The notes: generated from the letters alone by a model not told the origin. A DNA stretch of 64,000 nucleotides from an uncultured Phycisphaerales bacterium (GCA_963755915.1 CAVWLP010000002.1:4064001-4128000), one strand, 5' to 3'. Positions 1 to 64,000 are shown, counted from the first letter of the stretch. Program-made: numbers and translations.

Positions 1-1055
1 TTTCGCATCGTCGGTGATCTGCAGCATGCGCCAGCTCCACAAGACGCTGCCGATGGCGGCGCAGGTTTCGTTGTGTGCGGTCGATTGGGGGAGCTGATAA
101 TTGCGGCCGAAGGACTGGTGGACGCGGGTGATGGTTTCCTGCGCGGCAGAGCCGTCGGGCGATGCGCCGTCGAAGAGCGCGCCGCAGCCGCCGGTGATAA
201 AGAGCTTGTGGGAAACCAGGTCCTGCCAGGTGGCGGTTAGGACTGGCATGAGGGATGGGTCGCCGGTCTCGGCATAGATATCGGCGGCGCCGGCGTAGAG
301 ATAGGTCGCGCGCACGGCGTGGCCGACAATTTGTTTCTGCTGTTTCAGGGGGACACGGTCCTGGTTGTCGTCGTCGCCGTTTTTAACCAGGTCGCGCATC
401 GCCAGGAGCTTGGTTGCGAGGTGGAGATATTTCTCGTCGCGCGTGGTTCGATATAAATCGATCAGTCCCATGAGGTGGGATGGGCAGATGCCGTGCCGGG
501 CCACTTCCGGCGTGGGGTTCTCGAAGTGAACGGCGAGAAAATCGGCGGCCTTGCGGGCGATCGAAAGCAAATTGGATTTGCCGGTGGCGGCGTGGTGTGT
601 GCATGCGGCCGACATCAGGTGGCCCATGTTGTACATCTCGAAATCCATCGGATTGCCGAAGCGGGGGACGGTTTCGCCGGCGCTGGCGGATCTGGACGTC
701 GGTGTGAATGTAGCCGTCGGGATCCTGCGCGGGCGAGGAGGGCGATGAGGCGATCCATTTCGCGATCGAGGGAGGAATCGCGGCTCAGGGCGAATGTCGC
801 GGCAGCGGCCTCGAGCCATTTAAAGAAATCACCGTCGTCCCATTTGGCGCCGTGATGTTTTCCCTCGGTTGAGCCGGCGGCGACCTCGAAGTTTCCAACA
901 AAGCGCCCGCGCTCGGTCTCCTGCATCAGGCGGCCCATGGCGGGGACCATGGCCGTTTTGCAATTCTCGAAACGATCGGCCCAGAAGCCGGTGGTCCATC
1001 GCGTTTCGCCCAGGGCGGGGGGGTGAAGGCGTCGGGGTTGGATGGGATTAGCCAT
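1..1055 (-). CDS. GH127 glycoside hydrolase, aceric acid hydrolase-like (partial, runs off window start; frameshift near 725)
   Basis: N-terminus 'RWTTGFWADRF...NFEVAAG...DGDFFKWLEA'. After a frameshift it reads 'VGHAVRATYLYAGAAD' and 'GCGALFDGASPDG...HQSFGRNYQLPQSTAHNETCAAIG', which are GH127 motifs; the GASPDG insert resembles the B. thetaiotaomicron BT1003 type. ATG at 1055, no signal peptide. Confidence 0.85.
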
Positions 1056-1063
1056 GTGGATAA

Positions 1064-4000
1064 TTATTGATGGACGAGCCAAAGGATGTTCATGCCGCTC
1101 GTGGGGGGTTTGAATTCTGTGCCCTGGGATTCCAACAGTTCGCCTGTGCGCGGGTTGATCCAACGCTGGACGTAGGACGATTTTCCCGCGGGCAAATCGA
1201 AGTCGATCGCGCCACGGCCGATTTTATAGATCAGGAAATTTTGATTCGAGTCGGCGAGCGCGTATTCACCGGCAGCGGGCGGCGAGATCGGGTGCATATT
1301 GGGGATGGCGGCGAGGAGCCGGGAATCCATGTGAGTGCGGATATCGGGAAGCGACCCGCCGGCCATCAGCGCGGCCCAGCCGAACTCCGCCTGGCCGTCG
1401 GCGGAATAGATGACGGCTTTGTCCGGATATTTTTCCCGATATTCACGAACGGCCCGGTAGACCTGCGCGAACGAGCTGTTCTTGTGAGGGAAAACCCGCT
1501 CGAGCTGGCGGGGCGACAGATTCAGTCCGCCGGCGGGGGCGTATGGTTTGCCGTCTACCTGATACCACCAGTAGCGAATGTCGATGACCGAGACGATCGG
1601 GGCTCGTTTCGGATCGCGCAGGATATCATCCTGCACATCCTTGGTGGCGCTCAGGCCCACGATGACCTGTTTGCCGGTGTCGTGTTCCCACTGGGCGACC
1701 GTGTCGATCCAGAACTGCATGAAAGCCAGAGGACCGGTGAACTCGGCGCCGGTAAGCTGGATCACGTTGGTGTCGTTGGCCTGTTCGTCGAGGCAATGGC
1801 GGATGTAGGCGCGATAGATTTCGCAGCGGTGGGCGTTGGTCATGTCGTAGAACTGGCCCGCCATGAAAATGCGCTTGTCGCCGGCAAACGGGGGCGGCTC
1901 GGGGAATCCCATGTCGTTGATGTTGTTGGCGCTTCGCCAGGGACAACTTGCCCAGTGGGCTCCGGCCTCGATGATGTTGTGCTGGAAAAACTGCTGATTG
2001 ATGAGCACGAGGCCCTTGCTATCGCAAAGCTGAGCGAATTGCTTGAGCCGATTGAAGTACCAGGGATTGTAGCGCGTCAAATCGTATTTGCTGAGGCCGT
2101 CCCACGCCTGGCCCTGTCCGCTGCGCAGAAATGGCAGCTCGTAGAATGGCGGCCAAACATTGCCGTTCATCCGGCGGACGCGCTCGTGATCGTCATCCCG
2201 CTCGTCGTACCAGAGGGCGTAGTGATGCTCGATGCCAATCATGTGACTCTTGGCCATGGAATCGGTGAGCTCGTCGAGATCATCGGTCAGGCCCGGGCCA
2301 TCGCGGCCGGGGACGAATCGTGTGAGGCATGGCTTATTCTTGGGAATGTCGGATGGACGAATCCCGCCGAGCCACCACTGGACTTCATCGCGCCCGCCGG
2401 CGGCGAGGTTGCCGGAAATGATGCAAAGGCCGTTTTTGATCGTAAGCGGCTGATTGATACCCTGCGGCGGTGGAGGGGCAGGGGGAATTTCGTCGATCGA
2501 CTTCGCGCCGCTTTGGTCAGAGGGGATGGGAAGGCGCTCGCTGACTTTGTCGATCCAATCGGACAACAGCGGGCCCGGTTGATTGGACTCGGCAATGAGC
2601 CACGCGGCCTCGGCGGGGGTGGGGCTGCTGGAGGCGTCGGAGGAAAACATCATTAGATCGGCGCGCTGGTCGGCGTCGGAAATCCCGCGATCGGCGAGCT
2701 GGGCGTAATAGAGACTGTACGGTTTGACGGAGGCGTTGCTGTCGGCCCAGGCGCCGTCGCCGGAGAATTCGCCCCAGCATCCGAACGCCCAGTTCTGCGC
2801 GGTCGGGGGTTTGGGACAGACCAGCAGAGAAGCATCGCACTGCCACAGGACAGAATTCGCGGCCGACCAGCCGATGAATTCGTCTTCGTATCCCCGGTTC
2901 CCGAGATTGATTGCGTTGCCGTCGATGCGAACATTGTCGAACAGGACCCCGGACGCCCAACTGTCGATCGACCCGCTATCGTCGAGCGGATTGACGGCCT
3001 CGCACTGCACGAATGCGTTGGGTCCCGCGGCGCAGCAGCCCACGGAAAAATCATGACGGCCAAATTCAGACCAGCAGGCTTTGAAGAGCGTCAGTTGGCC
3101 GGTGGTATAAAAGGTGTGGCGGCGATAGCCGGCGATTTCGGAGACCGGGGCGAGGGATCGGCAATCTTCCACAGTGATCTGGCTGGCGGTTTCGAACACC
3201 GACACCGCCGAACCGGCGAAATGCGTCGTGGTGATTCGGCGCACCCAGGCGTTACGCACGTTTTCGAGCGATACCGCGATCCAGGAATGCGCTTCGTCTT
3301 TTGGATTGGCGGGATCGCAGGCGGATTCGCACGCCAGGCTTTCGACGCCGACTTGGGAGATTTGGCCCGGCCACCGGAATTTTGCGATCGTGCCGCCGCC
3401 AAAAGCGGCATCGATGGCGGTGGTGATGGGGGCGTCGATCGTAATCTGATTTGCGGAGACGGCGACAATGGTGCGGTCCCAGGTGATGTTGCGCGTGCTC
3501 GGTTTCCAGCCCAGCCCAATGCCGCCGCCGACGTCGGCCATTGCGAGGGCTTTGATCCACTCGGCCGTGCAGGGGCGAACGATTGCGACGGGATCGCCCA
3601 CCTTGAATTGACTGGGATCGGCAACGTGGAATTGGGTTGCATTAACGGGAACGTAAGAATCGGTGATTGAAGCGGGGTGGCCTTCGATTTCCCGATCGCT
3701 CGCTCCCTTGATGGTGATGAGTGTCCGGCGGTCCACGCCAGTGGCGACCAGCAGGGTTCCTCCGTCGCCAGGGCCCTGACCGCGCAGCACAATTCCTGAT
3801 TGCAGCAGGGTAATTCCACCGGCCACCTCGAATTTCCCACTTTGAAGCAGAACGGCGCCGCGGAAACCGTCGGCGTCGGGCTTCAGCGACGCGACATAAT
3901 CGATGGCGGCCTGGATGCGCGCGGTGTTGTCGACAGCGATGGGAGTTACGATCACACGAACCGGCACGTTTGGAATCGGGACTCGGCCCTGCATGTAGCC

Positions 4001-4183
4001 CGCGTACGAAAAATCGGGAACGCGATTGCCGTGAGCGTCCTGGGTGTAGGAGAGCGCGCCGCCCTCATATTGGATGGCCGGTTCAGACTCCGGCGAAGCC
4101 GCCAGGGAAAGGGCCGACAGAATCAGAATCGCGACCATGACCAGCGAGACAAAGTGAAATCTTGAAAGGCGGTCATGCATCAT
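1064..4183 (-). CDS. Secreted two-domain putative CAZyme: N-terminal beta-helix (pectate lyase-3-like) plus C-terminal DUF6298-like domain
   Basis: 1039-aa ORF with signal peptide. 'GNRVPDFSYAGY...DNTARIQAAIDYVA...GAVLL' is a beta-helix cap, followed by a Pro-rich linker and a C-terminal domain 'HHYALWYDER...YELPF..SGQG.AWDGLSKYDLT'. Confidence 0.7.
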   Translation of the reverse strand: MMHDRLSRFHFVSLVMVAILILSALSLAASPESEPAIQYEGGALSYTQDAHGNRVPDFSYAGYMQGRVPIPNVPVRVIVTPIAVDNTARIQAAIDYVASLKPDADGFRGAVLLQSGKFEVAGGITLLQSGIVLRGQGPGDGGTLLVATGVDRRTLITIKGASDREIEGHPASITDSYVPVNATQFHVADPSQFKVGDPVAIVRPCTAEWIKALAMADVGGGIGLGWKPSTRNITWDRTIVAVSANQITIDAPITTAIDAAFGGGTIAKFRWPGQISQVGVESLACESACDPANPKDEAHSWIAVSLENVRNAWVRRITTTHFAGSAVSVFETASQITVEDCRSLAPVSEIAGYRRHTFYTTGQLTLFKACWSEFGRHDFSVGCCAAGPNAFVQCEAVNPLDDSGSIDSWASGVLFDNVRIDGNAINLGNRGYEDEFIGWSAANSVLWQCDASLLVCPKPPTAQNWAFGCWGEFSGDGAWADSNASVKPYSLYYAQLADRGISDADQRADLMMFSSDASSSPTPAEAAWLIAESNQPGPLLSDWIDKVSERLPIPSDQSGAKSIDEIPPAPPPPQGINQPLTIKNGLCIISGNLAAGGRDEVQWWLGGIRPSDIPKNKPCLTRFVPGRDGPGLTDDLDELTDSMAKSHMIGIEHHYALWYDERDDDHERVRRMNGNVWPPFYELPFLRSGQGQAWDGLSKYDLTRYNPWYFNRLKQFAQLCDSKGLVLINQQFFQHNIIEAGAHWASCPWRSANNINDMGFPEPPPFAGDKRIFMAGQFYDMTNAHRCEIYRAYIRHCLDEQANDTNVIQLTGAEFTGPLAFMQFWIDTVAQWEHDTGKQVIVGLSATKDVQDDILRDPKRAPIVSVIDIRYWWYQVDGKPYAPAGGLNLSPRQLERVFPHKNSSFAQVYRAVREYREKYPDKAVIYSADGQAEFGWAALMAGGSLPDIRTHMDSRLLAAIPNMHPISPPAAGEYALADSNQNFLIYKIGRGAIDFDLPAGKSSYVQRWINPRTGELLESQGTEFKPPTSGMNILWLVHQ

Positions 4184-4195
4184 TGTGAACTCGAC

Positions 4196-5680
4196 TCAGC
4201 TCAACGAGCGAAGCACATCCAGCGTCACAATCGGCCGAAGCTCTTGCGCATGTCCAACCGACTTACCGTCGAGAAACACCGTCAGGCCCGCTTCGCGCTT
4301 GAATTTGCTCCCATCGCGATCCCAGAGAATGGTAAGCAGCGATCCGTGATAGGGAACGTCCTGAAGGCAGAACCAATCCCACGCGTCCGCCGGCAGGAGG
4401 GGGGCGATTTCGATCTTTTCATCGCCGCGCGGCACCACCCCGACCAGCCCGGCGATTACCAGGTCGCAAAACGTGGAATGATTGTAATAACGGCTTCGTG
4501 GGTTATCTCCCTTGAGCCATCGGCCGTTGACTTCATCGAGGTATTCGCCGATGTACGGCTTGTCGTTGTCCCAGTGCTGCGATTTGACGTAGGTGTTCAT
4601 CCCCTCGAAATAGTGCCGCTTTTCGACCGGCGGATTGGGGTAATGCCGCAAAACATTCGCCAGCGCCGTCAGCGTCTGCGAGGTCGCAAACGGCCAGACC
4701 GCCCCGTCCCATTCGCAATCGCCAACCCCGTGGGAACGGAATTTTGGATGCCGGCGTTCAGCGGTGGTAATCCCCAGCGGGGCCCAGAATCCCTTCGGAT
4801 CGATAAGCTGCGCCCAGGCACCTTCATACCCGGCGTCGGGAAGGCGGAAATACCAGGGGATAAAGCCTATTTCCTCTCGCGCATCGCACAGTCCATCGAC
4901 GTGCGTCTGGGCCTTGAAGAATGGCGCGGAGGGGTCCCAGAGCTTTTCAAGCACGAGCGATTTGAGCCGGGCCGCTTTTCCCAGGTGCGTTGTTTCTACA
5001 TCGGCTCGGCCGATGTGCCGCGCGATTGCGGCGATCGCGGTGGCGTTGGCAAACATGTAGCTGTTGATGGTGGGCCGCGCGTTCTTGTCGGTACGCGACC
5101 CGCTGATCGACTCCTCCATGCCGTCGCGAACGTCGAACTGCCAGAAAAGACCGCTGGGCAGAAGCTTTTCGTCTTCCCATTTCCCGTAATCGGCGATCAG
5201 ATCGTCAAAGAGGTCGAGCATCTGATGATGATCGCCGGTGACCAGGAACCGCTCGTACACGGCCGAGGCGATCCAACTGCTGTAATTGTGGAATTTGGGC
5301 TCGGGCTTGCCGCCGTCGCCGCGGAACCAGAATCGAACGTATTCGTCCAGATATTGCGGATTGCGAATCCACCGTCCTTCAGCGATGTGATGTCCGAGCG
5401 CGCAGCTAATGGAGTTATAAGCGCCGGCGTGTTTGACCGGCGTGAGGAACTCGGTGACGATTATTCCCGCCGGGGTTTGGGCGATATGCTTGCGATAGGT
5501 CCACCAGCGAAAATAATACATCTGCTCCATCGCCGGGTCCGGGCACGTAAAGAGCGGAATGCGTTCTTTCATCCAATCCCAGGACTGGCTGTTTGGGATC
5601 AGATTGACGACGGTCTCCGGCTCCATCGTGTTGAAGTAGTCGACGTGGTGCTTGAAATTGTCGGCGTCGAGGATTGGCAT
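4196..5680 (-). CDS. (alpha/alpha)6 glycoside hydrolase, GH142/MGH1-like (candidate beta-L-arabinofuranosidase)
   Basis: 'HVDYFNTME...IPLFTCPD..MEQMYYFRWWTYRKHI...ISCALGHHIAEGRW', 'DVRDGMEESISG' and 'YYNHSTFCDLVI' resemble the C-terminal GH142 domain of BT1020. No signal peptide. Confidence 0.7.
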   Translation of the reverse strand: MPILDADNFKHHVDYFNTMEPETVVNLIPNSQSWDWMKERIPLFTCPDPAMEQMYYFRWWTYRKHIAQTPAGIIVTEFLTPVKHAGAYNSISCALGHHIAEGRWIRNPQYLDEYVRFWFRGDGGKPEPKFHNYSSWIASAVYERFLVTGDHHQMLDLFDDLIADYGKWEDEKLLPSGLFWQFDVRDGMEESISGSRTDKNARPTINSYMFANATAIAAIARHIGRADVETTHLGKAARLKSLVLEKLWDPSAPFFKAQTHVDGLCDAREEIGFIPWYFRLPDAGYEGAWAQLIDPKGFWAPLGITTAERRHPKFRSHGVGDCEWDGAVWPFATSQTLTALANVLRHYPNPPVEKRHYFEGMNTYVKSQHWDNDKPYIGEYLDEVNGRWLKGDNPRSRYYNHSTFCDLVIAGLVGVVPRGDEKIEIAPLLPADAWDWFCLQDVPYHGSLLTILWDRDGSKFKREAGLTVFLDGKSVGHAQELRPIVTLDVLRSLS

Positions 5681-5683
5681 CGC

Positions 5684-8435
5684 TTACTTCTCCATCGTCA
5701 GGTGGGCGTCGCGCGGGGTAATCTCGACCGACCGGAGAATTACCCCCAGCACGATGAAGCTCCCGGAGCCGTGCACTTCGAGTTTATGCTGTCCCGCGCC
5801 GTAATACTGCGTGTAAACATCGACGGCCGGCAGGCCGGGAATGGCGACGGCATTGCGAATGAGCGGCGCTGTGCTGCCACGCTCCGCCGCCAGGGCGTCG
5901 GTTTCCAGTTGCGGCGGCTGGAGCCACTTTTTGTCCTCGGAATTGAAATACCCGATCAACACCTGAACCGGCTGTGACGTGGAAAACTCGATCGGTTGGT
6001 AATTGCCGGTTCTAGTTTCCTTCTCAGAGATACGGATTCCCACAAGGCCGCGCAATTCGGGCGCAACCGACATGATAACGTCAGCCCGATCCGAAAAAAC
6101 CGCGGCCCCCACGCGCACCGTAAAAGTGTCTTCGTTCTTGCCGATCAATTCAAAAGCCGCGGGCGGCAGGGGCTTGATCGAAGCTTCGTCAACGGTCTGC
6201 GACGTCCCATGTTGAATCTCATCGACGCGCCGGCGGAATTCGATCAGCTCATTTTCGTAAAGCGGCAGTAGCTGGCCCCAGAGATAATTCGCCGGTTTGC
6301 GAAAGATCGCGCCGGGTACCGGAATCTGCCGCTGGCTCGTCTGCATGGCGTTGGCGAATTGGTAATGTGCGTCGGCCAGCCTGGCCAGCGTGCGATAGTA
6401 TTCCAGACTTTGGGCCAGAAATTCTGATGCCTTGACCATGTCGCCGGGATCATTGCTGCATTGATAGCGAAGAACCAGCAGCGCGGCATTGGCCTTGCGC
6501 AATACGACTGCGACATCGCGCGGATGCAGTAAATGTCGTTGCGCAGGCGATCGAATTCCGGCTTGTTTGCGGTGACGGACGGCGCGGCAGCATCGATCTC
6601 ATCGACGGCCTTCTTTGAGAAATCGAGCACCTCCGAAATAATCTGCGGAGGCGTTTCGCCGACGTGCGGCTGGTGTTTCCATTCCCGATCGGCGTATTCG
6701 TCCAAGCGCTCTCCGGGCGGAGACTGCGATAACCACAACTCCTCAAATGCGTGGTAGTCGCCTGGATTCACCAGTTCGTCGAGGGTCATTCCCAACGACA
6801 GCGTCTGGCGATTGCCTTCGGTGATTCCGAAGCGGCGGATGAGGCGCAGGCGCATTCTCCCGAGTCGTTGTAAGCGGCAAGAATGTCCTCGGCAGCGCCG
6901 GGACCGTACATCGACGCCAGCCGCGAAACCCAGTATGCGTGATCGGTCGCTTCGTCGATATCCGGGTTCCAGGAATAACGTGCCCAGCTTTCGAACCAGA
7001 TCCAATCCCGATCCCACTGTCTCAGCGGAGGATCGGCGATGTCGGGAGAATCCGGCCAGTTCCAGTAGGAAAGGGGATAAAGATGCACTCCCCGGGCGCC
7101 AAGCCGGTCGCGTGCGGCGATGACGCATTGTTTGATGAATCGCTGATCGCCGTAGCGGAAGGGCTCGAGGTTGGCCAGGATATGAACATTAACAATGTGG
7201 GTAGAAACGAGCTTGCTCATTGCCAAATGAAGCGCCTGGCGAACGCCCCGCGGCTCGGAAGTCGTCAGCGATTCGCCGTTGTATTTTTCCAACGTATAAA
7301 TGTTGTGGTAGACCTTGAGGGCGGCGGGAATGACAATTCGCGGATCGGTTGCGTGGGCGCGGATGATGACCGGCGGCTCATTGGTCAGATGGGCCTGGGC
7401 CATTCCGTCTTTAATGCCGGGCAGGATTACCTGGGTGCACCACCGGACCTGATTGTCGATCCCCTGCAGCGCTTCTCCCAGGCAGAACATCAGTCCAACG
7501 CCGGGATACTGCCGGACGAATTCGGCGATCGATTTGCGGGTGTAGTCCGCCACCAGCGGGGTTGGCGTCGAGAGCTGCGTGTCGATGCCGTTGTGCTCGG
7601 CGAAAGGCTTCGAGACCAGGATGTTATAGAAGCACTGAATGACCCAGATGCCCCGCCGGTCGGCTTCCTTGACGATAAACCGAAACATCTCGACGTTGCG
7701 CTGGAAGGTTTCTTCCGGCACTTCAAGCCCGTAGGGGTAATCCTTCAGCTTAACCAGCGATGCGAAGGGATGGCCGCTCCATAGATAGAGCGTGTTCATC
7801 CGATTCTTCACCATAAAATCGAGATACTGCTGCCAGAACTGCTTGTCGTAGAAGAACGGGAAGAGGGCGGGCGTATACGGATATTCGTAGGCATGGCGAC
7901 CTGGCAGGATAAATGTTTTCTGCATGCCGATGCAGGCTCCCCGCAGCTTGAACGCGGGTGCGTCAATAAAATTGAGGTGGTCGGGCAGCCCCTTGGCGTT
8001 TTCAACGCGATCCGCCAATTCGAGGCATCCGTAAAGCTCCCCCGAGTCGTCCGCCCCGACCACGGCAATCTGATTCGCGCTGGTGGTAGCGAGGAGAAAC
8101 CCCTCGCTCTTTAGCGCAGTGGGATTCACGCTGAGGCTCTTGGAGAGGACAAGGGATTCGATGGATGGCGAGTGAAGCGTGCCGACGATAATTTTCGATA
8201 ACTCCGGATCGCCGTCGCGCACCACCGAGCCCTGAAGTCCAATGGAGTCAATCGCATCCACCAAACGCGAGGCGCCAAATTCCACGCGCGAGGCCGCGTC
8301 CTGATCGATGTGAATCGCAATTGATTCTCCCCAGGAGACCCGCGCGATCAGGCAAAAGCAGACAAAAACCGGCGGCAGTGCGAAGGCCCATCGACGCATT
8401 GTCCCCGGCTGCGCCGAGTCGGCATTAATCGCCAT
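5684..8435 (-). CDS. GH138 alpha-D-galacturonidase (RG-II), split by two frameshifts (~6850, ~6500)
   Basis: 'LRGACIGMQK...YEYPYTP..FPFFYDK..W..YLDFM..NRMNTLYLWSGHPFASLVKL' is typical of BT0997-type GH138. It continues in ORFs 6244..7128 and 5684..6502. Signal peptide present. Confidence 0.85.
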
Positions 8436-9966
8436 GGTTGCGAACTTCCTGCTGCGCCGTCGCCGGAATTCCGCCCACGCGCTTGATCCGCAGCGCGATA
8501 TATGGTTTGCCGGGCAATTTCACGGTCTTTTGCGCCTCCGCACGGTATCGATACGTGCTGTCCGCCACGATCTTAAAGGTTTCCTCAACCGGGGTCACGC
8601 TCATGTTCCAGGTGTCGATGATTTCGGCCTTGAATTCCATGCCGGCCGCCAAACGATCGCGCGGAAGCTCGAAAACAAACTCCGTGGGACTCTGCTTTCC
8701 AAAATAGATCAGATAATATTCGCCCGCCTTTCCGGCGGTTTGCAAATCCTGCCATTTGTCGATCGGCTCGATCCCCTCGCGGGGAGCGGAATCCAGAATC
8801 TGCCTGAGAAAGGCCAGTCGGCTGGGGCTTTGCCCGTGCAGCGTTCCGCCTCGAGCCCACCACATGATGTCTTTGGGATGCAAATAAGTTTCCCCGTGAC
8901 CAACGTAAGTGCCCGCGATAATCCCTTGCCAGAAACGATAAACCATTTCCTCCGCGGAGATATCTCCCCAGCGCTGCGGCAGGTTCCCCTCGTATTTCAC
9001 TTCATCGAAAATGATCGGTTTGTTATAGACGTCGCGGTAAATACCGGCACGGCCGAAATCCTGAACGGCCGATCCGTTCTGGATGCTGGCGTGAGTGACC
9101 CACGGCTTGTTGTGATCGTAGATCCCCTTGCCGTTATGGATCGATCGCAGCCGTCCGTACGGGTCGGTTTTCTGCACGATCTGGAAATAGCGGTCCCAGT
9201 CGGAGACCGTCTTTTCTTTTATGAAGTCGAATTCGTTGGCCATTGACCACCAGACGTTGGAGAACGCCGCCAGCCGCGCGACCACGTACTTGATATAGCG
9301 CTCGTTGGCGCCTTCGTCCATGCGGTCAAAGCCCCAGTGTCCCTCGTCGTAGGGATGGAAGAGAATCACATCCGCCTGAATGCCCAAATCGCGCAACTGT
9401 TGAATGCGCTTTTCCTGATGTTGAAAGAATTTCGGATTGAACCGCGTGAAGTCCCACCTGTTGGGCGGCGTTCCTTCAAATGGATAAAGCGACGGCTCGC
9501 TTCCGTTGTAGGCATACCGCTTCGGGAAAACGCACATTCGAATCTTGTTAAAGGGAGAATTTGCCAGGGCCGCGAGCGTCTGCTCTTCGATGGCTTCGCC
9601 CTGGTGGGTCCATGCGTAGCACGTCGTGCCGATCTGGTAGTACGGCGTGCCGTCGGCATAGGCGAAATGAAACGTGTTGTGAACGCGCACGGGTCCATGG
9701 TTCTGCGGCCCCGCTGCCGCGCATTCAAACCCCCCCGTCTTTCCGTCGAGCGCCGGAGAATTGCTTTGCGTCCGGTAACGCCACTGCCCGATGGCGTCCG
9801 GCATGAAACGAATCCGGTACGTCCCCTCGCCGTCATAGAACCCGCCCACGCTGAATTTCCGGTCGCCTTGAGAAAACTCGGCGGAAACGTCAACGTCAAG
9901 GAACGGCCTGCCGTTCGACGGTCCTTCCAGCGCAGCTTCGAAAACGTCCCACTGTTTAACCAACAC
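8425..9966 (-). CDS. DUF5060-DUF4038-DUF5605 protein, GH140 apiosidase-like
   Basis: 'WDVFE..LEGP..G.PF.DV...GFYDGEGTYRIRFMP' (DUF5060), 'HFAYADGTPYYQIGTTCYAW', 'NVWWSMANEFD' and 'FDEVKYEG' (TIM-barrel catalytic region). No signal peptide. Confidence 0.7.
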   Translation of the reverse strand: MLVKQWDVFEAALEGPSNGRPFLDVDVSAEFSQGDRKFSVGGFYDGEGTYRIRFMPDAIGQWRYRTQSNSPALDGKTGGFECAAAGPQNHGPVRVHNTFHFAYADGTPYYQIGTTCYAWTHQGEAIEEQTLAALANSPFNKIRMCVFPKRYAYNGSEPSLYPFEGTPPNRWDFTRFNPKFFQHQEKRIQQLRDLGIQADVILFHPYDEGHWGFDRMDEGANERYIKYVVARLAAFSNVWWSMANEFDFIKEKTVSDWDRYFQIVQKTDPYGRLRSIHNGKGIYDHNKPWVTHASIQNGSAVQDFGRAGIYRDVYNKPIIFDEVKYEGNLPQRWGDISAEEMVYRFWQGIIAGTYVGHGETYLHPKDIMWWARGGTLHGQSPSRLAFLRQILDSAPREGIEPIDKWQDLQTAGKAGEYYLIYFGKQSPTEFVFELPRDRLAAGMEFKAEIIDTWNMSVTPVEETFKIVADSTYRYRAEAQKTVKLPGKPYIALRIKRVGGIPATAQQEVRNHGD

Positions 9967-10475
9967 GTTGTTCCTCTGTGGAGTGCGTTACTTGCCTTCT
10001 AAATGCGTGAAGCGAAACAGGCAGGGTATGCCTCGACGCTGCCAGCGGTGACCGAACACGCGACACCAAGCTTACTGACAATTATGACACAAATTCTGAC
10101 CCAATTCGATTGAAATTTGGAGGCCGGGAAAAATTGCAATCAACGATTCCACGGCGTCGATGTGCGCAGATGTGAAATTAGCGGGGATTTTCCGTCATCG
10201 TGCGGCCCAGGTTGCGGTAGGCGCTGAATTTTTGGCGCAAAAAACAGAACGGAATGGTTGCGGCGCCGGATTAAAACTCCGCTTGTTTGTGCAAAAAATG
10301 CGTGCGGAGCGTTAGTCCGAAGGCAGTTCGCAATACTCGCCAGCAACGCGTCGGCCGTCGCGGCGATGTACGGGTGTATAATAGAATCGCCATTTTCGCT
10401 TGACTGGGGGCGCGCCAATGCCGGTCAATGATGTCGCACTGCGCGACCACGCTGGTTGCTGGTAAAATCTTTCGC

Positions 10476-13242
10476 ATGTCCGAACCTTCCATCCGTCAGA
10501 TCGCTTTGCTGGAATCGGATTGGAAGTTCCATCTCGGCGACGTGGCGAATCCCGTCGCCAATAACCACATCTCGGCATACATGGCAAACAAGGCCGGGTG
10601 GGCCGGCGGCGCCGCCAGGCCCGATTTTGACGATTCGGATTGGCCCTCGGTGGCTTTACCGCACGACTGGTCGGTGGAAGGGCGGTTCGACCCGCAAAAC
10701 CATGTCGACAATGGATTTCTGCCGCGCGGGATCGCCTGGTATCGCAGGTATTTTCGCCTTGAGCCTTCCGATCGGGGAAGATATCTCGCCCTGCAATTCG
10801 ACGGCGTGGCGACGCACTGCACTGTCGCGGTCAACGGGCATGTGCTGCATCGCAATTTCTGCGGCTACACCCCGTTCACGGTCGACTTCACCGATGTCGC
10901 CAACTTCGGCGAGGAATTAAACGTCGTCGCCGTCAGGGTCGACGCCAACGCAATCGAGGGATGGTGGTACGAAGGAGCGGGAATTTATCGCGATGTGCGC
11001 CTGATCAAAACGTCGCGGCTTCACATCGACACGTTTGGCATTTTCGTTTGCCCGCGCAGAATCGCCGGCGACCGATGGGCTACCAATATCGAAACCACGC
11101 TGGTTAATGCTTCCGATGTCCAGACGAATTGCAAGGTGATCTGGACGATCGAGGACTCGGATGGGAAAACCATCGCCCGACGCGGCGAAGAGGCCACGCT
11201 CGCGCCGCGCACCTCGCGGACGGTGGCCGCGGAGATTGAAATCAACAACCCGCGGCTTTGGTCCCTTGAAACACCGCATCTTTATGTTTTGAAAACCCTG
11301 GTAACGGAAGATGGACGCGACGCGGACGACGACGAGGTCCATTTCGGATATCGCACCATTCGATTCGATCCCGATCTCGGCTTCTTTCTCAATGATGCGC
11401 CGGTGAAACTCGTAGGAACGTGCAACCATCAGGACCACGCCGGCGTCGGAGTTGCCGTGCCGGATTCGATCCAGGAATTTCGAATTCGCCGGCTCCTGGA
11501 AATGGGCACCAACGCCTACCGATGCGCACAACCCGCCGTCGACCTCTCTGCTCGATGCATGCGATCGACTTGGCATGCTCGTCATGGACGAGAACCGCAA
11601 TTTCGGTAGTTCACCGGAGCACCTGAGCCAGCTTCGGACAATGGTGCGGCGCGACCGCAATCATCCATCCGTCATTTTGTGGTCGATTTGCAACGAAGAA
11701 GCGATTCAAGGGACGGCCGTCGGCGCTAACATCGCCAAGACCATGCAGCAGGAGATCCGGCAGCTCGATTCCTCCCGCCCGGTAACGGCGGCCGTAAGCG
11801 GCGGAATTCTAAACGAAAACGCCATCGCCAGCGTCGTTGAGATCATGGGAATCAACTATCAACTCCCGCAGCACGATCAGTATCACGCGAAATATCCCCA
11901 CGTTCCACTGGTCGCTTCCGAAACACATTGCGTGCTCTCCACGCGTGGGACGTATGAAACGAATCCCCACGAGTACACGTTTGCCTCCTACGACTCAGAG
12001 GTTGCCACTTGGGGCGCGACGGCCAGGAAAACTTGGGAATATGTTCTGGCCCGTCCCTTTGTCGCCGGCGCGTTTATTTGGACGGGGTTCGATTACCGCG
12101 GCGAGCCCACGCCCCACGAATGGCCCTGCGTGAATTCGCATTTCGGGATCATGGACACCTGCGGTTTCGCCAAGGACGCCTTCTTTTTTCACAAGGCGCT
12201 GTTTGCATCGCAAAGTTTCCTGCACGTTTTTCCCCACTGGAACTGGCTCGGCCGGGAAGGCAAGCCGATCAAGGTCGTGGCCTACTTAAACTGCCCCTGG
12301 GCCGAACTCTTTCTCAACGGCCAATCGCTCGGCAGGCGGCAAGTTGACCCGATGCGAACGGCAACCTGGGAAGTTCCGTATCAGCCGGGCGCGTTGACCG
12401 TCGTTGCGTCCGACTCTGAAGCTCCGGCGCAGTTTTCCACGACCGTAAAAACGACAGGACTTCCAACCATCCTCGGATTGGAAATCCATCCGACGTTCAA
12501 CGCAGCCACGATCCCGGCCAACGGGCGTTTTGCCATCCCCATAACCGTCTTTGCAACGGATGCCGAGGGAAATCGCGTTCCAACGGCGGCCAATTTTGTG
12601 ACCTTCTCTTTGAGCGGACCGGCGAAAATCCTTGGCGTGGGAAATGGCGACCCGACCTGCCATGAGCCGGACAAGGCATCGGCTCGAAGTCTATTTCGCG
12701 GCTTGGCGCAAGTTATTCTGCAAACTTCGACCACGCCCGGTGAAATCGAATTGACCGCTGCCGCCGATGGCCTGAGCCCGGCGCTCTTGCGTTTCAAATC
12801 CGCCACCGCCGACCCTGGCCTGATCGTTCCCATCGCGAAGATGCGATATTTTGTATCGAATTGGCGGATAAGCCCGATCACAATCGCGCGCCCCGACATC
12901 CGGCAGCCCGCGATGGACAAGGACGTCAACAGTTGGGATCGAATCAATCCCAGCGCCGGCCCGCAGGAGGCCTGGACCCGGGCATCTGGATACGCGATTT
13001 ATCGCACCACCTGCAAACCGCGGAAAATTCTTCAAGCGACCGGAGGCCGCGTGGTTTTTCGCGAGATCATTGGAGAGGCCGAGGCGTTCATCGATGGCGC
13101 CATGGCCGGACGAAAATCGAATGCGGCGCCGGGCGAGCTGACCATTTCTTTTCCGCCGGGAATCGAGCGTTTTGTGCTTTCGCTGATCGTTCGCGCCAGC
13201 AGCTCGCCTGCGGGCGTGACCAAGAGTGTCGAGATAATTTAG
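10476..13242 (+). CDS. GH2 beta-galactosidase-like glycosidase (frameshift ~11530)
   Basis: 'LPHDW', 'GIAWYRR', 'WWYEGAGIYRDV', 'GTCNHQDHAGVG', 'RDRNHPSVILWSICNEE', 'WTGFDYRGEPTP', 'GVGNGDP'. 'RCA|HNPP' is broken by a short deletion. Confidence 0.9.
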
Positions 13243-14088
13243 ATGCGATGATCCTGCCGATATTGCCGCGGCGACACCCCGCAGGCGCGGCGGAAGGCGC
13301 TGTTGAATCGGCTGATCGACCCGAAGCCCGAGCTTAACGCAACGGAAAGAATCTTTTTGTCCGTCGTCGCCAGCAGCCGCTGGGCATGGGATATGCGGTG
13401 TTGGCCCACGTAATCGGTCACGGTCGTGCAAAAGACGCGCTTGAAAAGGCTCATGGCATAGTTGGGATGCAGGCGGACCGATTGGCTGATGCGCTCAACG
13501 CTGAGCCGTTCGAGATAATGCTGGGCGATGAAGCAGGCCATCTGCTCGGCCTTGGTGAGGCGCTGCGCCCTCCAGTGCTCCATGCCGCGCGGCAGTGGCC
13601 GCTTTGTCCCGCCGTGGCAGGCTTGAAGCCAGGCGCAACAGCCTCGCTTCAAGTTCCAGCATCATCACCCGCCGCCCCGGTCCCTCGGCGCACTTCAGGT
13701 CGCCGATCCATCGCCGGAATAGCTCCGCATCGGCCGAACCATTCTCTTTCGACGCGCTCTGGAGAACCTGTCCATGAAGAATCGGCTGCACCAGACGATC
13801 GTCGAATCCGCACTGCAGAAACCACGCCAGGGGCAGCGTCGCAACGAAATAATTATGCCGCCCGGCGATATCGATGATCTGATGCGGAATCGCCGCCCAG
13901 AACACCGCCAGGCGGTGCGCCTCGATCTTCACCTTGCGGCCGCCCAGCAGGTAGGTAATCGATCCATGCTCCAGCAGGTTCAGCTCGATTTCGTTGTGGC
14001 GATCCGGCCGGCGCATCAGCGAAGGTGTCCATCGCTGGCAGGTGAGGCCGTATGGCGCGAAATCGGGCCGGCGCGGATCGAAATGCAT
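13239..14088 (-). CDS. AraC-family transcriptional regulator (MelR-like; frameshift ~13600)
   Basis: Cupin N-terminus 'HNEIELN...FWAAIPHQ' and C-terminal HTH 'LHPNYAMSLFK...RISHAQRLL...VALSSGFGSISRFNSAFRR..G.SPRQYR'. Divergent from the isomerase operon. Confidence 0.9.
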
Positions 14089-14199
14089 CGCACCTTAGGA
14101 TACAGGCATATTTGATGCGAAAATAGGTAGAAATCACCTGAATCTACGGTAAACTCGATCGCAAATCACTCATTCGCTTTCTTTTGGCGAGGGAAAACC

Positions 14200-15614
14200 A
14201 TGGCGAAAACGTCCTCCGTCGCACTTGGCGTCATCATCGGAAACCGCGATTTCTTTCCCGATGTGCTCGTGGGAGAGGCGCGAAAGGAAATCGGCAAACT
14301 GCTTCAAGAATCGCAGATCGATGCGGTCATGCTCTCCCCGGAGCAAACGAAGCTCGGCGGGGTCGAGACCTATTCCGATGCCCGAAAGTGCGCCGATCTC
14401 TTTTCCGAAAATCGGCGTCGAATCGACGGCGTCCTGGTCGTTCTGCCCAACTTCGGCGACGAGAAGGGCGTAGCCGATACGCTGAAGCTCGCGCGCCTCA
14501 ACGTCCCGGTGCTTATCCAGGCCTATCCGGACGATCTCAACGCCCTCGGCGTTGCGCGGCGGCGCGATGCGTTTTGCGGCAAAATTTCCGTCTGCAACAA
14601 CCTCAATCAGGCCCGCATTCCCTTCACCCTTACGCAAAAGCACGTCGTTCAGCCCAGCGATCCGTCCTTCAAAAGCGACCTGGCCCAGTTCGTCGCGGTA
14701 TGCCGGGTTGTCAAAGGCCTTCGCTCAGCGCGGTTCGGCGCCGTCGGCGCGCGGCCCGGTGCGTTCAATACCGTCCGCTATAGCGAGAAAATCCTCGAGC
14801 GCTACGGCATCAGCGTCACCACCGTCGATCTCTCGGAAATTCTCGGCAAGGCCGAGAAGCTGGGGCCGGGCGACGCGCCCGTGAAAGCCAAGCTGGCCGA
14901 GATCAAGGATTATGCACCGTCGGTGGGCGTCCCCCCGGAGAAAATCGTGCAGATGGCCAAACTTGGCGTGGTTCTCGACGATTTCGTCGCCGCCAACGAC
15001 CTGGACAGCACCGCCATTCAATGCTGGACCAGCCTTCAGCAGAACTACGGCTGCAACGCCTGCACGTGTATGAGCATCATGTCGCAGAAACTCATGCCCA
15101 GCGCCTGCGAGACCGACATCACCGGCGCACTTCGATGCACGCCCTCTCGCTGGCTTCGCAACAGCCCAGCGCCCTGGTCGATTGGAACAACAATTACGGC
15201 GACGATGAGGATAAATGCGTTTTGTTTCATTGCGGCAACTGGCCGATCGGGTTCGCGCCCGACACCAAGATCGCCAACGCGCCGATCCTCGGCAGCACCC
15301 TCGGCGTTGAAAACACCTACGGCGCGATGGAAGGACGCGCGCCTGCCGGTCCGTTGACGTATGCCCGCTTCACGACCGACGATGCCAACGGCGTGATTCG
15401 CGGATACGCCGGCCAGGGCACCCTCACCAGCGACGCCCTGGAAACCTTCGGCCAGCGCGCGGTGGCCAAGATCCCCCGTCTACAATCGCTCCTGCGGCAC
15501 GTATGCCTCGAAGGATTCGAGCATCACGTCGCCGTCAACCCCTCGCATACCGCCGGCGTAATTGTGGAAGCCTGCGGGCGATATCTGGGCTGGGAAATGC
15601 ATCATCACGCCTGA
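14200..15614 (+). CDS. L-fucose/L-arabinose isomerase family protein (candidate D-apiose isomerase; frameshift ~15135)
   Basis: 'LPNFGDEK', 'RRDAFCGKISVCNNL', 'AIQCW', 'ACETD', 'LFHCGN', 'GFEHHVA'. First gene of the transketolase/kinase operon; RBS 'gaggga' upstream. Confidence 0.8.
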
Positions 15615-15632
15615 TTTTCAGCGGCCATTGCC

Positions 15633-16475
15633 ATGAGCATGACTGACGCGCAACTTGCACTCAAAAGTATTTCCTACCGCCGGCGCATTCTCGAAATCAT
15701 CCGCCACGCCGGCGCCGGGCACACCGGCGGAAGCCTTTCCTGCATCGATATCCTCAGCGTTTTGTACAACCGCATCTTGCGGGTTTCTCCGCAAACATTT
15801 GGCGACGCCCAGCGCGACCGTTATATCCAGAGCAAGGGGCATTCGGTTGAGGCGTTGTATGTCGTGCTCGCCGACCGCGGATTTTTCCCCCGCGAGCAGC
15901 TCGATACGCTCTGCGCGTATCAATCGCACTTCGTCGGCCATCCGACACGCAAGGTTCCCGGGATCGAGCAAAACACCGGCGCACTCGGGCACGGTTTGCC
16001 CATCGCCGTCGGAACGGCCATCGCCGGGAAGATGGATCACGCCGCGTTCCGGGTTTTCGTCCTTCTCGGAGATGGCGAGCTTGCCGAAGGATCGAATTGG
16101 GAAGCGGCGATGGCCGCCGCCCATTATCGGCTCGATAACCTCATCGCGATCGTCGATCACAACACGCTGCAAATCACCGGCCGCACGCGCGATGTCTGCT
16201 CCAACGAACCGCTTGACGAAAAGTTCCGCGCTTTCGGGTGGACCGTAAAAACCGTCGATGGCCATTCGATTTCGCGGCTCACCGAGGCTCTGACCAGCAC
16301 GGATTCCACCGGCAAACCCCTGGTGGTGATCGCCAACACCATCAAAGGCAAGGGCGTGAGCTTCATGGAAGACGTGGCGAAATGGCACCACGGCGTGCCC
16401 ACAGATGCGGAGTTTGCGGCGGCGATCAAGGAATTGGACGCCGCCCTTGCCGCCGCGGAAAAGGCGGTCCAATGA
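15633..16475 (+). CDS. Transketolase N-terminal subunit (AptA-like, apulose-4-phosphate transketolase candidate)
   Basis: 'GHTGGSLS', 'DRYIQSKGH', 'TGALGHGL', ThDP motif 'GDGELAEGSNWEA...N', 'TIKGKG...WHH'. Confidence 0.9.
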   Translation: MSMTDAQLALKSISYRRRILEIIRHAGAGHTGGSLSCIDILSVLYNRILRVSPQTFGDAQRDRYIQSKGHSVEALYVVLADRGFFPREQLDTLCAYQSHFVGHPTRKVPGIEQNTGALGHGLPIAVGTAIAGKMDHAAFRVFVLLGDGELAEGSNWEAAMAAAHYRLDNLIAIVDHNTLQITGRTRDVCSNEPLDEKFRAFGWTVKTVDGHSISRLTEALTSTDSTGKPLVVIANTIKGKGVSFMEDVAKWHHGVPTDAEFAAAIKELDAALAAAEKAVQ

Positions 16476-17470
16476 GCGCTGCGGCCCCGTCCATGTTTAG
16501 CCCAGCCGCTGCCGCAATGGCTGCGCGATTGGGCCTGAAACTCGGCCGCCCCAATCTCGAGGAGTTCGGCGCCACGCTCCTCAAACTCGCAACCGAAAAC
16601 CCCCAGATCGTCGCCGTCACCAGCGACTCCCGCGGTTCGGGCAAGCTCGTCAATTTCGGCTCGGCGCTTCCGACCCAGTTGGTCGAACTTGGTATCGCTG
16701 AGCAGAACCTCGTCGCTGTTTCGGCCGGCCTCTCGTCGGTCGGCAAGATCGTTTTTGCCGTCTCCCCCGCTTGTTTTCTCACCGCCCGGGCCCTCGAACA
16801 AATAAAAAATGACGTCGCCTATTCAAACAACCCGGTGAAGTTGATCGGCATCAGCGCCGGCGTCAGCTACGGCGCGCTGGGATCGACCCACCATTCGCTG
16901 CACGATCTGGCCGCCCTGCGGGCCATCAACAACATCGAAATCGTCGTGCCCGCGGATAATTTCGAAGCCCGTGAGTCGATCAAAATTGCCGCCGCACATC
17001 CGCGCCCGATGTTTATCCGCTTCGGCAAGGCGTCGCTCTACGATTTAACTCAGACCCAGCAGGGCTTTGAAATCGGCAAAGCCCGGCTCATTCGGGACGG
17101 ATCCGACATCGCATTCATCGCCACCGGCGAAACCGTCATTCACGCGCTTCTGGCCGCGGGCGCTTTGGCGGATGAGGGGATCTCCTGCCGGGTCGTGAGC
17201 ATGCACACGATCAAACCGCTGGATCACCAGGCGATTCTCGACGCGGCAAACCGTTGCGCGGCCATCATCACCGTCGAAGAGCACAGCGTTTTCGGCGGCC
17301 TCGGCGAAGCCTGCGCGGCCGTGCTCCTTCAGGCGAACGCTGCCCCGCGGTTCAAAATCGTCGGAATTCCCGACGAATACACCGTCACCGGCAGCCAGGC
17401 CGACATCTTCCGCCACTATGGCATCGCCATGGAAGCATTGGCAACGCTGGCACGAAATCTCCTGCGCTGA
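16472..17470 (+). CDS. Transketolase C-terminal subunit (AptB-like)
   Basis: ATGA overlap with the upstream gene; 'ELGIAEQN', 'RALEQIKNDVAY', 'GSTHHSLHD', 'TIKPLD', 'VEEHSVFGGLG'. Confidence 0.9.
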   Translation: MSAAAPSMFSPAAAAMAARLGLKLGRPNLEEFGATLLKLATENPQIVAVTSDSRGSGKLVNFGSALPTQLVELGIAEQNLVAVSAGLSSVGKIVFAVSPACFLTARALEQIKNDVAYSNNPVKLIGISAGVSYGALGSTHHSLHDLAALRAINNIEIVVPADNFEARESIKIAAAHPRPMFIRFGKASLYDLTQTQQGFEIGKARLIRDGSDIAFIATGETVIHALLAAGALADEGISCRVVSMHTIKPLDHQAILDAANRCAAIITVEEHSVFGGLGEACAAVLLQANAAPRFKIVGIPDEYTVTGSQADIFRHYGIAMEALATLARNLLR

Positions 17471-17479
17471 GGCAGCAAA

Positions 17480-18968
17480 ATGGCTCATCTACTGGCCATC
17501 GATCAAAGCACTTCCGCCACCAAGGCAATCCTTTACGACCCCCTCGGCAACCTGGTCGACAAGGCGTCGATCGAACACCGCCAGTTCTACCCCCAGCCGG
17601 GCTTCGTTGAGCATGACGCGGGCGAAATATGGAACAACACGCTGGCGGCGATCAATTCACTCTCCGAACGCGCCGGCGACAGTCTCCGAGATGCCTCCTG
17701 CCTGAGCATCACCAATCAGAGAGAAACCTTTGTGGTTTTCGATCGCGCCACCGGCCAGCCGTTGCATCCGGCTATCGTCTGGCAATGCCGGCGCAGTGAT
17801 GAAATCTGTGAAGAACTTCGAGGCGCCGACACCGGCGAAATTGTCCCCCGCAAAACCGGGCTCAGGATCAATTCTTACTTCTCCGCCCCCAAGCTCGCCT
17901 GGCTGATCCGCAACCGGCCCGATATCGCCGCGAAGCTGGCCGCCGGCGAAGCGCTTGTCGGGACCATCGACGCTTACCTGATTTACCGTCTGACCGCCGG
18001 CAAAACCTTCGCCACCGATCACACCAATGCAAGTCGTACCCTGCTCTATGATATTCTGGGCCTGCGCTGGGATGAAGAATTATGCGCGATCTTCGGCGTC
18101 CCGATGCGCTGCCTGCCGGAAGTGCGCGACAGCTCCGCGGAATTTGGCACAACCGACGCGCGCGGAATCCTGGGCAAACCCATTCCAATCTGCGGCGTGA
18201 TTGGCGACTCTCAGGCGTCGCTGGTGGCGCACCAATGTTTGCAGCAGGGAATGGCAAAGGTCACGCTCGGCAGCGGCGCATCGGTTCTTTTGAACATCGG
18301 ATCTTCGCATCGCGCCGCTGGCGAGGGCGCGGTTTCCACCATCGCCTGGACCCATCACGGCAAGCCGGTTTACTGCTTCGAGGGAATCATCAATTATGCC
18401 GCCGGAACGATCGCTTGGCTGAAGGACCAGTTGGGATTAATTCAAACCGCCGAGGAAACCGAAACCCTTGCGCAGCAAGTGCCCGACAACGCGGGCGTAT
18501 ATTTCATTCCCGCCTTCGCTGGGCTTGGTGCGCCCTATTGGGCCCCGCGGGTGCGGGCGGCGATTGTCGGGTTGACGTCGCATTCCAATCGCAATCACGT
18601 CGTGCGGGCGGCGGTCGAATCGATCGCCTACCAGGTCTGCGATGTCCTGGAAATGATGCAAACCCGTTCCGGCGTAAACCTGCGGACCTTGCGCGCCGAT
18701 GGCGGCGCCAGCCGCAATAAGTTCCTGATGCAGTTCATGGCCGATATCAGCGGGCTCGAGGTGGTCGCCGCGCCGATTGCCGAGTGCTCGCCCCTCGGAG
18801 CCGCGCTTCTGCGCACTCGGGATGGGACTGTTCGCCTCGATGGACGACATCTCGCGCCTCCCATTTGCTGGGCTGAAATATCAACCCTTGATGCCCAAAG
18901 GTCGGGCCGAGGCCTTTCGGCTCGGCTGGAAAAACGCCGTGAAACAGCAATTGGCTGGAATCGAATGA
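17480..18968 (+). CDS. FGGY/glycerol kinase-like sugar kinase (candidate apulose kinase; frameshift ~18810)
   Basis: 'LAIDQSTSATKA', 'ITNQRET', 'AIVWQCRR', 'TDHTNASRT', 'GLGAPYW', 'ADGGAS.N..LMQF.AD'. The true C-terminus lies in ORF 18777..18968 ('ALGMG...GWKNAV'). Confidence 0.88.
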
Positions 18969-21643
18969 ATTCCCATTTCCGTCCCCCTGCGCTTCGCTGT
19001 GAATACCGCGCGGAGCCTCTGGGCATCGACACGCCGGCTCCACGATTCAGTTGGCAAATCGATGCCGATTCGCATCGGCTGGGCGGGAAACAGATCGCGT
19101 ATCAAATTCTCGTCGCCTCATCGCGCGATCTTCTCGACGCAAATGTCGGCGATCTTTGGAACCCCGGCAAAGTCTGCTCGTCCCAATCGTTCAGCATCCC
19201 CTATCAGGGCCGCACCCTCTCTTCCGCCGAGCAGGCTTGGTGGAAGGTTCAAATCTGGGACGAAACCGCCGCGTCGGAATGGAGCGACCCAGCCGCCTTC
19301 ACAATGGGATTGCTAAATGCATCCGATTGGATCGCGAATTGGATCACAACCGATCCGCAAACATACGTCTCGAAATCCCTCCCCATATTTCGCAGAGAAT
19401 TCACCCTGGAAGCGATCCCGGCCCGGGCCCTGATATTCGTCTGCGGCCTGGGGCATTTCAAATTACGCATCAACGGACAAACCGCCGGCGAAAACGTCCT
19501 CGATCCCGGCTGGACGAATTATTCGAAGACGTGCTTGTACGTCACCCACGACGTAACTTCGCTCCTTCGCACCGGTTCCAATGTGCTGGGGATGATGCTC
19601 GGCAACGGGATGTTTAACGTCGTGGGGGGGCGCTACAAGAAATTCAAGGGCTCGTTCGGACCGCCAAAATTCATCCTGCAGATGCTCTTGACCTTTCCGG
19701 ACGGCACCACGCGGACAATCATCAGCGATGAATCATGGAAGTGTTCCCCAGGCCCCATCACCTTCAGTTGCATCTACGGCGGAGAGGACTCCGACGCCCG
19801 CGACAACCCAACCGGCTGGGATATGCCGAATTGTGCCGGCAACGGATGGTCGCAGGCCGCGCTCACATCCGGTCCGGGCGGCACGTTGCGATCACAAACG
19901 GCCCCTCCAGTAAGAGTCATGAAAACATTTCGTCCCGTCCGGATTTCCAGTCCCGCGGCCGATCTGGCCGTTTACGACCTGGGCCAAAACTTTTCCGGCT
20001 GGCCGCGGATTAAGACCACGGGCCAACCCGGATCGAAAATCGAACTAATCCCCGGCGAACTGCTCGACGCCTCCGGCCGCGTTTCCCAGCGCTCCTGCGG
20101 AAGCCCCATATCATTCTCTTGCACCAGCGCCGGCAAACCCCAATCGTGGCATCCCGAATTCAGCTTTACCGGCTTCAGATTTATCGAAGCCCGGGGCGAC
20201 GTGGCCGCGATCGAAGAACTCGAAGGCCAGTTCGTTCATTCATTCGCCGCCGCCGCGGGATCGTTTAGTTGTTCCAACCCGCTTTTCAACCAGATCCATG
20301 AACTGATTAACGCCGCCATTGCTAGCAACATGCAAAGCGTGCTCACCGATTGCCCTCACCGCGAAAAACTCGGCTGGCTGGAACAATCGCACCTGATGGG
20401 GCCTGCCATCATGTTCAACTACGACGTGCCCCTGCTTTACGCCAAGATATGCGCCGATATGCGCGAGGCGCAGCAGGGCGATGGGTGCGTCCCGACGATT
20501 GCCCCGGAATACACCAAATTCACCGGTCAATACGCCGATTTCAGCAATTCCCCCGAATGGGGCAGCGCCGCGGTCATCAATCCCTGGCTCACTTTTCAGC
20601 AATATGGAGACGTTCAAATTCTCCGTGACAATTTCGACATGATGCGGCGGTACGTGCAATATCTTGATCGCCGCGCACAGGACGGCATCATCGACTTTGG
20701 TCTGGGCGATTGGTACGACATCGGCCCGGGCGATCCGGGCTATTCCAAGCTCACCACCAAAGCCCTGACCGGAACCGCCTTCTACTTTTTGGATCTTCAA
20801 ATACTCGCGAAGGTGGCCCTCCTGCTGGGCGATGCCACCGAGTCCCAATTATGCGCCGAGCGCGCAAATGAGGTTCGCCGCGCGTTTCAGGCCCGGTTCT
20901 TCGACCCCCGGGCCGGCCATTACGATCGAAACAGCCAGACCGCCAACGCAATGGCCCTCGCCCTTGGTTTGGCCGACCCGGGCGATGCGCCGCGCGTTCT
21001 CGATAGCCTGATCGCCGACATTCGCGCACGCGAGAATCACATCACGGCAGGGGACATCGGATTTCGATTCGTCCTGGACGCGTTAAGCGAAGCGAATCGA
21101 TCCGACGTAATCTTCGACATCCTCTCGCGCACCGATTCCCCCAGCTACGGCGCCCAACTCCGCGCCGGCGCAACATCCCTCACCGAAGCCTGGGACGCCA
21201 ATCCCGCGAAATCGCAGAATCATTTGATGCTCGGCCATGCCGAACAATGGTTCTATCAGTCCCTGGCCGGGATTCGTCTGGACATGTCCCTGAGCGGCGC
21301 CGATCGGCTGGTAATTCGTCCGGCGATCGTCGGCGATATTTCCTGGGCCGAGGCGGATTACGACTCCATCCTCGGGCGCATCCGCTGCCGCTGGGAGCGG
21401 CGAGATCACGGTCTCGATTTGTCGGTCGAAATTCCATTCAACAGCAGCGCCACGATCTATCTGCCCGCACCGTACGGAACACGGATATTTGAATCCGGCC
21501 GTCCAATCGCCGATATGTCCAATGTTAAACTCAAAAATCTGGACCGCGAGGTCGCTATAATAATCGCTGACGCCGGCAAATATTCGTTCGAGTCGCGATG
21601 GAATGCCCACCACAGAAACATCCCCACGAACCACGCCGACTAA
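18965..21643 (+). CDS. GH78 alpha-L-rhamnosidase
   Basis: ATGA overlap with the kinase stop; 'LRCEYRAEPLGIDTPAPRFSW', 'YDLGQNFSG', 'TDCPHREKLGW', 'GDWY', 'GATSLTEAW...SQNH'. No signal peptide. Confidence 0.92.
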   Translation: MNSHFRPPALRCEYRAEPLGIDTPAPRFSWQIDADSHRLGGKQIAYQILVASSRDLLDANVGDLWNPGKVCSSQSFSIPYQGRTLSSAEQAWWKVQIWDETAASEWSDPAAFTMGLLNASDWIANWITTDPQTYVSKSLPIFRREFTLEAIPARALIFVCGLGHFKLRINGQTAGENVLDPGWTNYSKTCLYVTHDVTSLLRTGSNVLGMMLGNGMFNVVGGRYKKFKGSFGPPKFILQMLLTFPDGTTRTIISDESWKCSPGPITFSCIYGGEDSDARDNPTGWDMPNCAGNGWSQAALTSGPGGTLRSQTAPPVRVMKTFRPVRISSPAADLAVYDLGQNFSGWPRIKTTGQPGSKIELIPGELLDASGRVSQRSCGSPISFSCTSAGKPQSWHPEFSFTGFRFIEARGDVAAIEELEGQFVHSFAAAAGSFSCSNPLFNQIHELINAAIASNMQSVLTDCPHREKLGWLEQSHLMGPAIMFNYDVPLLYAKICADMREAQQGDGCVPTIAPEYTKFTGQYADFSNSPEWGSAAVINPWLTFQQYGDVQILRDNFDMMRRYVQYLDRRAQDGIIDFGLGDWYDIGPGDPGYSKLTTKALTGTAFYFLDLQILAKVALLLGDATESQLCAERANEVRRAFQARFFDPRAGHYDRNSQTANAMALALGLADPGDAPRVLDSLIADIRARENHITAGDIGFRFVLDALSEANRSDVIFDILSRTDSPSYGAQLRAGATSLTEAWDANPAKSQNHLMLGHAEQWFYQSLAGIRLDMSLSGADRLVIRPAIVGDISWAEADYDSILGRIRCRWERRDHGLDLSVEIPFNSSATIYLPAPYGTRIFESGRPIADMSNVKLKNLDREVAIIIADAGKYSFESRWNAHHRNIPTNHAD

Positions 21644-22722
21644 CCCGCCAACCCCTGAAGATCCCATTCTTCCAAAACGGACCTGACAGTGACCGGCTGA
21701 CGCCGTTGAAGGCTCCGGTCCATCGCCGTCATGAGCGCGACAGTCACAATCCCCTCCCGCAAATCGGGCGCAGGCGTCTGGTTGCTTTCGATGCATCGCG
21801 CGAAATATTCAATGTAATTCTGATACTCCCCCGCATGATGACTGCGCCCGCCGAAGCGGAAATAATAGGGCGCCCGCGTTTCAATATCATATTGCACGCA
21901 TCCTTCCCCTTTGAAATGCGTGCTGTAGCGCAGATCGTAATAATCCGCCTGGCTCGCCCCATTTTCCCCCCGAAGAATGCAGGTCATGTGGCTGTCGCGC
22001 ATATGGTTCACCGGCGGCGAGCTGTAACACCCGCTCACCCGCGCAATGTTTCCAGCCCCCGTCGTCATCACGAAGTGCATCGAATCCGCATCGCGAAGGC
22101 CGCCCACTCGTCCGTTTTCCGTCAGCATGCCATACCCCATCACCTCCGTCACATCCGGAAAATACCAGCGGACCAGGTCGACAGGATGACTCAATCCCCC
22201 GAATAGCCATTTCAGCCCACCCGTCTTCGCCCAGTCCTTCTGAAGGAACCACCGGTTGTCGGCGTGATAGTGTGCCTCGACGGAAAAAAGTTTGCCGTGC
22301 TTTCCAGCATCGAAATCGGCGCGCTGCCAGATCATCGGCTCGAAGAACCGCGAGCTCTGCCCCACGAACACCCGCCGCCCGGTTCTCTGGGCAACCTCCA
22401 GCAGCGACTTCGCCTGCTCCAGGTTATCCAGCAGCGGCTTCGTGCATATCGCGTGTTTCCCCGCCTCCAAAATCTGCTTGATGTGGCTCGCATGCAGCGG
22501 ATCGGGCGTATACACCCCGATCACGTCAATCTTCGAATCCCCCAGCATCTCCTCAAATTTCGTCGTATAGCGATCGAGCCGGAACTCGGCCGCGCGCTCC
22601 TTGCAAAGCGCCTCGTTCAAATCGCAAATCTGGGCCAGCTCCCAAAGCTGGCTGTTCAACGCCGCCGAGATAATGCTTCGGCCTTCTCCCAGTCCCAGCA
22701 CGCCAAGTCTCAGTTTCGTCAT
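21640..22722 (-). CDS. Gfo/Idh/MocA family NAD(P)-dependent oxidoreductase
   Basis: Rossmann 'LGVLGLGEG', 'IDVIGVYTPDPLH', 'AGKHAICTKP'. Last gene of the RLP operon. Confidence 0.88.
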   Translation of the reverse strand: MTKLRLGVLGLGEGRSIISAALNSQLWELAQICDLNEALCKERAAEFRLDRYTTKFEEMLGDSKIDVIGVYTPDPLHASHIKQILEAGKHAICTKPLLDNLEQAKSLLEVAQRTGRRVFVGQSSRFFEPMIWQRADFDAGKHGKLFSVEAHYHADNRWFLQKDWAKTGGLKWLFGGLSHPVDLVRWYFPDVTEVMGYGMLTENGRVGGLRDADSMHFVMTTGAGNIARVSGCYSSPPVNHMRDSHMTCILRGENGASQADYYDLRYSTHFKGEGCVQYDIETRAPYYFRFGGRSHHAGEYQNYIEYFARCIESNQTPAPDLREGIVTVALMTAMDRSLQRRQPVTVRSVLEEWDLQGLAG

Positions 22723-22742
22723 GTTAAAAATACCCGGCTAAA

Positions 22743-25252
22743 TCAACGGTTCGATAATACACCATAAAGTTCAGCTTCGCGCAGATTCGCTCGCGCGCCG
22801 GGCGAAATTGACGTGAACGTGATCCGCACATACCGGGCCACCGCTCCCGGATCGAAGATATCGTTGCGCACCGCATCTACCCGCTCCGTCCGCGTTCGAT
22901 CTATCCCGAGCGCCCATTGCGCCCCATCCATCGACAACTCCATCCGATACCGATAGTTTCCCGCCGCGTTGAAGGTAAGCCTGCAACTCGAAAGCTGGTA
23001 AAACCCCTCCAGATCGATCCTGAACCACGCTGGAAGGCCGGCGTCCCGCGCCTCCCACCAGGTCTGCGCATTTGCATCGTTCGCGAACCGTGCAGGCTGC
23101 CCTTCGGCTTCCGAGCTTGCCGCGCTCGGCCGGTCGCGGGCAACGTTCACTGCATTCTTCATCGCCTCGATCGAAGCCTGCGACGGCTCCGCCCGTTTGT
23201 ACGGTCGAGCCGCCGCTGGCAACGTTTCACCCTCCACCCATCGCGGCTCCCCCTCGGTTGTGATGACGAGCCACGCATCCCCCAGCCCCGGCGAAGTCGC
23301 GCGAATCCGGCTCTGTCCCCCGTGATAGGAGCGAAACGCAATCCCCGCCTCTCCTTCGGCAATAGCGATATCGCCATCGGCTTCGAAGGTGATGCTTCTC
23401 CCGGTCGGAAATTCTCCCGGTCCCGATTCGATCGTCAACGTGATCGCCGGCGAATTGCTGATCCGATTTCCCCCCGCATCCAGCACACAAACCACGATTT
23501 GGCAATCGTCGGTTGCATCCGTGCCCGCGATTGTGGTCTTGTCCGCCGTTATCTCCAATTTGGCCGCGGTTCCCGGCGCGGGCCACGGCGGGGGGGCAAT
23601 TCCGCGCAGTTCATTGCGATACCAGTACCAGCTCCGTTTCGGAATACGATTGTGCTGCACGATTCCCTTCAGACCCTGCCGCCCCGCGATGCTGCCATAA
23701 TCAAACCCGCACCAGATCGCCTCTCCTCCGCGCCACGCAAACCGCTCCGATTGCAACTCGCCAAAGAAGGGTTCATACGCATCGACCGGCTTGCTGATCG
23801 CGCCATATTCGCTGACCATGTTGGCGATGCCCGGGTCCATAAAAAGCCGGGCCCCATCGCCGTTATATCCAGCGACGTCCCCCAGCTTGTCCACCTGCCC
23901 GCGCTGAGCCCCGCCGACAGCCGCGGGGCGGGTCGGGTCGAGCTCATGGCTCAGCTCCACCATCCGCGCGATCAGCAACCTGGCCCTTTCAAGGTCATAC
24001 GTGAAAAACGCCTCGTTCGTCATGCTCCAGATCACGATCGACGGATGGTTCCGATTGAAGCGGATCATTTCCGCAAGCATCCGCTCACAACTCTCCTCAA
24101 ACGCTTCCCGATCCGCCGCATTGATCGGATACGCGCTCGCATTCCAATACCCCTCAGGCCCGAATCCGCCTTTCCCCCAAAAACATGCTTCCGACCAGAA
24201 GATCATCCCCAGCCGGTCGCACGCATCGGCAAACGCCGGGTTATGCGGATAATGCGCACTGCGCACGAAATTGAACCCGGCCTCTTTGATCAGTTTCGCA
24301 TCCCGAAAACACGCCCCCTGCGTCGTCGCGATGCCCCATCCCGCCTGATCCTGATGCGCGTTGACGCCGCGCAGGTAAAGATGTTCGCCATTGAGAAAAA
24401 AGCCCCGATCGCTCGTCCATTCAAACCAGCGGAAACCAATCGCGGTTTCGAAGTCGTCCAAAAGCCCGTCGTCATGCAGTTCCACTCGCACGCTGTAAAG
24501 CGCCGGATGATTTGGATGCCACAACTCCACCCCGGCAATGGCCGGCAAAGCCTGCTCGATTTCAACCGTCGATCCCGCCCCGATCTCGTGCGACGTATCG
24601 CTCGAAGCCACAACGCGCCCCCGCGGATCGCAAACCCGCGTCGCCAGCCGAAAGCTGCTCGCGTGATCCAAGCGATTTGAAACCTCCGTTGTCACCATCA
24701 CCGTCGCCGATTCCCGCGACACCGACGGCGTGGTCACGCCCACCCCATGCCACGTAATATGCAGCGGCTCCTTCACCACAAGATAAACATCCCGATAGAT
24801 CCCCCCCGAAAAATGTGCTCGCCCGCCCGCGGAACCAGCCGCGGATTCCAGCTATTGTCCACCTTAACGGCCAGCAAATTCGCCCCGGCGCGAACCGCAT
24901 CAGTAATCTCAATGCAAAACCCCGTATATCCCCCTTCATGCCGCCCAACCAATGTGCCGTTAAGAAAGACATCGGCGACCTGAAAGACCCCCTCAAATTC
25001 GAGAAACAATCGCTTTGTCGCCCAATCATCCGGAATGTCGATTCGCTTTCGATACCAACCAACGCCGACATAAAAATCGGCCGCGCGAAAATAAGGAAGA
25101 TCAAATGTGTGCGGCAGTCCCACCCGCGTCCAATTGGTGTCGTCGAACTTCCAGTCCTGCGCACCGCCTGCGTCGCCAGGAAAGAATTGCCACTCCCGAT
25201 TGAGGTTCAGCCGCCTGCGGCCCGATTGCCGTGATGACACCAATCCTCCCAT
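22743..25252 (-). CDS. GH2 glycosidase with C-terminal F5/8-type C (CBM32-like) domain (frameshift ~24800)
   Basis: 'LNREWQF', 'LPHTF', 'LEFEGVFQ..HEGGYTGF', 'GVNAHQD', 'RSAHYPH', 'NRNHPSIVIWSMTNE', and a C-terminal discoidin-like 'NVARDRPSAASSE...FAND...ARYVRIT'. Confidence 0.88.
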
Positions 25253-25254
25253 TT

Positions 25255-25926
25255 TCAGCTCGCCGCGACGATCTGCGCCAGATGTTCAACGGCAAGCCGG
25301 GGGCTGGAGAGAATCGGCACAGGTTTCTCCTCCGCCTTGAGCCCGTCGGCAGTGCGCGCCATCGAAGCCTGCGCCAGCACGATGACATCCACCCTCGGCG
25401 ACAAATCTCGCAGCGCCTGCCCAATCAGCGCATCGTGCCTCGCCCCGTCTCCGGACATCACCGCTTCAAACGCTCCGCTCACCACTTGCGAGATGACCTC
25501 AACCGCCTTCCCATCCTTCCGCCGGCAGCTTCGGATGAGAGCAACGGTCGGCTCCAACGTCGAAGGCAGCGTCGCCACCACCCCCACCCGATGCCCGGTA
25601 TTCACCGCCTTTTGCGCCATCGCTTCATCGACTCGCAAAACGGTCGCCGCGCTAAGCGCCCGCGAGGCCTCCACTGCCCGCCCCATCGAAGAACACGTCA
25701 CCATGATAAACTCCGCCCCCGCCTCCTCGGCCGAAAGCACGTGCCCAACCAGCCGCCGCGCCGTCGCCGGCGGCGTCTTTCCCTCCCGAATGATGTCGCA
25801 CAGCAGGCTTTCATCCACCATGTTGAAGATCGTCGCTCCAGGCAACAGCTCGTTCGCCAACGCCTTGAAAATTGGAATCATCGACGGCGACGTATGAACA
25901 AACGCGATCGTTTTCGACATAATCAT
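25255..25926 (-). CDS. Asp/Glu/hydantoin racemase superfamily protein
   Basis: 'FVHTSP', 'MVTCSSMG', 'LRVDEAMA', 'GVVATLPSTLEPT', 'DVIVLAQASM', 'LSSP'. ATGA overlap with the kinase stop. Confidence 0.85.
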   Translation of the reverse strand: MIMSKTIAFVHTSPSMIPIFKALANELLPGATIFNMVDESLLCDIIREGKTPPATARRLVGHVLSAEEAGAEFIMVTCSSMGRAVEASRALSAATVLRVDEAMAQKAVNTGHRVGVVATLPSTLEPTVALIRSCRRKDGKAVEVISQVVSGAFEAVMSGDGARHDALIGQALRDLSPRVDVIVLAQASMARTADGLKAEEKPVPILSSPRLAVEHLAQIVAAS

Positions 25927-27244
25927 TCCCGGTGAAATTCCCGCCCCTGCTCCACAAGCCCAAAGAATTCCTCATTGCCGATCTGCCCCCCCTTGAAGGC
26001 GATTTCCAGTCCGTCGATGGATGGATTCGTAGAACTCGCCTTGCACAGCGGCACGCCGCGCGTCAGCTCGCCGATCATTTCAACCGCTTCAATCCCCAGT
26101 GCCCGCGCGACTTGACTCGATGTATCTCCGCCCGCCACCACGGCCCGGCGCATACCCGTCTCACCCAAAGCCCTCGCGAGAATTCTCCCCAGCGCCGCGC
26201 CAATTCCTGATGTGTCATTTGCCCACAGGTCCTTCGTCCCGCTGCCGCCCGTGTGAAGGCAAACGCTCCTGCCCGCGCGGATCGCAGCGCACACCTCAGA
26301 GCAGGTATCGCCCACATCCTGCCCATCAAAAACAATCTCCGCGAAACCATTGCCCACCGCCCAGCGAATCTGCGCCCCGGTAACCGGAGAGCAGCTCCCC
26401 GCCACAGCGATAATCGGCGTTGCCGGCCCCGGCTGCTCGAAATGCGCCGTCCGGGCCGCGCTTCCCGTTTTCATCCAGTGCGCGCACAGAGCAGACTCCA
26501 CCCCGGATGATCCTGCGACAAACAGGGGGCCATCGCTCCTCGCGTGCTCCGCCATGATTGCCCCGATCGCTTCCAGATGGCGATCATAAAGAACATCCAT
26601 CAGTACAATTCGCGCGCCCTCTCCCAGCAAAGACTCCAACCGCCGATGCAGATCCTCCGACTGCATTTCCATATCGATCGCGTCCACCAATCCGATCCGC
26701 TTCGACGTTTGTTTCCCCAGATGCACGCGCAGATCCGCTTCGTCCATCGGCGTAATCGGATGCCGGCTCATCGACGGATGCCGGTCCAGCCGATAGATTT
26801 CCGGTTCCCCTCCGCACCGCGCAAAAAGATTCCCGAATGCGCAGTATCGCCCCAGCGCCGGTGCGCCCACCACCACCGGCACAAACCGAGACCCAAACAC
26901 TTCCATCCCAACGTCAATCACCCGCCCAATACTGCCGATCGCGGGCGATGAATCGAACGTCGAGCAGGTTTTGTAATGGACAATCGGCGCGCCCGAATCG
27001 CGCATCGCCAGAAAATCGGCTCGATCTGCTTGGCGATCTGATCCGTCGGCAGCGACCGCGTCAATCCCGCCACGCCCAGCGCCTGCAATCCCTTATACCG
27101 TTCCAATTGCGCCGCCGTCGGAACATTCGTGAACAGCACCGTGCGGATTCCATGCCGAGCCAGCGATTCCATCGCATCCGTCGACCCGGTGAAATCGTCG
27201 CCGACAAACGCCATCAGCAGGTTGCTTTGCTTCGCGCCGTTCAC
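25923..27244 (-). CDS. Four-carbon acid sugar kinase family (DUF1537), OiaK-like (frameshift ~27010)
   Basis: 'GDDFTGSTDAME', 'HYKTCSTFDSS', 'AGSCSPVT', 'AGGDTS', 'KGGQIG'. GTG start overlaps the RLP stop. Confidence 0.9.
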
Positions 27245-28504
27245 GTGGATTGTTTCCCAAACCTGGCGATGCTTTGCCCCAGTTCCCGGTGATCGCGCGC
27301 ATAATCTTCCAGCGGTCTGCCGGCAACCGCCGCTTCCCACGCCTGCCGCAGCGCCGCCACTCCCGACCCCGGCCCACCCGGATGCGCCATGATTCCTCCC
27401 CCCGCCAGGTAAAGAAGATCAGCCGTATGCGTGCGCCGCCACGTTTCCGGTGCTTGAAGCCCCGTCTGTCCGGATGAGACGACCGGAAGAACCGCGCGCC
27501 CTCCGGACATCGGCTCCAGGCAAGCCGCGATCGATCTCACCACCGAATCATCGCTCTCCCAGAACTTGTTGGCGATCCCGTTCACATGAATCTGATCCAC
27601 CCCGGCCAATCTCCAGATTTTCTGATATGCGGTGAATTCTATCCCCAGCCACGGATGCCGGTTCAGCATTCCCCATCCGTTGCGGTGTCCGTGAACCGCC
27701 AGCGCGCCCAGATCGCAAATCTTTTTCACGCCGGCCAGGCCCACGCTGTTCAGCGAGACCATCACCGCCGTCCCTCCCGACGTGCGGACCTTCTCATAAT
27801 GCCGCAGCATCGCGTCGATTTCATCGCTGATGTTGAACGCATACATCACCTTCTTTCCCGTGCGATCGGCATGCGCGTTCAGTACCTTCATCACCGCATC
27901 GACGCGCTGGTCGAATGGCGAGTGAGGCGGATTGGCCATCAGCTCATCATCTTTAATGAAATCGATCTTCGCTTCCGCAAGTAGAGCGACCAAATTTGCC
28001 GTCTCCTCCGGCGACAGCCCGATGCTCGGTTTTATAATTGTCCCAATCAGCGGCCTGCCGCGCACACCACTCAATTCACGCGTACCCGCGATTCCAAATC
28101 GCGGCCCCGGGAACGCCTTGACGTATGTCTCCGGAAACTCCAGATCGACCAGCTTCACCCCCGAAAATTCTCGCAGCTCATACAAATTCCCCTGCACCGT
28201 CGAAACCAGCGTGGGTAAATTGTGCCCGAAGTTTTCGATCGCCCAGGAAACCACGATCTCGGCGCGCCGGTACTGCCCCGAAAATCCCTCTCGGGGCTTT
28301 TTAATTGGCAAGCTCGGCTCCGAAACGCCCGGCAACTCGCTGATCTTCTCCACCCGCGCCAAATCGCCGCCGGATTTCGTCCGTCTCCCCGGGAACTTCC
28401 ACAAATGTTCCCGATGATTGTTCCCCCGCCAAAACCGCGGCCGCGCGGTTGACTTCCAGGGGGGTCTCGATCAAATAGGTGGCGCTGATTCGCTCTGCCG
28501 GCAT
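27241..28504 (-). CDS. RuBisCO-like protein (form IV), OiaT/OiaX-type (frameshift ~28355)
   Basis: N-terminus 'ATYLIETP...AGEQSSGTF..VPGETDE', 'GTIIKPSIG' (KPS instead of KPK), 'FIKDDE', 'HGHRNG', 'NKFWE', 'SSGQ', 'GGGIMAHP.G'. No small subunit or PRK nearby. Confidence 0.92.
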
Positions 28505-28547
28505 CCTCGATTATGATCCCAAAAATCAGTCGAATTGTCATGTTTTC

Positions 28548-30739
28548 ATGATAGACCGCCTCGATGAATTCAACGTCGTTTGGGATTCGCCCAGCGGGGA
28601 TGCTTCAGGCTCAATGCCTCTCGGCAACGGCGACATCGCGCTGAATGTATGGGTTGAAGCGGGGGGCGACTTGCTGCTCCTGACCGCCAAATCCGATGCC
28701 TGGGACGAAAATTCGATCAATCTCAAACTCGGCCGCATCCGCGTAAAACTCTCCTCAAATCCTTTCCAGCCCGGCCAGAAATTTCGCCAGACACTGCGCC
28801 TCAGAACCGCCGAAATTGAAATCGATGCCGGAACAGTCCATCTGCGAATCTGGGTCGATGCCAATTCACCCGTCATTCACATTGAAGCCCACGGAGACAC
28901 GCCGTTCGAAATCGAAGCCTCGCTGGAAATGTGGCGTACCTCACCCGCGCCATCCAGACCCAAACCAGCGACATGTTCAAGAACCTGGCCGCAAAAAACA
29001 GCGATCCCTATCCCACGATCGTCTGGCCCGACCAACTCCTCGAAGGTCCCGCCAATTCCGTGACCTGGTGCCACCACAACGAGAAACGCGATCCCGATCC
29101 CTACGAAACTAATCTGCGTCTTCAGGGTCTCGGTCAAATGCTGGATCATCTGCCCCATCCGCTGCTCGGCCGGGTTTTCGGGGCGTCGATGTTCGGCGGG
29201 AATTTCAAACGCGTCGATCCGCAAACACTTCGCTCGAATTCCGCGAGCACCAGTCATCATCTGAACATATTCGCCCTCAGCCAGTATCCCTCGACCCCAT
29301 CGCTATGGCTCGACGAAATGCATTGCAGGATTGCCAATGTCGGCGAATCTTCTTCCTCGCGCCAGCGCACGAGCTCCATTGGGAAAAGTTCTGGAATTCA
29401 AGCTGGATCTATATCACCGCCAGTTCCCCCGAAGCAAAGGCCGATGCCTTTCAGATCACGCGGGCGTACATCCTCCAACGATTCATGAATGCCGCCGCCG
29501 GCGCGGGCCCGATCAAGCACAACGGCTCCCTCTTCACCGTTGGCACTCCGGACGATCCCGATTTCCGGCGGTGGGGGGGTCCCGGGTTCTGGTTCCAAAA
29601 CCAGCGACTGATCTATTGGCCCATGCTCGCCGCCGGCGATTTCCATCTCATGCGCCCGTGGCTTGAAATGTATTTCCAATCCCTCCCCCTTGCCCGTCAC
29701 CGCACCGAAACCTATTTCCACCATGGCGGCGCCCACTATCCCGAAACCATCACCTTCTGGGCGCCGAAGTCAGCGCTCACTATGGCTGGACTCCATTCGA
29801 ACAGCGGAAAAATCCCGAAGCCGAATCCCCCTATCTCAAATACTACTGGACCGGCGGCCTGGAATTAACGCTCCTCCTGTGCGAATACTGCGCCTATACC
29901 GCCGATCCGCAATTCGCCCGCGACCGTCTCCTCCCCATCGCCGAGGCCGTCATCGAGTTTTTCGATCTTCACTATCCGCGCGACCCCGATGGAAAAATCC
30001 GCTTCGAGCCGGCCCAGGCTTTGGAGACCTGGCACCAGGCGGTCAACCCGCTGCCCGAAATCGCCGGGCTTCGCTATACGCTTGGCCGCCTCCTCGCCCT
30101 CCCCGAAGAATTCATTTCCAAGAGTTTGCGCGATCGATCCGCGCACGTGCTCGCGAGCTTCCCCAGCTCCCCCTCGGCGAAAAAAACGGAAAACGCTTCC
30201 TTTTTCCTGCCCAGCAGTTCGATCGCCTGAAGAACACCGAAAATCCCGAGCTATATTGCGTATTTCCCTATCGATTATTCGGCGTCGGCAAACCCGATCT
30301 CGACCTCGCGCAAAATACCTTCGACGCTCGCCTCCACTGCTCGCACGATTGCTGGTCGCAGGACGACATTCAATTGGCCCTGCTCGGACGCAGCAACCAG
30401 GCCAAAAACTGGCTCGCCAAACGCGCTTCCCCCGCCTCCCACAGCGACAGCCGTTTTCCCGCCTTCTGGAACGCCTTCCACGATTGGCTCCCCGACGTCG
30501 ATCACGGCGGCGTCCTGCAGATGGCGCTCCAGTTAATGATCATGCAGGCCGACGACGGCCTCATCACTCTCCTGCCCGCGTGGCCCCCTGAATGGAACGT
30601 CGATTTCAAGCTCCACGCCCCCGGCCGCACGATTATCGAGGGCTCCGTGCGCGATGGAGAATTCGTCCATCTCCACGTCTCGCCACCCGCCTCCACAGCC
30701 CGAGTGAAAGTTGCGCAAAATCGAAACTCTTTGCCCTGA
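28548..30739 (+). CDS. DUF5703 / GH95-like glycoside hydrolase (about 4 frameshifts)
   Basis: 'NVVWDSPS..ASGSMPLGNGDI.LNVW', 'WFQNQRLIYWPML', 'PAQALETW', 'NTENPELY.VFPY', 'CWSQD', 'LLPAWPPEWNVDFKLHAP', distributed over ORFs 28479, 28931, 29305, 29663 and 30021. Confidence 0.75.
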
Positions 30740-30781
30740 TCCTGCAATGGATCGAGCCGGTCCCCGTCCGTTAAAATCGCG

Positions 30782-32038
30782 GTGTTGAATTTATCCGCAA
30801 AAGTGTTTGGCGCCTGGTTTCTCGCCTGTTCCTGCACGGCCGGCGCTTTCGCCGCGCCCCCGGCAACCCTTCCAGCCGGCGGAGAGATTCAATTTCACAG
30901 CCCCGCCACCGGCGGCGTCGTCAACGGCAAAGTGCTCGTCCCCCCAAAGCCCGCCCCCAGCGCCGATGGCCGCATCCCGCTCGTCGTTTATCTCACCAAT
31001 CTCTCAATCCCCCGCCTCGGTCAGGAGCCGGACGATTCGATCATCCACGGCCTTCTCGATTCCGGCGATCTCGTCCTCCTCCTCGATTACGCCAAAAACC
31101 CCGCGGCCGTTTCTCCATCCCTCAATGCCGACATGCTCGAGCTCCGCCAGGAGATCGGCGGAAAAAAGAAAACCCTTCTCACCGAATATAACGTCGATGC
31201 CAATCATGTCTTCATTCTTGTCGAAGGCTATCGCCTCATGCGCGACGTGGAATTCGCCCGCGACAAATCCCGCATACTGGCCATGGACATTCAATATCCG
31301 TCAAACCCCGTCCATCCAGTCCCCGCCCTCATGGAGATCACCTGCGACAACACCAATCGCATGAGTTGCTACTCCCTTCTCTATTGTCACGATACCTTAA
31401 CCGACGGCGGCATGGCCGCCGGATTCGCCGTCGCGATGATCGATCATCCCGTTCCCCCGCCCTACAAAGGCATCGACGATCCGGAGCCGCAGCTCATTTA
31501 CCGTCTCAAGGCCGCCGTCAGAACCCTGCGCTTTACAGGCCGCCAACTTGGATTCACCGACCAGATCGGCGCCATCGGCTTCTCCCGCGGCGGACCCATG
31601 GCCGCGCTCCTCGCCGTCACCGGCGGCCGCACCGATCTCGAAGGCCCCGGCATCCATCCCGACGTCTCCAGCCGCATCCAGGCCGCGCTGATCCACGGCT
31701 GCCGATACGATTACGCCAATCTCGATTCCGACGATCCCATGCTCAAGCGATTTGAAAAAGTCTGGGGCCCGCGCGATCAGAATCCCACCCAATGGGACCA
31801 GCACGGCGCCGCATATTATCTCACCAAAGACACCGCCCCCATGTTCCTCAACACCAGCGACGCCGAATCAAAGGAATATCGGGACCAGCTCGCCCTCTTC
31901 AACGATGAGTTAACCCACGCCGGAATCGAGCACCAATATCAGCTCGATGTCGACGGCCGCGGCCACCATGTCACGTCCGACCCAAAAACCCTCGCCGCGA
32001 TTTATTTATTCTTTCACCAGCATCTCGATAACAGGTGA
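30782..32038 (+). CDS. Secreted alpha/beta-hydrolase (candidate carbohydrate esterase)
   Basis: Signal peptide; 'LKAAVRTLR...IGAIGFSRGG' nucleophile elbow; C-terminal His 'GRGHH'. Confidence 0.75.
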   Translation: MLNLSAKVFGAWFLACSCTAGAFAAPPATLPAGGEIQFHSPATGGVVNGKVLVPPKPAPSADGRIPLVVYLTNLSIPRLGQEPDDSIIHGLLDSGDLVLLLDYAKNPAAVSPSLNADMLELRQEIGGKKKTLLTEYNVDANHVFILVEGYRLMRDVEFARDKSRILAMDIQYPSNPVHPVPALMEITCDNTNRMSCYSLLYCHDTLTDGGMAAGFAVAMIDHPVPPPYKGIDDPEPQLIYRLKAAVRTLRFTGRQLGFTDQIGAIGFSRGGPMAALLAVTGGRTDLEGPGIHPDVSSRIQAALIHGCRYDYANLDSDDPMLKRFEKVWGPRDQNPTQWDQHGAAYYLTKDTAPMFLNTSDAESKEYRDQLALFNDELTHAGIEHQYQLDVDGRGHHVTSDPKTLAAIYLFFHQHLDNR

Positions 32039-34681
32039 AGGCACATCAAAGGAGTATCTCCCCGCCCTCACCTCAAATGTCGCCTTTTCGACCAGGCGCA
32101 CTCCCTCCGACTGCGTGGCGGGCTTACCGCTTTCCGTAATCCCACCCGTGTCGCTGGTCGGAATGTCCAGGAGCGCCGACGTATTGGCAGGAATCAGAAT
32201 CTCCAGCCGCATCCGTCCGTTCTCAATCCACCACTCGCTTTCAATTCTCCCGCTTATCGATTCCAGCGCCCCACGAGCCCAGGATAAACCTCCACCCGGC
32301 CTCGGCCGTATCACAATTCGCTTATATCCCGCCTCGCGCACATCAAGATCGATTCCCGCGATCGTTGAATACATCCAATCCCCGATCGCCCCGTACGCAT
32401 AATGGTTGAACGAGTTCATCCCCGTATCGTTGAACCCCTTGTCGTGCGTCCAGGCGTCCCATCGCTCCCACATCGTCGTCGCCCCCTGCGTGATCGGATA
32501 CAGCCACGACGGAAACGTCCGCTGGTTCAGCAGCGCATATGCGACGTCCATCCGTCCGGCTTTTGCCAGTACGTGATTCAAATACGGCGTCCCCACGAAT
32601 CCCGTCGAGAGATGCATCCCCCGCGATTCAATGTCCGCCACCAGCGCCTCAACTATTTTCTCCCTCAGCTCGACCGGCAGCAGATCAAAATGCAGCGCCA
32701 GCACAAACGCCGTCTGCGTTTTCACCGTCAGCGCCCCGTCGGATTTTATAAACCGCCCCCGCCAGGCGCTTCGCACCTTTTCAAACAGCGACGAATATTT
32801 CTCCGCGTCGTCGTTTTTACCGACAACACGCGCAATCTCCGACATCAGCTGCGCGCGCATGCGCATAAAACGCGGTCCCGATCAGATCCGCCGGCGTCTC
32901 CGCGTCGATGTTCAGCCAATCCCCATACCCCTTCCACTTCCAATGCTCGTCGGCACGGATGAAGTTGACGCTCTTCTCCTCCAAAAACTTCATAAACCCG
33001 TGCATCATCGGATACCGCGTCCGCAAAATCCGTTCGTCCCCATAGCAGCGGTAAATCGTCCAAGGGCAGATAATGGCCGCGTCCGCCCACGCCGGCCCTC
33101 CTTCGCCGTAGATGCTTTCGACATGCGGCACCACCGACGGAATTCGCCCATCCTCCCCTTGCGAATCCGCCACGTCCTGCAGCCATTTCGTAAAAAAATT
33201 GGCCACGTCCATGTTGAACGCCGCCGTCCGTATGAACACCTGCGCATCCCCCGTCCATCCCAACCGCTCGTCGCGCTGCGGACAATCCGTAGGAATATCC
33301 AGGAAATTCCCCCGCTGGCTCCAGACGATATTGCTCTGCAGCTTGTTGATCATCGCGTCGGAACATTCGAACAATCCTGTCGCCGCCATGTCCGAGTGCA
33401 GCACAATTCCGGTCACGTCATCAACCGTTGGCGTCCCCGGATAATCTCGTAGCTCCAAATACCGAAACCCATGAAACGTAAATCGCGGCTCGAAAATCTC
33501 GTCGCCGCCCCCCTTGGTCGTGTAATGATCCGTCGCCCGCGCGCTCCGCAGCGCCAGCGTATAAGGCTTCCCATCCTTGTCGAGCATCTCCGTATATCTG
33601 AGATCGATTACCTGTCCGGCCGACCCGCGCACTTTCATCCGCACCCGCCCCACGATGTTCTGCCCGAAATCGAAAAGCCACCGCCTCCCATTTGCCGACT
33701 TGACTGGCGGCGCGATCGGCTTCACCTCCATCACTCGTCGAATCGCCGGCGCCCGTCGCGCCACGATCTCGATTCCCGGATCCTCAAATTCCAGCGCCGC
33801 CTGCCAGCGCGAATCCTCAAATCCAGCCGAACTCCATCCCGCAATTTCCAAGCGCGCGTCGTAATCCTCCCCCATCAGCATGTCCGAAGACCGGATCGGC
33901 CCTTCGGAAGCTTTCCAGCTCTTGTCCGTAACGATCGTCTCCGAAGTTCCATCCGCAAATTGGATTTCCAACTGCCCCAGCAGCCGCGGCCGATCCCCAT
34001 AAGTCTGCCGCGGATCGCTATGAAGATGCCCGCAATACCACCCATCCCCGAGAATCGCCCCGCACGCATTTTTCCCGCTTTTCAGCAGCGCGGTCACATC
34101 ATAAACGTCATACGGCACCCGCTTACGATATTCCGTCCGACCCGGCGCAAAATCGAATCGCCCACGCGCGATCCGTTGATTTCCAATTCATGTATTCCCA
34201 GTGCCGTCACATAAAGCCGCGCCCGCTCCACTGGCTTGGCAATCTCGAATTCCTTCCGCAGATACGGCGCCGGCGGAATCGAATAAGGTCCGCCCGAAAT
34301 CGCCGAACCAATCCACTTTCCCTTCCATCCTTCGCCCCCCAATCCCATTTCCCACCAAGCCGCCTCGCTCCACGCCGATGGTTCGCCCCGCCCATCCCAC
34401 GCGCGAACCTTCCAGAAATACCGCTGCCGCGACCTAAGCGCTTTGCCCCCATATTCCACTTGAATCGATCGATCCGACTCGACCCTCCCCGAATTCCACA
34501 AATCCGGCGAAGAATCCAGCGCCCCAATCGAAGAACCCACCCACACTTCGTAAGCCGATTGCACCGCCCCGCGCCGAGCGTCATTCACCCGCCACGAAAG
34601 CCGCGGCCGTAATTCGTCGATTCCCAGAGGATTATCTTCATATTCACAGCGCAGATGCGTCGGATTCGAGGCGGTATTCAT
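32006..34681 (-). CDS. GH78 alpha-L-rhamnosidase (second copy; frameshifts ~34145, ~32860)
   Basis: 'LRCEYEDNPLGIDELRPRLSW', 'DFGQNIVG', 'FTFHGFRY', 'IPTDCPQRDERLGWTGDAQVF', 'STGFVGT', 'GATTMWERW...MNSFNHYAYG'. Confidence 0.92.
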
Positions 34682-34708
34682 GTGTGACAATGATCTTACC
34701 CTCACCGT

Positions 34709-36412
34709 TCATTGCGCGGCAGGCTGCGTGGTTGCTTGGTTGGAATCCAGAGGATTGACGTCATTCTTCAAATCCTTCCAATCCACCTTCTTCGTCGGGT
34801 CCAGGCCGTCGAGATATTTTTCGATATTCGTATATCCGTCCCCATTGCAATCTTCGCTCGCCAGATTCGGATCATGAATATCCAGTCCATATTTCTTCTT
34901 CCACCAATCCGGAATCCCGTCGTTTTCCGAATAAACGGCGGGGGGGCCGCTCTTATATTGTGGATATCCTCCAACCTGGCTGATATCCGTAATGATCCCC
35001 TTCCCCGCCTCATATTCCACCGTCCCCGTGCGCGTCTGCTTGACCGCGCGCTCATCAACCGGGTCGCGCACCGGCAGCGTCGCCCCCGCCCCGTTCAGCA
35101 CCGACTCATACGCCTCTTGCGCCGGCTGGATTGTCACCGGCGCCATGGGAAACGGATGATCCACCCTGATCTGGGCCATCAGCTTCGCTTGTTCATCCGG
35201 CTCCAGATCATCCGCCGACGTCACGTGCGTCAGCGCGAATTGCACGCCGTCGTCCCAATTGTCCGCATTGATCTTGTCGTATCCAACCACGTAATTCCCC
35301 GCCACATACCATTTTCCAAACCGCGGCGTCATATCCGGATGCCGCTTCCAAGCCTGAATCAGCGCCACGCGATAATGCACCGGATCGTCATGCGTCGCCG
35401 GACCAGGCTTGTAATAGTTCCCAATCACGTTCACCCGCGACGTATCGTCCCCTCCGTCCAGAGTCCGATGCTGCCAGTTGAAAATCACGTTGTTGATGAA
35501 ATTAAAATCATATCCCATCCCGATGCTCGCATTGCGCGCCGTGTTGCAAGCCATCAGGTTGTGATGAAACGTCGAATTGCGCCCGCCCCACGTTCCCCCG
35601 AACGCGTGCCCATATTTATTGATTCCCTCGGTAATGATCGACCACTGGATCGTCAGGTTGAAGGTCGGCAGCTTCAGCCTCGTGTTTCTATCCCCCGGCA
35701 CCACTTCATACATTTGCCGGTACATCGAAAGCGTTTCATCCAATCCCCAACTGCACGAGCAATGATCCACGATCACGTTCCCGATCGGATCGCCCCCCAA
35801 GGCATCGTCCCGGTTGAACACATCCGTAATCCCTCGCCGAAATCGCATATAGCGAATGACTGCATCATGCGTGTTCACCTCTGTCGTCTGCCCCGCCACG
35901 CAAACGCCGTCGCCCGGCGCGGTATGCCCGTCGATCGTGATATACGGTGCCCGGATATCCAGCGGACGCTTCAGATGAATAATCCCCGCCACATTGAACA
36001 CCACGATGCGCGGCCCCGCCGCGTCACACGCCTCCCGAAGCGTCCCCGGCCCGCTGTCCTCAAGGCTCGTCACCACGAAAACTCTGCCGCCACGCCCCCC
36101 AAACGTATACATCCCTCCTCCTTCGGCTCCCGGAAACGCCGGAATGTCCGCCTGCGGCAAATCCTCGCATTGCAACACTTTGGCAACATAGATCTTCCCC
36201 TTCTTCTCCCACGCCTCCAGTTCAGGCTGGATCTTCTGCCAGTTTTCGTCCGACAAACGGTCCCATTCTTCCTCATTGGCCTCGGCTTGCGCCGCGCCCT
36301 GCGGATCCTTCTTGGCCGCGCTGATCGCCAGAGGATCGCTCGCCAGCGTTATCCTGCCCGGAATCCACCACAACACCAACGACGCTATCGCCAACCAGAT
36401 ATGTTTTCGCAT
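34709..36412 (-). CDS. PL1 pectate lyase (PL1_2/BT1023-like), secreted
   Basis: Signal peptide from ATG 36412; 'IPAFPGAEGGG..TFGGRGG.V.VVTSLEDSGPGTLREA', 'VDHCSCSW', 'NYYKPGP', C-terminal 'DGIPDWW...DCNGDGYTNIEKYL'. Confidence 0.9.
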   Translation of the reverse strand: MRKHIWLAIASLVLWWIPGRITLASDPLAISAAKKDPQGAAQAEANEEEWDRLSDENWQKIQPELEAWEKKGKIYVAKVLQCEDLPQADIPAFPGAEGGGMYTFGGRGGRVFVVTSLEDSGPGTLREACDAAGPRIVVFNVAGIIHLKRPLDIRAPYITIDGHTAPGDGVCVAGQTTEVNTHDAVIRYMRFRRGITDVFNRDDALGGDPIGNVIVDHCSCSWGLDETLSMYRQMYEVVPGDRNTRLKLPTFNLTIQWSIITEGINKYGHAFGGTWGGRNSTFHHNLMACNTARNASIGMGYDFNFINNVIFNWQHRTLDGGDDTSRVNVIGNYYKPGPATHDDPVHYRVALIQAWKRHPDMTPRFGKWYVAGNYVVGYDKINADNWDDGVQFALTHVTSADDLEPDEQAKLMAQIRVDHPFPMAPVTIQPAQEAYESVLNGAGATLPVRDPVDERAVKQTRTGTVEYEAGKGIITDISQVGGYPQYKSGPPAVYSENDGIPDWWKKKYGLDIHDPNLASEDCNGDGYTNIEKYLDGLDPTKKVDWKDLKNDVNPLDSNQATTQPAAQ

Positions 36413-36422
36413 CGACCCGCCC

Positions 36423-37125
36423 TTATTCGTCTGACGCGCCCGCAGGCTGGGAGGCCGCCCCCGCTTGTTTCGCCTTCTGGGCCGCCCCCCAATCTTTGTA
36501 CGCCTGTGCCACATTATGCCCGTGTGAAGTTAAAAAGATATTGATCCTGCCCTTATATTTTTTGAAGATCGCGATCCGCTCGGTTTTGCTCCCGCTGTCG
36601 ATCGCCTCGTCTCGAGCCTGCTCAAGCATCGTGGCAACCATCGCCTTCTCCTCCTCCGTCAGGTTCGGAACGATCATCGGATAATTCCGCAGCGTTGCCG
36701 TCATCTGCCCGCCTGTCATCTTCTCTTTCACCGTATCGATCTGCTCCGGCGTAAGCTCAGCCGAAAGGGCCGCGATGAAATGGTCATGAAGGCCCTGATA
36801 CGACGCCTGGATTTCTTTCGCCTGCGCCGAATCCGGACGCGTCGTCGAAAGCGCCTTCCTCGCCGCGTCGTTGGCAACGTGCCATGCCCGAATCGCCCGA
36901 TACTGCGCAACCAAAACTCCTTGAACCCGTTCCGTCTTCGCCGCATCGTCCAGATGCAGCGCCGCCACCACCGATGTGGCACGCCTCTGGTACGACGCCT
37001 CAGCCGAATCCACCCCTTCCGATCCGCTTTGAACCGCCGGCTCCGTTGTGGCCGCGCCGCGCGGGTAGCACACTCCACACTGCCCCCGCAAGCAGCGCCG
37101 CAAAAACGACGAACGACCTGGTCAT
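36423..37125 (-). CDS. DUF3826 family secreted protein (N-terminal frameshift ~37060)
   Basis: 'LHDHFIAALSAELTPEQIDTVKEKMT...VPNLTEEEK...ARDEAIDSGS...FKKYKGRINIFL'. ATG 37125 gives the signal peptide MTRSFVVFAALLAGAVWS in another frame. Confidence 0.8.
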
Positions 37126-37275
37126 CTCTTTCTCGAATACACTCTGGTTTGACGCGAATCCCACGCCACTCGCAATTGCCCTGGCTCCTTGAATTTAGCA
37201 GCTTGCCCACCAACCGAGAATTGCAAACGTGCGTAAACATGTTGCAATCTCGCGCAGCAATTCGACTCCCGTCTT

Positions 37276-37329
37276 CGTGTAGCCGGCGAGCTTGCTCGCC
37301 GCGAGCAACGTCGAACGGCTCGCCGATCC
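37276..37329. repeat. 54-bp GTAG-hairpin REP-like element, copy 1
   Basis: cgtGTAGc-cggcgagc-tt-gctcgccg-cgagcaacgtcgaacggctcgccgatcc; matches 38744..38797 with one mismatch. Confidence 0.85.
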
Positions 37330-37353
37330 TCCCCAAATCCCGACGAATCGCCC

Positions 37354-38675
37354 CTACCGCCCCTCACCCAAACCCATCCCCTCCACCGTAGAATCAAAAA
37401 TCTCCGGCGCCGCCTCCGATTCCGCACGAATCCTGCAGTTCACAAACCGAATCCCCCGCACCCGAACGATCTGCATCGGATTCTGCGCCGATATCCGCAC
37501 GTTCGTCAAAACCACATCCTCAATCGGCATCTCCGGCAACCCGATGAATCGCCCCGCGTTCACACCGTCTTCCGACACCACATTGCTGATCCGCAGATGC
37601 CGCCAGATCGGCGTCTTGTGCGTGATCGGCTCGCCCGCATCTTGCTGGGGATACTCCGGAACCTGCGGATAATAGCTCACGATATCAATCGCCGTTTTCA
37701 CCCGTTTCATCGACAGGTTTTCGTACGTCAGGTTCTCGACCAATCCTCCCCGGTCGCGATCTGATTTAAGCCGAATTCCCGCATCCGTATCCTCAAACCG
37801 GCAATCCCGAACCACCATGTTGCGCACCCCCCCGTTCGATCCTCCCCCGATCGACATCCCATGCCCATGCAGAAACGCGCAATCCTCGATCAGAATATTC
37901 TCGCACGAAAGATGCTCCAGATCCTCGATCGGCCGCGGCTTGATCGCGATGTCGTCATCCCCCGTGTCGATCGTGCAATTGTCGATCAGAATATCGAAAC
38001 CCGACGGGTCGATCCCGTCCGTATTCGGCGAATCCGCTGGCGATTTGATATGGATCGAATCGATCGTCACCTCCCGGCAAAGCCGCGGCACCAGCGTCAG
38101 CATCGGTGAATTCGCCAGCGTCACCCCCTGAAACATCACCCGCTCGCAGTTCGTCAGCATGATCATCCACGGCCGGTGCGGCGGCGCGATGCCCGTAAGA
38201 CCGTTCTTAAAACCCAGAAACTCCTTCCACCACGACTTCCCTTGTCCGTCAATCGTGCCGCTGCCGGTTATTTCCAGATCGTGACAGTCCGAAGCCGTTA
38301 TGCAGTTTTCAAAACCATCCCCGCTCCGTTTGAAATCCGTCCGCCGATCGCTGATCAGGATCGTCGCCCCCGCCGCCAGATGCAGGTTCAAATTGCTCGC
38401 CAGCGCGAACGGCCCCGTCAGGAACCGTCCTGCCGGCACTTCCACCGTCCCCCCGCCCGCTTCGCTGCATGCTGAAATCGCCTTGGAAATCGCCCCGGTC
38501 GTCAGCGTCTTGCCGTCCCCCACGGCCCCAAAATCCATAATGTTAAATCGCCGGTCCGGAATCTCCGGCTTCACAACCGAAAATCGCTCGGCAACGTCGC
38601 CTGCGCACACACCGACCCCACCAAGGCGAAACTCCACCACATTCCCGCGAAAAGGAAAATTATCCCGCTTCTCAT
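37354..38675 (-). CDS. GH28 polygalacturonase-like, secreted (frameshift ~38580)
   Basis: 'DFGAVGDG', 'SPNTDGIDP', 'GDDDIAIK', 'GHGMSIG', 'RLKS'. ATG 38675 gives the signal peptide MRSGIIFLFAGMWWSFALVGSVCAQA if one T is restored in a T-run. Confidence 0.9.
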
Positions 38676-38743
38676 GGTCCCGAGAAGTCACATACTACCA
38701 CATCCGCCAAAATGGGACCCCGCAATCCGCCCGCGCTTGTCCC

Positions 38744-38797
38744 CGTGTAGCCGGCGAGCTTGCTCGCCGTGAGCAACGTCGAACGGCTCGCCGATCC
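38744..38797. repeat. 54-bp GTAG-hairpin REP-like element, copy 2
   Basis: Direct repeat of 37276..37329 (53 of 54 positions identical). Confidence 0.85.
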
Positions 38798-38863
38798 CAC
38801 GCCAAGCACCCTCTCCGCCTCACGGACAGCGCCCAAGATATCCCCACCCCCCCCGCGAAATCC

Positions 38864-41555
38864 CTACGCCTTCCTCGCCTTTCGCGACCTCCGGCCCAGC
38901 AGCGCCGCTCCACACACCGCCAGCGCCCAGGGACGCCGGCTCGGGCACCGAAACCACCGCGAATTGGCTGTCATAATCCACGACCGCCCAGGCTGTATCT
39001 CCGGTCGTATCCACGCCCCAGCTACCCAGGTAAAGGCCCAGGTTCGAGTCCGAAATCCCATTCAACGCCGCGAACGATGCGTAGCTGCTCTGCACATCGG
39101 TCTGGGCATCGGCGCCCGTCGCGAGATCCGAGCTCACCGCGTTGCTGAAAGCGACCGATTCCGCGTTGTTGGTTGACGCCAGGAATATGCTGCCCGCATG
39201 TGAGTTGAGCGCCAAGCTTGGCAAGTATGTCATTTGTATAGCGTATGGATCGGTTTGGCCCGATGACCCGCCGCCGATTGTCAATCCCTTCAGGCCCGCC
39301 ACGTCCGATACAAAGTCCGATTGTACCGCCGGCAGATACAGCAGGTCATTCGCATTGACTATGCGCATTTCCATGCTCACGCCCAGTGCCGCACCATTGG
39401 TGACGTTCGATCCCTGCACCAGGTCGATCTTAGTGCCCAGGCCGCCTAGCTCCGTCGCCCCAAGGCCGGCGTAGCTTCCGCCATTGGCAACCGATCGGAT
39501 GATCAGGTTGTCCTTCGTTCCAAACACCGCCGTGTCGCCCAGGAAAACGCCGCTGGACGAATTGTTCGCGATCGAGCCGGTGACGTTCAAGATCGCGCCG
39601 CTGACTCCATTCACCGTCGTTCCGCCCGTATACGTGCTGGTACCGGTCAGATTCAGCGTTCCCGCGACAACATTCAGGGCGACCGTCTTCGTGCTGCCGT
39701 CCTCAATTGTGCCGCCAAAGGTGCTCGACGCAGGAGTTCCCTCAGGGGACGCATATGTGCCGCCCGTGCTTCCGCCCGAGAAAGTAAGGGTCGAATTGCT
39801 CGTCGTACTGCTGTTCGTGATGATTTGGCTCGACGCCGTGGCGCCCGTGCCAGGGGTCAATGTAACGCCCCCGGATGCGATGTTAACGATTGTCGCCGCG
39901 GGGTCGAACGACAACCCCACCAGCAGCGATGGCGTCGATGCTGCACCCTGATTCGCCAGCGAAATAATCGTTCCGCTCTGTCCGGCAATTGTTACGCCCT
40001 CGCCGATGGCCAGGGGGGCATCATACGGAGCATAATTGGTGATCGTCGCCAACGAACTGTTTCCCGCTGCGTTTGAACTCCCCATCGTCCATGCCGCACT
40101 TGCAAAACTTCCCAAGTTCGCACCGTTGACCCCCGGCGCCGGGGCTGATTGAATCGCAAGCCCGGCAACCGTCTGGTTGAACCCCGCGAGGTCCAGCACG
40201 CCGCCCGCATTCTTCGTCGAATCGGTGTCGCCGAACACGACTAGGCCCGGTGTCCCGCCATTGTCCGCCGTCGGAAGCCCTTGCCCGGTCGGCAGTGCGT
40301 TGTTCGTTCCCAGCTTCACGGTGCCCTGTTCGATGTAGGTCGCTCCTTTATAGGTGTTCGCCGGACTGGTCAACGTCAACGACCCGCTTCCGTTATAAGC
40401 CAGGATGCTGTTCACGTACGTCAAGCCCGACTTGGAGCTGCTCGCATCCTCTATCGCGCTGTTGATCACCGTCGCACCCGAACCGCCGATCGTCACGATA
40501 CGGCCCGCATTCGTGCTGCTCAGTGCAAAGGAAGTCGACGCGTTAGCCTGGCCAAAGGTCAGCGTGCTTCCGGATCCTAAATTGTTCGTCAGGAAATTTC
40601 CCGTATTCGCGCCAGTGAAGGTCAGAACCGGACCCCCGCTGACCCCGTTCGCAACGGTAGTGTTGCCCCCGCTGGCATTGAATCCTATGTTCACGTTCGC
40701 CGAGCCGGAGATTGTCTCTCCGTTCTGGGAGAGATCGCCCAGCCCCTGCTGGCCGCCGCCAGACGTGAGCAGTTCGCCGGCGACGTACAAGGGCTCTGTC
40801 ACTTCCAGGTCACCATTGTATGCCAGATTGAGCTGCGCGCTCGATGTGCCCCAATTCCCTGACCCGGCCGTGCTGGAATAGATTCCCGTCACGATGTTCT
40901 TTTGAGCCACCGCCGCTTCGAACCCGCCGCCTATTGTAATCGACGTGCCGTTGAATTGGCTCATGTCCCCTGTAAACACATAAGCCGCCGTATCCGTCGT
41001 GTTTGCGGCGAAGACGGTCTTCACGCTGGTGCTGGTGGCGAGAATCGTCCCGGAAAAACTCATCGTGCCGTCGACATACCATGTCGACGAAGCCGCGACA
41101 ATCGGCGAATCAAACGCTTCATTGGCATTGACCAGCGTGCCGGTGTCCGCCCCATTGGCTCCGACCGTCAGCGTGTCAGTTCCATTGATCGTATAGCCCG
41201 AAGTGTTGAACGTAATTCCGGTCGCGGTAACGTTTCCATCAACAGTAATGGTCCCGACTGTGCCCCCGATGATCGCCTGATCCGTCGAATAAGCCACGTC
41301 GCCCGGCCCCGTCCCGTTAAACCAAACTGTATTTGTCGCAATTGAATCCCAGTTTCCCGACCCACCGCCCGACTCGGAGCCGCTAAAGCCCGGATCCCAC
41401 CACAAAGTCGCCATGGCTGATTGGGTTCTGGCAATCAACGGCGCAATCGCCGCTGCGCCCACCAGAGCAATCGTTGCCTTGCGGCTCTTAAACAACGATC
41501 CCTTTGAATAACCGCGATTATCTGACGACCCGCCCACAACATGCGACTTGCTCAT
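38864..41555 (-). CDS. Large PEP-CTERM surface protein with autotransporter-associated beta-strand repeats (frameshift ~38925)
   Basis: G/S/T/N-rich; repeats 'GSGSLTLT..NTYKGATYIEQGTV' and 'GTLNLTGTSTYTGGTTVN'. 'VPEPASLG' continues in another frame as 'LAVCGAALLGRRSRKARKA*'. Confidence 0.85.
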
Positions 41556-41927
41556 TTTTCCTCTCCGTTTACCAACTAACCCAAACCCTTGACCCTTTTG
41601 TTACTGCCCCCGCTAAAGAGGCGGCAAAGGCCAAAGCCGGTTATTTCGATGTGCAACCGACCTTGCAACCAATATACTAGCCTTTCCTAATAAATCCAGA
41701 GAATTATATTTTTTAACCCTATAATCCAGCGATAATTGCATATTCGCGCCGCGAGATTGCGAAATTGCGCACGCAACCGCTGAGTCGCAAAATCCGCCAC
41801 CTAAATCGCGATTGTAGAGTCCCCTCCAAAACCAATTCACCGCGCTACACCATCCACCAACACTTCGCGGGTCCTTTTCGACGCCATGTTTTTCAATTGA
41901 GTCCCCTGCGATGCGCCAAACTGCCGA

Positions 41928-43688
41928 TTATTTCGTCCCCTCACCCGTCAAAACCTCCCCGGAAACGTGGTCAACATTGTTCCTCGGATCGCTCCAATCC
42001 ACCTTCTGCGTCGGGTCCAAGCCATCCAGGTACTTCTCGATATTCGTATACCCATCCCCATTGCAGTCCTCGTTCGCCAAATTCGGGTCATTTAAATCCA
42101 GCCCATACTTCGTCTTCCACCAATCTGGAATCCCATCCTGCCGCGGGTAATTCTCAGGCCCACCCTTGTACTGCGGGTACCCGCCCACCTGGCTGATGTC
42201 CGTGATGATCCCGTTTCCCGCCGAGCCGATGTTGTTCTTCGCCAGCCCTTTCATCGGCTTTATCGCAATCTCCTCCCCCATTCCCCACGTCCTTCCCGTT
42301 GTCACCTCTTTCACGATCCGATCATCGATCGAATCCCGCCTCGGCAACGTCGCCCCCGCATTCGCCAGCACCGAAGTATACGCATCTTGCGCACTTTGAA
42401 TTCTCACCGGCGCCATCGGAAACGGCTCCTCCACCTTCACCTTGCCGATGATCCCTTTGATCTCCTCCGGATCCTCAATCGCCCCCTTCGCGATCGAACC
42501 ATCCGCGTCCGGGTCCGGAGCCTTGCTGAACTGGATTCCCCCATCCCAATTATCCGCTGTCACCCGCGCGTTTCCCTCCACGTAGTTCCCCGACGCATAC
42601 ACCTTCCCCCACCGGCTCACCGGGTTCGATTTCGACCAGCTCTCCGCCGGCTCCAAAATCCGGTACCGCAGCGGACTATCCGGCGTCACCGGCCCAGGCT
42701 TGTAGTAGTTATTGATCATATTAATCCGGCTATTCTCATCCCCCCCGTCCACCGTTCGGTATCGCCAGTTAAACAGCACATTGTTCACGAAATTAAAGTC
42801 ATAGCTCATCGCGATGCTCGGATTTCGCCCCGTGTTGCACGCAATCAGGTTGTGATGAAACGTCGTATTCCGCCCGCCCCAATCACCCCCAAACGCGTGG
42901 TTCCACGTGTTCAGCGCTTCGCTGGTGATGCACCATTGAATCGTCACGTTCACCGTCGGCAGCTTCAGCGCCGGACCGCCGTTCGGAGGCTGATACATGT
43001 GCCGGTAAGTGTCCAGATTCTGGTCCGATCCCCAGCGCGCGGAAATATGATCCAGCACGATATTCCCAACCGGATTCCCATAGTGCGTCCCATGCCGGTT
43101 GAATATGTCGCTCGTCCCGCGCCGCAAACGCAGATACCGAATCACCACATCATGCGCATTGTCCTCGATTCCCTGATCCGCGATGCAAATCCCATCCCCC
43201 GGCGCCGTTTGTCCCGCGATCGTAATGTACGGCGCCTCGATAAAAACCGGCATCTTCAAATGAATAATCCCCGCCACCGCAAAAACCACGATCCGCGGCC
43301 CGGCCGCCTCGCACGCCTCCCGCAGCGTCCCCGGCCCCGAATCGTCCAAACTCGTCACCACATAAACTTTCCCCCCGCGCCCCCCAAAGCTAAACCGCCC
43401 CCCTCCCTCCGCCCCCGGAAATGCCGGGATCTTCGCCTGTGGCAAATCCTCCGGCTTCGACGCCCACGGAATAAACGGCTTGCCTTTCTTCGCCCAATCC
43501 GCCAGCTCCGGCGCAATCTTCGCCAGCACTTCCTTCTCGTGCTCGTCATAACTCTCCAGCCGCGCCTGCACGTCCGGCGGCGCCACCGGCCAGTTCTCCC
43601 GCGCCAACCCCACCCCCAACCCCAACCACGCCGCCATCGCCATCCCCACAAACACCGCCACTCTCATCAGAAACAATCGCCTGATCAT
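41928..43688 (-). CDS. PL1 pectate lyase (paralog of 34709..36412), secreted
   Basis: Signal peptide and the same motifs: 'IPAFPGAEGGG.FSFGGRGG', 'NYYKPGP', 'DCNGDGYTNIEKYLDGLDP'. Confidence 0.9.
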   Translation of the reverse strand: MIRRLFLMRVAVFVGMAMAAWLGLGVGLARENWPVAPPDVQARLESYDEHEKEVLAKIAPELADWAKKGKPFIPWASKPEDLPQAKIPAFPGAEGGGRFSFGGRGGKVYVVTSLDDSGPGTLREACEAAGPRIVVFAVAGIIHLKMPVFIEAPYITIAGQTAPGDGICIADQGIEDNAHDVVIRYLRLRRGTSDIFNRHGTHYGNPVGNIVLDHISARWGSDQNLDTYRHMYQPPNGGPALKLPTVNVTIQWCITSEALNTWNHAFGGDWGGRNTTFHHNLIACNTGRNPSIAMSYDFNFVNNVLFNWRYRTVDGGDENSRINMINNYYKPGPVTPDSPLRYRILEPAESWSKSNPVSRWGKVYASGNYVEGNARVTADNWDGGIQFSKAPDPDADGSIAKGAIEDPEEIKGIIGKVKVEEPFPMAPVRIQSAQDAYTSVLANAGATLPRRDSIDDRIVKEVTTGRTWGMGEEIAIKPMKGLAKNNIGSAGNGIITDISQVGGYPQYKGGPENYPRQDGIPDWWKTKYGLDLNDPNLANEDCNGDGYTNIEKYLDGLDPTQKVDWSDPRNNVDHVSGEVLTGEGTK

Positions 43689-43758
43689 TTTTCACTCCGA
43701 AACCGCCCCCTCGTTTCGAGCATATAACTTCGCACCCCTCCGCTGGCAACCTCCAAAT

Positions 43759-45204
43759 TCACCGCGCCCTCAGCGACTCATCGTTCAGCGGGGCAACATA
43801 TCCCTCATCCCCCCCAAGTTTCTTCCAGTCGAGATACACAAGATAAAGCAGCACCATCCCCAGCCCCGAAAACCCCGCCAGCCATGCAAAAATCGCCACG
43901 TTCCCAAAATGATCCGTCGCCAACCCCAATACCGGCGTCAGCAGCATCTGTCCAAAATGAAACACCAGCGCCGATGCCGCGCTGAACTGCGCCAAATGCG
44001 TCACCGGCAGCAATCGCGGCCCCAGCGCCGTCGTCGCCCCCTGGTAAACCGCGATGGCCGCGAAGATCAGCACAATCCAAACTTCAAAGCTCCGCGGACT
44101 ATGGATGAACGCAAACCCGCACACCGCCCCCGCGACCACCAGCAAATAACCCATCAGCCCCGCCCGCAGCGGATGCAACCGGTCCACCAGCGGCCCGAGG
44201 CACAAATAAATCCCCAGTTGCACCCCGCTCTGAATCGCCATGATCCGCCCGTAGCTCCCAAGATCCAGCTTGATCTCTTTCCCGTAAAAAATCAGATACG
44301 TGCTGAACGCCGCGTACCCCACATTGAAGCACAGCAGGCTCAGATAATACTTCCAGTAAAACGCGTGCGAAAAACACTCCCGGAAAAACCGCCTCCCGTA
44401 TTCCACAAACCGCTCAATTCGATCCCCCTCGGCCGCGCGTGGCGGTGGGGGGTATCGCCCTTCCTTCACTTTCACGCACAGCGCCGCGAACGAAACCATG
44501 TAAAGCCCCGCCGCCCCAACACAGATCGCCGCCGGGTGATCCTCGCAATACTTCAGCAGATACTCGTTGAACACCAGCACCCCCAGCGTCGAAAACACCC
44601 GAAAAAGACACGTAAACGTGCCCATCACTTCCGCCGGAATAACATCCGCCCACATCGGGTAGTAAACCGATTGCGGAAAAATATCGCAGAATTTGTACCC
44701 CGCATAAGTCACCGTCAGCAGCGCAATCGTAAGCCCCGCCACTGAAATTCCCCCCAAAAGATGCGGTGAAATCGCCTTCAGCCGCAGCGCCATCGACGGC
44801 GAAAGCCCCACCAGCATCAGAAAACCCGCCAGCACCGGCGTCGCGTACAGCATGAACGGAATTCGCCGCCCCAGCCGCGACCGGTGCCGGTCCGACCACG
44901 TTGAAACGATCGGACACAGAACCACGATCAGCAATTCCACCAGGCTTACGTTGAGCACCCCAATCAACGCATTCGACGCCCCGAATTTTTTCAGTTGCAG
45001 CAGGATCAGGCTCTTCCCCACCCCCGCATCCATGAGGTAAAGACAAAAATCCCCCCAGAGCATCCACGTAAAAACATTGATCAGCCCCCGCCGGTCATAA
45101 ACCAGCGTCCCCACCCGCCACACCCGCCACACCCGCCACACCCGCGCGCCTCCCGCATCGACGCTCAAATCGTTGGATGGCGGCAACCCACTGCTCAACG
45201 GCAA
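43759..45204 (-). CDS. MFS transporter
   Basis: About 12 hydrophobic segments; motif A-like 'WSDRHRSRLGRRIPF' and 'GPLVDRLHPLR'. Confidence 0.85.
   Translation of the reverse strand: MPLSSGLPPSNDLSVDAGGARVWRVWRVWRVGTLVYDRRGLINVFTWMLWGDFCLYLMDAGVGKSLILLQLKKFGASNALIGVLNVSLVELLIVVLCPIVSTWSDRHRSRLGRRIPFMLYATPVLAGFLMLVGLSPSMALRLKAISPHLLGGISVAGLTIALLTVTYAGYKFCDIFPQSVYYPMWADVIPAEVMGTFTCLFRVFSTLGVLVFNEYLLKYCEDHPAAICVGAAGLYMVSFAALCVKVKEGRYPPPPRAAEGDRIERFVEYGRRFFRECFSHAFYWKYYLSLLCFNVGYAAFSTYLIFYGKEIKLDLGSYGRIMAIQSGVQLGIYLCLGPLVDRLHPLRAGLMGYLLVVAGAVCGFAFIHSPRSFEVWIVLIFAAIAVYQGATTALGPRLLPVTHLAQFSAASALVFHFGQMLLTPVLGLATDHFGNVAIFAWLAGFSGLGMVLLYLVYLDWKKLGGDEGYVAPLNDESLRAR
45112..45145. repeat. 9-bp tandem repeat (cacccgcca x ~3.8) in the MFS N-terminus
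   Basis: Encodes RVWRVWRVWRV. Confidence 0.8.
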
Positions 45205-45336
45205 TTCCTCGTCATCGCTCAGAATCTTCCGCGTTTGCCACGCATCTCCACCATGTTTTCACGAAAACTCGCGAAGTTTTGATAATGAGCTTGCGCGCCC
45301 CGAAATGCAAGAAATCCACCGAGAATCGCAATTCCC

Positions 45337-45372
45337 GTAGAAGCGGCGTCCCCGCCGCTTGAGAATTCGCAA
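45337..45372. repeat. GTAG-hairpin REP-like element, second family, copy 1
   Basis: GTAG-aagcggcg-tccc-cgccgctt-gagaattcgcaa; matches 48010..48045. Confidence 0.8.
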
Positions 45373-45422
45373 ACACCCCGGACAGACCCTCTCTGTCCCT
45401 TTAAATTCCCCCACAACCTCAA

Positions 45423-47967
45423 TCATCTCTGCCAAAGAATCTGCGACGCTTCAATCGGAACCGAAACACCACCAAATTGTGGCACAATCCGCGGCGTGTA
45501 ATCATTCAGCGCTCGATTCGACGCCACCTTCCCCCCATAAACATAGCTGTTCACATTCCCCGCCAGCGGCCGAACCCGCGTCATCTCCTGCCGAACATCC
45601 GCCCCCCCATTCACACCGTTAGCATATATTTCAACCCGCACGGCATTGCCGTCCAATCCACCAAGATAAACCTCCGCCTCAAATGCATAACTTTCGCTGT
45701 TGCTGACGACCTTCACTTCCCCAAACCGCAATGTCCCCCATTTCTCGCGAATCAATCGCTGCCAATCCGCAATCAATTTTCCCTTGGCCCCTTTCTCTCC
45801 CGCCCGAGCGCGAAACGCCGTCGCCCCCGGAAGATAATGTTGCAGCGTATATTCCCGCACCGCCCGATTCGCCGAGAATTGCGGCGTCAGCCGTGCCATG
45901 CTCTCTCGAATTTTCCCAACCCACGCAACCGGAATTCCATTCGCATCGCGCTCATAAAATTGCGGCACCACCTGCCGCTCCAGCAAATCGTAAATCGCCC
46001 CCGCTTCAGCCGCATCCCACCAAGGATCATCTCCATGCTCCTGCCCATCCCCCAGCGCCCACCCAACTTCCGGCGAATACGCCTCCACCCACCATCCATC
46101 CAGTTCCGACAAATTCAGCCCGCCATTGACGAGCACTTTCATCCCGCTCGTCCCACTCGCTTCCCAGGGCCGCCTCGGCGTATTGATCCAAACATCCACC
46201 CCCTGCACCAAATGCTCCGCAAGCTGCATGTCATAGTCGCTCAGGAAAACCACGTGCGGCTGCACTTCCGCCCGGCGCAAACTGAACCCATTCCCAAACC
46301 ATCGCCTGGCCCCCTCCATCGCTCGGATGCGCCTTGCCCGCAACCACAAGCTGCACCGGCCGCTGCGAATTCGACACCAGCCGAAACAGCCGATCGACAT
46401 CGTGCAGCAAAAGCATCGGGCGTTTATACGCCGCGAATCGCCGCGCAAACCCCAGCGTCAGCGCATCGGGATTAAACACGTGTTTCGCACGCTCGATCGC
46501 CTCCGCCGAAGCCCCCGAAACCGCCAAATCGCGCGGCAACCGCTGCCGAACGTACTCCACCAACCCCCGCCGCGCCGCAACGCGCATTTTCCAAAGTTCA
46601 CCATTGGGAATCCGTTGAATCGCCTGCGTCAAGCTTTCTGTCTCCGCCGTCCACCGATCCTTGCCCGCCGCCTTCGTCCAAAGATCATCCGCCTCCGCCG
46701 AATCCCAGGTCGGCGTATGCACGCCATTCGTCACATGCCGAACCGGCACCTCATCCACCGGCCACCGCGGAAACAGCGTCGCAAAAATCCGCCGGCTGAC
46801 CTCCCCATGCAGCCGGCTCACCCCATTCACCGCTCCGCTCCCCCGCAGCGCCAAGTACGCCATATTGAAATATTCCGAAGAATCATTCGGATTTGCCCGC
46901 CCCAATGCCAGCAGCTCATTCAACGAAATGTGCAGCCTCTCCTTCGCATACCACCCAAGATACTTCTCGATGAGCCCTGGACTGAACCGATCGAATCCCG
47001 CCGCCACCGGCGTGTGCGTCGTAAACAAATTCCCCGCCCGCGTCACCGCCAGCGCCACATCGAACGGCTGCCCCGTCTCTTCCATAAAATTTCGCGCCCG
47101 CTCCAGCACCGCGAACGCCGCATGACCCTCATTGAGATGGCAAACCTCCGGCTGAATCCCCAGCGCCCGAAGCAGCCGCCACCCCCCAATCCCCAGCACC
47201 AGTTCCTGATTGATCCGCAATTCCGAGTCGCCGCCATACAGCTCATTGGTAATCCCACGATAAATCGGAAAATTCGCCGCGTCGTTCGAATCCAACAGGT
47301 AAAGGTTCACCCGTCCCACCCTAACCTGCCACACGCGCAGCCAGAGCGAATACCCCGGCAACTTCACTTCCAGTCGCAGCCACTCTCCATTCGGCTGCCG
47401 CAGCGGCGTAATCGGCAATTGACCCGGATCGTTGTACGGCAAAAGCGTCTGCTGCGATCCACCGGCATCGATCGCCTGCCGAAAATATCCCTGCTGATAC
47501 AGCAGCCCAACGCCCACAACCGGCACCCCCAGATCGCCCGCCGCCTTGAGCTGATCCCCCGCCACATTCCCCAGCCCACCCGAATAAATCGGCAGCGCTT
47601 CGCTCAGCATGAATTCCATGCTGAAATACGCCACGCAGCTTAACGCTCCCTTTGCATTCTGCTTCCCGAACCAGCTCGGCGCCTCCGCCGCCACCCGCCT
47701 GGCTTTCCGTATCTCTTCCACCCGAGCCCGGTAAGCCGGATCCTTCAGCGCCCCCTCCAGGCGATCTCGCGCAACGGTTTGCAGCACCACGCAGGGATTA
47801 CGCGTCAAATCCCAAAGCACCGGATCAAGCTGACTCCACAAGGTGTCCGAAGCATGATTCCACGAAGAACGCATATCCAGCGCCAGCTCCGCAAGTAAGT
47901 CGAATCCCTCCACTCCCGCGGCCTGAGACGTATAGATGGAACTTGCGATAGGATTTTGACTATTCAT
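45423..47967 (-). CDS. glgP: Alpha-glucan (glycogen) phosphorylase (frameshift ~46270)
   Basis: 'AYFSMEF...LPIYSGGLG.VAGD', 'HLNEGHA', 'FTTHTPV', 'GFARRFAAYKR', 'AGKAHP', PLP-Lys motif 'EASGTSGMK'. Confidence 0.93.
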
Positions 47968-48009
47968 CTTAGATTGATGAGCGTTGACCACGGACAACAA
48001 TCAGCCCGA

Positions 48010-48045
48010 GTAGAAGCGGCGTCCCCGCCGCTTCAGTATTCGCAA
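48010..48045. repeat. GTAG-hairpin REP-like element, second family, copy 2
   Basis: GTAG-aagcggcg-tccc-cgccgctt-cagtattcgcaa; the first 24 bp are identical to 45337..45360. Confidence 0.8.
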
Positions 48046-48077
48046 GCCCCGAGAACACCGCCTCCACACCAGAACGA

Positions 48078-49169
48078 TTATCTCACCAGCGTCAGCACCC
48101 CCGGCAGCCACGGAAGTTGGTTGTAGGTAAGCCCCGCCGCATGCGGCCCCAGACCCTGGTAGAGAAACTGCAAATTAGACAGGTCGACGGTCTGCGTTTC
48201 ATCAGGATTGGTCCGAACCAGATCGCCACTGCTGATGTCGCTAGTCCACGCGTTGCCGTCGCCGAAGCTCACATTCGCCTTGCCCGCGAACGGATTGCTC
48301 TCGCTCGCCGCCAGCGGCCTCCACGATCCCGCCAGATCCGTCGCAGTAAACGATCGAAAATACCTCCCCGCGCGCCCCATCGCCTCAACCAGCATGAGGT
48401 ACTGATTCACCCCCTTCACCTTATACACCTGCACCGCCTCAAGCAGCTTCGCCCTGTCGTCGGTCATGATCGTCTTCGGGTTGGTAAATGTCCCCGGGAA
48501 ATCGCCGATCGGCATCGACGCCCGGTAAATATTTCCATTGTCGTTCGCGAAAAAGAGAAAGGCCGTCGTGCCGTTGCAGATGACCGTTTCGTCGATTGAG
48601 CTTCCCCCGTAAAGCTCGTGCGGCCCCGACCACCCCAACGGGTTGGTCGGGTCCGTCGAAGTCATGTAACAGAAAGGCCACGGACCCCACTCGTACATAA
48701 GAACCCAGATCTTCTTCGGGGTGAAATAGATCAACGTCGGTGCAACGCCGCCTGTAGGGATCGAATACTGTTTGGCTGTCGCCATCTCAGACCAATTCGC
48801 GAAGGTCATCATCGCCCCGCCATAGCTCGTCCCAGCATTATTGACCCTCGACATGTAGACAATGTACCGATTGTTATAGAACACGCAGCTAAAGTCCTTG
48901 AGCGAGACCCACCCGGAGGCCGGCTGAGCGAGCGGGCCCGTCGAAGTCCATTTGAAGTTCCTGGGCAGCACCGACCCCGACGAATTCAACGTCGCGTCCG
49001 CCCCGACACTGGGCTGAGTGCCCGCGGCAACGGCATCCCCCGCGAAACAACCGGACAATGTCCAGTAAATTGCCGAAAAACAAACAACCGAAGCAGTCGC
49101 AAAAACGCCTCTCTCCCACAATTTTGCAACAGAATTCTGTCGATCTGATTTAAGGGCCATCCATTTCAT
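48078..49169 (-). CDS. GH62 alpha-L-arabinofuranosidase, secreted
   Basis: '[20 protein letters not shown]', '[11 protein letters not shown]', 'FFANDNG.IYR', '[10 protein letters not shown]', '[10 protein letters not shown]', '[16 protein letters not shown]', 'FLYQG'. Confidence 0.9.
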
Positions 49170-49217
49170 TTGACATTTCCCATCGGTTTCGCGCCACGAT
49201 CCGCGTGAGCATTGTTC

Positions 49218-49835
49218 TCAATTGCCAACCTCACTGTCCCGGCGGAGGGGGAGGCTGCGGGCGCCCGCATCGTAGGCACTGCTCATGTCCTCGAGCGAAG
49301 CATATTTCCCGTCCGCAATATCTTTCGCGAATTTCTCATCGTATTCACCCACCTGCTTTTCATACCCGATCGTTTTGTCGATCGGATCGTGGGCATGAAG
49401 CCGGATCAGGTCGTACCGCCATTGACCGTCAATCCGCCGGCAGGGGAAGTTCCCGTCGTCGCCGATGTCCGCGCTGTCGCCGTGAATCATGACCTTCCCT
49501 TGGCGGGCCATCTGGACAAGAAACGCATTGGCATCAGCGTCAAGCTTTGCCTTCGCGGGCGCGCCAAAACGGGCGATGGCCGCGTTGACGAAATCCTTGT
49601 GGACGCGATCGGCCGAAAAGCAGGCGTCCAGCAGCCGCCCCGTGGCATCGTCCACCACCGCCGCCGCGCGGGCCGTCTGCTCGTCGTTCGCGCTGGACGC
49701 TTGCAGAAACGCAACCACCGCCGAAACCGGCGTCGAAAGATCAGGCTGCGTCGACGCACCCGCCGGCGCGTCGGAAGCCACCGACAATTGCGGCAAGACA
49801 AGCCATGTGAGAAGCAGGGGGATTGTCAGCCGCAA
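49218..49835 (-). CDS. Secreted hypothetical protein
   Basis: Signal peptide then 'ASTQPDLSTP..A...F'; 'V.IHGDSA...CRRIDGQW' suggests an NTF2-like/DUF4878-like fold. Confidence 0.6.
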   Translation of the reverse strand: MRLTIPLLLTWLVLPQLSVASDAPAGASTQPDLSTPVSAVVAFLQASSANDEQTARAAAVVDDATGRLLDACFSADRVHKDFVNAAIARFGAPAKAKLDADANAFLVQMARQGKVMIHGDSADIGDDGNFPCRRIDGQWRYDLIRLHAHDPIDKTIGYEKQVGEYDEKFAKDIADGKYASLEDMSSAYDAGARSLPLRRDSEVGN

Positions 49836-50252
49836 AGTCAGAGCCTCCTCGCCTACGTCCTTCGAGTTTATCCCAGCCTTAAACGACGGCGGGATTGAAT
49901 TATTTCGCGAGCGAAAAGCTTACTCTGAATGCGCGGTGAAAGCGTGGGGCGTGTGGAGGAATTGAAATCCAGGCTCAGCGCCTCCGCGCGAAAATCTCTG
50001 GGTATTCATAGTTCTTCAATCGAAGTCACATACTGTCAAATTAGACGACGGACAATACCCCCAAATTACCCATCTTGCCCAGCTTGTTGCGGACTGTTAC
50101 CTTTTGTACCGTGAGTGCCGAAAACCAAAACGCAATGTGGATCAGCATACACAATTTCCACCTTGGCCAATTCTCACCGGCAGGTTCCAATTGCCAGATC
50201 AGAATGGCGCTCGAGAGTGATTTGAGATATTCACATCAGGAATTGGGCTGAC

Positions 50253-52145
50253 GTGCCCGACCCCTCCCCCCGCACATCGATTGTAAATCTCCTCCTCGGC
50301 CGCCCCCTCGCTTCCGACGAAAAAGAGCGCGTAAAAATCGGCGTCTGGGCCGCCATTCCCGCCATGGGCCTCGACGGCCTCTCCTCTTCCGCCTACGGCC
50401 CCGAAGCCGCCCTCGCCATTCTCCTCCCCGCTGGCGCCGCCGGGCTCAATCTAATCGGCCCCATCACCCTCGTCATCCTCGCCCTCCTGACGATACTCTA
50501 CTTCAGCTATCGTCAGACCATCGCCGCCTATCCCGTCAACGGCGGCTCCTACACCGTCGCCAAAGAAAACCTCGGCGCGTGGCCCGGCCTCCTCGCCGCT
50601 TCGGCTCTCATGATCGATTACATCCTCACCGTCGCCGTCGGAATCTCCGCCGGCGTCGGCGCCCTCGTCTCAGCCGCCCCCAGTCTCGAACGCTTTACCG
50701 TCCCCCTCTGCCTGGGAATTCTCGCCGCAATCACCCTCCTCAACCTGCGCGGAACCGGCGAGGCCGGTTTGGTGTTTGCCCTCCCCACTTACACCTTCAT
50801 CCTCACCATGGCCATCGTCCTGGTGCTGGGCGTCGCCCGCGCGATCACCACCGGCGGTCATCCGCACCCACTGATCACCCCGCCCCCAATCGCCCCCGCC
50901 ACCGCCGGCATCGGCTTGTGGCTCATCCTGCGCACCTTCGCCAGCGGCTGCACCGCAATGACCGGCGTCGAAGCCGTAAGCAACGGCGTAAGCGCCTTCC
51001 GCGATCCCACCGTCAAGAACGCTCACCGAACCCTCACCGCCATCGTCGGAACCCTCGCCCTCCTCCTCGCCGCCATCGCCTACCTCGTGAAGGCCTACCA
51101 CATCGACGCCATGGACCAGACCACCCCCGGATATCAGAGCGTCCTGTCGCAACTTACCTGCGCAATCGTCGGCCGCGGATGGTTCTACTACCTCACCATC
51201 GGCAGCGTCCTGGCAATCCTCTGCCTCTCCGCCAACACCAGCTTCGTCGATTTCCCGCGCCTCAGCCGCCTCATCGCCGACGATGATTTCCTCCCCGCGC
51301 CTTCGCGATGGAGGGCCGCCGGCTCGTCTATTCCGTCGGAATTCTATTCCTCGCCGCAGCTGCGGGTGTCTTGCTCGTCGCCTTCAAAGGGATCACCGAC
51401 AAACTGATCCCTCTCTATGCCGTCGGGGCATTCCTCGCCTTCACGCTTTCCCAGGCGGGGATGGTCATGCACTGGCATAAAAAAGGTGGCGGAGGGCGCA
51501 TCTGGGTGAATGGCCTCGGCGCCATCGCCACCGGTGCCGCGCTGGCGATCATCTTAACCGCCAAGTTTATCGAAGGCGCATGGATCACCGTGCTGGCAAT
51601 TCCCACCATGCTCTTTGTGTTTTACCGCATCCATCGCCACTACCGAAAAATCGATGCCGACACCCGAAAAAGGCAGCCGATGCACATCGACGACAATCCA
51701 CGCCCCGTCGTCCTCGTCCCGATGCGCAGGTGGGACCGGCTCGCGGAAAAAGCCCTGCGATTCTCCATGTGGCTCTCAAGCGACGTCATTGCCGTTCACC
51801 TCAGCAATCTCAGCGGCGACGAAGCGAAAGAGGAAGACCAGCTTGTCAGGGCCGAGTGGGCAAAGGATGTGGAAGCCCCCGCAAAAGCGCACGGCGTAAA
51901 GCCGCCAGAGCTTCTAGTGCTCCAGGCGCCCTACCGCAGCTTTCTCGATCCGCTTCTGAAGGAGATCGATACTTTCAAAGCCAAATATCCCGATCGGTAC
52001 GTGGCCGTGGTTGTCCCGGAGGTGATGGAGACGCAATGGTGGGAGCTGCTTCTGCATGGTCACAAGGCGACCCATCTGCGCCGCTCTGGCGACGCGCTCC
52101 GACAAACGGGTGCTCGTGGTCACGGTACCGTGGTATGTGGAATGA
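50253..52145 (+). CDS. APC-superfamily transporter, KimA/YdaO-like (frameshifts ~51300, ~52090)
   Basis: 'LLLGRPL', 'DGLSSSAYGPE', 'SYRQTIAAYP.NGGSY.VAKENLG', 'DYILTVAV', 'GCTAMTGVEAVSNG', 'LIPLYAVG.F.AFTLSQAGM'. The C-terminus 'VVTVPWYVE*' ends at 52145. Confidence 0.85.
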
Positions 52146-52401
52146 CGAACATTTCGGCACAAGTCGATGGCTGGGCTCGCTCGCTGCCAAACATGGCCGC
52201 TGGCAACAATTTGCCCCCAAATTTCGCCGCAAATCTGCGCAAGGGCAAATAATCACCGCGATCCCCGCAAACGCCCGCTCTCTTTGCAGGCACGCGAAAC
52301 ATGAACAGATGCAATCCCATTCACTTGAAACTTTGGTCATAAAGTGCGCCCGAGGCAAACCGAAACGCCGAGCAGGATTCGCCGTTATCAACGCCTGGAA
52401 C

Positions 52402-54534
52402 ATGGGATTACCCTCCGACACATCCGCGGAAATTTCCTGCGACGCCCGCAGCGCCGAAGCGATGTATCGCGGCATGTTCGAAAACGCTACCGTGGGGATC
52501 TTTCAAACCACCGCCTCCGGCCACTACCTCAACTGCAACGCCGCCCTCGCCCTCATTTACGGATATGCCTCGGCCCAGGAACTGAAAGAAAGCGTGCGCG
52601 ACATCAAGCGGCAGCTTTACGTCGAAGACGAAACCCGTCCAAGATTCATCCGCCTGATGAGCGAAAATGATTTCGTGCGCGAATTCGAAGCGCGAATCTA
52701 CCGCAAGGATGGAAGCATCATCTGGATCACCGAAACCGCCCGGGCCGTTCGCGACGCCCAGGGCCGTTTTCTCTATTACGAGGGGTTCGTCGCCGACATC
52801 ACCGCCCGCAAGCAGACCGAGGAGGCCCTCCGCGATAGCGAAGAGCGCTATGCCCTGGCCATGCGCGGTGCCAGCGACGGAATCTGGGATTGGAATCTTC
52901 GCACCGGACAGATTTATTTTTCCGCACGATGGAAGGAAATGCTCGGCGCCCGCGATCCAGAAATCGGCTCGCTCCCGCAGGAATGGTTCCAGCGCGTCCA
53001 CCCGGACGATCTCGAGAGCGTGCAGGCCGCGATTTCATCTCACCGCGAGGGAATTACGCCGCACTTCCAGATCGAACATCGCATGTGCCACGCCGATGGC
53101 AGATACCTCTGGATGCTCACCCGCGGCGCCGTCACTCGTGACTCCGCCGGCAAGGCAACCCGAATGGCCGGCTCGCAGTCGGACATCACCACCCGCAAGC
53201 AGGCCGAAGAGCAGCTTCTTCGCGACGCCCTTCACGATGGGCTGACTGGATTGCCGAATCGGGTTCTCTTCGCCGACCGCCTGGAGCGCTCGATCGCCCG
53301 AACCGCCCGCGATCAGAGCCACCATTATGCCGTCCTCTTTCTCGACATCGACCGCTTCAAGATCATCAACGACAGCCTCGGTCACGTGGCCGGAGATACG
53401 CTGCTCGTGGAATTCGCCAAGCGGCTCTCTAATTGTCTTCGCCCCAGCGACACCGTTGCCCGCCTCGGGGGCGACGAGTTCACGATTTTGCTCGACGATC
53501 CGAAGGAGCCGGATGACGCCGTCTCCGTCGCCGATCGAATTCTCGAAGGCGTTCGTAAACCGTTCGTCCTGGGCAATCAGGAAGTTTACGTCACCACCAG
53601 CATCGGCATCGCCACCAGCGGCACCGGATACTCGCGCCCGCAGGACGTCCTGCGCGACGCCGACACCGCCATGTATCGCGCCAAGGCCCTGGGCAAATCA
53701 CGCTACCAGATTTTCGACACCGCCATGCACGCCCGGGCCATGAAGGTCTTGCAGATCGAGAACGATCTCCGCCGCGCCATCGACCGCGCGGAATTCGAGC
53801 TCCACTACCAGCCGATCCTCAATGTCGGCACCCGGCGAATCAAGGGCTTCGAGGCTCTCGTTCGCTGGAATCATCCCCATCGCGGACTGATCCCCCCGGC
53901 AGATTTCATTCCCATCGCCGAGGAAACCGGCCTGATTATCCCCATCGGCCGATGGGTCCTCAACCAAGCCTGCACCCAGGCCGCCGCCTGGCAAGCCATG
54001 TTTCCCGCATCGCCCCTCGATATCAGCGTCAATCTCTCCGGCCGCCAATTCTCGCAGGCCGATCTCGTCGAACAGGTCATCGCCGTTCTTCGCCAGACTA
54101 AATTGCCCGCCCACAACCTGATCCTCGAGATCACCGAAAGCGTCGTGATGGAAAATCCCGAATCCACAATCCTGATGCTCGAGCGCCTCAAGGCCCTTGG
54201 CGTCCAGCTCAACATAGACGATTTCGGCACCGGCTACTCCTCCCTCGCCTACCTCCAGCGCTTTCCCGTCGACACCATGAAAATCGACCGCTCATTCATT
54301 TCCAAAATGGGACACAACTCCGAAAACGCCGAAATCGTCAAGACCATCGTAGAACTGGCCCACAACCTCAACATGAAGGTAACCGCCGAGGGAATCGAGA
54401 CCGCCGAGCAGTTCTCCCAATTGGCCGGCCTCCAGTGCGAAAGCGCACAGGGATATTTCCTCTTCCGCCCCCTCGATCAAACCGAGGCGACAAATATTCT
54501 CCGCCAATCGAGCGCCGGCGAAAAGGCCGCCTGA
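52402..54534 (+). CDS. PAS-PAS-GGDEF-EAL c-di-GMP cyclase/phosphodiesterase
   Basis: Two PAS/PAC domains, 'HDGLTGLPNR', 'ARLGGDEF', 'FEALVRW', 'EITES', 'IDDFGTGYSSL', 'AEGIE'. Confidence 0.92.
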   Translation: MGLPSDTSAEISCDARSAEAMYRGMFENATVGIFQTTASGHYLNCNAALALIYGYASAQELKESVRDIKRQLYVEDETRPRFIRLMSENDFVREFEARIYRKDGSIIWITETARAVRDAQGRFLYYEGFVADITARKQTEEALRDSEERYALAMRGASDGIWDWNLRTGQIYFSARWKEMLGARDPEIGSLPQEWFQRVHPDDLESVQAAISSHREGITPHFQIEHRMCHADGRYLWMLTRGAVTRDSAGKATRMAGSQSDITTRKQAEEQLLRDALHDGLTGLPNRVLFADRLERSIARTARDQSHHYAVLFLDIDRFKIINDSLGHVAGDTLLVEFAKRLSNCLRPSDTVARLGGDEFTILLDDPKEPDDAVSVADRILEGVRKPFVLGNQEVYVTTSIGIATSGTGYSRPQDVLRDADTAMYRAKALGKSRYQIFDTAMHARAMKVLQIENDLRRAIDRAEFELHYQPILNVGTRRIKGFEALVRWNHPHRGLIPPADFIPIAEETGLIIPIGRWVLNQACTQAAAWQAMFPASPLDISVNLSGRQFSQADLVEQVIAVLRQTKLPAHNLILEITESVVMENPESTILMLERLKALGVQLNIDDFGTGYSSLAYLQRFPVDTMKIDRSFISKMGHNSENAEIVKTIVELAHNLNMKVTAEGIETAEQFSQLAGLQCESAQGYFLFRPLDQTEATNILRQSSAGEKAA

Positions 54535-54549
54535 CTCGGCTGATACGCA

Positions 54550-57267
54550 TCAAACCCGCCGCACAATCACAATCGTCTGATCGTCGTCCGGCTCCAGTTT
54601 CGCTTGCCATTTCTGCACCGCTGAGCGAATCTTCGCGATAATCGCGTCAATCGGCTCCCCACGCGTATTATCGAGAATCTCTTTGATACGTTCGACCGTG
54701 AACATCTCCCCATTCGGCACATGCGCTTCAAAAATCCCGTCGCTGAAGACGATCAGCGATCCGCCTTTCTCGAGATACGCGGACGGAGCAGGCGGGTCCA
54801 TGAAGCATTCGTGCTGAATGCCCAGCGGCAGACCCGTGGAATCGATCATCACCATCTCCCCGGTGGGGGAGGCGCACCAATACATCGGCCCATGCCCGGC
54901 ACTCGACCAGTCCAGTGTTCCATCAGGACTCAGGAACCCCAGAAACGCCGTCACGAACCGGTTCGGCTCCAGATCATTCGCAAGCCGAGAATTCACCCGG
55001 TCCAGCAGCCCCTGCGGATGGTTTTCAAATTCGCACAGAGATCGGCAAAGCGTGCGAACCTGCGAGACGATCATCGCCGGCGCAAGCCCGTGTCCCGACG
55101 CATCCGCCAGAAGCACCGCCAGTCGTCCGTCCTTGAGTTGCCACAAGTCATAACAGTCGCCCCCCGTCACGCTGGCCGTCAGCGCCCACCCATCCGCTTC
55201 CAGCCCCACGATCGTCGGCGGCTTCCGCGGAATCAGCGCCATCTGCACGTTCCGCGCCAAATCCATCTCCTTGCTGATAACGGCCACTTCCAGCGCGATC
55301 CGATTGCGCTCGATTCCCTCGACGATCACGCGGTCCAGCGTCGCCCCGCCCCAGACCACGACCATCGCCACGCTCGGCGCCGCCAGGCCCACCAGCCATT
55401 TATCCCAGTCGAAGACGATGAAACCATTGATCAGCAGATACCCCAACAAAATCCCCGCGACAATCAGCGCCGCCCGCAGCGGTGGAAACCGCCCCTGAAT
55501 CGCCGCCGCCGACATCCCCAGCACAATTGTCAGCACAACCGTCACCCACGACGGCACAAACCTCCACCACCGGCTGTCCAGCACCGCGTTCACGATCACC
55601 CCATGAACGATCACGCCCGGGCACCGCTGAAAAATGCTCGTGCTCACCTGGTCCTGCAACCCGGTCGCCGTAAAACCGATCAGAACGCCTTTGCCCCCGA
55701 TCTGTTCGCCGAGCCATTGCCGCCGGTCCCGCAGTTGAATATCCAGTTGTGTGCTCTGCGCGATCGCCGGCCGCAACACCGCCAACGCGTCGTTCAGGCC
55801 AAGCTTCTGCTCCCGCTCATCGGCTGAGAGCTGCGACGTCGGCGTCTGCGCATATTGGTCCACCCACGGCTGGGCGTCGCTCAAAACCGTTTCCACCATC
55901 TTTTTCCGCGAAGCGACATCCATCGGATCCGGCAACGAAGCCGCATATTTTTTCGCAAGGTCCGGATCCATTCCCAGCTTGTCCAGGATGTCGGAAATCG
56001 CCTGATCGATCGTCGCACTGTTTCGAACGATTTTTGTCTCCGTCGAGCAAATATCCCACACCGCCGCCATGCTGATGTGCCGGTTGGACACGAGGTGAGC
56101 CGGCCAGTCATAAATCGTCTCCCAGTTCCGACCCCCGAACCAGGGAAGCGCCGCGATCAGCGACACATCGCGGCCAATGGCATTGGAATGGAGAATGTAA
56201 GAGGGAATTCGAATCTCCCCCGAAGAGCAGGGGATGACGATCGTTGTGCCCTCAAAACGTACCCGCTGGATATTGGCGCGGAGCATTTCACAGGCGATCG
56301 CCATCCCAAATTGCGGGAAGAGGCGATTGCCTTGCTGGATGAACATGGGCATGTAGCGGACGGTGGTCGTGTCGAAGATGTCAAAATTTGCGAAGGCGCA
56401 GTCCGCGGCGACGTTGCTGAACATGGCCATTGGAACAACGTTGAAGCTCCCGTGCGCGGGAGGGGGCGAGATGGATGGCATCAGCGCGCCAAACCGGAAA
56501 ACGGCCCGCTCCGCCGTCGCCGCCGCGTATTGCTGCAGAAAAAGCCGGTAGACCGGCGGATCCTCAGATGGATCAGTGTGCGGCAGAATTCGCTTTAAAA
56601 GCTGCGCCTCCGTCGCGGCCCCATCGGCGTCAAGCTCACGGTCTATCCGCTGTCTCATCGCGTCCCGCCGCGCCCGCAGATAAAGATCCTCCATCGACGC
56701 CCCTGCCGCAAACGCCGGATCCGAACGCGCCAGCTTCGCCGCGAAATCGCCTTGTGTCAGCTCCAAATCCGAGGCAAGCAGATTGACCGCCGGAGCGTTT
56801 TGCACCGTCCGCGCCCCGGGCGATTCCAGGAGGAACGAGGTTGCCAGCACGGTATTCCCGCACAGTTTCAGCGCATCCGCCAGTTCCGCGTCATGCTCGA
56901 TTTCGCTCAGTTTCCCGTCCGACCCCCGAATCAGTTCCGGCCTTTGCGGCTCGGAGAAAAAGATATCCAGCCCGATAGCGCTGGGAGCGGCGAAGTGAAT
57001 CTCATCGAGCATCCGCGCAAACGTCGCCCGCGGCCAGGGCCACCTCCCCAGCGCATCCGGTGAAACCGACGCATCATCGATATCCAGATGCACGATCCGA
57101 TCGCTCGGCGCCGGCTCGTCAAGCCGGCAATACGTCGCACGCTGATCGTAAAGCCAGTATTCCAGCGATTCGAGCAACCCCACCCACCACACCACCAAAA
57201 CCGCGGACGTAAGGATCGCCCCAATAATCAGGCTGCGAAGAAATATCCTGCGGGCTAAACCGGACAT
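54550..57267 (-). CDS. CHASE2 sensor fused to a PP2C/SpoIIE Ser/Thr phosphatase
   Basis: N-terminal TM, CHASE2 'IVHLDIDD.S...GRWPWPR..FA', 'PGV.VHG', three TMs, PP2C 'GGDCYD', 'ADASGHG', 'SAGH', 'FSDGIFE', 'DDQT'. Confidence 0.9.
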   Translation of the reverse strand: MSGLARRIFLRSLIIGAILTSAVLVVWWVGLLESLEYWLYDQRATYCRLDEPAPSDRIVHLDIDDASVSPDALGRWPWPRATFARMLDEIHFAAPSAIGLDIFFSEPQRPELIRGSDGKLSEIEHDAELADALKLCGNTVLATSFLLESPGARTVQNAPAVNLLASDLELTQGDFAAKLARSDPAFAAGASMEDLYLRARRDAMRQRIDRELDADGAATEAQLLKRILPHTDPSEDPPVYRLFLQQYAAATAERAVFRFGALMPSISPPPAHGSFNVVPMAMFSNVAADCAFANFDIFDTTTVRYMPMFIQQGNRLFPQFGMAIACEMLRANIQRVRFEGTTIVIPCSSGEIRIPSYILHSNAIGRDVSLIAALPWFGGRNWETIYDWPAHLVSNRHISMAAVWDICSTETKIVRNSATIDQAISDILDKLGMDPDLAKKYAASLPDPMDVASRKKMVETVLSDAQPWVDQYAQTPTSQLSADEREQKLGLNDALAVLRPAIAQSTQLDIQLRDRRQWLGEQIGGKGVLIGFTATGLQDQVSTSIFQRCPGVIVHGVIVNAVLDSRWWRFVPSWVTVVLTIVLGMSAAAIQGRFPPLRAALIVAGILLGYLLINGFIVFDWDKWLVGLAAPSVAMVVVWGGATLDRVIVEGIERNRIALEVAVISKEMDLARNVQMALIPRKPPTIVGLEADGWALTASVTGGDCYDLWQLKDGRLAVLLADASGHGLAPAMIVSQVRTLCRSLCEFENHPQGLLDRVNSRLANDLEPNRFVTAFLGFLSPDGTLDWSSAGHGPMYWCASPTGEMVMIDSTGLPLGIQHECFMDPPAPSAYLEKGGSLIVFSDGIFEAHVPNGEMFTVERIKEILDNTRGEPIDAIIAKIRSAVQKWQAKLEPDDDQTIVIVRRV

Positions 57268-57484
57268 GCGGTGTGAGGCTGAAGACTAAGGAGTTAAAGA
57301 TTAGAGGGTGGTGGCCCATTTTTCCAGTTTTTGTTGGTTCGGGGAAGCCTGCACATTTTTTCAAGCCACACGCGATTGCCCTTAACCACGGATTTCACGG
57401 ATTGCGCGGATAATAAAAAAGATAGACTTCTCTGCGCTCTGGGCGTGCTGCGCGGTGAACATTTCCGCCTCGGTTCCCACGCGC

Positions 57485-57523
57485 AAAATAAAAGGCCGCG
57501 ATGCTGGTTAGCGCATCGCGGCC
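57485..57523 (-). terminator. Rho-independent terminator of the PEP-CTERM gene
   Basis: 11-bp stem ggccgcgatgc/gcatcgcggcc with an 8-nt loop, followed on the minus strand by TTTTATTTT, about 35 bp past the stop codon. Confidence 0.8.
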
Positions 57524-57558
57524 GCGTCTTGAGAGAGAGTAAAGATCGTGGAACTTTA

Positions 57559-58362
57559 TTACCGCGCCGCTCGACGCTTCAGCAGCAGCAGCGAAGGAAT
57601 TCCCAGCAGCATCGCCGACGTCGGCTCGGGAACATAGGAAGTGGTGAACGTACCGTTGTCGTCAGTAGTCGTGTCCGTGTTTCCGTTCCCGTCCGAGATC
57701 GTCAGGGCTCCGTCGGCCCCGCCGGAGGCGCTATACAGGTCCGGAACGATAACCGGGTTCCCGGTCAGCGGTACCAGGTTCAGCTCGAAGAAATCCTGGT
57801 CACAGGTGACGGGTTTCGGCTCCGTCGCGGTTTTGTCGCTGGCGATCAGGTAGTAGTTGATGTCGTCCACCTGCCCCGTCTCCATCAATTGATCCGGGCT
57901 TCCAACGTCGGTGATCGTGTCCGCCTCACCGTTGCCCGGCGTCTGTTGCACCAGGATGTAGCTCCCGCGGTTGACCCCGTCCGAATCCAGGCACATGACT
58001 TCAAAACTGCTTACTCCAAACGGATCGACTCCGTCCACGCTGAACCCCAGCCCCAGCGGGGCGCTCGGATCCCCTGCCACCGTGGTCGCGAGGTAGAACG
58101 AGTTAGGATCAAACGTATTATCCAGCACGCCCGAAACCGGATAGAAGTCGCTGAGCGTTTCCCCTTCCGGTATATCCGCCGGCGCGTTCGACGGCGTTAT
58201 CACCGGGTCCGTCTCCAGCTTCCAGGTATTGGCGGCCGTCTTTGCAAGTCCGACACTAGTGTTCACCTCGTGAAGCTCGACCTCCAATGCCGCCTGCGCG
58301 GCCGAACCGAGAAAAAAGCAAGATATAACAATAACTGCCCCCATCCGAGATACGAATCGCAT
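57559..58362 (-). CDS. PEP-CTERM sorting-domain surface protein
   Basis: Signal peptide; acidic body; C-terminal 'VPEPTSAMLLGIPSLLLLKRRAAR'. Confidence 0.9.
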   Translation of the reverse strand: MRFVSRMGAVIVISCFFLGSAAQAALEVELHEVNTSVGLAKTAANTWKLETDPVITPSNAPADIPEGETLSDFYPVSGVLDNTFDPNSFYLATTVAGDPSAPLGLGFSVDGVDPFGVSSFEVMCLDSDGVNRGSYILVQQTPGNGEADTITDVGSPDQLMETGQVDDINYYLIASDKTATEPKPVTCDQDFFELNLVPLTGNPVIVPDLYSASGGADGALTISDGNGNTDTTTDDNGTFTTSYVPEPTSAMLLGIPSLLLLKRRAAR

Positions 58363-58888
58363 TGTGCTCTCCCAAGACGTTCAACACACACAAGTCCACA
58401 CCGAACAAGAGTTAATCTACGGGAGAACCCAGGGCGAGCAAGAACAAACTCAACAAAATTTACGGAATTTTGCTTCGTCGTTTACGTCACATCGCTGCTA
58501 GAAAAACGACGACATCCGCCGGCATTGAGAAAGGATGCACTTTCGCTCCAAATCGAAATGACTAGCAACCCCGGACAGCAATATTGTTGAATTGGGCGCG
58601 GTCGAGCCCCCAAAGCTCATCCCACCGCCCGCTTCGCTGGAGAACGCGGAGAAAATTCAAAAGCGTTTCGCGCCGAGCCGCCCAGGCGCGGAGAGAGCCA
58701 GGATTCAAGATTCCTCTCTGTCCACCGGTGGGTCAGTTTGATCCCCGAACGCCCACGGACTTCGGTGAGCTCAGTCGAACCGCGCCGCCGTGGGGAATTG
58801 AAAAGTCGCTACCGCGCCTCCGCGCAAACCAGCGTTTCATCAAAGCTAAATTCTTATCTTCCGCGTGCTCCGCGGTGAACAATCCGCC

Positions 58889-60263
58889 CTAGCGCCGAGC
58901 CGACCGCAACCCGATCGCCAGCGCATGTGCCGCCGGAACCAGCGAAGCGTTCACTCCCGGTGGATTGATCCCCGGATTCGGATTACCCGCAGGATCATCC
59001 GGCGTGATCTCATCAAGAATCGGCTGGTCCGGAATCGCCGCCAGCGACCCATAAAACTGGCCAGGCCCAATCGTCCGCGTTTCCTGCGTGCTCTTGATCA
59101 GCGTCACCCCATCGCTCGCGAAATAAAACATCTCGACCGGCTGGCCATTGTCATAAACGTCGAACGTGAACGACGTCGGAACGCCTGAGATAAACTGCGC
59201 CCCGATGCCATACAAACCGTTCGGATGAGACCCAAGCCAATACGCGACTTCCTCGCCCCCAGACGGCCCACCGAGATCCTCATACGGGATATGCCCGCCG
59301 CTCGGCGAATTCTGTAGCCCATATCCTGGGTAAAGGAACTCAACCTTCTGGAATCCATTGAGAATATTCTGCAGCGGATCGCCCGGATCGACGCCCACCT
59401 CCAGGGCAAGCTCCGCATCCCCGGTCCAGCGAAGGACGAAATCGAGCGTGCCCGGCACTGATGCCGGAAGTTCCGAATCGTAAGACGGCCGCCCGCCCGA
59501 AACCGTTGTGATTCCCGCGACCGGGTTGTATCCGATCACCGCCCCGCGCGCCACTTCCGTCTGAAGCAGCGATTGATCGGTCGCATCGAGTGAAGCCGCA
59601 TACTTCGGATCGACCACCGAGTCGTCATACGCCGTCTGCGCGCCCCATCCGTTCCACCATTCGCCTTGACGTACGTTCCCCCTTTGCTGCCCACCGAAAC
59701 CGTGTGATGGTAATTCGTAAATCGCGCCCGGCCCGTGTAGCTGATCGCATACGGCGTAAACGGCGCCTGGTCGTACAACACCACATTCGTCCCGCGCACC
59801 GCCAGCGTGCTGCTCGGGCTTGTAATCGTCGATTCGTGTTCCAGTCCCGCACTCTCAATATCGTAATGCGTCCGCCCGTACGGCATGATCAGATGAGTCG
59901 TAACTTTATTTCCCTCGCGCAGCGCGTCCTGCACCCGGATCGTCCCCAGCCGGTCCAGCGTGAACGTCTGGTCCGGCGGAATCACGCAAGTGATCGCGCT
60001 ATGAGGACCCGTTCGCAACTCCGCCCCCTCGGAAAGAACCATCTGCGGGCGAGCCACAATCCACGGCTGATCGTCGGCCGTGCGAATCTGCACCAATCCC
60101 TTTACTGCAACCACGGTAAGCTCCATCGGCCCATTCCCCCCGGCTGCGAAGCCGCCGGAGATGTAGCCGCGGAATCATCGGCACGCGTATATCCAGCGAA
60201 GCCCAGCGAAACGCACGCGGCAATCAGAAGAGCTCTACCGAAACCGAAGCGATTGGGTGACAT
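58889..60263 (-). CDS. Secreted FecR-domain protein with YfaP-like C-terminal domain (frameshifts ~60130, ~59640)
   Basis: Signal peptide from ATG 60263; FecR-like 'VVAVKGLVQIR..W...L.EG.ELRTGPHS...TITSPSSTLAVRGT'; C-terminal 'LRWTGDAEL.LEV...GGEEVAYW...PNGLY'. Confidence 0.7.
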
Positions 60264-60298
60264 GCAAACCTTCCTTCCACATCCCCCATGGATTTGAC

Positions 60299-60850
60299 CT
60301 ATTTAATATATACGTCGGCTGCCACGGGTTGTTGGAAATCATCCATTTTTCCGATGACCCCCACAAATTCCGTCCCGCTGAAGGTTTGCTGCGGGCTGCT
60401 GGGCGGATAAATCCCCATATACACCAGCTCCCGCACCGCATATCTCGGCACAGGGCCGAAGATGTGCATCACCCACCCCCCCTTGATGTCCAGTACCTTG
60501 CAAATAATGACCGCCAGGTCACCTCTGCGGATCGCGTCGTCCGCCGTATGATCAAAGCCGCTGTAAAGCAGTTCCCGCGCCTTAAGTGTCGCCACCCGCT
60601 TGTCATACGTCCCCGCATCGTCGCGCCCATCCGTGTACAGCAGAATCGCATGAAACGCGTCGTCATTGCTGGTCAGCCGGCGGTTCGCCAGCTCGTGCCA
60701 GAAATTCATCTGCGAATCCGCGTCGTTTCCCGAATACTGCGCCAGTACTGGATTATGGACATGCGCCGTCTGGCACCCCGTGCAAAAAAGCGCCAGCGCA
60801 CACAAAGCAAGCGCCCCACATCCGAAGGAAATGGTTGGTTTAGAATGCAA
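60299..60850 (-). CDS. Putative lipoprotein
   Basis: Hydrophobic stretch ending in lipobox 'FCTGC'; SLH-like 'DDAIRRGDLAVII'. Start approximate (TTG 60850), overlapping the upstream gene end. Confidence 0.65.
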   Translation of the reverse strand: MHSKPTISFGCGALALCALALFCTGCQTAHVHNPVLAQYSGNDADSQMNFWHELANRRLTSNDDAFHAILLYTDGRDDAGTYDKRVATLKARELLYSGFDHTADDAIRRGDLAVIICKVLDIKGGWVMHIFGPVPRYAVRELVYMGIYPPSSPQQTFSGTEFVGVIGKMDDFQQPVAADVYIK

Positions 60851-62303
60851 AGACCGCTCCAGTATAAACAAACTGCCGAGCTTCGTCGTCGGCAAACGCC
60901 TTTGAGTTCGGCATGAACACGCCGTACCGGAACGTCAGCGTGATGTCGCTGGCGATTTCGTAGTTAATGTAAAAATCCGGCTCCCACCCAAGATACGTCA
61001 CATTGTTCGTCGGCTCATCGATCGGGGCCTGCGCACTGGTCTTGTTAAACCAGTAAACGTCCATCCCCACCTGCAACTTGCGAAACGTATCAACCTGCGC
61101 CAGCGGAAACGTCGAAGCCCCCACTCGCATAACAGCCAGATTCGACACCGGCGCCCCAAACGCCAGCCCCGTCGATACCAGCCCAAATCCGTTAAACGCC
61201 CGATCGGCCGTAAATGGGGCGATGCCATTGAATGTCGTGTTCGTCAGCCCCCGATTCGGGTCCCCCGTCGCCACGATCCCTTCCAGCGAGATTCGGCTGT
61301 TATGCTCGTCCTGCGCCAGGTAATCCAGCTTCGCATCCCCCGCCCACGCATCGATGTTGTCTTTGAACTGCTCCAACTGGACAAGCTGAAACCCCTGCAC
61401 CTGCGAGCTGTTAGACAGCGTATTCCCGCATTCAAAATCCCCTTCGACGCCGTAGCGAAGATGGTCGCTCAGTGTGCCCGTCGATCCGAACCCGATGTAA
61501 TCGCTGTTATACGCGTAGCGGGTGGCGATCCCGCCGACGACGGAAAGGTTCGAACTGTTGTTGTCGCGCTGCACGATTCCGAAGACGTAGGGGTGATTGG
61601 ACCCGACGGTGGCACTCAGCATGCCCCCGTAGAAGTAGCGCTTGGTGTTATAGTCGTATCCCGGTCGGTCAACCATGATATCGACGGTGCGAAGAGGCGT
61701 GATGCCCGCCACGGTCGAAAGCGTCAGCGGCCCCCACGAAAATGTGGGGGTGATCCCATCCACCACCTCCGCCATCGCCAGCCCGTTCCCCCAATAAACC
61801 AGGTTGCGCCCCCCTTCAAAATTCACGTCGTAATTAACCGTCTTTCCGTCGTACGACTCCAGATATTTCGCCAGGTCGAACCGGTAATACGCTCGATCAA
61901 AATCCGGGTCTATCAGTCGGCTCCCGAACCCGTCAAAGCTCCCGCCCGGATTGTACTGGTTATATTCCGTGCTCACGCGCATGAAGATTTCGTTGGCCGC
62001 ATCCAGATTAACCCGCAGATATCCCACCAACTGATACTGCCACAGCGTGTGATTGACGTTGTTCTCATCATCCACCGAGTAATACTGCGGCGAGAAATAC
62101 CCCCCATAATCGATCAACATCCGCTGATCCGGCGGAATCTCCGTGTTCGCCAAAAATCGGCTATCCAATTCGATTTCCTGGAGCTGCTGCATCTGCTGCT
62201 GGAGCTGCACCTGCCGCGGCGAAACATTCTGCGCAAAGGCTGTGGGGAGAGCGATAAACAGGGCCATCAGGCCCGGCAATAAGATTGATTTCCGCACCGG
62301 CAC
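60840..62303 (-). CDS. Outer-membrane beta-barrel protein (alginate-export-like)
   Basis: Signal peptide, alternating aromatic beta-strands, 'ATGD', 'LGWEPDFYINY', terminal 'YTGAVFAF' with C-terminal Phe. Confidence 0.75.
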   Translation of the reverse strand: MPVRKSILLPGLMALFIALPTAFAQNVSPRQVQLQQQMQQLQEIELDSRFLANTEIPPDQRMLIDYGGYFSPQYYSVDDENNVNHTLWQYQLVGYLRVNLDAANEIFMRVSTEYNQYNPGGSFDGFGSRLIDPDFDRAYYRFDLAKYLESYDGKTVNYDVNFEGGRNLVYWGNGLAMAEVVDGITPTFSWGPLTLSTVAGITPLRTVDIMVDRPGYDYNTKRYFYGGMLSATVGSNHPYVFGIVQRDNNSSNLSVVGGIATRYAYNSDYIGFGSTGTLSDHLRYGVEGDFECGNTLSNSSQVQGFQLVQLEQFKDNIDAWAGDAKLDYLAQDEHNSRISLEGIVATGDPNRGLTNTTFNGIAPFTADRAFNGFGLVSTGLAFGAPVSNLAVMRVGASTFPLAQVDTFRKLQVGMDVYWFNKTSAQAPIDEPTNNVTYLGWEPDFYINYEIASDITLTFRYGVFMPNSKAFADDEARQFVYTGAVFAF

Positions 62304-62498
62304 ATCCTCGCGATGTAGAGTGACCGTACAAAGTGAGCGGGAAAACCCGCAGCCCGGTCAGTCTTCAGCCCCTGAAAAACGGCAGTACCTCGGCAAGATA
62401 TCCATATAGTGGAATTCATTGCAAGTTCATGTGGCGCAAGTGTCAGGCGTCGCAAACGAACCACTCGGTTATGATGGTCCGGCAATCGAGACGATCGG

Positions 62499-64000
62499 AT
62501 GGAAACCCCCATCGAACCAACACTGAAATTGGCCATCCAGCACCACAAGGCCGGCCGTCTGGCCGAGGCCGAGAGGCTCTACCGCCACATTCTCGCCCAG
62601 AACCCCAATCACCCCGAAGCCCTGAACCTCCTCGGCGTCATCGCCCAGCAGGTTGGCCAGGTCGACGCGGCCATTCAGCTTTACCAACAGTCAATTCGCG
62701 CCCATCCAACAGCGGCGTGTTTCATCAACCTGGGCGTCGCCCTCTTCTCAACCGGCAAGACGTCCGACGCCATCGCCGCCTATCGCGAGGCCCTCCGCCT
62801 CGAACCGGCAATGGCCGTGGCCCATAACAATCTCTCTATTGCGCTTTGCCAATCCGGCCAGGCCCAGGAAGCCACTGCTGAAGCACGCGAGGCCATTCGC
62901 CTCGATCCACATTACCCTGAAGCGTTCAACAGTCTCGGCAACGCGCTGGAGGAAACCGGCTCCCTCGACGAAGCGATAGCGGCCTATGGTAAGGCGGTCG
63001 AATTACGTCCGGACTACGCCGCGGCACATTGCAATCTAGGTAGCCCATGCAAAGCCGTCGGATTGCTCGACGCCGCGATTGCGGAGTTCCAGGCCGCCAT
63101 CCGAATCGAGCCGCACGTTTCTGGATATCACCATAATTTTCTAAACACCATCCATTTCCACCCGGATTACAGCGCCGGGCAGATTTTGGACGAATGCAGA
63201 AAATGGGCCCGGCAATCTGAAGAGCCGCTGGCGAAGCAGATCGAGCCCTGGACCAATGATCGCTCGCTCAGCCGTCCCCTGCGCATTGGTTATGTCTCCG
63301 CCGATCTTCACGGCAAACATCCCATCGGGCGGATCGTAAATCCGATCTTCGCTTCTCATAACAAACAGGATTTCGAGATTTTTTGCTATTCCGTTGCTTA
63401 CAGAACCGACGAGACAACCGCGAAAATCAAATCATCAGTCATGGCCTGGCGCGACGCGACCGCAATGACCGATGCGCAACTGGCCGGAATGATCCGCCAG
63501 GACCGCATCGATGTCCTGGTGGATTTGTCCCTGCACACGCTGGGAAACCGCCTGCTGGTCTTCGCCCGCCGGCCCGCCCCGGTGCAGGCAACGTGGCTCG
63601 GCTATCCTGGCACCACCGGCCTCAGTTCAATCCAATATCGCCTCACCGATCCCATCCTCGATCCCCCCTTAGATCTCCCCGGATCCGGCGACGAACTGTA
63701 CGCCGAAAAATCCCTCCGCCTCCCGCACTCCTTCTGGTGCTACGCCCCAGCCGGCGAAAACGAACCCATAAATCCCTTGCCGGCCCTCGATGCCGGCTCT
63801 ATCACCTTCGGCTGCTTCAGCAGTTTCGCCAAGGTCACCAAACCCACGATCGCCCTCTGGATCGAAACGCTGAGCGCCGTCCCAAACAGCCGCTTCCTGA
63901 TCCTCTGCCCGCGCGGCAACCACCGCCAGCGACTCCTGAAAACCTTCGCCTCGAGCGGCATTTCCCCCGACCGTGTCGAACTCATCGATTCCGCGCCGCT
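62499..64000 (+). CDS. TPR protein with SPINDLY-like GT41 O-glycosyltransferase domain (partial, runs off window end)
   Basis: Read manually from ATG 62499: 'METPIEPTLKLAIQHHKAGRLAEAERLYR...PNHPEALNLLG' TPRs, 'LRIGYVSAD', 'IDVLVDLSLHT', 'PAPVQATWLGYPGTTG', 'TFGCF..FAK'. Missing from the ORF track because there is no stop in the window. Confidence 0.9.
   Translation, partial: METPIEPTLKLAIQHHKAGRLAEAERLYRHILAQNPNHPEALNLLGVIAQQVGQVDAAIQLYQQSIRAHPTAACFINLGVALFSTGKTSDAIAAYREALRLEPAMAVAHNNLSIALCQSGQAQEATAEAREAIRLDPHYPEAFNSLGNALEETGSLDEAIAAYGKAVELRPDYAAAHCNLGSPCKAVGLLDAAIAEFQAAIRIEPHVSGYHHNFLNTIHFHPDYSAGQILDECRKWARQSEEPLAKQIEPWTNDRSLSRPLRIGYVSADLHGKHPIGRIVNPIFASHNKQDFEIFCYSVAYRTDETTAKIKSSVMAWRDATAMTDAQLAGMIRQDRIDVLVDLSLHTLGNRLLVFARRPAPVQATWLGYPGTTGLSSIQYRLTDPILDPPLDLPGSGDELYAEKSLRLPHSFWCYAPAGENEPINPLPALDAGSITFGCFSSFAKVTKPTIALWIETLSAVPNSRFLILCPRGNHRQRLLKTFASSGISPDRVELIDSAP

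Follow-up and report, generated by a model that had tools for sequence, protein, structure and literature searches.

A RuBisCO-like protein, DUF1537 kinase, and racemase-fold protein cassette of RG-II loci as a candidate pathway for aceric acid

Analysis of a 64,000-nucleotide stretch of the genome of an uncultured Phycisphaerales bacterium (GCA_963755915.1, CAVWLP010000002.1:4064001-4128000; here called the window) pointed us to an operon encoding a RuBisCO-like protein (RLP), a DUF1537 kinase, and a racemase-fold protein, which recur together as a cassette in three phyla. The cassette most likely catabolizes L-aceric acid freed from side chain B of rhamnogalacturonan-II (RG-II) by a BT1003-type GH127 enzyme, a reading to which we assign a probability of about 0.6. 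L-Aceric acid, a rare branched acidic sugar of plants, is 3-C-carboxy-5-deoxy-L-xylose. The initial annotation was aware of no catabolic route for this acid, and we found neither a paper on such a pathway nor a description of the fate of the released acid in the literature searched. The operon trio, which in the three phyla lies inside loci for pectin degradation, is the best candidate for the pathway of its consumption and often stands right after the aceric-acid-releasing enzyme. We infer the substrate, the order of the steps, and the reaction of each enzyme from circumstantial support.

The genes form, as initially proposed, a single minus-strand operon in the order RLP, DUF1537 kinase, racemase-fold protein, GH2 glycosidase, and Gfo/Idh/MocA oxidoreductase (28504 to 21640; Table 1). 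The genes are closely packed. The stop codon of the RLP gene abuts the start of the kinase gene or overlaps it, the stop of the kinase gene (25923) and the ATG of the racemase-fold gene (25926) overlap, the GH2 ATG (25252) lies 2 nucleotides past the racemase-fold stop (25255), and the gap between the GH2 and Gfo/Idh/MocA genes is 20 nucleotides. In the deposited assembly, three of the five operon genes (RLP, kinase, and GH2) carry one frameshift each, which the initial annotation did not mention. Contigs from soil metagenomes (runs X1 to X4) differ from the operon stretch of the window by only three indels, namely, an additional A after 24808, an additional A after 27011, and an additional CG after 28354, each represented by one or two low-depth contigs and that at 27011 by a single contig with a depth of 2.2. 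With the indels applied, all the reading frames are intact, at 421 amino acids for the RLP, 472 for the kinase if its earliest potential start is used, 223 for the racemase-fold protein, 836 for GH2, and 360 for Gfo/Idh/MocA. Because the public soil contigs have insertions at exactly these three sites and restore all five reading frames, the frameshifts are assembly errors. That the operon is instead a decaying pseudogene cluster, as the frameshifted RLP, kinase, and GH2 genes of the deposited sequence might suggest, is hardly credible: the contigs that restore the frames are independent, frameshifts are also common in the neighboring genes of this assembly (GH127, GH138-like, two in the DUF5703 gene, and two in GH78), which consists of 3 contigs with an estimated marker completeness of only 81%, and this operon is also present in the congener G001.

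Table 1. Features of the window discussed in the text
Feature	Coordinates	Strand	Remarks
RLP, form IV	27241..28504	-	421 aa once the error near 28354 is corrected; PF00016, 222 bits
DUF1537 acid-sugar kinase	25923..27244	-	Start GTG 27244 or ATG 27214; frameshift near 27011
Racemase-fold protein	25255..25926	-	223 aa, intact; PF01177 (Asp_Glu_race), 74.2 bits (cutoff, 31)
GH2 glycosidase with C-terminal F5/8 type C domain	22743..25252	-	836 aa corrected; Pfam GH2 N, middle, and TIM domains plus F5_F8_type_C
Gfo/Idh/MocA oxidoreductase	21640..22722	-	360 aa, last operon gene; PF01408 and PF02894
DUF5703-family gene	28479..30739	+	Divergent from operon; PF18961; three pieces in assembly
GH127, 5' part	1..1031	-	Runs off window start; frameshifted; ~20 kb from operon
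Putative non-oxidative apiose route (context, outside cassette)	14200..18850	+	Isomerase-like gene, split transketolase, FGGY kinase

The RLP, whose N-terminal ~47 amino acids are in a different frame in the deposited sequence, is of form IV: it keeps KDDE, with the carbamate Lys and the metal ligands, has KPS in place of the KPK of true RuBisCO, and scores under the cutoffs of all true RuBisCO models in NCBIfam. HGHRNG and IHVN are further motifs. The best NCBIfam match is OiaX, with 453.6 bits for the 387-aa window fragment and a cutoff of 700; an intact Rufibacter orthologue (508.8 bits) and a Fontivita fragment (470.7 bits) also fall short of it. Phylogenetic analysis against OiaX, named as a check by the initial annotation, places the cassette RLPs in a monophyletic clade of their own (UFBoot 100/SH-aLRT 98), which excludes the RLPs named OiaX by PGAP as well as those linked to ApnO. 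The two PGAP-named OiaX proteins form a pair (100/100) that is sister to the cassette clade (90/90). Sequence identity is 46 to 49% to PGAP-named OiaX and 52 to 55% to ApnO-linked RLPs. The active-site residues also differ from those of OiaX, which has IGGVY and FQIN in place of the QGNLYE and IHVN of the cassette clade; these motifs cover the positions equivalent to RuBisCO Asn111 and His321.

The kinase has the two-domain SBD_N and NBD_C architecture of its family (PF07005, 135.6 bits; PF17042, 91.4 bits), with the N-terminal piece that contains GDDFTGS in a shifted frame of the deposited sequence, and it shares 49% identity with the Rufibacter orthologue. OiaK (NF042436) is the best NCBIfam match, at 334.6 bits for a 360-aa piece, followed by OtnK at 164 bits. 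The OiaK cutoff of 700 is reached neither here nor by the intact Rufibacter orthologue (441.9 bits), and it is a narrow one, which the kinases adjoining ApnO in Cupriavidus fail as well (427.6).

The racemase-fold protein has no match in NCBIfam. In its AF2 model (pLDDT 94.5), the nearest PDB folds found by Foldseek are Asp/Glu racemases, with TM scores of 0.7 to 0.78 and 15 to 20% identity. One catalytic Cys (C78) is kept, and Gln186 occupies the position of the second Cys of racemases, where all 51 aligned orthologues have this residue (LAQASM). H11-T12-S13, C78-S79-S80, R98, D100, H164-D165, and Q186-A-S188 are invariant in 51 to 57 orthologues. With an invariant Gln at the second site, a two-base racemase mechanism, which relies on catalytic cysteines on opposite faces, is unlikely. 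A homologue with 46% identity and the same motifs occurs in a non-sugar context on Rhizobium etli p42f.

The GH2 protein, in whose gene the assembly frameshift falls in a T5G7 run near 24808, shows no obvious signal peptide by eye. In NCBIfam it comes closest to GalA beta-galactosidase and LacZ4 beta-glucuronidase, with every score under the cutoff, and the same gene lies 3' of the racemase-fold gene in G001, L016, and L082. The best NCBIfam match of the Gfo/Idh/MocA protein is inositol 2-dehydrogenase, at 95.8 bits versus a cutoff of 355. The DUF5703 gene is a recurrent neighbor of the cassette (19 of 80 loci) and is divergent beside the RLP gene in G001, L016, L082, and L084.

We compared a set of 80 loci with RLPs that are 61 to 75% identical, distributed over Verrucomicrobiota (36), Bacteroidota (35), and Planctomycetota (7), with 2 of unknown phylum. 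The kinase gene is kept beside the RLP gene in 68 of the 72 loci with enough downstream DNA, the racemase-fold gene in 64 of 66 eligible loci, and a BASS anion symporter gene, whose product has the pantoate carrier PanS as its best family match, in 54 of 62. There is no redox enzyme in this conserved core, and near the cassette we saw no downstream aldolase or lactate enzyme that is conserved. SASA esterases, GH106, GH78, GH2, and DUF5703 are other frequent neighbors; a propeller resembling BT_1020, GH95, and an MR/MLE enzyme occur in 5 loci each. The lineage of the window lacks the BASS gene, and its operon is a planctomycete variant of the cassette, with GH2 and Gfo/Idh/MocA genes in place of the symporter. 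RLP-kinase pairs also occur with varied partners (SDR, ADH, and TRAP or KDG permease) in Rhizobium sp. Pop5, Rhodococcus, and Bradyrhizobium.

The link to aceric acid comes from the gene context. Unbiased clustering of the open reading frames of the 80 loci gave a 681-aa GH127 protein as the top non-core neighbor, present in 33 loci, where it lies upstream at a median distance of 2.1 kb and, in 91%, shares the strand. By tblastn, 35 of 80 loci have GH127 no more than 10 kb away, and of the 69 eligible loci, 20 have it immediately upstream. Nearly all the near-full-length cassette GH127 proteins (28 of 29) match the NCBIfam aceric acid hydrolase at an E value of ≤1e-250, and those adjoining the cassette in L044 (1189.2 bits) and L012 (963.9 bits) exceed the cutoff of 950 of the model, NF049879. 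This is also the best family match of the window GH127, which scores 735.9 and 96.2 bits in two pieces across its frameshift and is 50% identical (tblastn) to the cassette-linked GH127 of L044. GH140 apiosidase-like and GH138-like genes are near the cassette in only 4 to 5 and 4 of the 80 loci, respectively. The genes of the window include a GH138-like gene, GH140, GH28, and GH78s, and as a whole it is an RG-II locus. Two of the frequent neighbors of the cassette fit chain B as well: the SASA esterases, aceric acid being O-acetylated, and GH2, the family of BT_0993. BT1003 is the characterized aceric acid hydrolase of chain B, and BT_0993 cleaves Gal-beta-1,2-aceric acid.

All five other cassette-bearing genomes have a match to aceric acid hydrolase (885 to 1186 bits), three of them over the cutoff; in PVC genomes other than that of the window, NF049879 gives 885 and 935 bits. 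Among 121 Sphingobacteriaceae genomes, 21 of 21 hydrolase matches are over the cutoff, and the RLP co-occurs with the hydrolase in 16 of 17 genomes and with the chain-A enzyme GH138 equally in 16 of 17. The RLP is absent from 6 of 22 GH138-positive genomes of this family and from the Bacteroides thetaiotaomicron control. The genome-level phyletic profiles therefore show only that the cassette is tied to RG-II use, and as its co-occurrence with the hydrolase is no tighter than with GH138, the aceric acid link rests on gene adjacency and chemical logic. Of the two companions whose co-occurrence with the operon the initial annotation proposed to compare, BT1003-type GH127 is near the RLP gene in 35 of 80 loci and apnO in 0 of 80.

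The initial annotation saw no ApnO in this stretch, and our searches of the genome found none: tblastn with a Cupriavidus ApnO-like protein and the PF16896 profile gave no matches in this genome, estimated to be 81% complete, while the profile recovered 3 of 3 positive-control records. ApnO-like proteins were likewise found in none of the 80 related loci, and PF16896 in none of the five other cassette-bearing genomes. A separate apiose route had been noted near the operon. The genes are there, with transketolase N-terminal and pyrimidine/C-terminal domains, a weak sulfoquinovose isomerase match, and a glycerol-kinase-like FGGY protein, which would make up a putative apiose route. A marker of this putative transketolase route is present in 12 of 17 RLP-positive Sphingobacteriaceae genomes; therefore, this putative route and the cassette coexist rather than replace each other. 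Together, the lack of ApnO in these searches, the RLP clade of its own, the GH127 adjacency, and the coexisting apiose marker circumstantially support the aceric acid option over that of dual apiose routes, both of which had been considered.

The redox-free core fits aceric acid, the keto-isomer of which is a methyl homologue of 3-oxo-isoapionate, and not apionate. We tentatively suggest a route from aceric acid to central metabolites in the three phyla, in which a racemase-fold aldose-ketose isomerase, the DUF1537 kinase, and decarboxylation or C-C cleavage by the RLP would follow one another; as a whole, it is possible though doubtful. The cassette would be cytoplasmic, with the RLP, the kinase, the single-Cys racemase-fold enzyme, and in most other bacteria BASS. 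Free aceric acid would enter the cytoplasm, in most phyla via BASS; in the window lineage, uptake may be of a galactosyl-aceric acid fragment that is then cut by the operon GH2. The cofactor-free racemase-fold enzyme, moving a proton with its single Cys, would then convert the aldose to its 2-keto isomer, HOOC-C(OH)(CHOH-CH3)-CO-CH2OH, which is 3-oxo-isoapionate with one additional methyl. The kinase would phosphorylate the new primary hydroxyl beside the ketone, as OiaK and OtnK do, to give the RLP a 2-carboxy-3-keto phosphate resembling the RuBisCO intermediate. Decarboxylation by the RLP might yield 5-deoxypentulose 1-phosphate, from which dihydroxyacetone phosphate and acetaldehyde could arise by aldolase cleavage, or else the RLP may work like OiaT to produce 3-phosphoglycerate and lactate. 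If true, aceric acid would have its first catabolic route and this RLP lineage a third class of physiological substrate, and the cofactor-free aldose-ketose isomerization would be a new reaction type for the Asp/Glu racemase fold.

Some observations count against an aceric acid substrate. The aceric acid hydrolase-like GH127 of the window is 20 kb from the operon and below the cutoff, and a GH127-like gene upstream of the RLP-kinase pair on a Croceibacterium plasmid reaches only 87 bits on the hydrolase model. Aldose-ketose isomerization is not a known activity of the Asp/Glu racemase fold, the R. etli homologue is in a non-sugar context, a conserved aldolase or lactate enzyme was not seen near the cassette, and in the window lineage BASS is missing and the proposed route gives no firm role to GH2 or Gfo/Idh/MocA.

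The main alternatives differ in the acid. A second route for D-apiose or D-apionate that does without ApnO, with the RLP and kinase acting on 3-oxo-isoapionate(-4-P) as OiaX/OiaT and OiaK do and with the 3-oxo acid supplied by other enzymes, such as Gfo/Idh/MocA and the racemase-fold protein, would agree with the best NCBIfam matches and the position of the RLP clade as sister to OiaX, with the co-occurrence of the cassette and GH140 apiosidase in RG-II loci, and with the presence of a Gfo/Idh/MocA gene in the operon, as canonical clusters use the same family nearby. We consider it quite improbable. Intact orthologues score far under the equivalog cutoffs (508.8 and 441.9 versus 700), and apionate needs net oxidation and a shift of the carbon skeleton, whereas the four-gene core found in 54 of 62 loci includes an anion carrier but lacks a dehydrogenase. 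The window-type Gfo/Idh/MocA gene occurs in only 9 of 80 loci (8 at 55 to 75% identity and one weak match at 25%), GH140-like neighbors are far rarer than the aceric acid hydrolase type, and the putative transketolase route is already there for apiose, in the window as in most of the RLP-positive genomes.

Less improbable, if still unlikely, is that the cassette handles another acid derived from pectin or RG-II, or a compound into which aceric acid is further converted, with the racemase-fold protein as a true epimerase or an AMDase-like decarboxylase. The general link of the phyletic profiles to RG-II use would suit this, as would the propeller, GH95, and MR/MLE neighbors; the varied partners of RLP-kinase pairs suggest that the pair is reused for several substrates, and the racemase-fold subfamily extends outside sugar loci. 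The candidate acids themselves speak against it, however: by chemical reasoning, Dha lacks a primary hydroxyl for the DUF1537 kinase and Kdo has none beside the carbonyl, GalA and GlcA have well-known routes, and the enzymes that release these acids are all less tightly linked to the cassette than aceric acid hydrolase.

The closest known systems are the oxidative D-apionate routes 1 and 2, in which, in the accounts given in PMC13753588 and PMC6302742, ApnO is followed by OiaK and then by OiaX (decarboxylase) or OiaT (transcarboxylase/hydrolase) (Carter et al. 2018). As in these routes, an RLP and a DUF1537 kinase are paired, in the cassette with the kinase gene directly downstream, and the cassette RLP keeps KDDE and HGHRNG, with a 2-substituted 3-oxo-tetronate 4-phosphate as its predicted substrate. 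ApnO, however, is replaced by the racemase-fold gene and usually BASS. In contrast to OiaX, which has Gly and Gln, the cassette clade keeps the equivalents of RuBisCO Asn111 and His321, as does the probable OiaT group, and while D-apionate clusters have ABC or TRAP sugar transporters, the context of the cassette is RG-II glycosidases. The C4 acid-sugar pathways OtnK/OtnC/OtnI (Zhang et al. 2016, as outlined in PMC13753588) share the kinase family and the logic by which a 3-oxo acid is phosphorylated at the terminal hydroxyl and then decarboxylated; the candidate decarboxylase of the cassette is, however, an RLP and not a class II aldolase-type OtnC, and its isomerase candidate has a racemase fold unlike that of OtnI. 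Within the Asp/Glu/hydantoin racemase superfamily (Asp, Glu, hydantoin, and allantoin racemases, arylmalonate decarboxylase, and maleate isomerase), the likeness lies in PF01177 and the overall fold, and in alignment the first Cys falls on the catalytic Cys motif of Pyrococcus Asp racemase (1jfl), whereas identity to any solved member is only 15 to 20% and the second Cys has become an invariant Gln. The RG-II system of B. thetaiotaomicron differs from the cassette genomes in that the control genome matches aceric acid hydrolase and GH138 and not PF00016, and it is thus without the RLP cassette. Like this system, with its reference enzymes BT1003 (GH127), BT_0993 (GH2), BT0997 (GH138), and BT1012 (GH140), the window and related loci encode aceric acid hydrolase-type GH127, GH138-like, GH140-like, GH2, GH78, and GH28 enzymes.

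The initial annotation had described the RuBisCO-like protein (RLP) gene, the DUF1537 kinase gene, and the three genes after them as a single operon with tight junctions. This was borne out, with stop/start overlaps or gaps of 2 to 20 nt between the five genes. The congener genome G001 keeps the operon order (DUF5703, RLP-kinase-racemase-GH2-Gfo, GH78), and in G000, the genome of the window, the RLP, kinase, and racemase-fold genes are present in one copy each. In the deposited sequence, the RLP, kinase, and GH2 genes carry one frameshift each, which puts out of frame the N-terminal 47 or so residues of the RLP, about 80 residues of the kinase, including the GDDFTGS motif, and 159 residues of the GH2, whose frame is broken at a T5G7 run.

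We compared positions 21640 to 28504 with contigs from four soil-metagenome runs, all belonging to one study. Exactly three indels separate the run contigs from the window: an added A after 24808 (runs X1 and X2), an added A after 27011 (X2 only, depth of 2.2), and an added CG after 28354 (X1 and X2), in contigs that are of low depth and from runs that may share samples with the assembly. Once they are applied, all five ORFs are intact, with lengths of 421, 472 (if counted from the earliest possible start), 223, 836, and 360 aa. As the indels fall where protein homology had predicted the three breaks, we judged the frameshifts to be assembly errors, and the case for intact operon genes is convincing. 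The G000 assembly consists of 3 contigs, yet has 81% marker completeness and 8% contamination, and it appears to contain an indel error every few kilobases.

The window is a rhamnogalacturonan-II (RG-II) locus. Beside the GH138-like α-galacturonidase, it encodes a GH140-like apiosidase, GH28, pectate-lyase-like proteins, GH78s, and GH2s, and a DUF6298 protein and a protein with a PATR repeat only also lie inside the locus. The fusion of an FGGY kinase to a GH78 is probably another assembly indel, as the related locus L016 has a separate 520-aa FGGY kinase gene. The isomerase-like gene upstream of the FGGY kinase encodes 385 aa, compared with about 470 aa in its orthologues, so its C terminus may be cut by an indel too. 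Together with the transketolase and the FGGY kinase, it looks like a putative nonoxidative apiose (apulose-4-phosphate transketolase) route, 3 kb from the operon.

Features of the window discussed in the text, with positions, strands, and domain or family matches
Feature	Position	Strand	Match or remark
GH127, two pieces, frameshifted	1-1031 and beyond	-	Best AcerHdlse (NF049879) match of G000, 735.9 + 96.2 bits across the frameshift, below cutoff
DUF6298 protein, 1,039 aa	1064-4183	-	724 bits
GH138-like α-galacturonidase, frameshifted	5684-8435	-	NF049878, 661.6 + 219.3 bits in two ORFs
Isomerase-like gene and split transketolase	14200-17470	+	Weak sulfoquinovose-isomerase match (isomerase-like gene)
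FGGY kinase-GH78 fusion ORF, 1,387 aa	17480-21643	+	Glycerol-kinase-like FGGY kinase (model positions 3-446 of 496) fused to a complete GH78 α-L-rhamnosidase
RLP	First gene of run 28504 to 21640	-	PF00016, 222 bits (Pfam)
DUF1537 kinase	Second gene of run 28504 to 21640	-	PF07005 + PF17042 (Pfam)
Asp/Glu/hydantoin racemase family protein, 223 aa	Third gene of run 28504 to 21640	-	PF01177 (Pfam)
GH2 glycosidase with C-terminal F5/8 type C domain	Fourth gene of run 28504 to 21640	-	Pfam
Gfo/Idh/MocA oxidoreductase	Fifth gene of run 28504 to 21640	-	Pfam
DUF5703 gene, three pieces, frameshifted	28479-30739	+	Broken in assembly
GH78, three pieces, frameshifted	32006-34705	-	Broken in assembly
PATR-repeat protein, 911 aa	38820-41555	-	PATR repeat only

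A scan of species-representative genomes gave 80 loci with RLPs 61 to 75% identical to the window RLP, from Verrucomicrobiota (36), Bacteroidota (35), and Planctomycetota (7), with 2 unclassified in the scan. The nearest named relatives are Fontivita pretiosa and Tepidisphaeraceae metagenome-assembled genomes, which makes Tepidisphaerales the probable origin of the window. Among the loci with enough downstream DNA, the kinase was found in 68 of 72, the racemase-fold gene in 64 of 66, and a BASS-family symporter in 54 of 62, and we refer to these genes and the RLP as the four-gene core of the cassette. BASS is missing from 8 eligible loci, among them L007, L016, L082, and L084 of the Phycisphaerae. 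A GH2 gene follows the racemase-fold gene in L016, L082, G000, and G001, while L084 has an unrelated 753-aa protein at this position, and a window-type Gfo gene then follows in L016, L082, and L084. The window operon is thus a lineage-specific form of a cassette that is widespread: a planctomycete variant that lacks BASS, has GH2 and Gfo as operon members, and lies near the putative apiose transketolase route. The cassette is rare in the window's phylum. It was seen in 1 of 201 sampled genomes, namely G000 itself, with no further carrier in the 200 additional genomes, a sample uninformative for co-occurrence, and in 3 of a set of 41 close relatives that includes G000. Pedobacter and related Sphingobacteriaceae (L028 to L058) share a long codirectional array, some 10 kb on the upstream side of the RLP, in the order SBP_bac_1, Gfo/Idh/MocA (of another type than that of the window), MaoC dehydratase, MFS, GH106, GH127 (AcerHdlse), RLP, kinase, racemase-fold, BASS, SASA esterase, and DUF5703.

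When all ORFs of the 80 loci were clustered without bias, the top neighbor after the four core genes was a 681-aa GH127 (33 loci), with a median upstream distance of 2.1 kb and codirectional in 91%. GH78 (20 loci), GH106 (18), DUF5703 (18), SASA esterase (17), and others come next. A representative cassette-linked GH127 scores 1,189 bits against AcerHdlse, the NCBIfam model for aceric acid hydrolase (NF049879; cutoff of 950), and 28 of the 29 near-full-length copies match this model at an E value of ≤1e-250; among control genomes, only Bacteroides thetaiotaomicron passed the cutoff. Two papers identify its BT1003, a GH127, as the aceric acid hydrolase acting on chain B of RG-II. By tblastn, an AcerHdlse-type GH127 lies within 10 kb in 35/80 loci and directly upstream in 20 of 69 eligible loci, with a GH140 apiosidase-like neighbor in 4 to 5 and a GH138-like neighbor in 4 of the 80.

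We also examined 121 Sphingobacteriaceae genomes, which are related and hence not independent samples. The RLP clade is present in 17, AcerHdlse over the cutoff in 21 (16 of the 17 RLP-positive genomes), GH138 over the cutoff in 22 (again 16 of the 17), and the isomerase-like gene of the putative apiose route in 13 (12 of the 17). The single genome with the RLP and no AcerHdlse has the weakest RLP match (55% identity); AcerHdlse occurs without the RLP in 5 genomes, and the remaining 99 lack both. The cassette and the putative apiose transketolase route thus coexist in most carriers. GH138, a chain A enzyme included as a control, is distributed like AcerHdlse. Genome-level co-occurrence was accordingly rejected as aceric-acid-specific evidence, and the profiles point to a general link between the cassette and RG-II use rather than to one with aceric acid in particular.

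The established pairing of an RLP with a DUF1537 kinase is oxidative D-apionate catabolism, where the kinase OiaK and the RLPs OiaX (decarboxylase) or OiaT (transcarboxylase-hydrolase) act together with the oxidoisomerase ApnO. The best NCBIfam matches of the window RLP and kinase are indeed OiaX (453.6 bits) and OiaK (334.6 bits), both below the cutoff of 700, as are those of intact orthologues (508.8 and 441.9 bits). The RLP and kinase near an ApnO-like gene in Cupriavidus also fall far below (473.4 and 427.6 bits), so these cutoffs alone decide little and were dropped as a discriminator. The ApnO-like gene beside canonical RLP clusters has PF16896, is nearly identical to PDB 5t57, and is annotated as a [quoted passage not shown] According to PMC13753588, ApnO has a KARI-like fold, and the Gfo/Idh/MocA protein was therefore dropped as a candidate for ApnO itself. 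The initial annotation had seen no ApnO in the window, and none was found elsewhere in the 81% complete G000 by tblastn with the ApnO-like protein or by a PF16896 search, which recovered it in all 3 plasmid records where it is annotated. The ApnO-like gene was found in 0 of 80 cassette loci, and PF16896 in none of five whole cassette-bearing genomes, two of them complete.

A maximum-likelihood tree (LG+G4) of 37 sequences, comprising every third clade member and references, bore out the separate placement of the cassette RLPs. They form one clade (UFBoot 100/SH-aLRT 98), sister (90/90) to two PGAP-named OiaX proteins from Rhizobium etli and Salipiger, with the ApnO-linked RLPs of Cupriavidus, Labrenzia, and Haloterrigena outside; a quicker tree of 48 sequences agrees. 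The KDDE (carbamate lysine and metal), HGHRNG, and KPS (for RuBisCO KPK) motifs are kept in all compared RLPs. Residues equivalent to RuBisCO Asn111 and His321 (QGNLYE and IHVN) are kept in the cassette clade and in the non-OiaX group, and are Gly and Gln in OiaX. Enolase and pyruvate kinase genes are often near the RLPs of the non-OiaX group, and the Cupriavidus cluster adjoins otnK/otnC, an adjacency described for apionate route 2 in PMC13753588; on both grounds we take this group to be OiaT-like. The residues shared with this group are at most a hint that the cassette RLP could perform a fuller RuBisCO-like cleavage.

RLP-kinase pairs also occur with an SDR or Zn-ADH and a KDG permease or TRAP transporter in Rhizobium sp. 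Pop5 (L092), Rhodococcus sp. DMU1 (L093), and Bradyrhizobium elkanii (L089). No annotated ApnO lies within 8 kb of them, and they may be further uncharacterized substrate variants of the module. An alphaproteobacterial plasmid, from Croceibacterium (NZ_CP156083), carries an operon of GH127-like, RLP, DUF1537 kinase, and GDSL esterase genes (L100, 8040-13217) and, elsewhere, a racemase-fold gene with an MFS transporter, adjoining a GH140-like gene (L099, 7995-9922). Its RLP is outside the cassette clade, and its GH127-like protein, directly upstream of the RLP-kinase pair, is a distant relative of AcerHdlse (87 bits).

In 51 aligned orthologues of the racemase-fold protein, H11-T12-S13, C78-S79-S80, R98, D100, T119, T123, T127, H164-D165, Q186-A-S188, and R191 are among the invariant residues. 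In the alignment Cys78 occupies the position of the first catalytic Cys in Asp racemase, and Gln186 replaces the second catalytic Cys of racemases. A single base would fit a suprafacial proton shift (isomerase) or an AMDase-like protonation better than racemization. The nearest solved folds to the AlphaFold model (pLDDT of 94.5) are Asp/Glu racemases (TM score of 0.7 to 0.78, 15 to 20% identity), a PDB sequence search gave best E values of only 0.12 and 0.4, and an ESM Atlas search gave only generic "Asp/Glu racemase family" clusters. As counterevidence to the isomerase reading, R. etli CFN 42 p42f encodes a 46%-identical single-Cys homologue with HT-, TCSS, and LAQASMA motifs (L098, 8980-9663) beside FAD-dependent oxidoreductases, an aldehyde dehydrogenase, and a peptide/opine-type ABC transporter, and this context indicates that the subfamily has members outside cassette and sugar-acid loci.

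A redox enzyme is absent from the four-gene core, whose anion carrier (BASS) best matches the pantoate carrier PanS. By contrast, formation of 3-oxo-isoapionate from D-apionate needs oxidation and rearrangement by ApnO (PMC13753588). The aldose-to-2-ketose isomer of aceric acid, which is an acid from the outset, would be HOOC-C(OH)(CHOH-CH3)-CO-CH2OH, that is, 3-oxo-isoapionate plus one methyl group. Isomerization would create a primary hydroxyl beside a ketone, of the type phosphorylated by OtnK/OiaK-type kinases; Dha and Kdo, as the other acidic RG-II sugars, would offer no such hydroxyl. The phosphorylated product would resemble the RuBisCO six-carbon intermediate, and the RLP might then either decarboxylate it to a 5-deoxypentulose 1-phosphate or cleave it, OiaT-like, to 3-phosphoglycerate and lactate. 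For 5-deoxyribulose-1-phosphate, aldolase cleavage to DHAP and acetaldehyde has been proposed (PMC6302742). The ORF neighborhoods of the 80 loci showed no conserved downstream enzyme. The GH2 of the window operon could be a counterpart of BT_0993, described as a Gal-β-1,2-aceric acid galactosidase.

[quoted passage not shown] A search of main texts turned up no paper that treats aceric acid catabolism or the trio of RLP, DUF1537 kinase, and racemase-fold protein, and an earlier mention of the RLP cluster may exist. The cassette provides a concrete three- or four-gene candidate for aceric acid catabolism, with cultured carriers including F. pretiosa, Pedobacter, Mucilaginibacter, and Dyadobacter. 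The window adds the planctomycete variant, the GH138 control, and read-level support, at low depth, for intact genes. Public annotations of the cassette genes are generic: the window RLP has at least 7,998 relatives at an E value of ≤1e-30, and the 120 matches listed carry generic names only, with no OiaT reference among them. If the proposal is true, a proper annotation could be given to the thousands of homologues that currently go by [quoted passage not shown] the chemistry of RLPs and DUF1537 kinases would be wider, and a new activity may be revealed in the Asp/Glu racemase fold. The presence of the cassette, found in 16 of the 22 Sphingobacteriaceae genomes with GH138 over the cutoff and absent from B. 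thetaiotaomicron, may account for differences among RG-II degraders.
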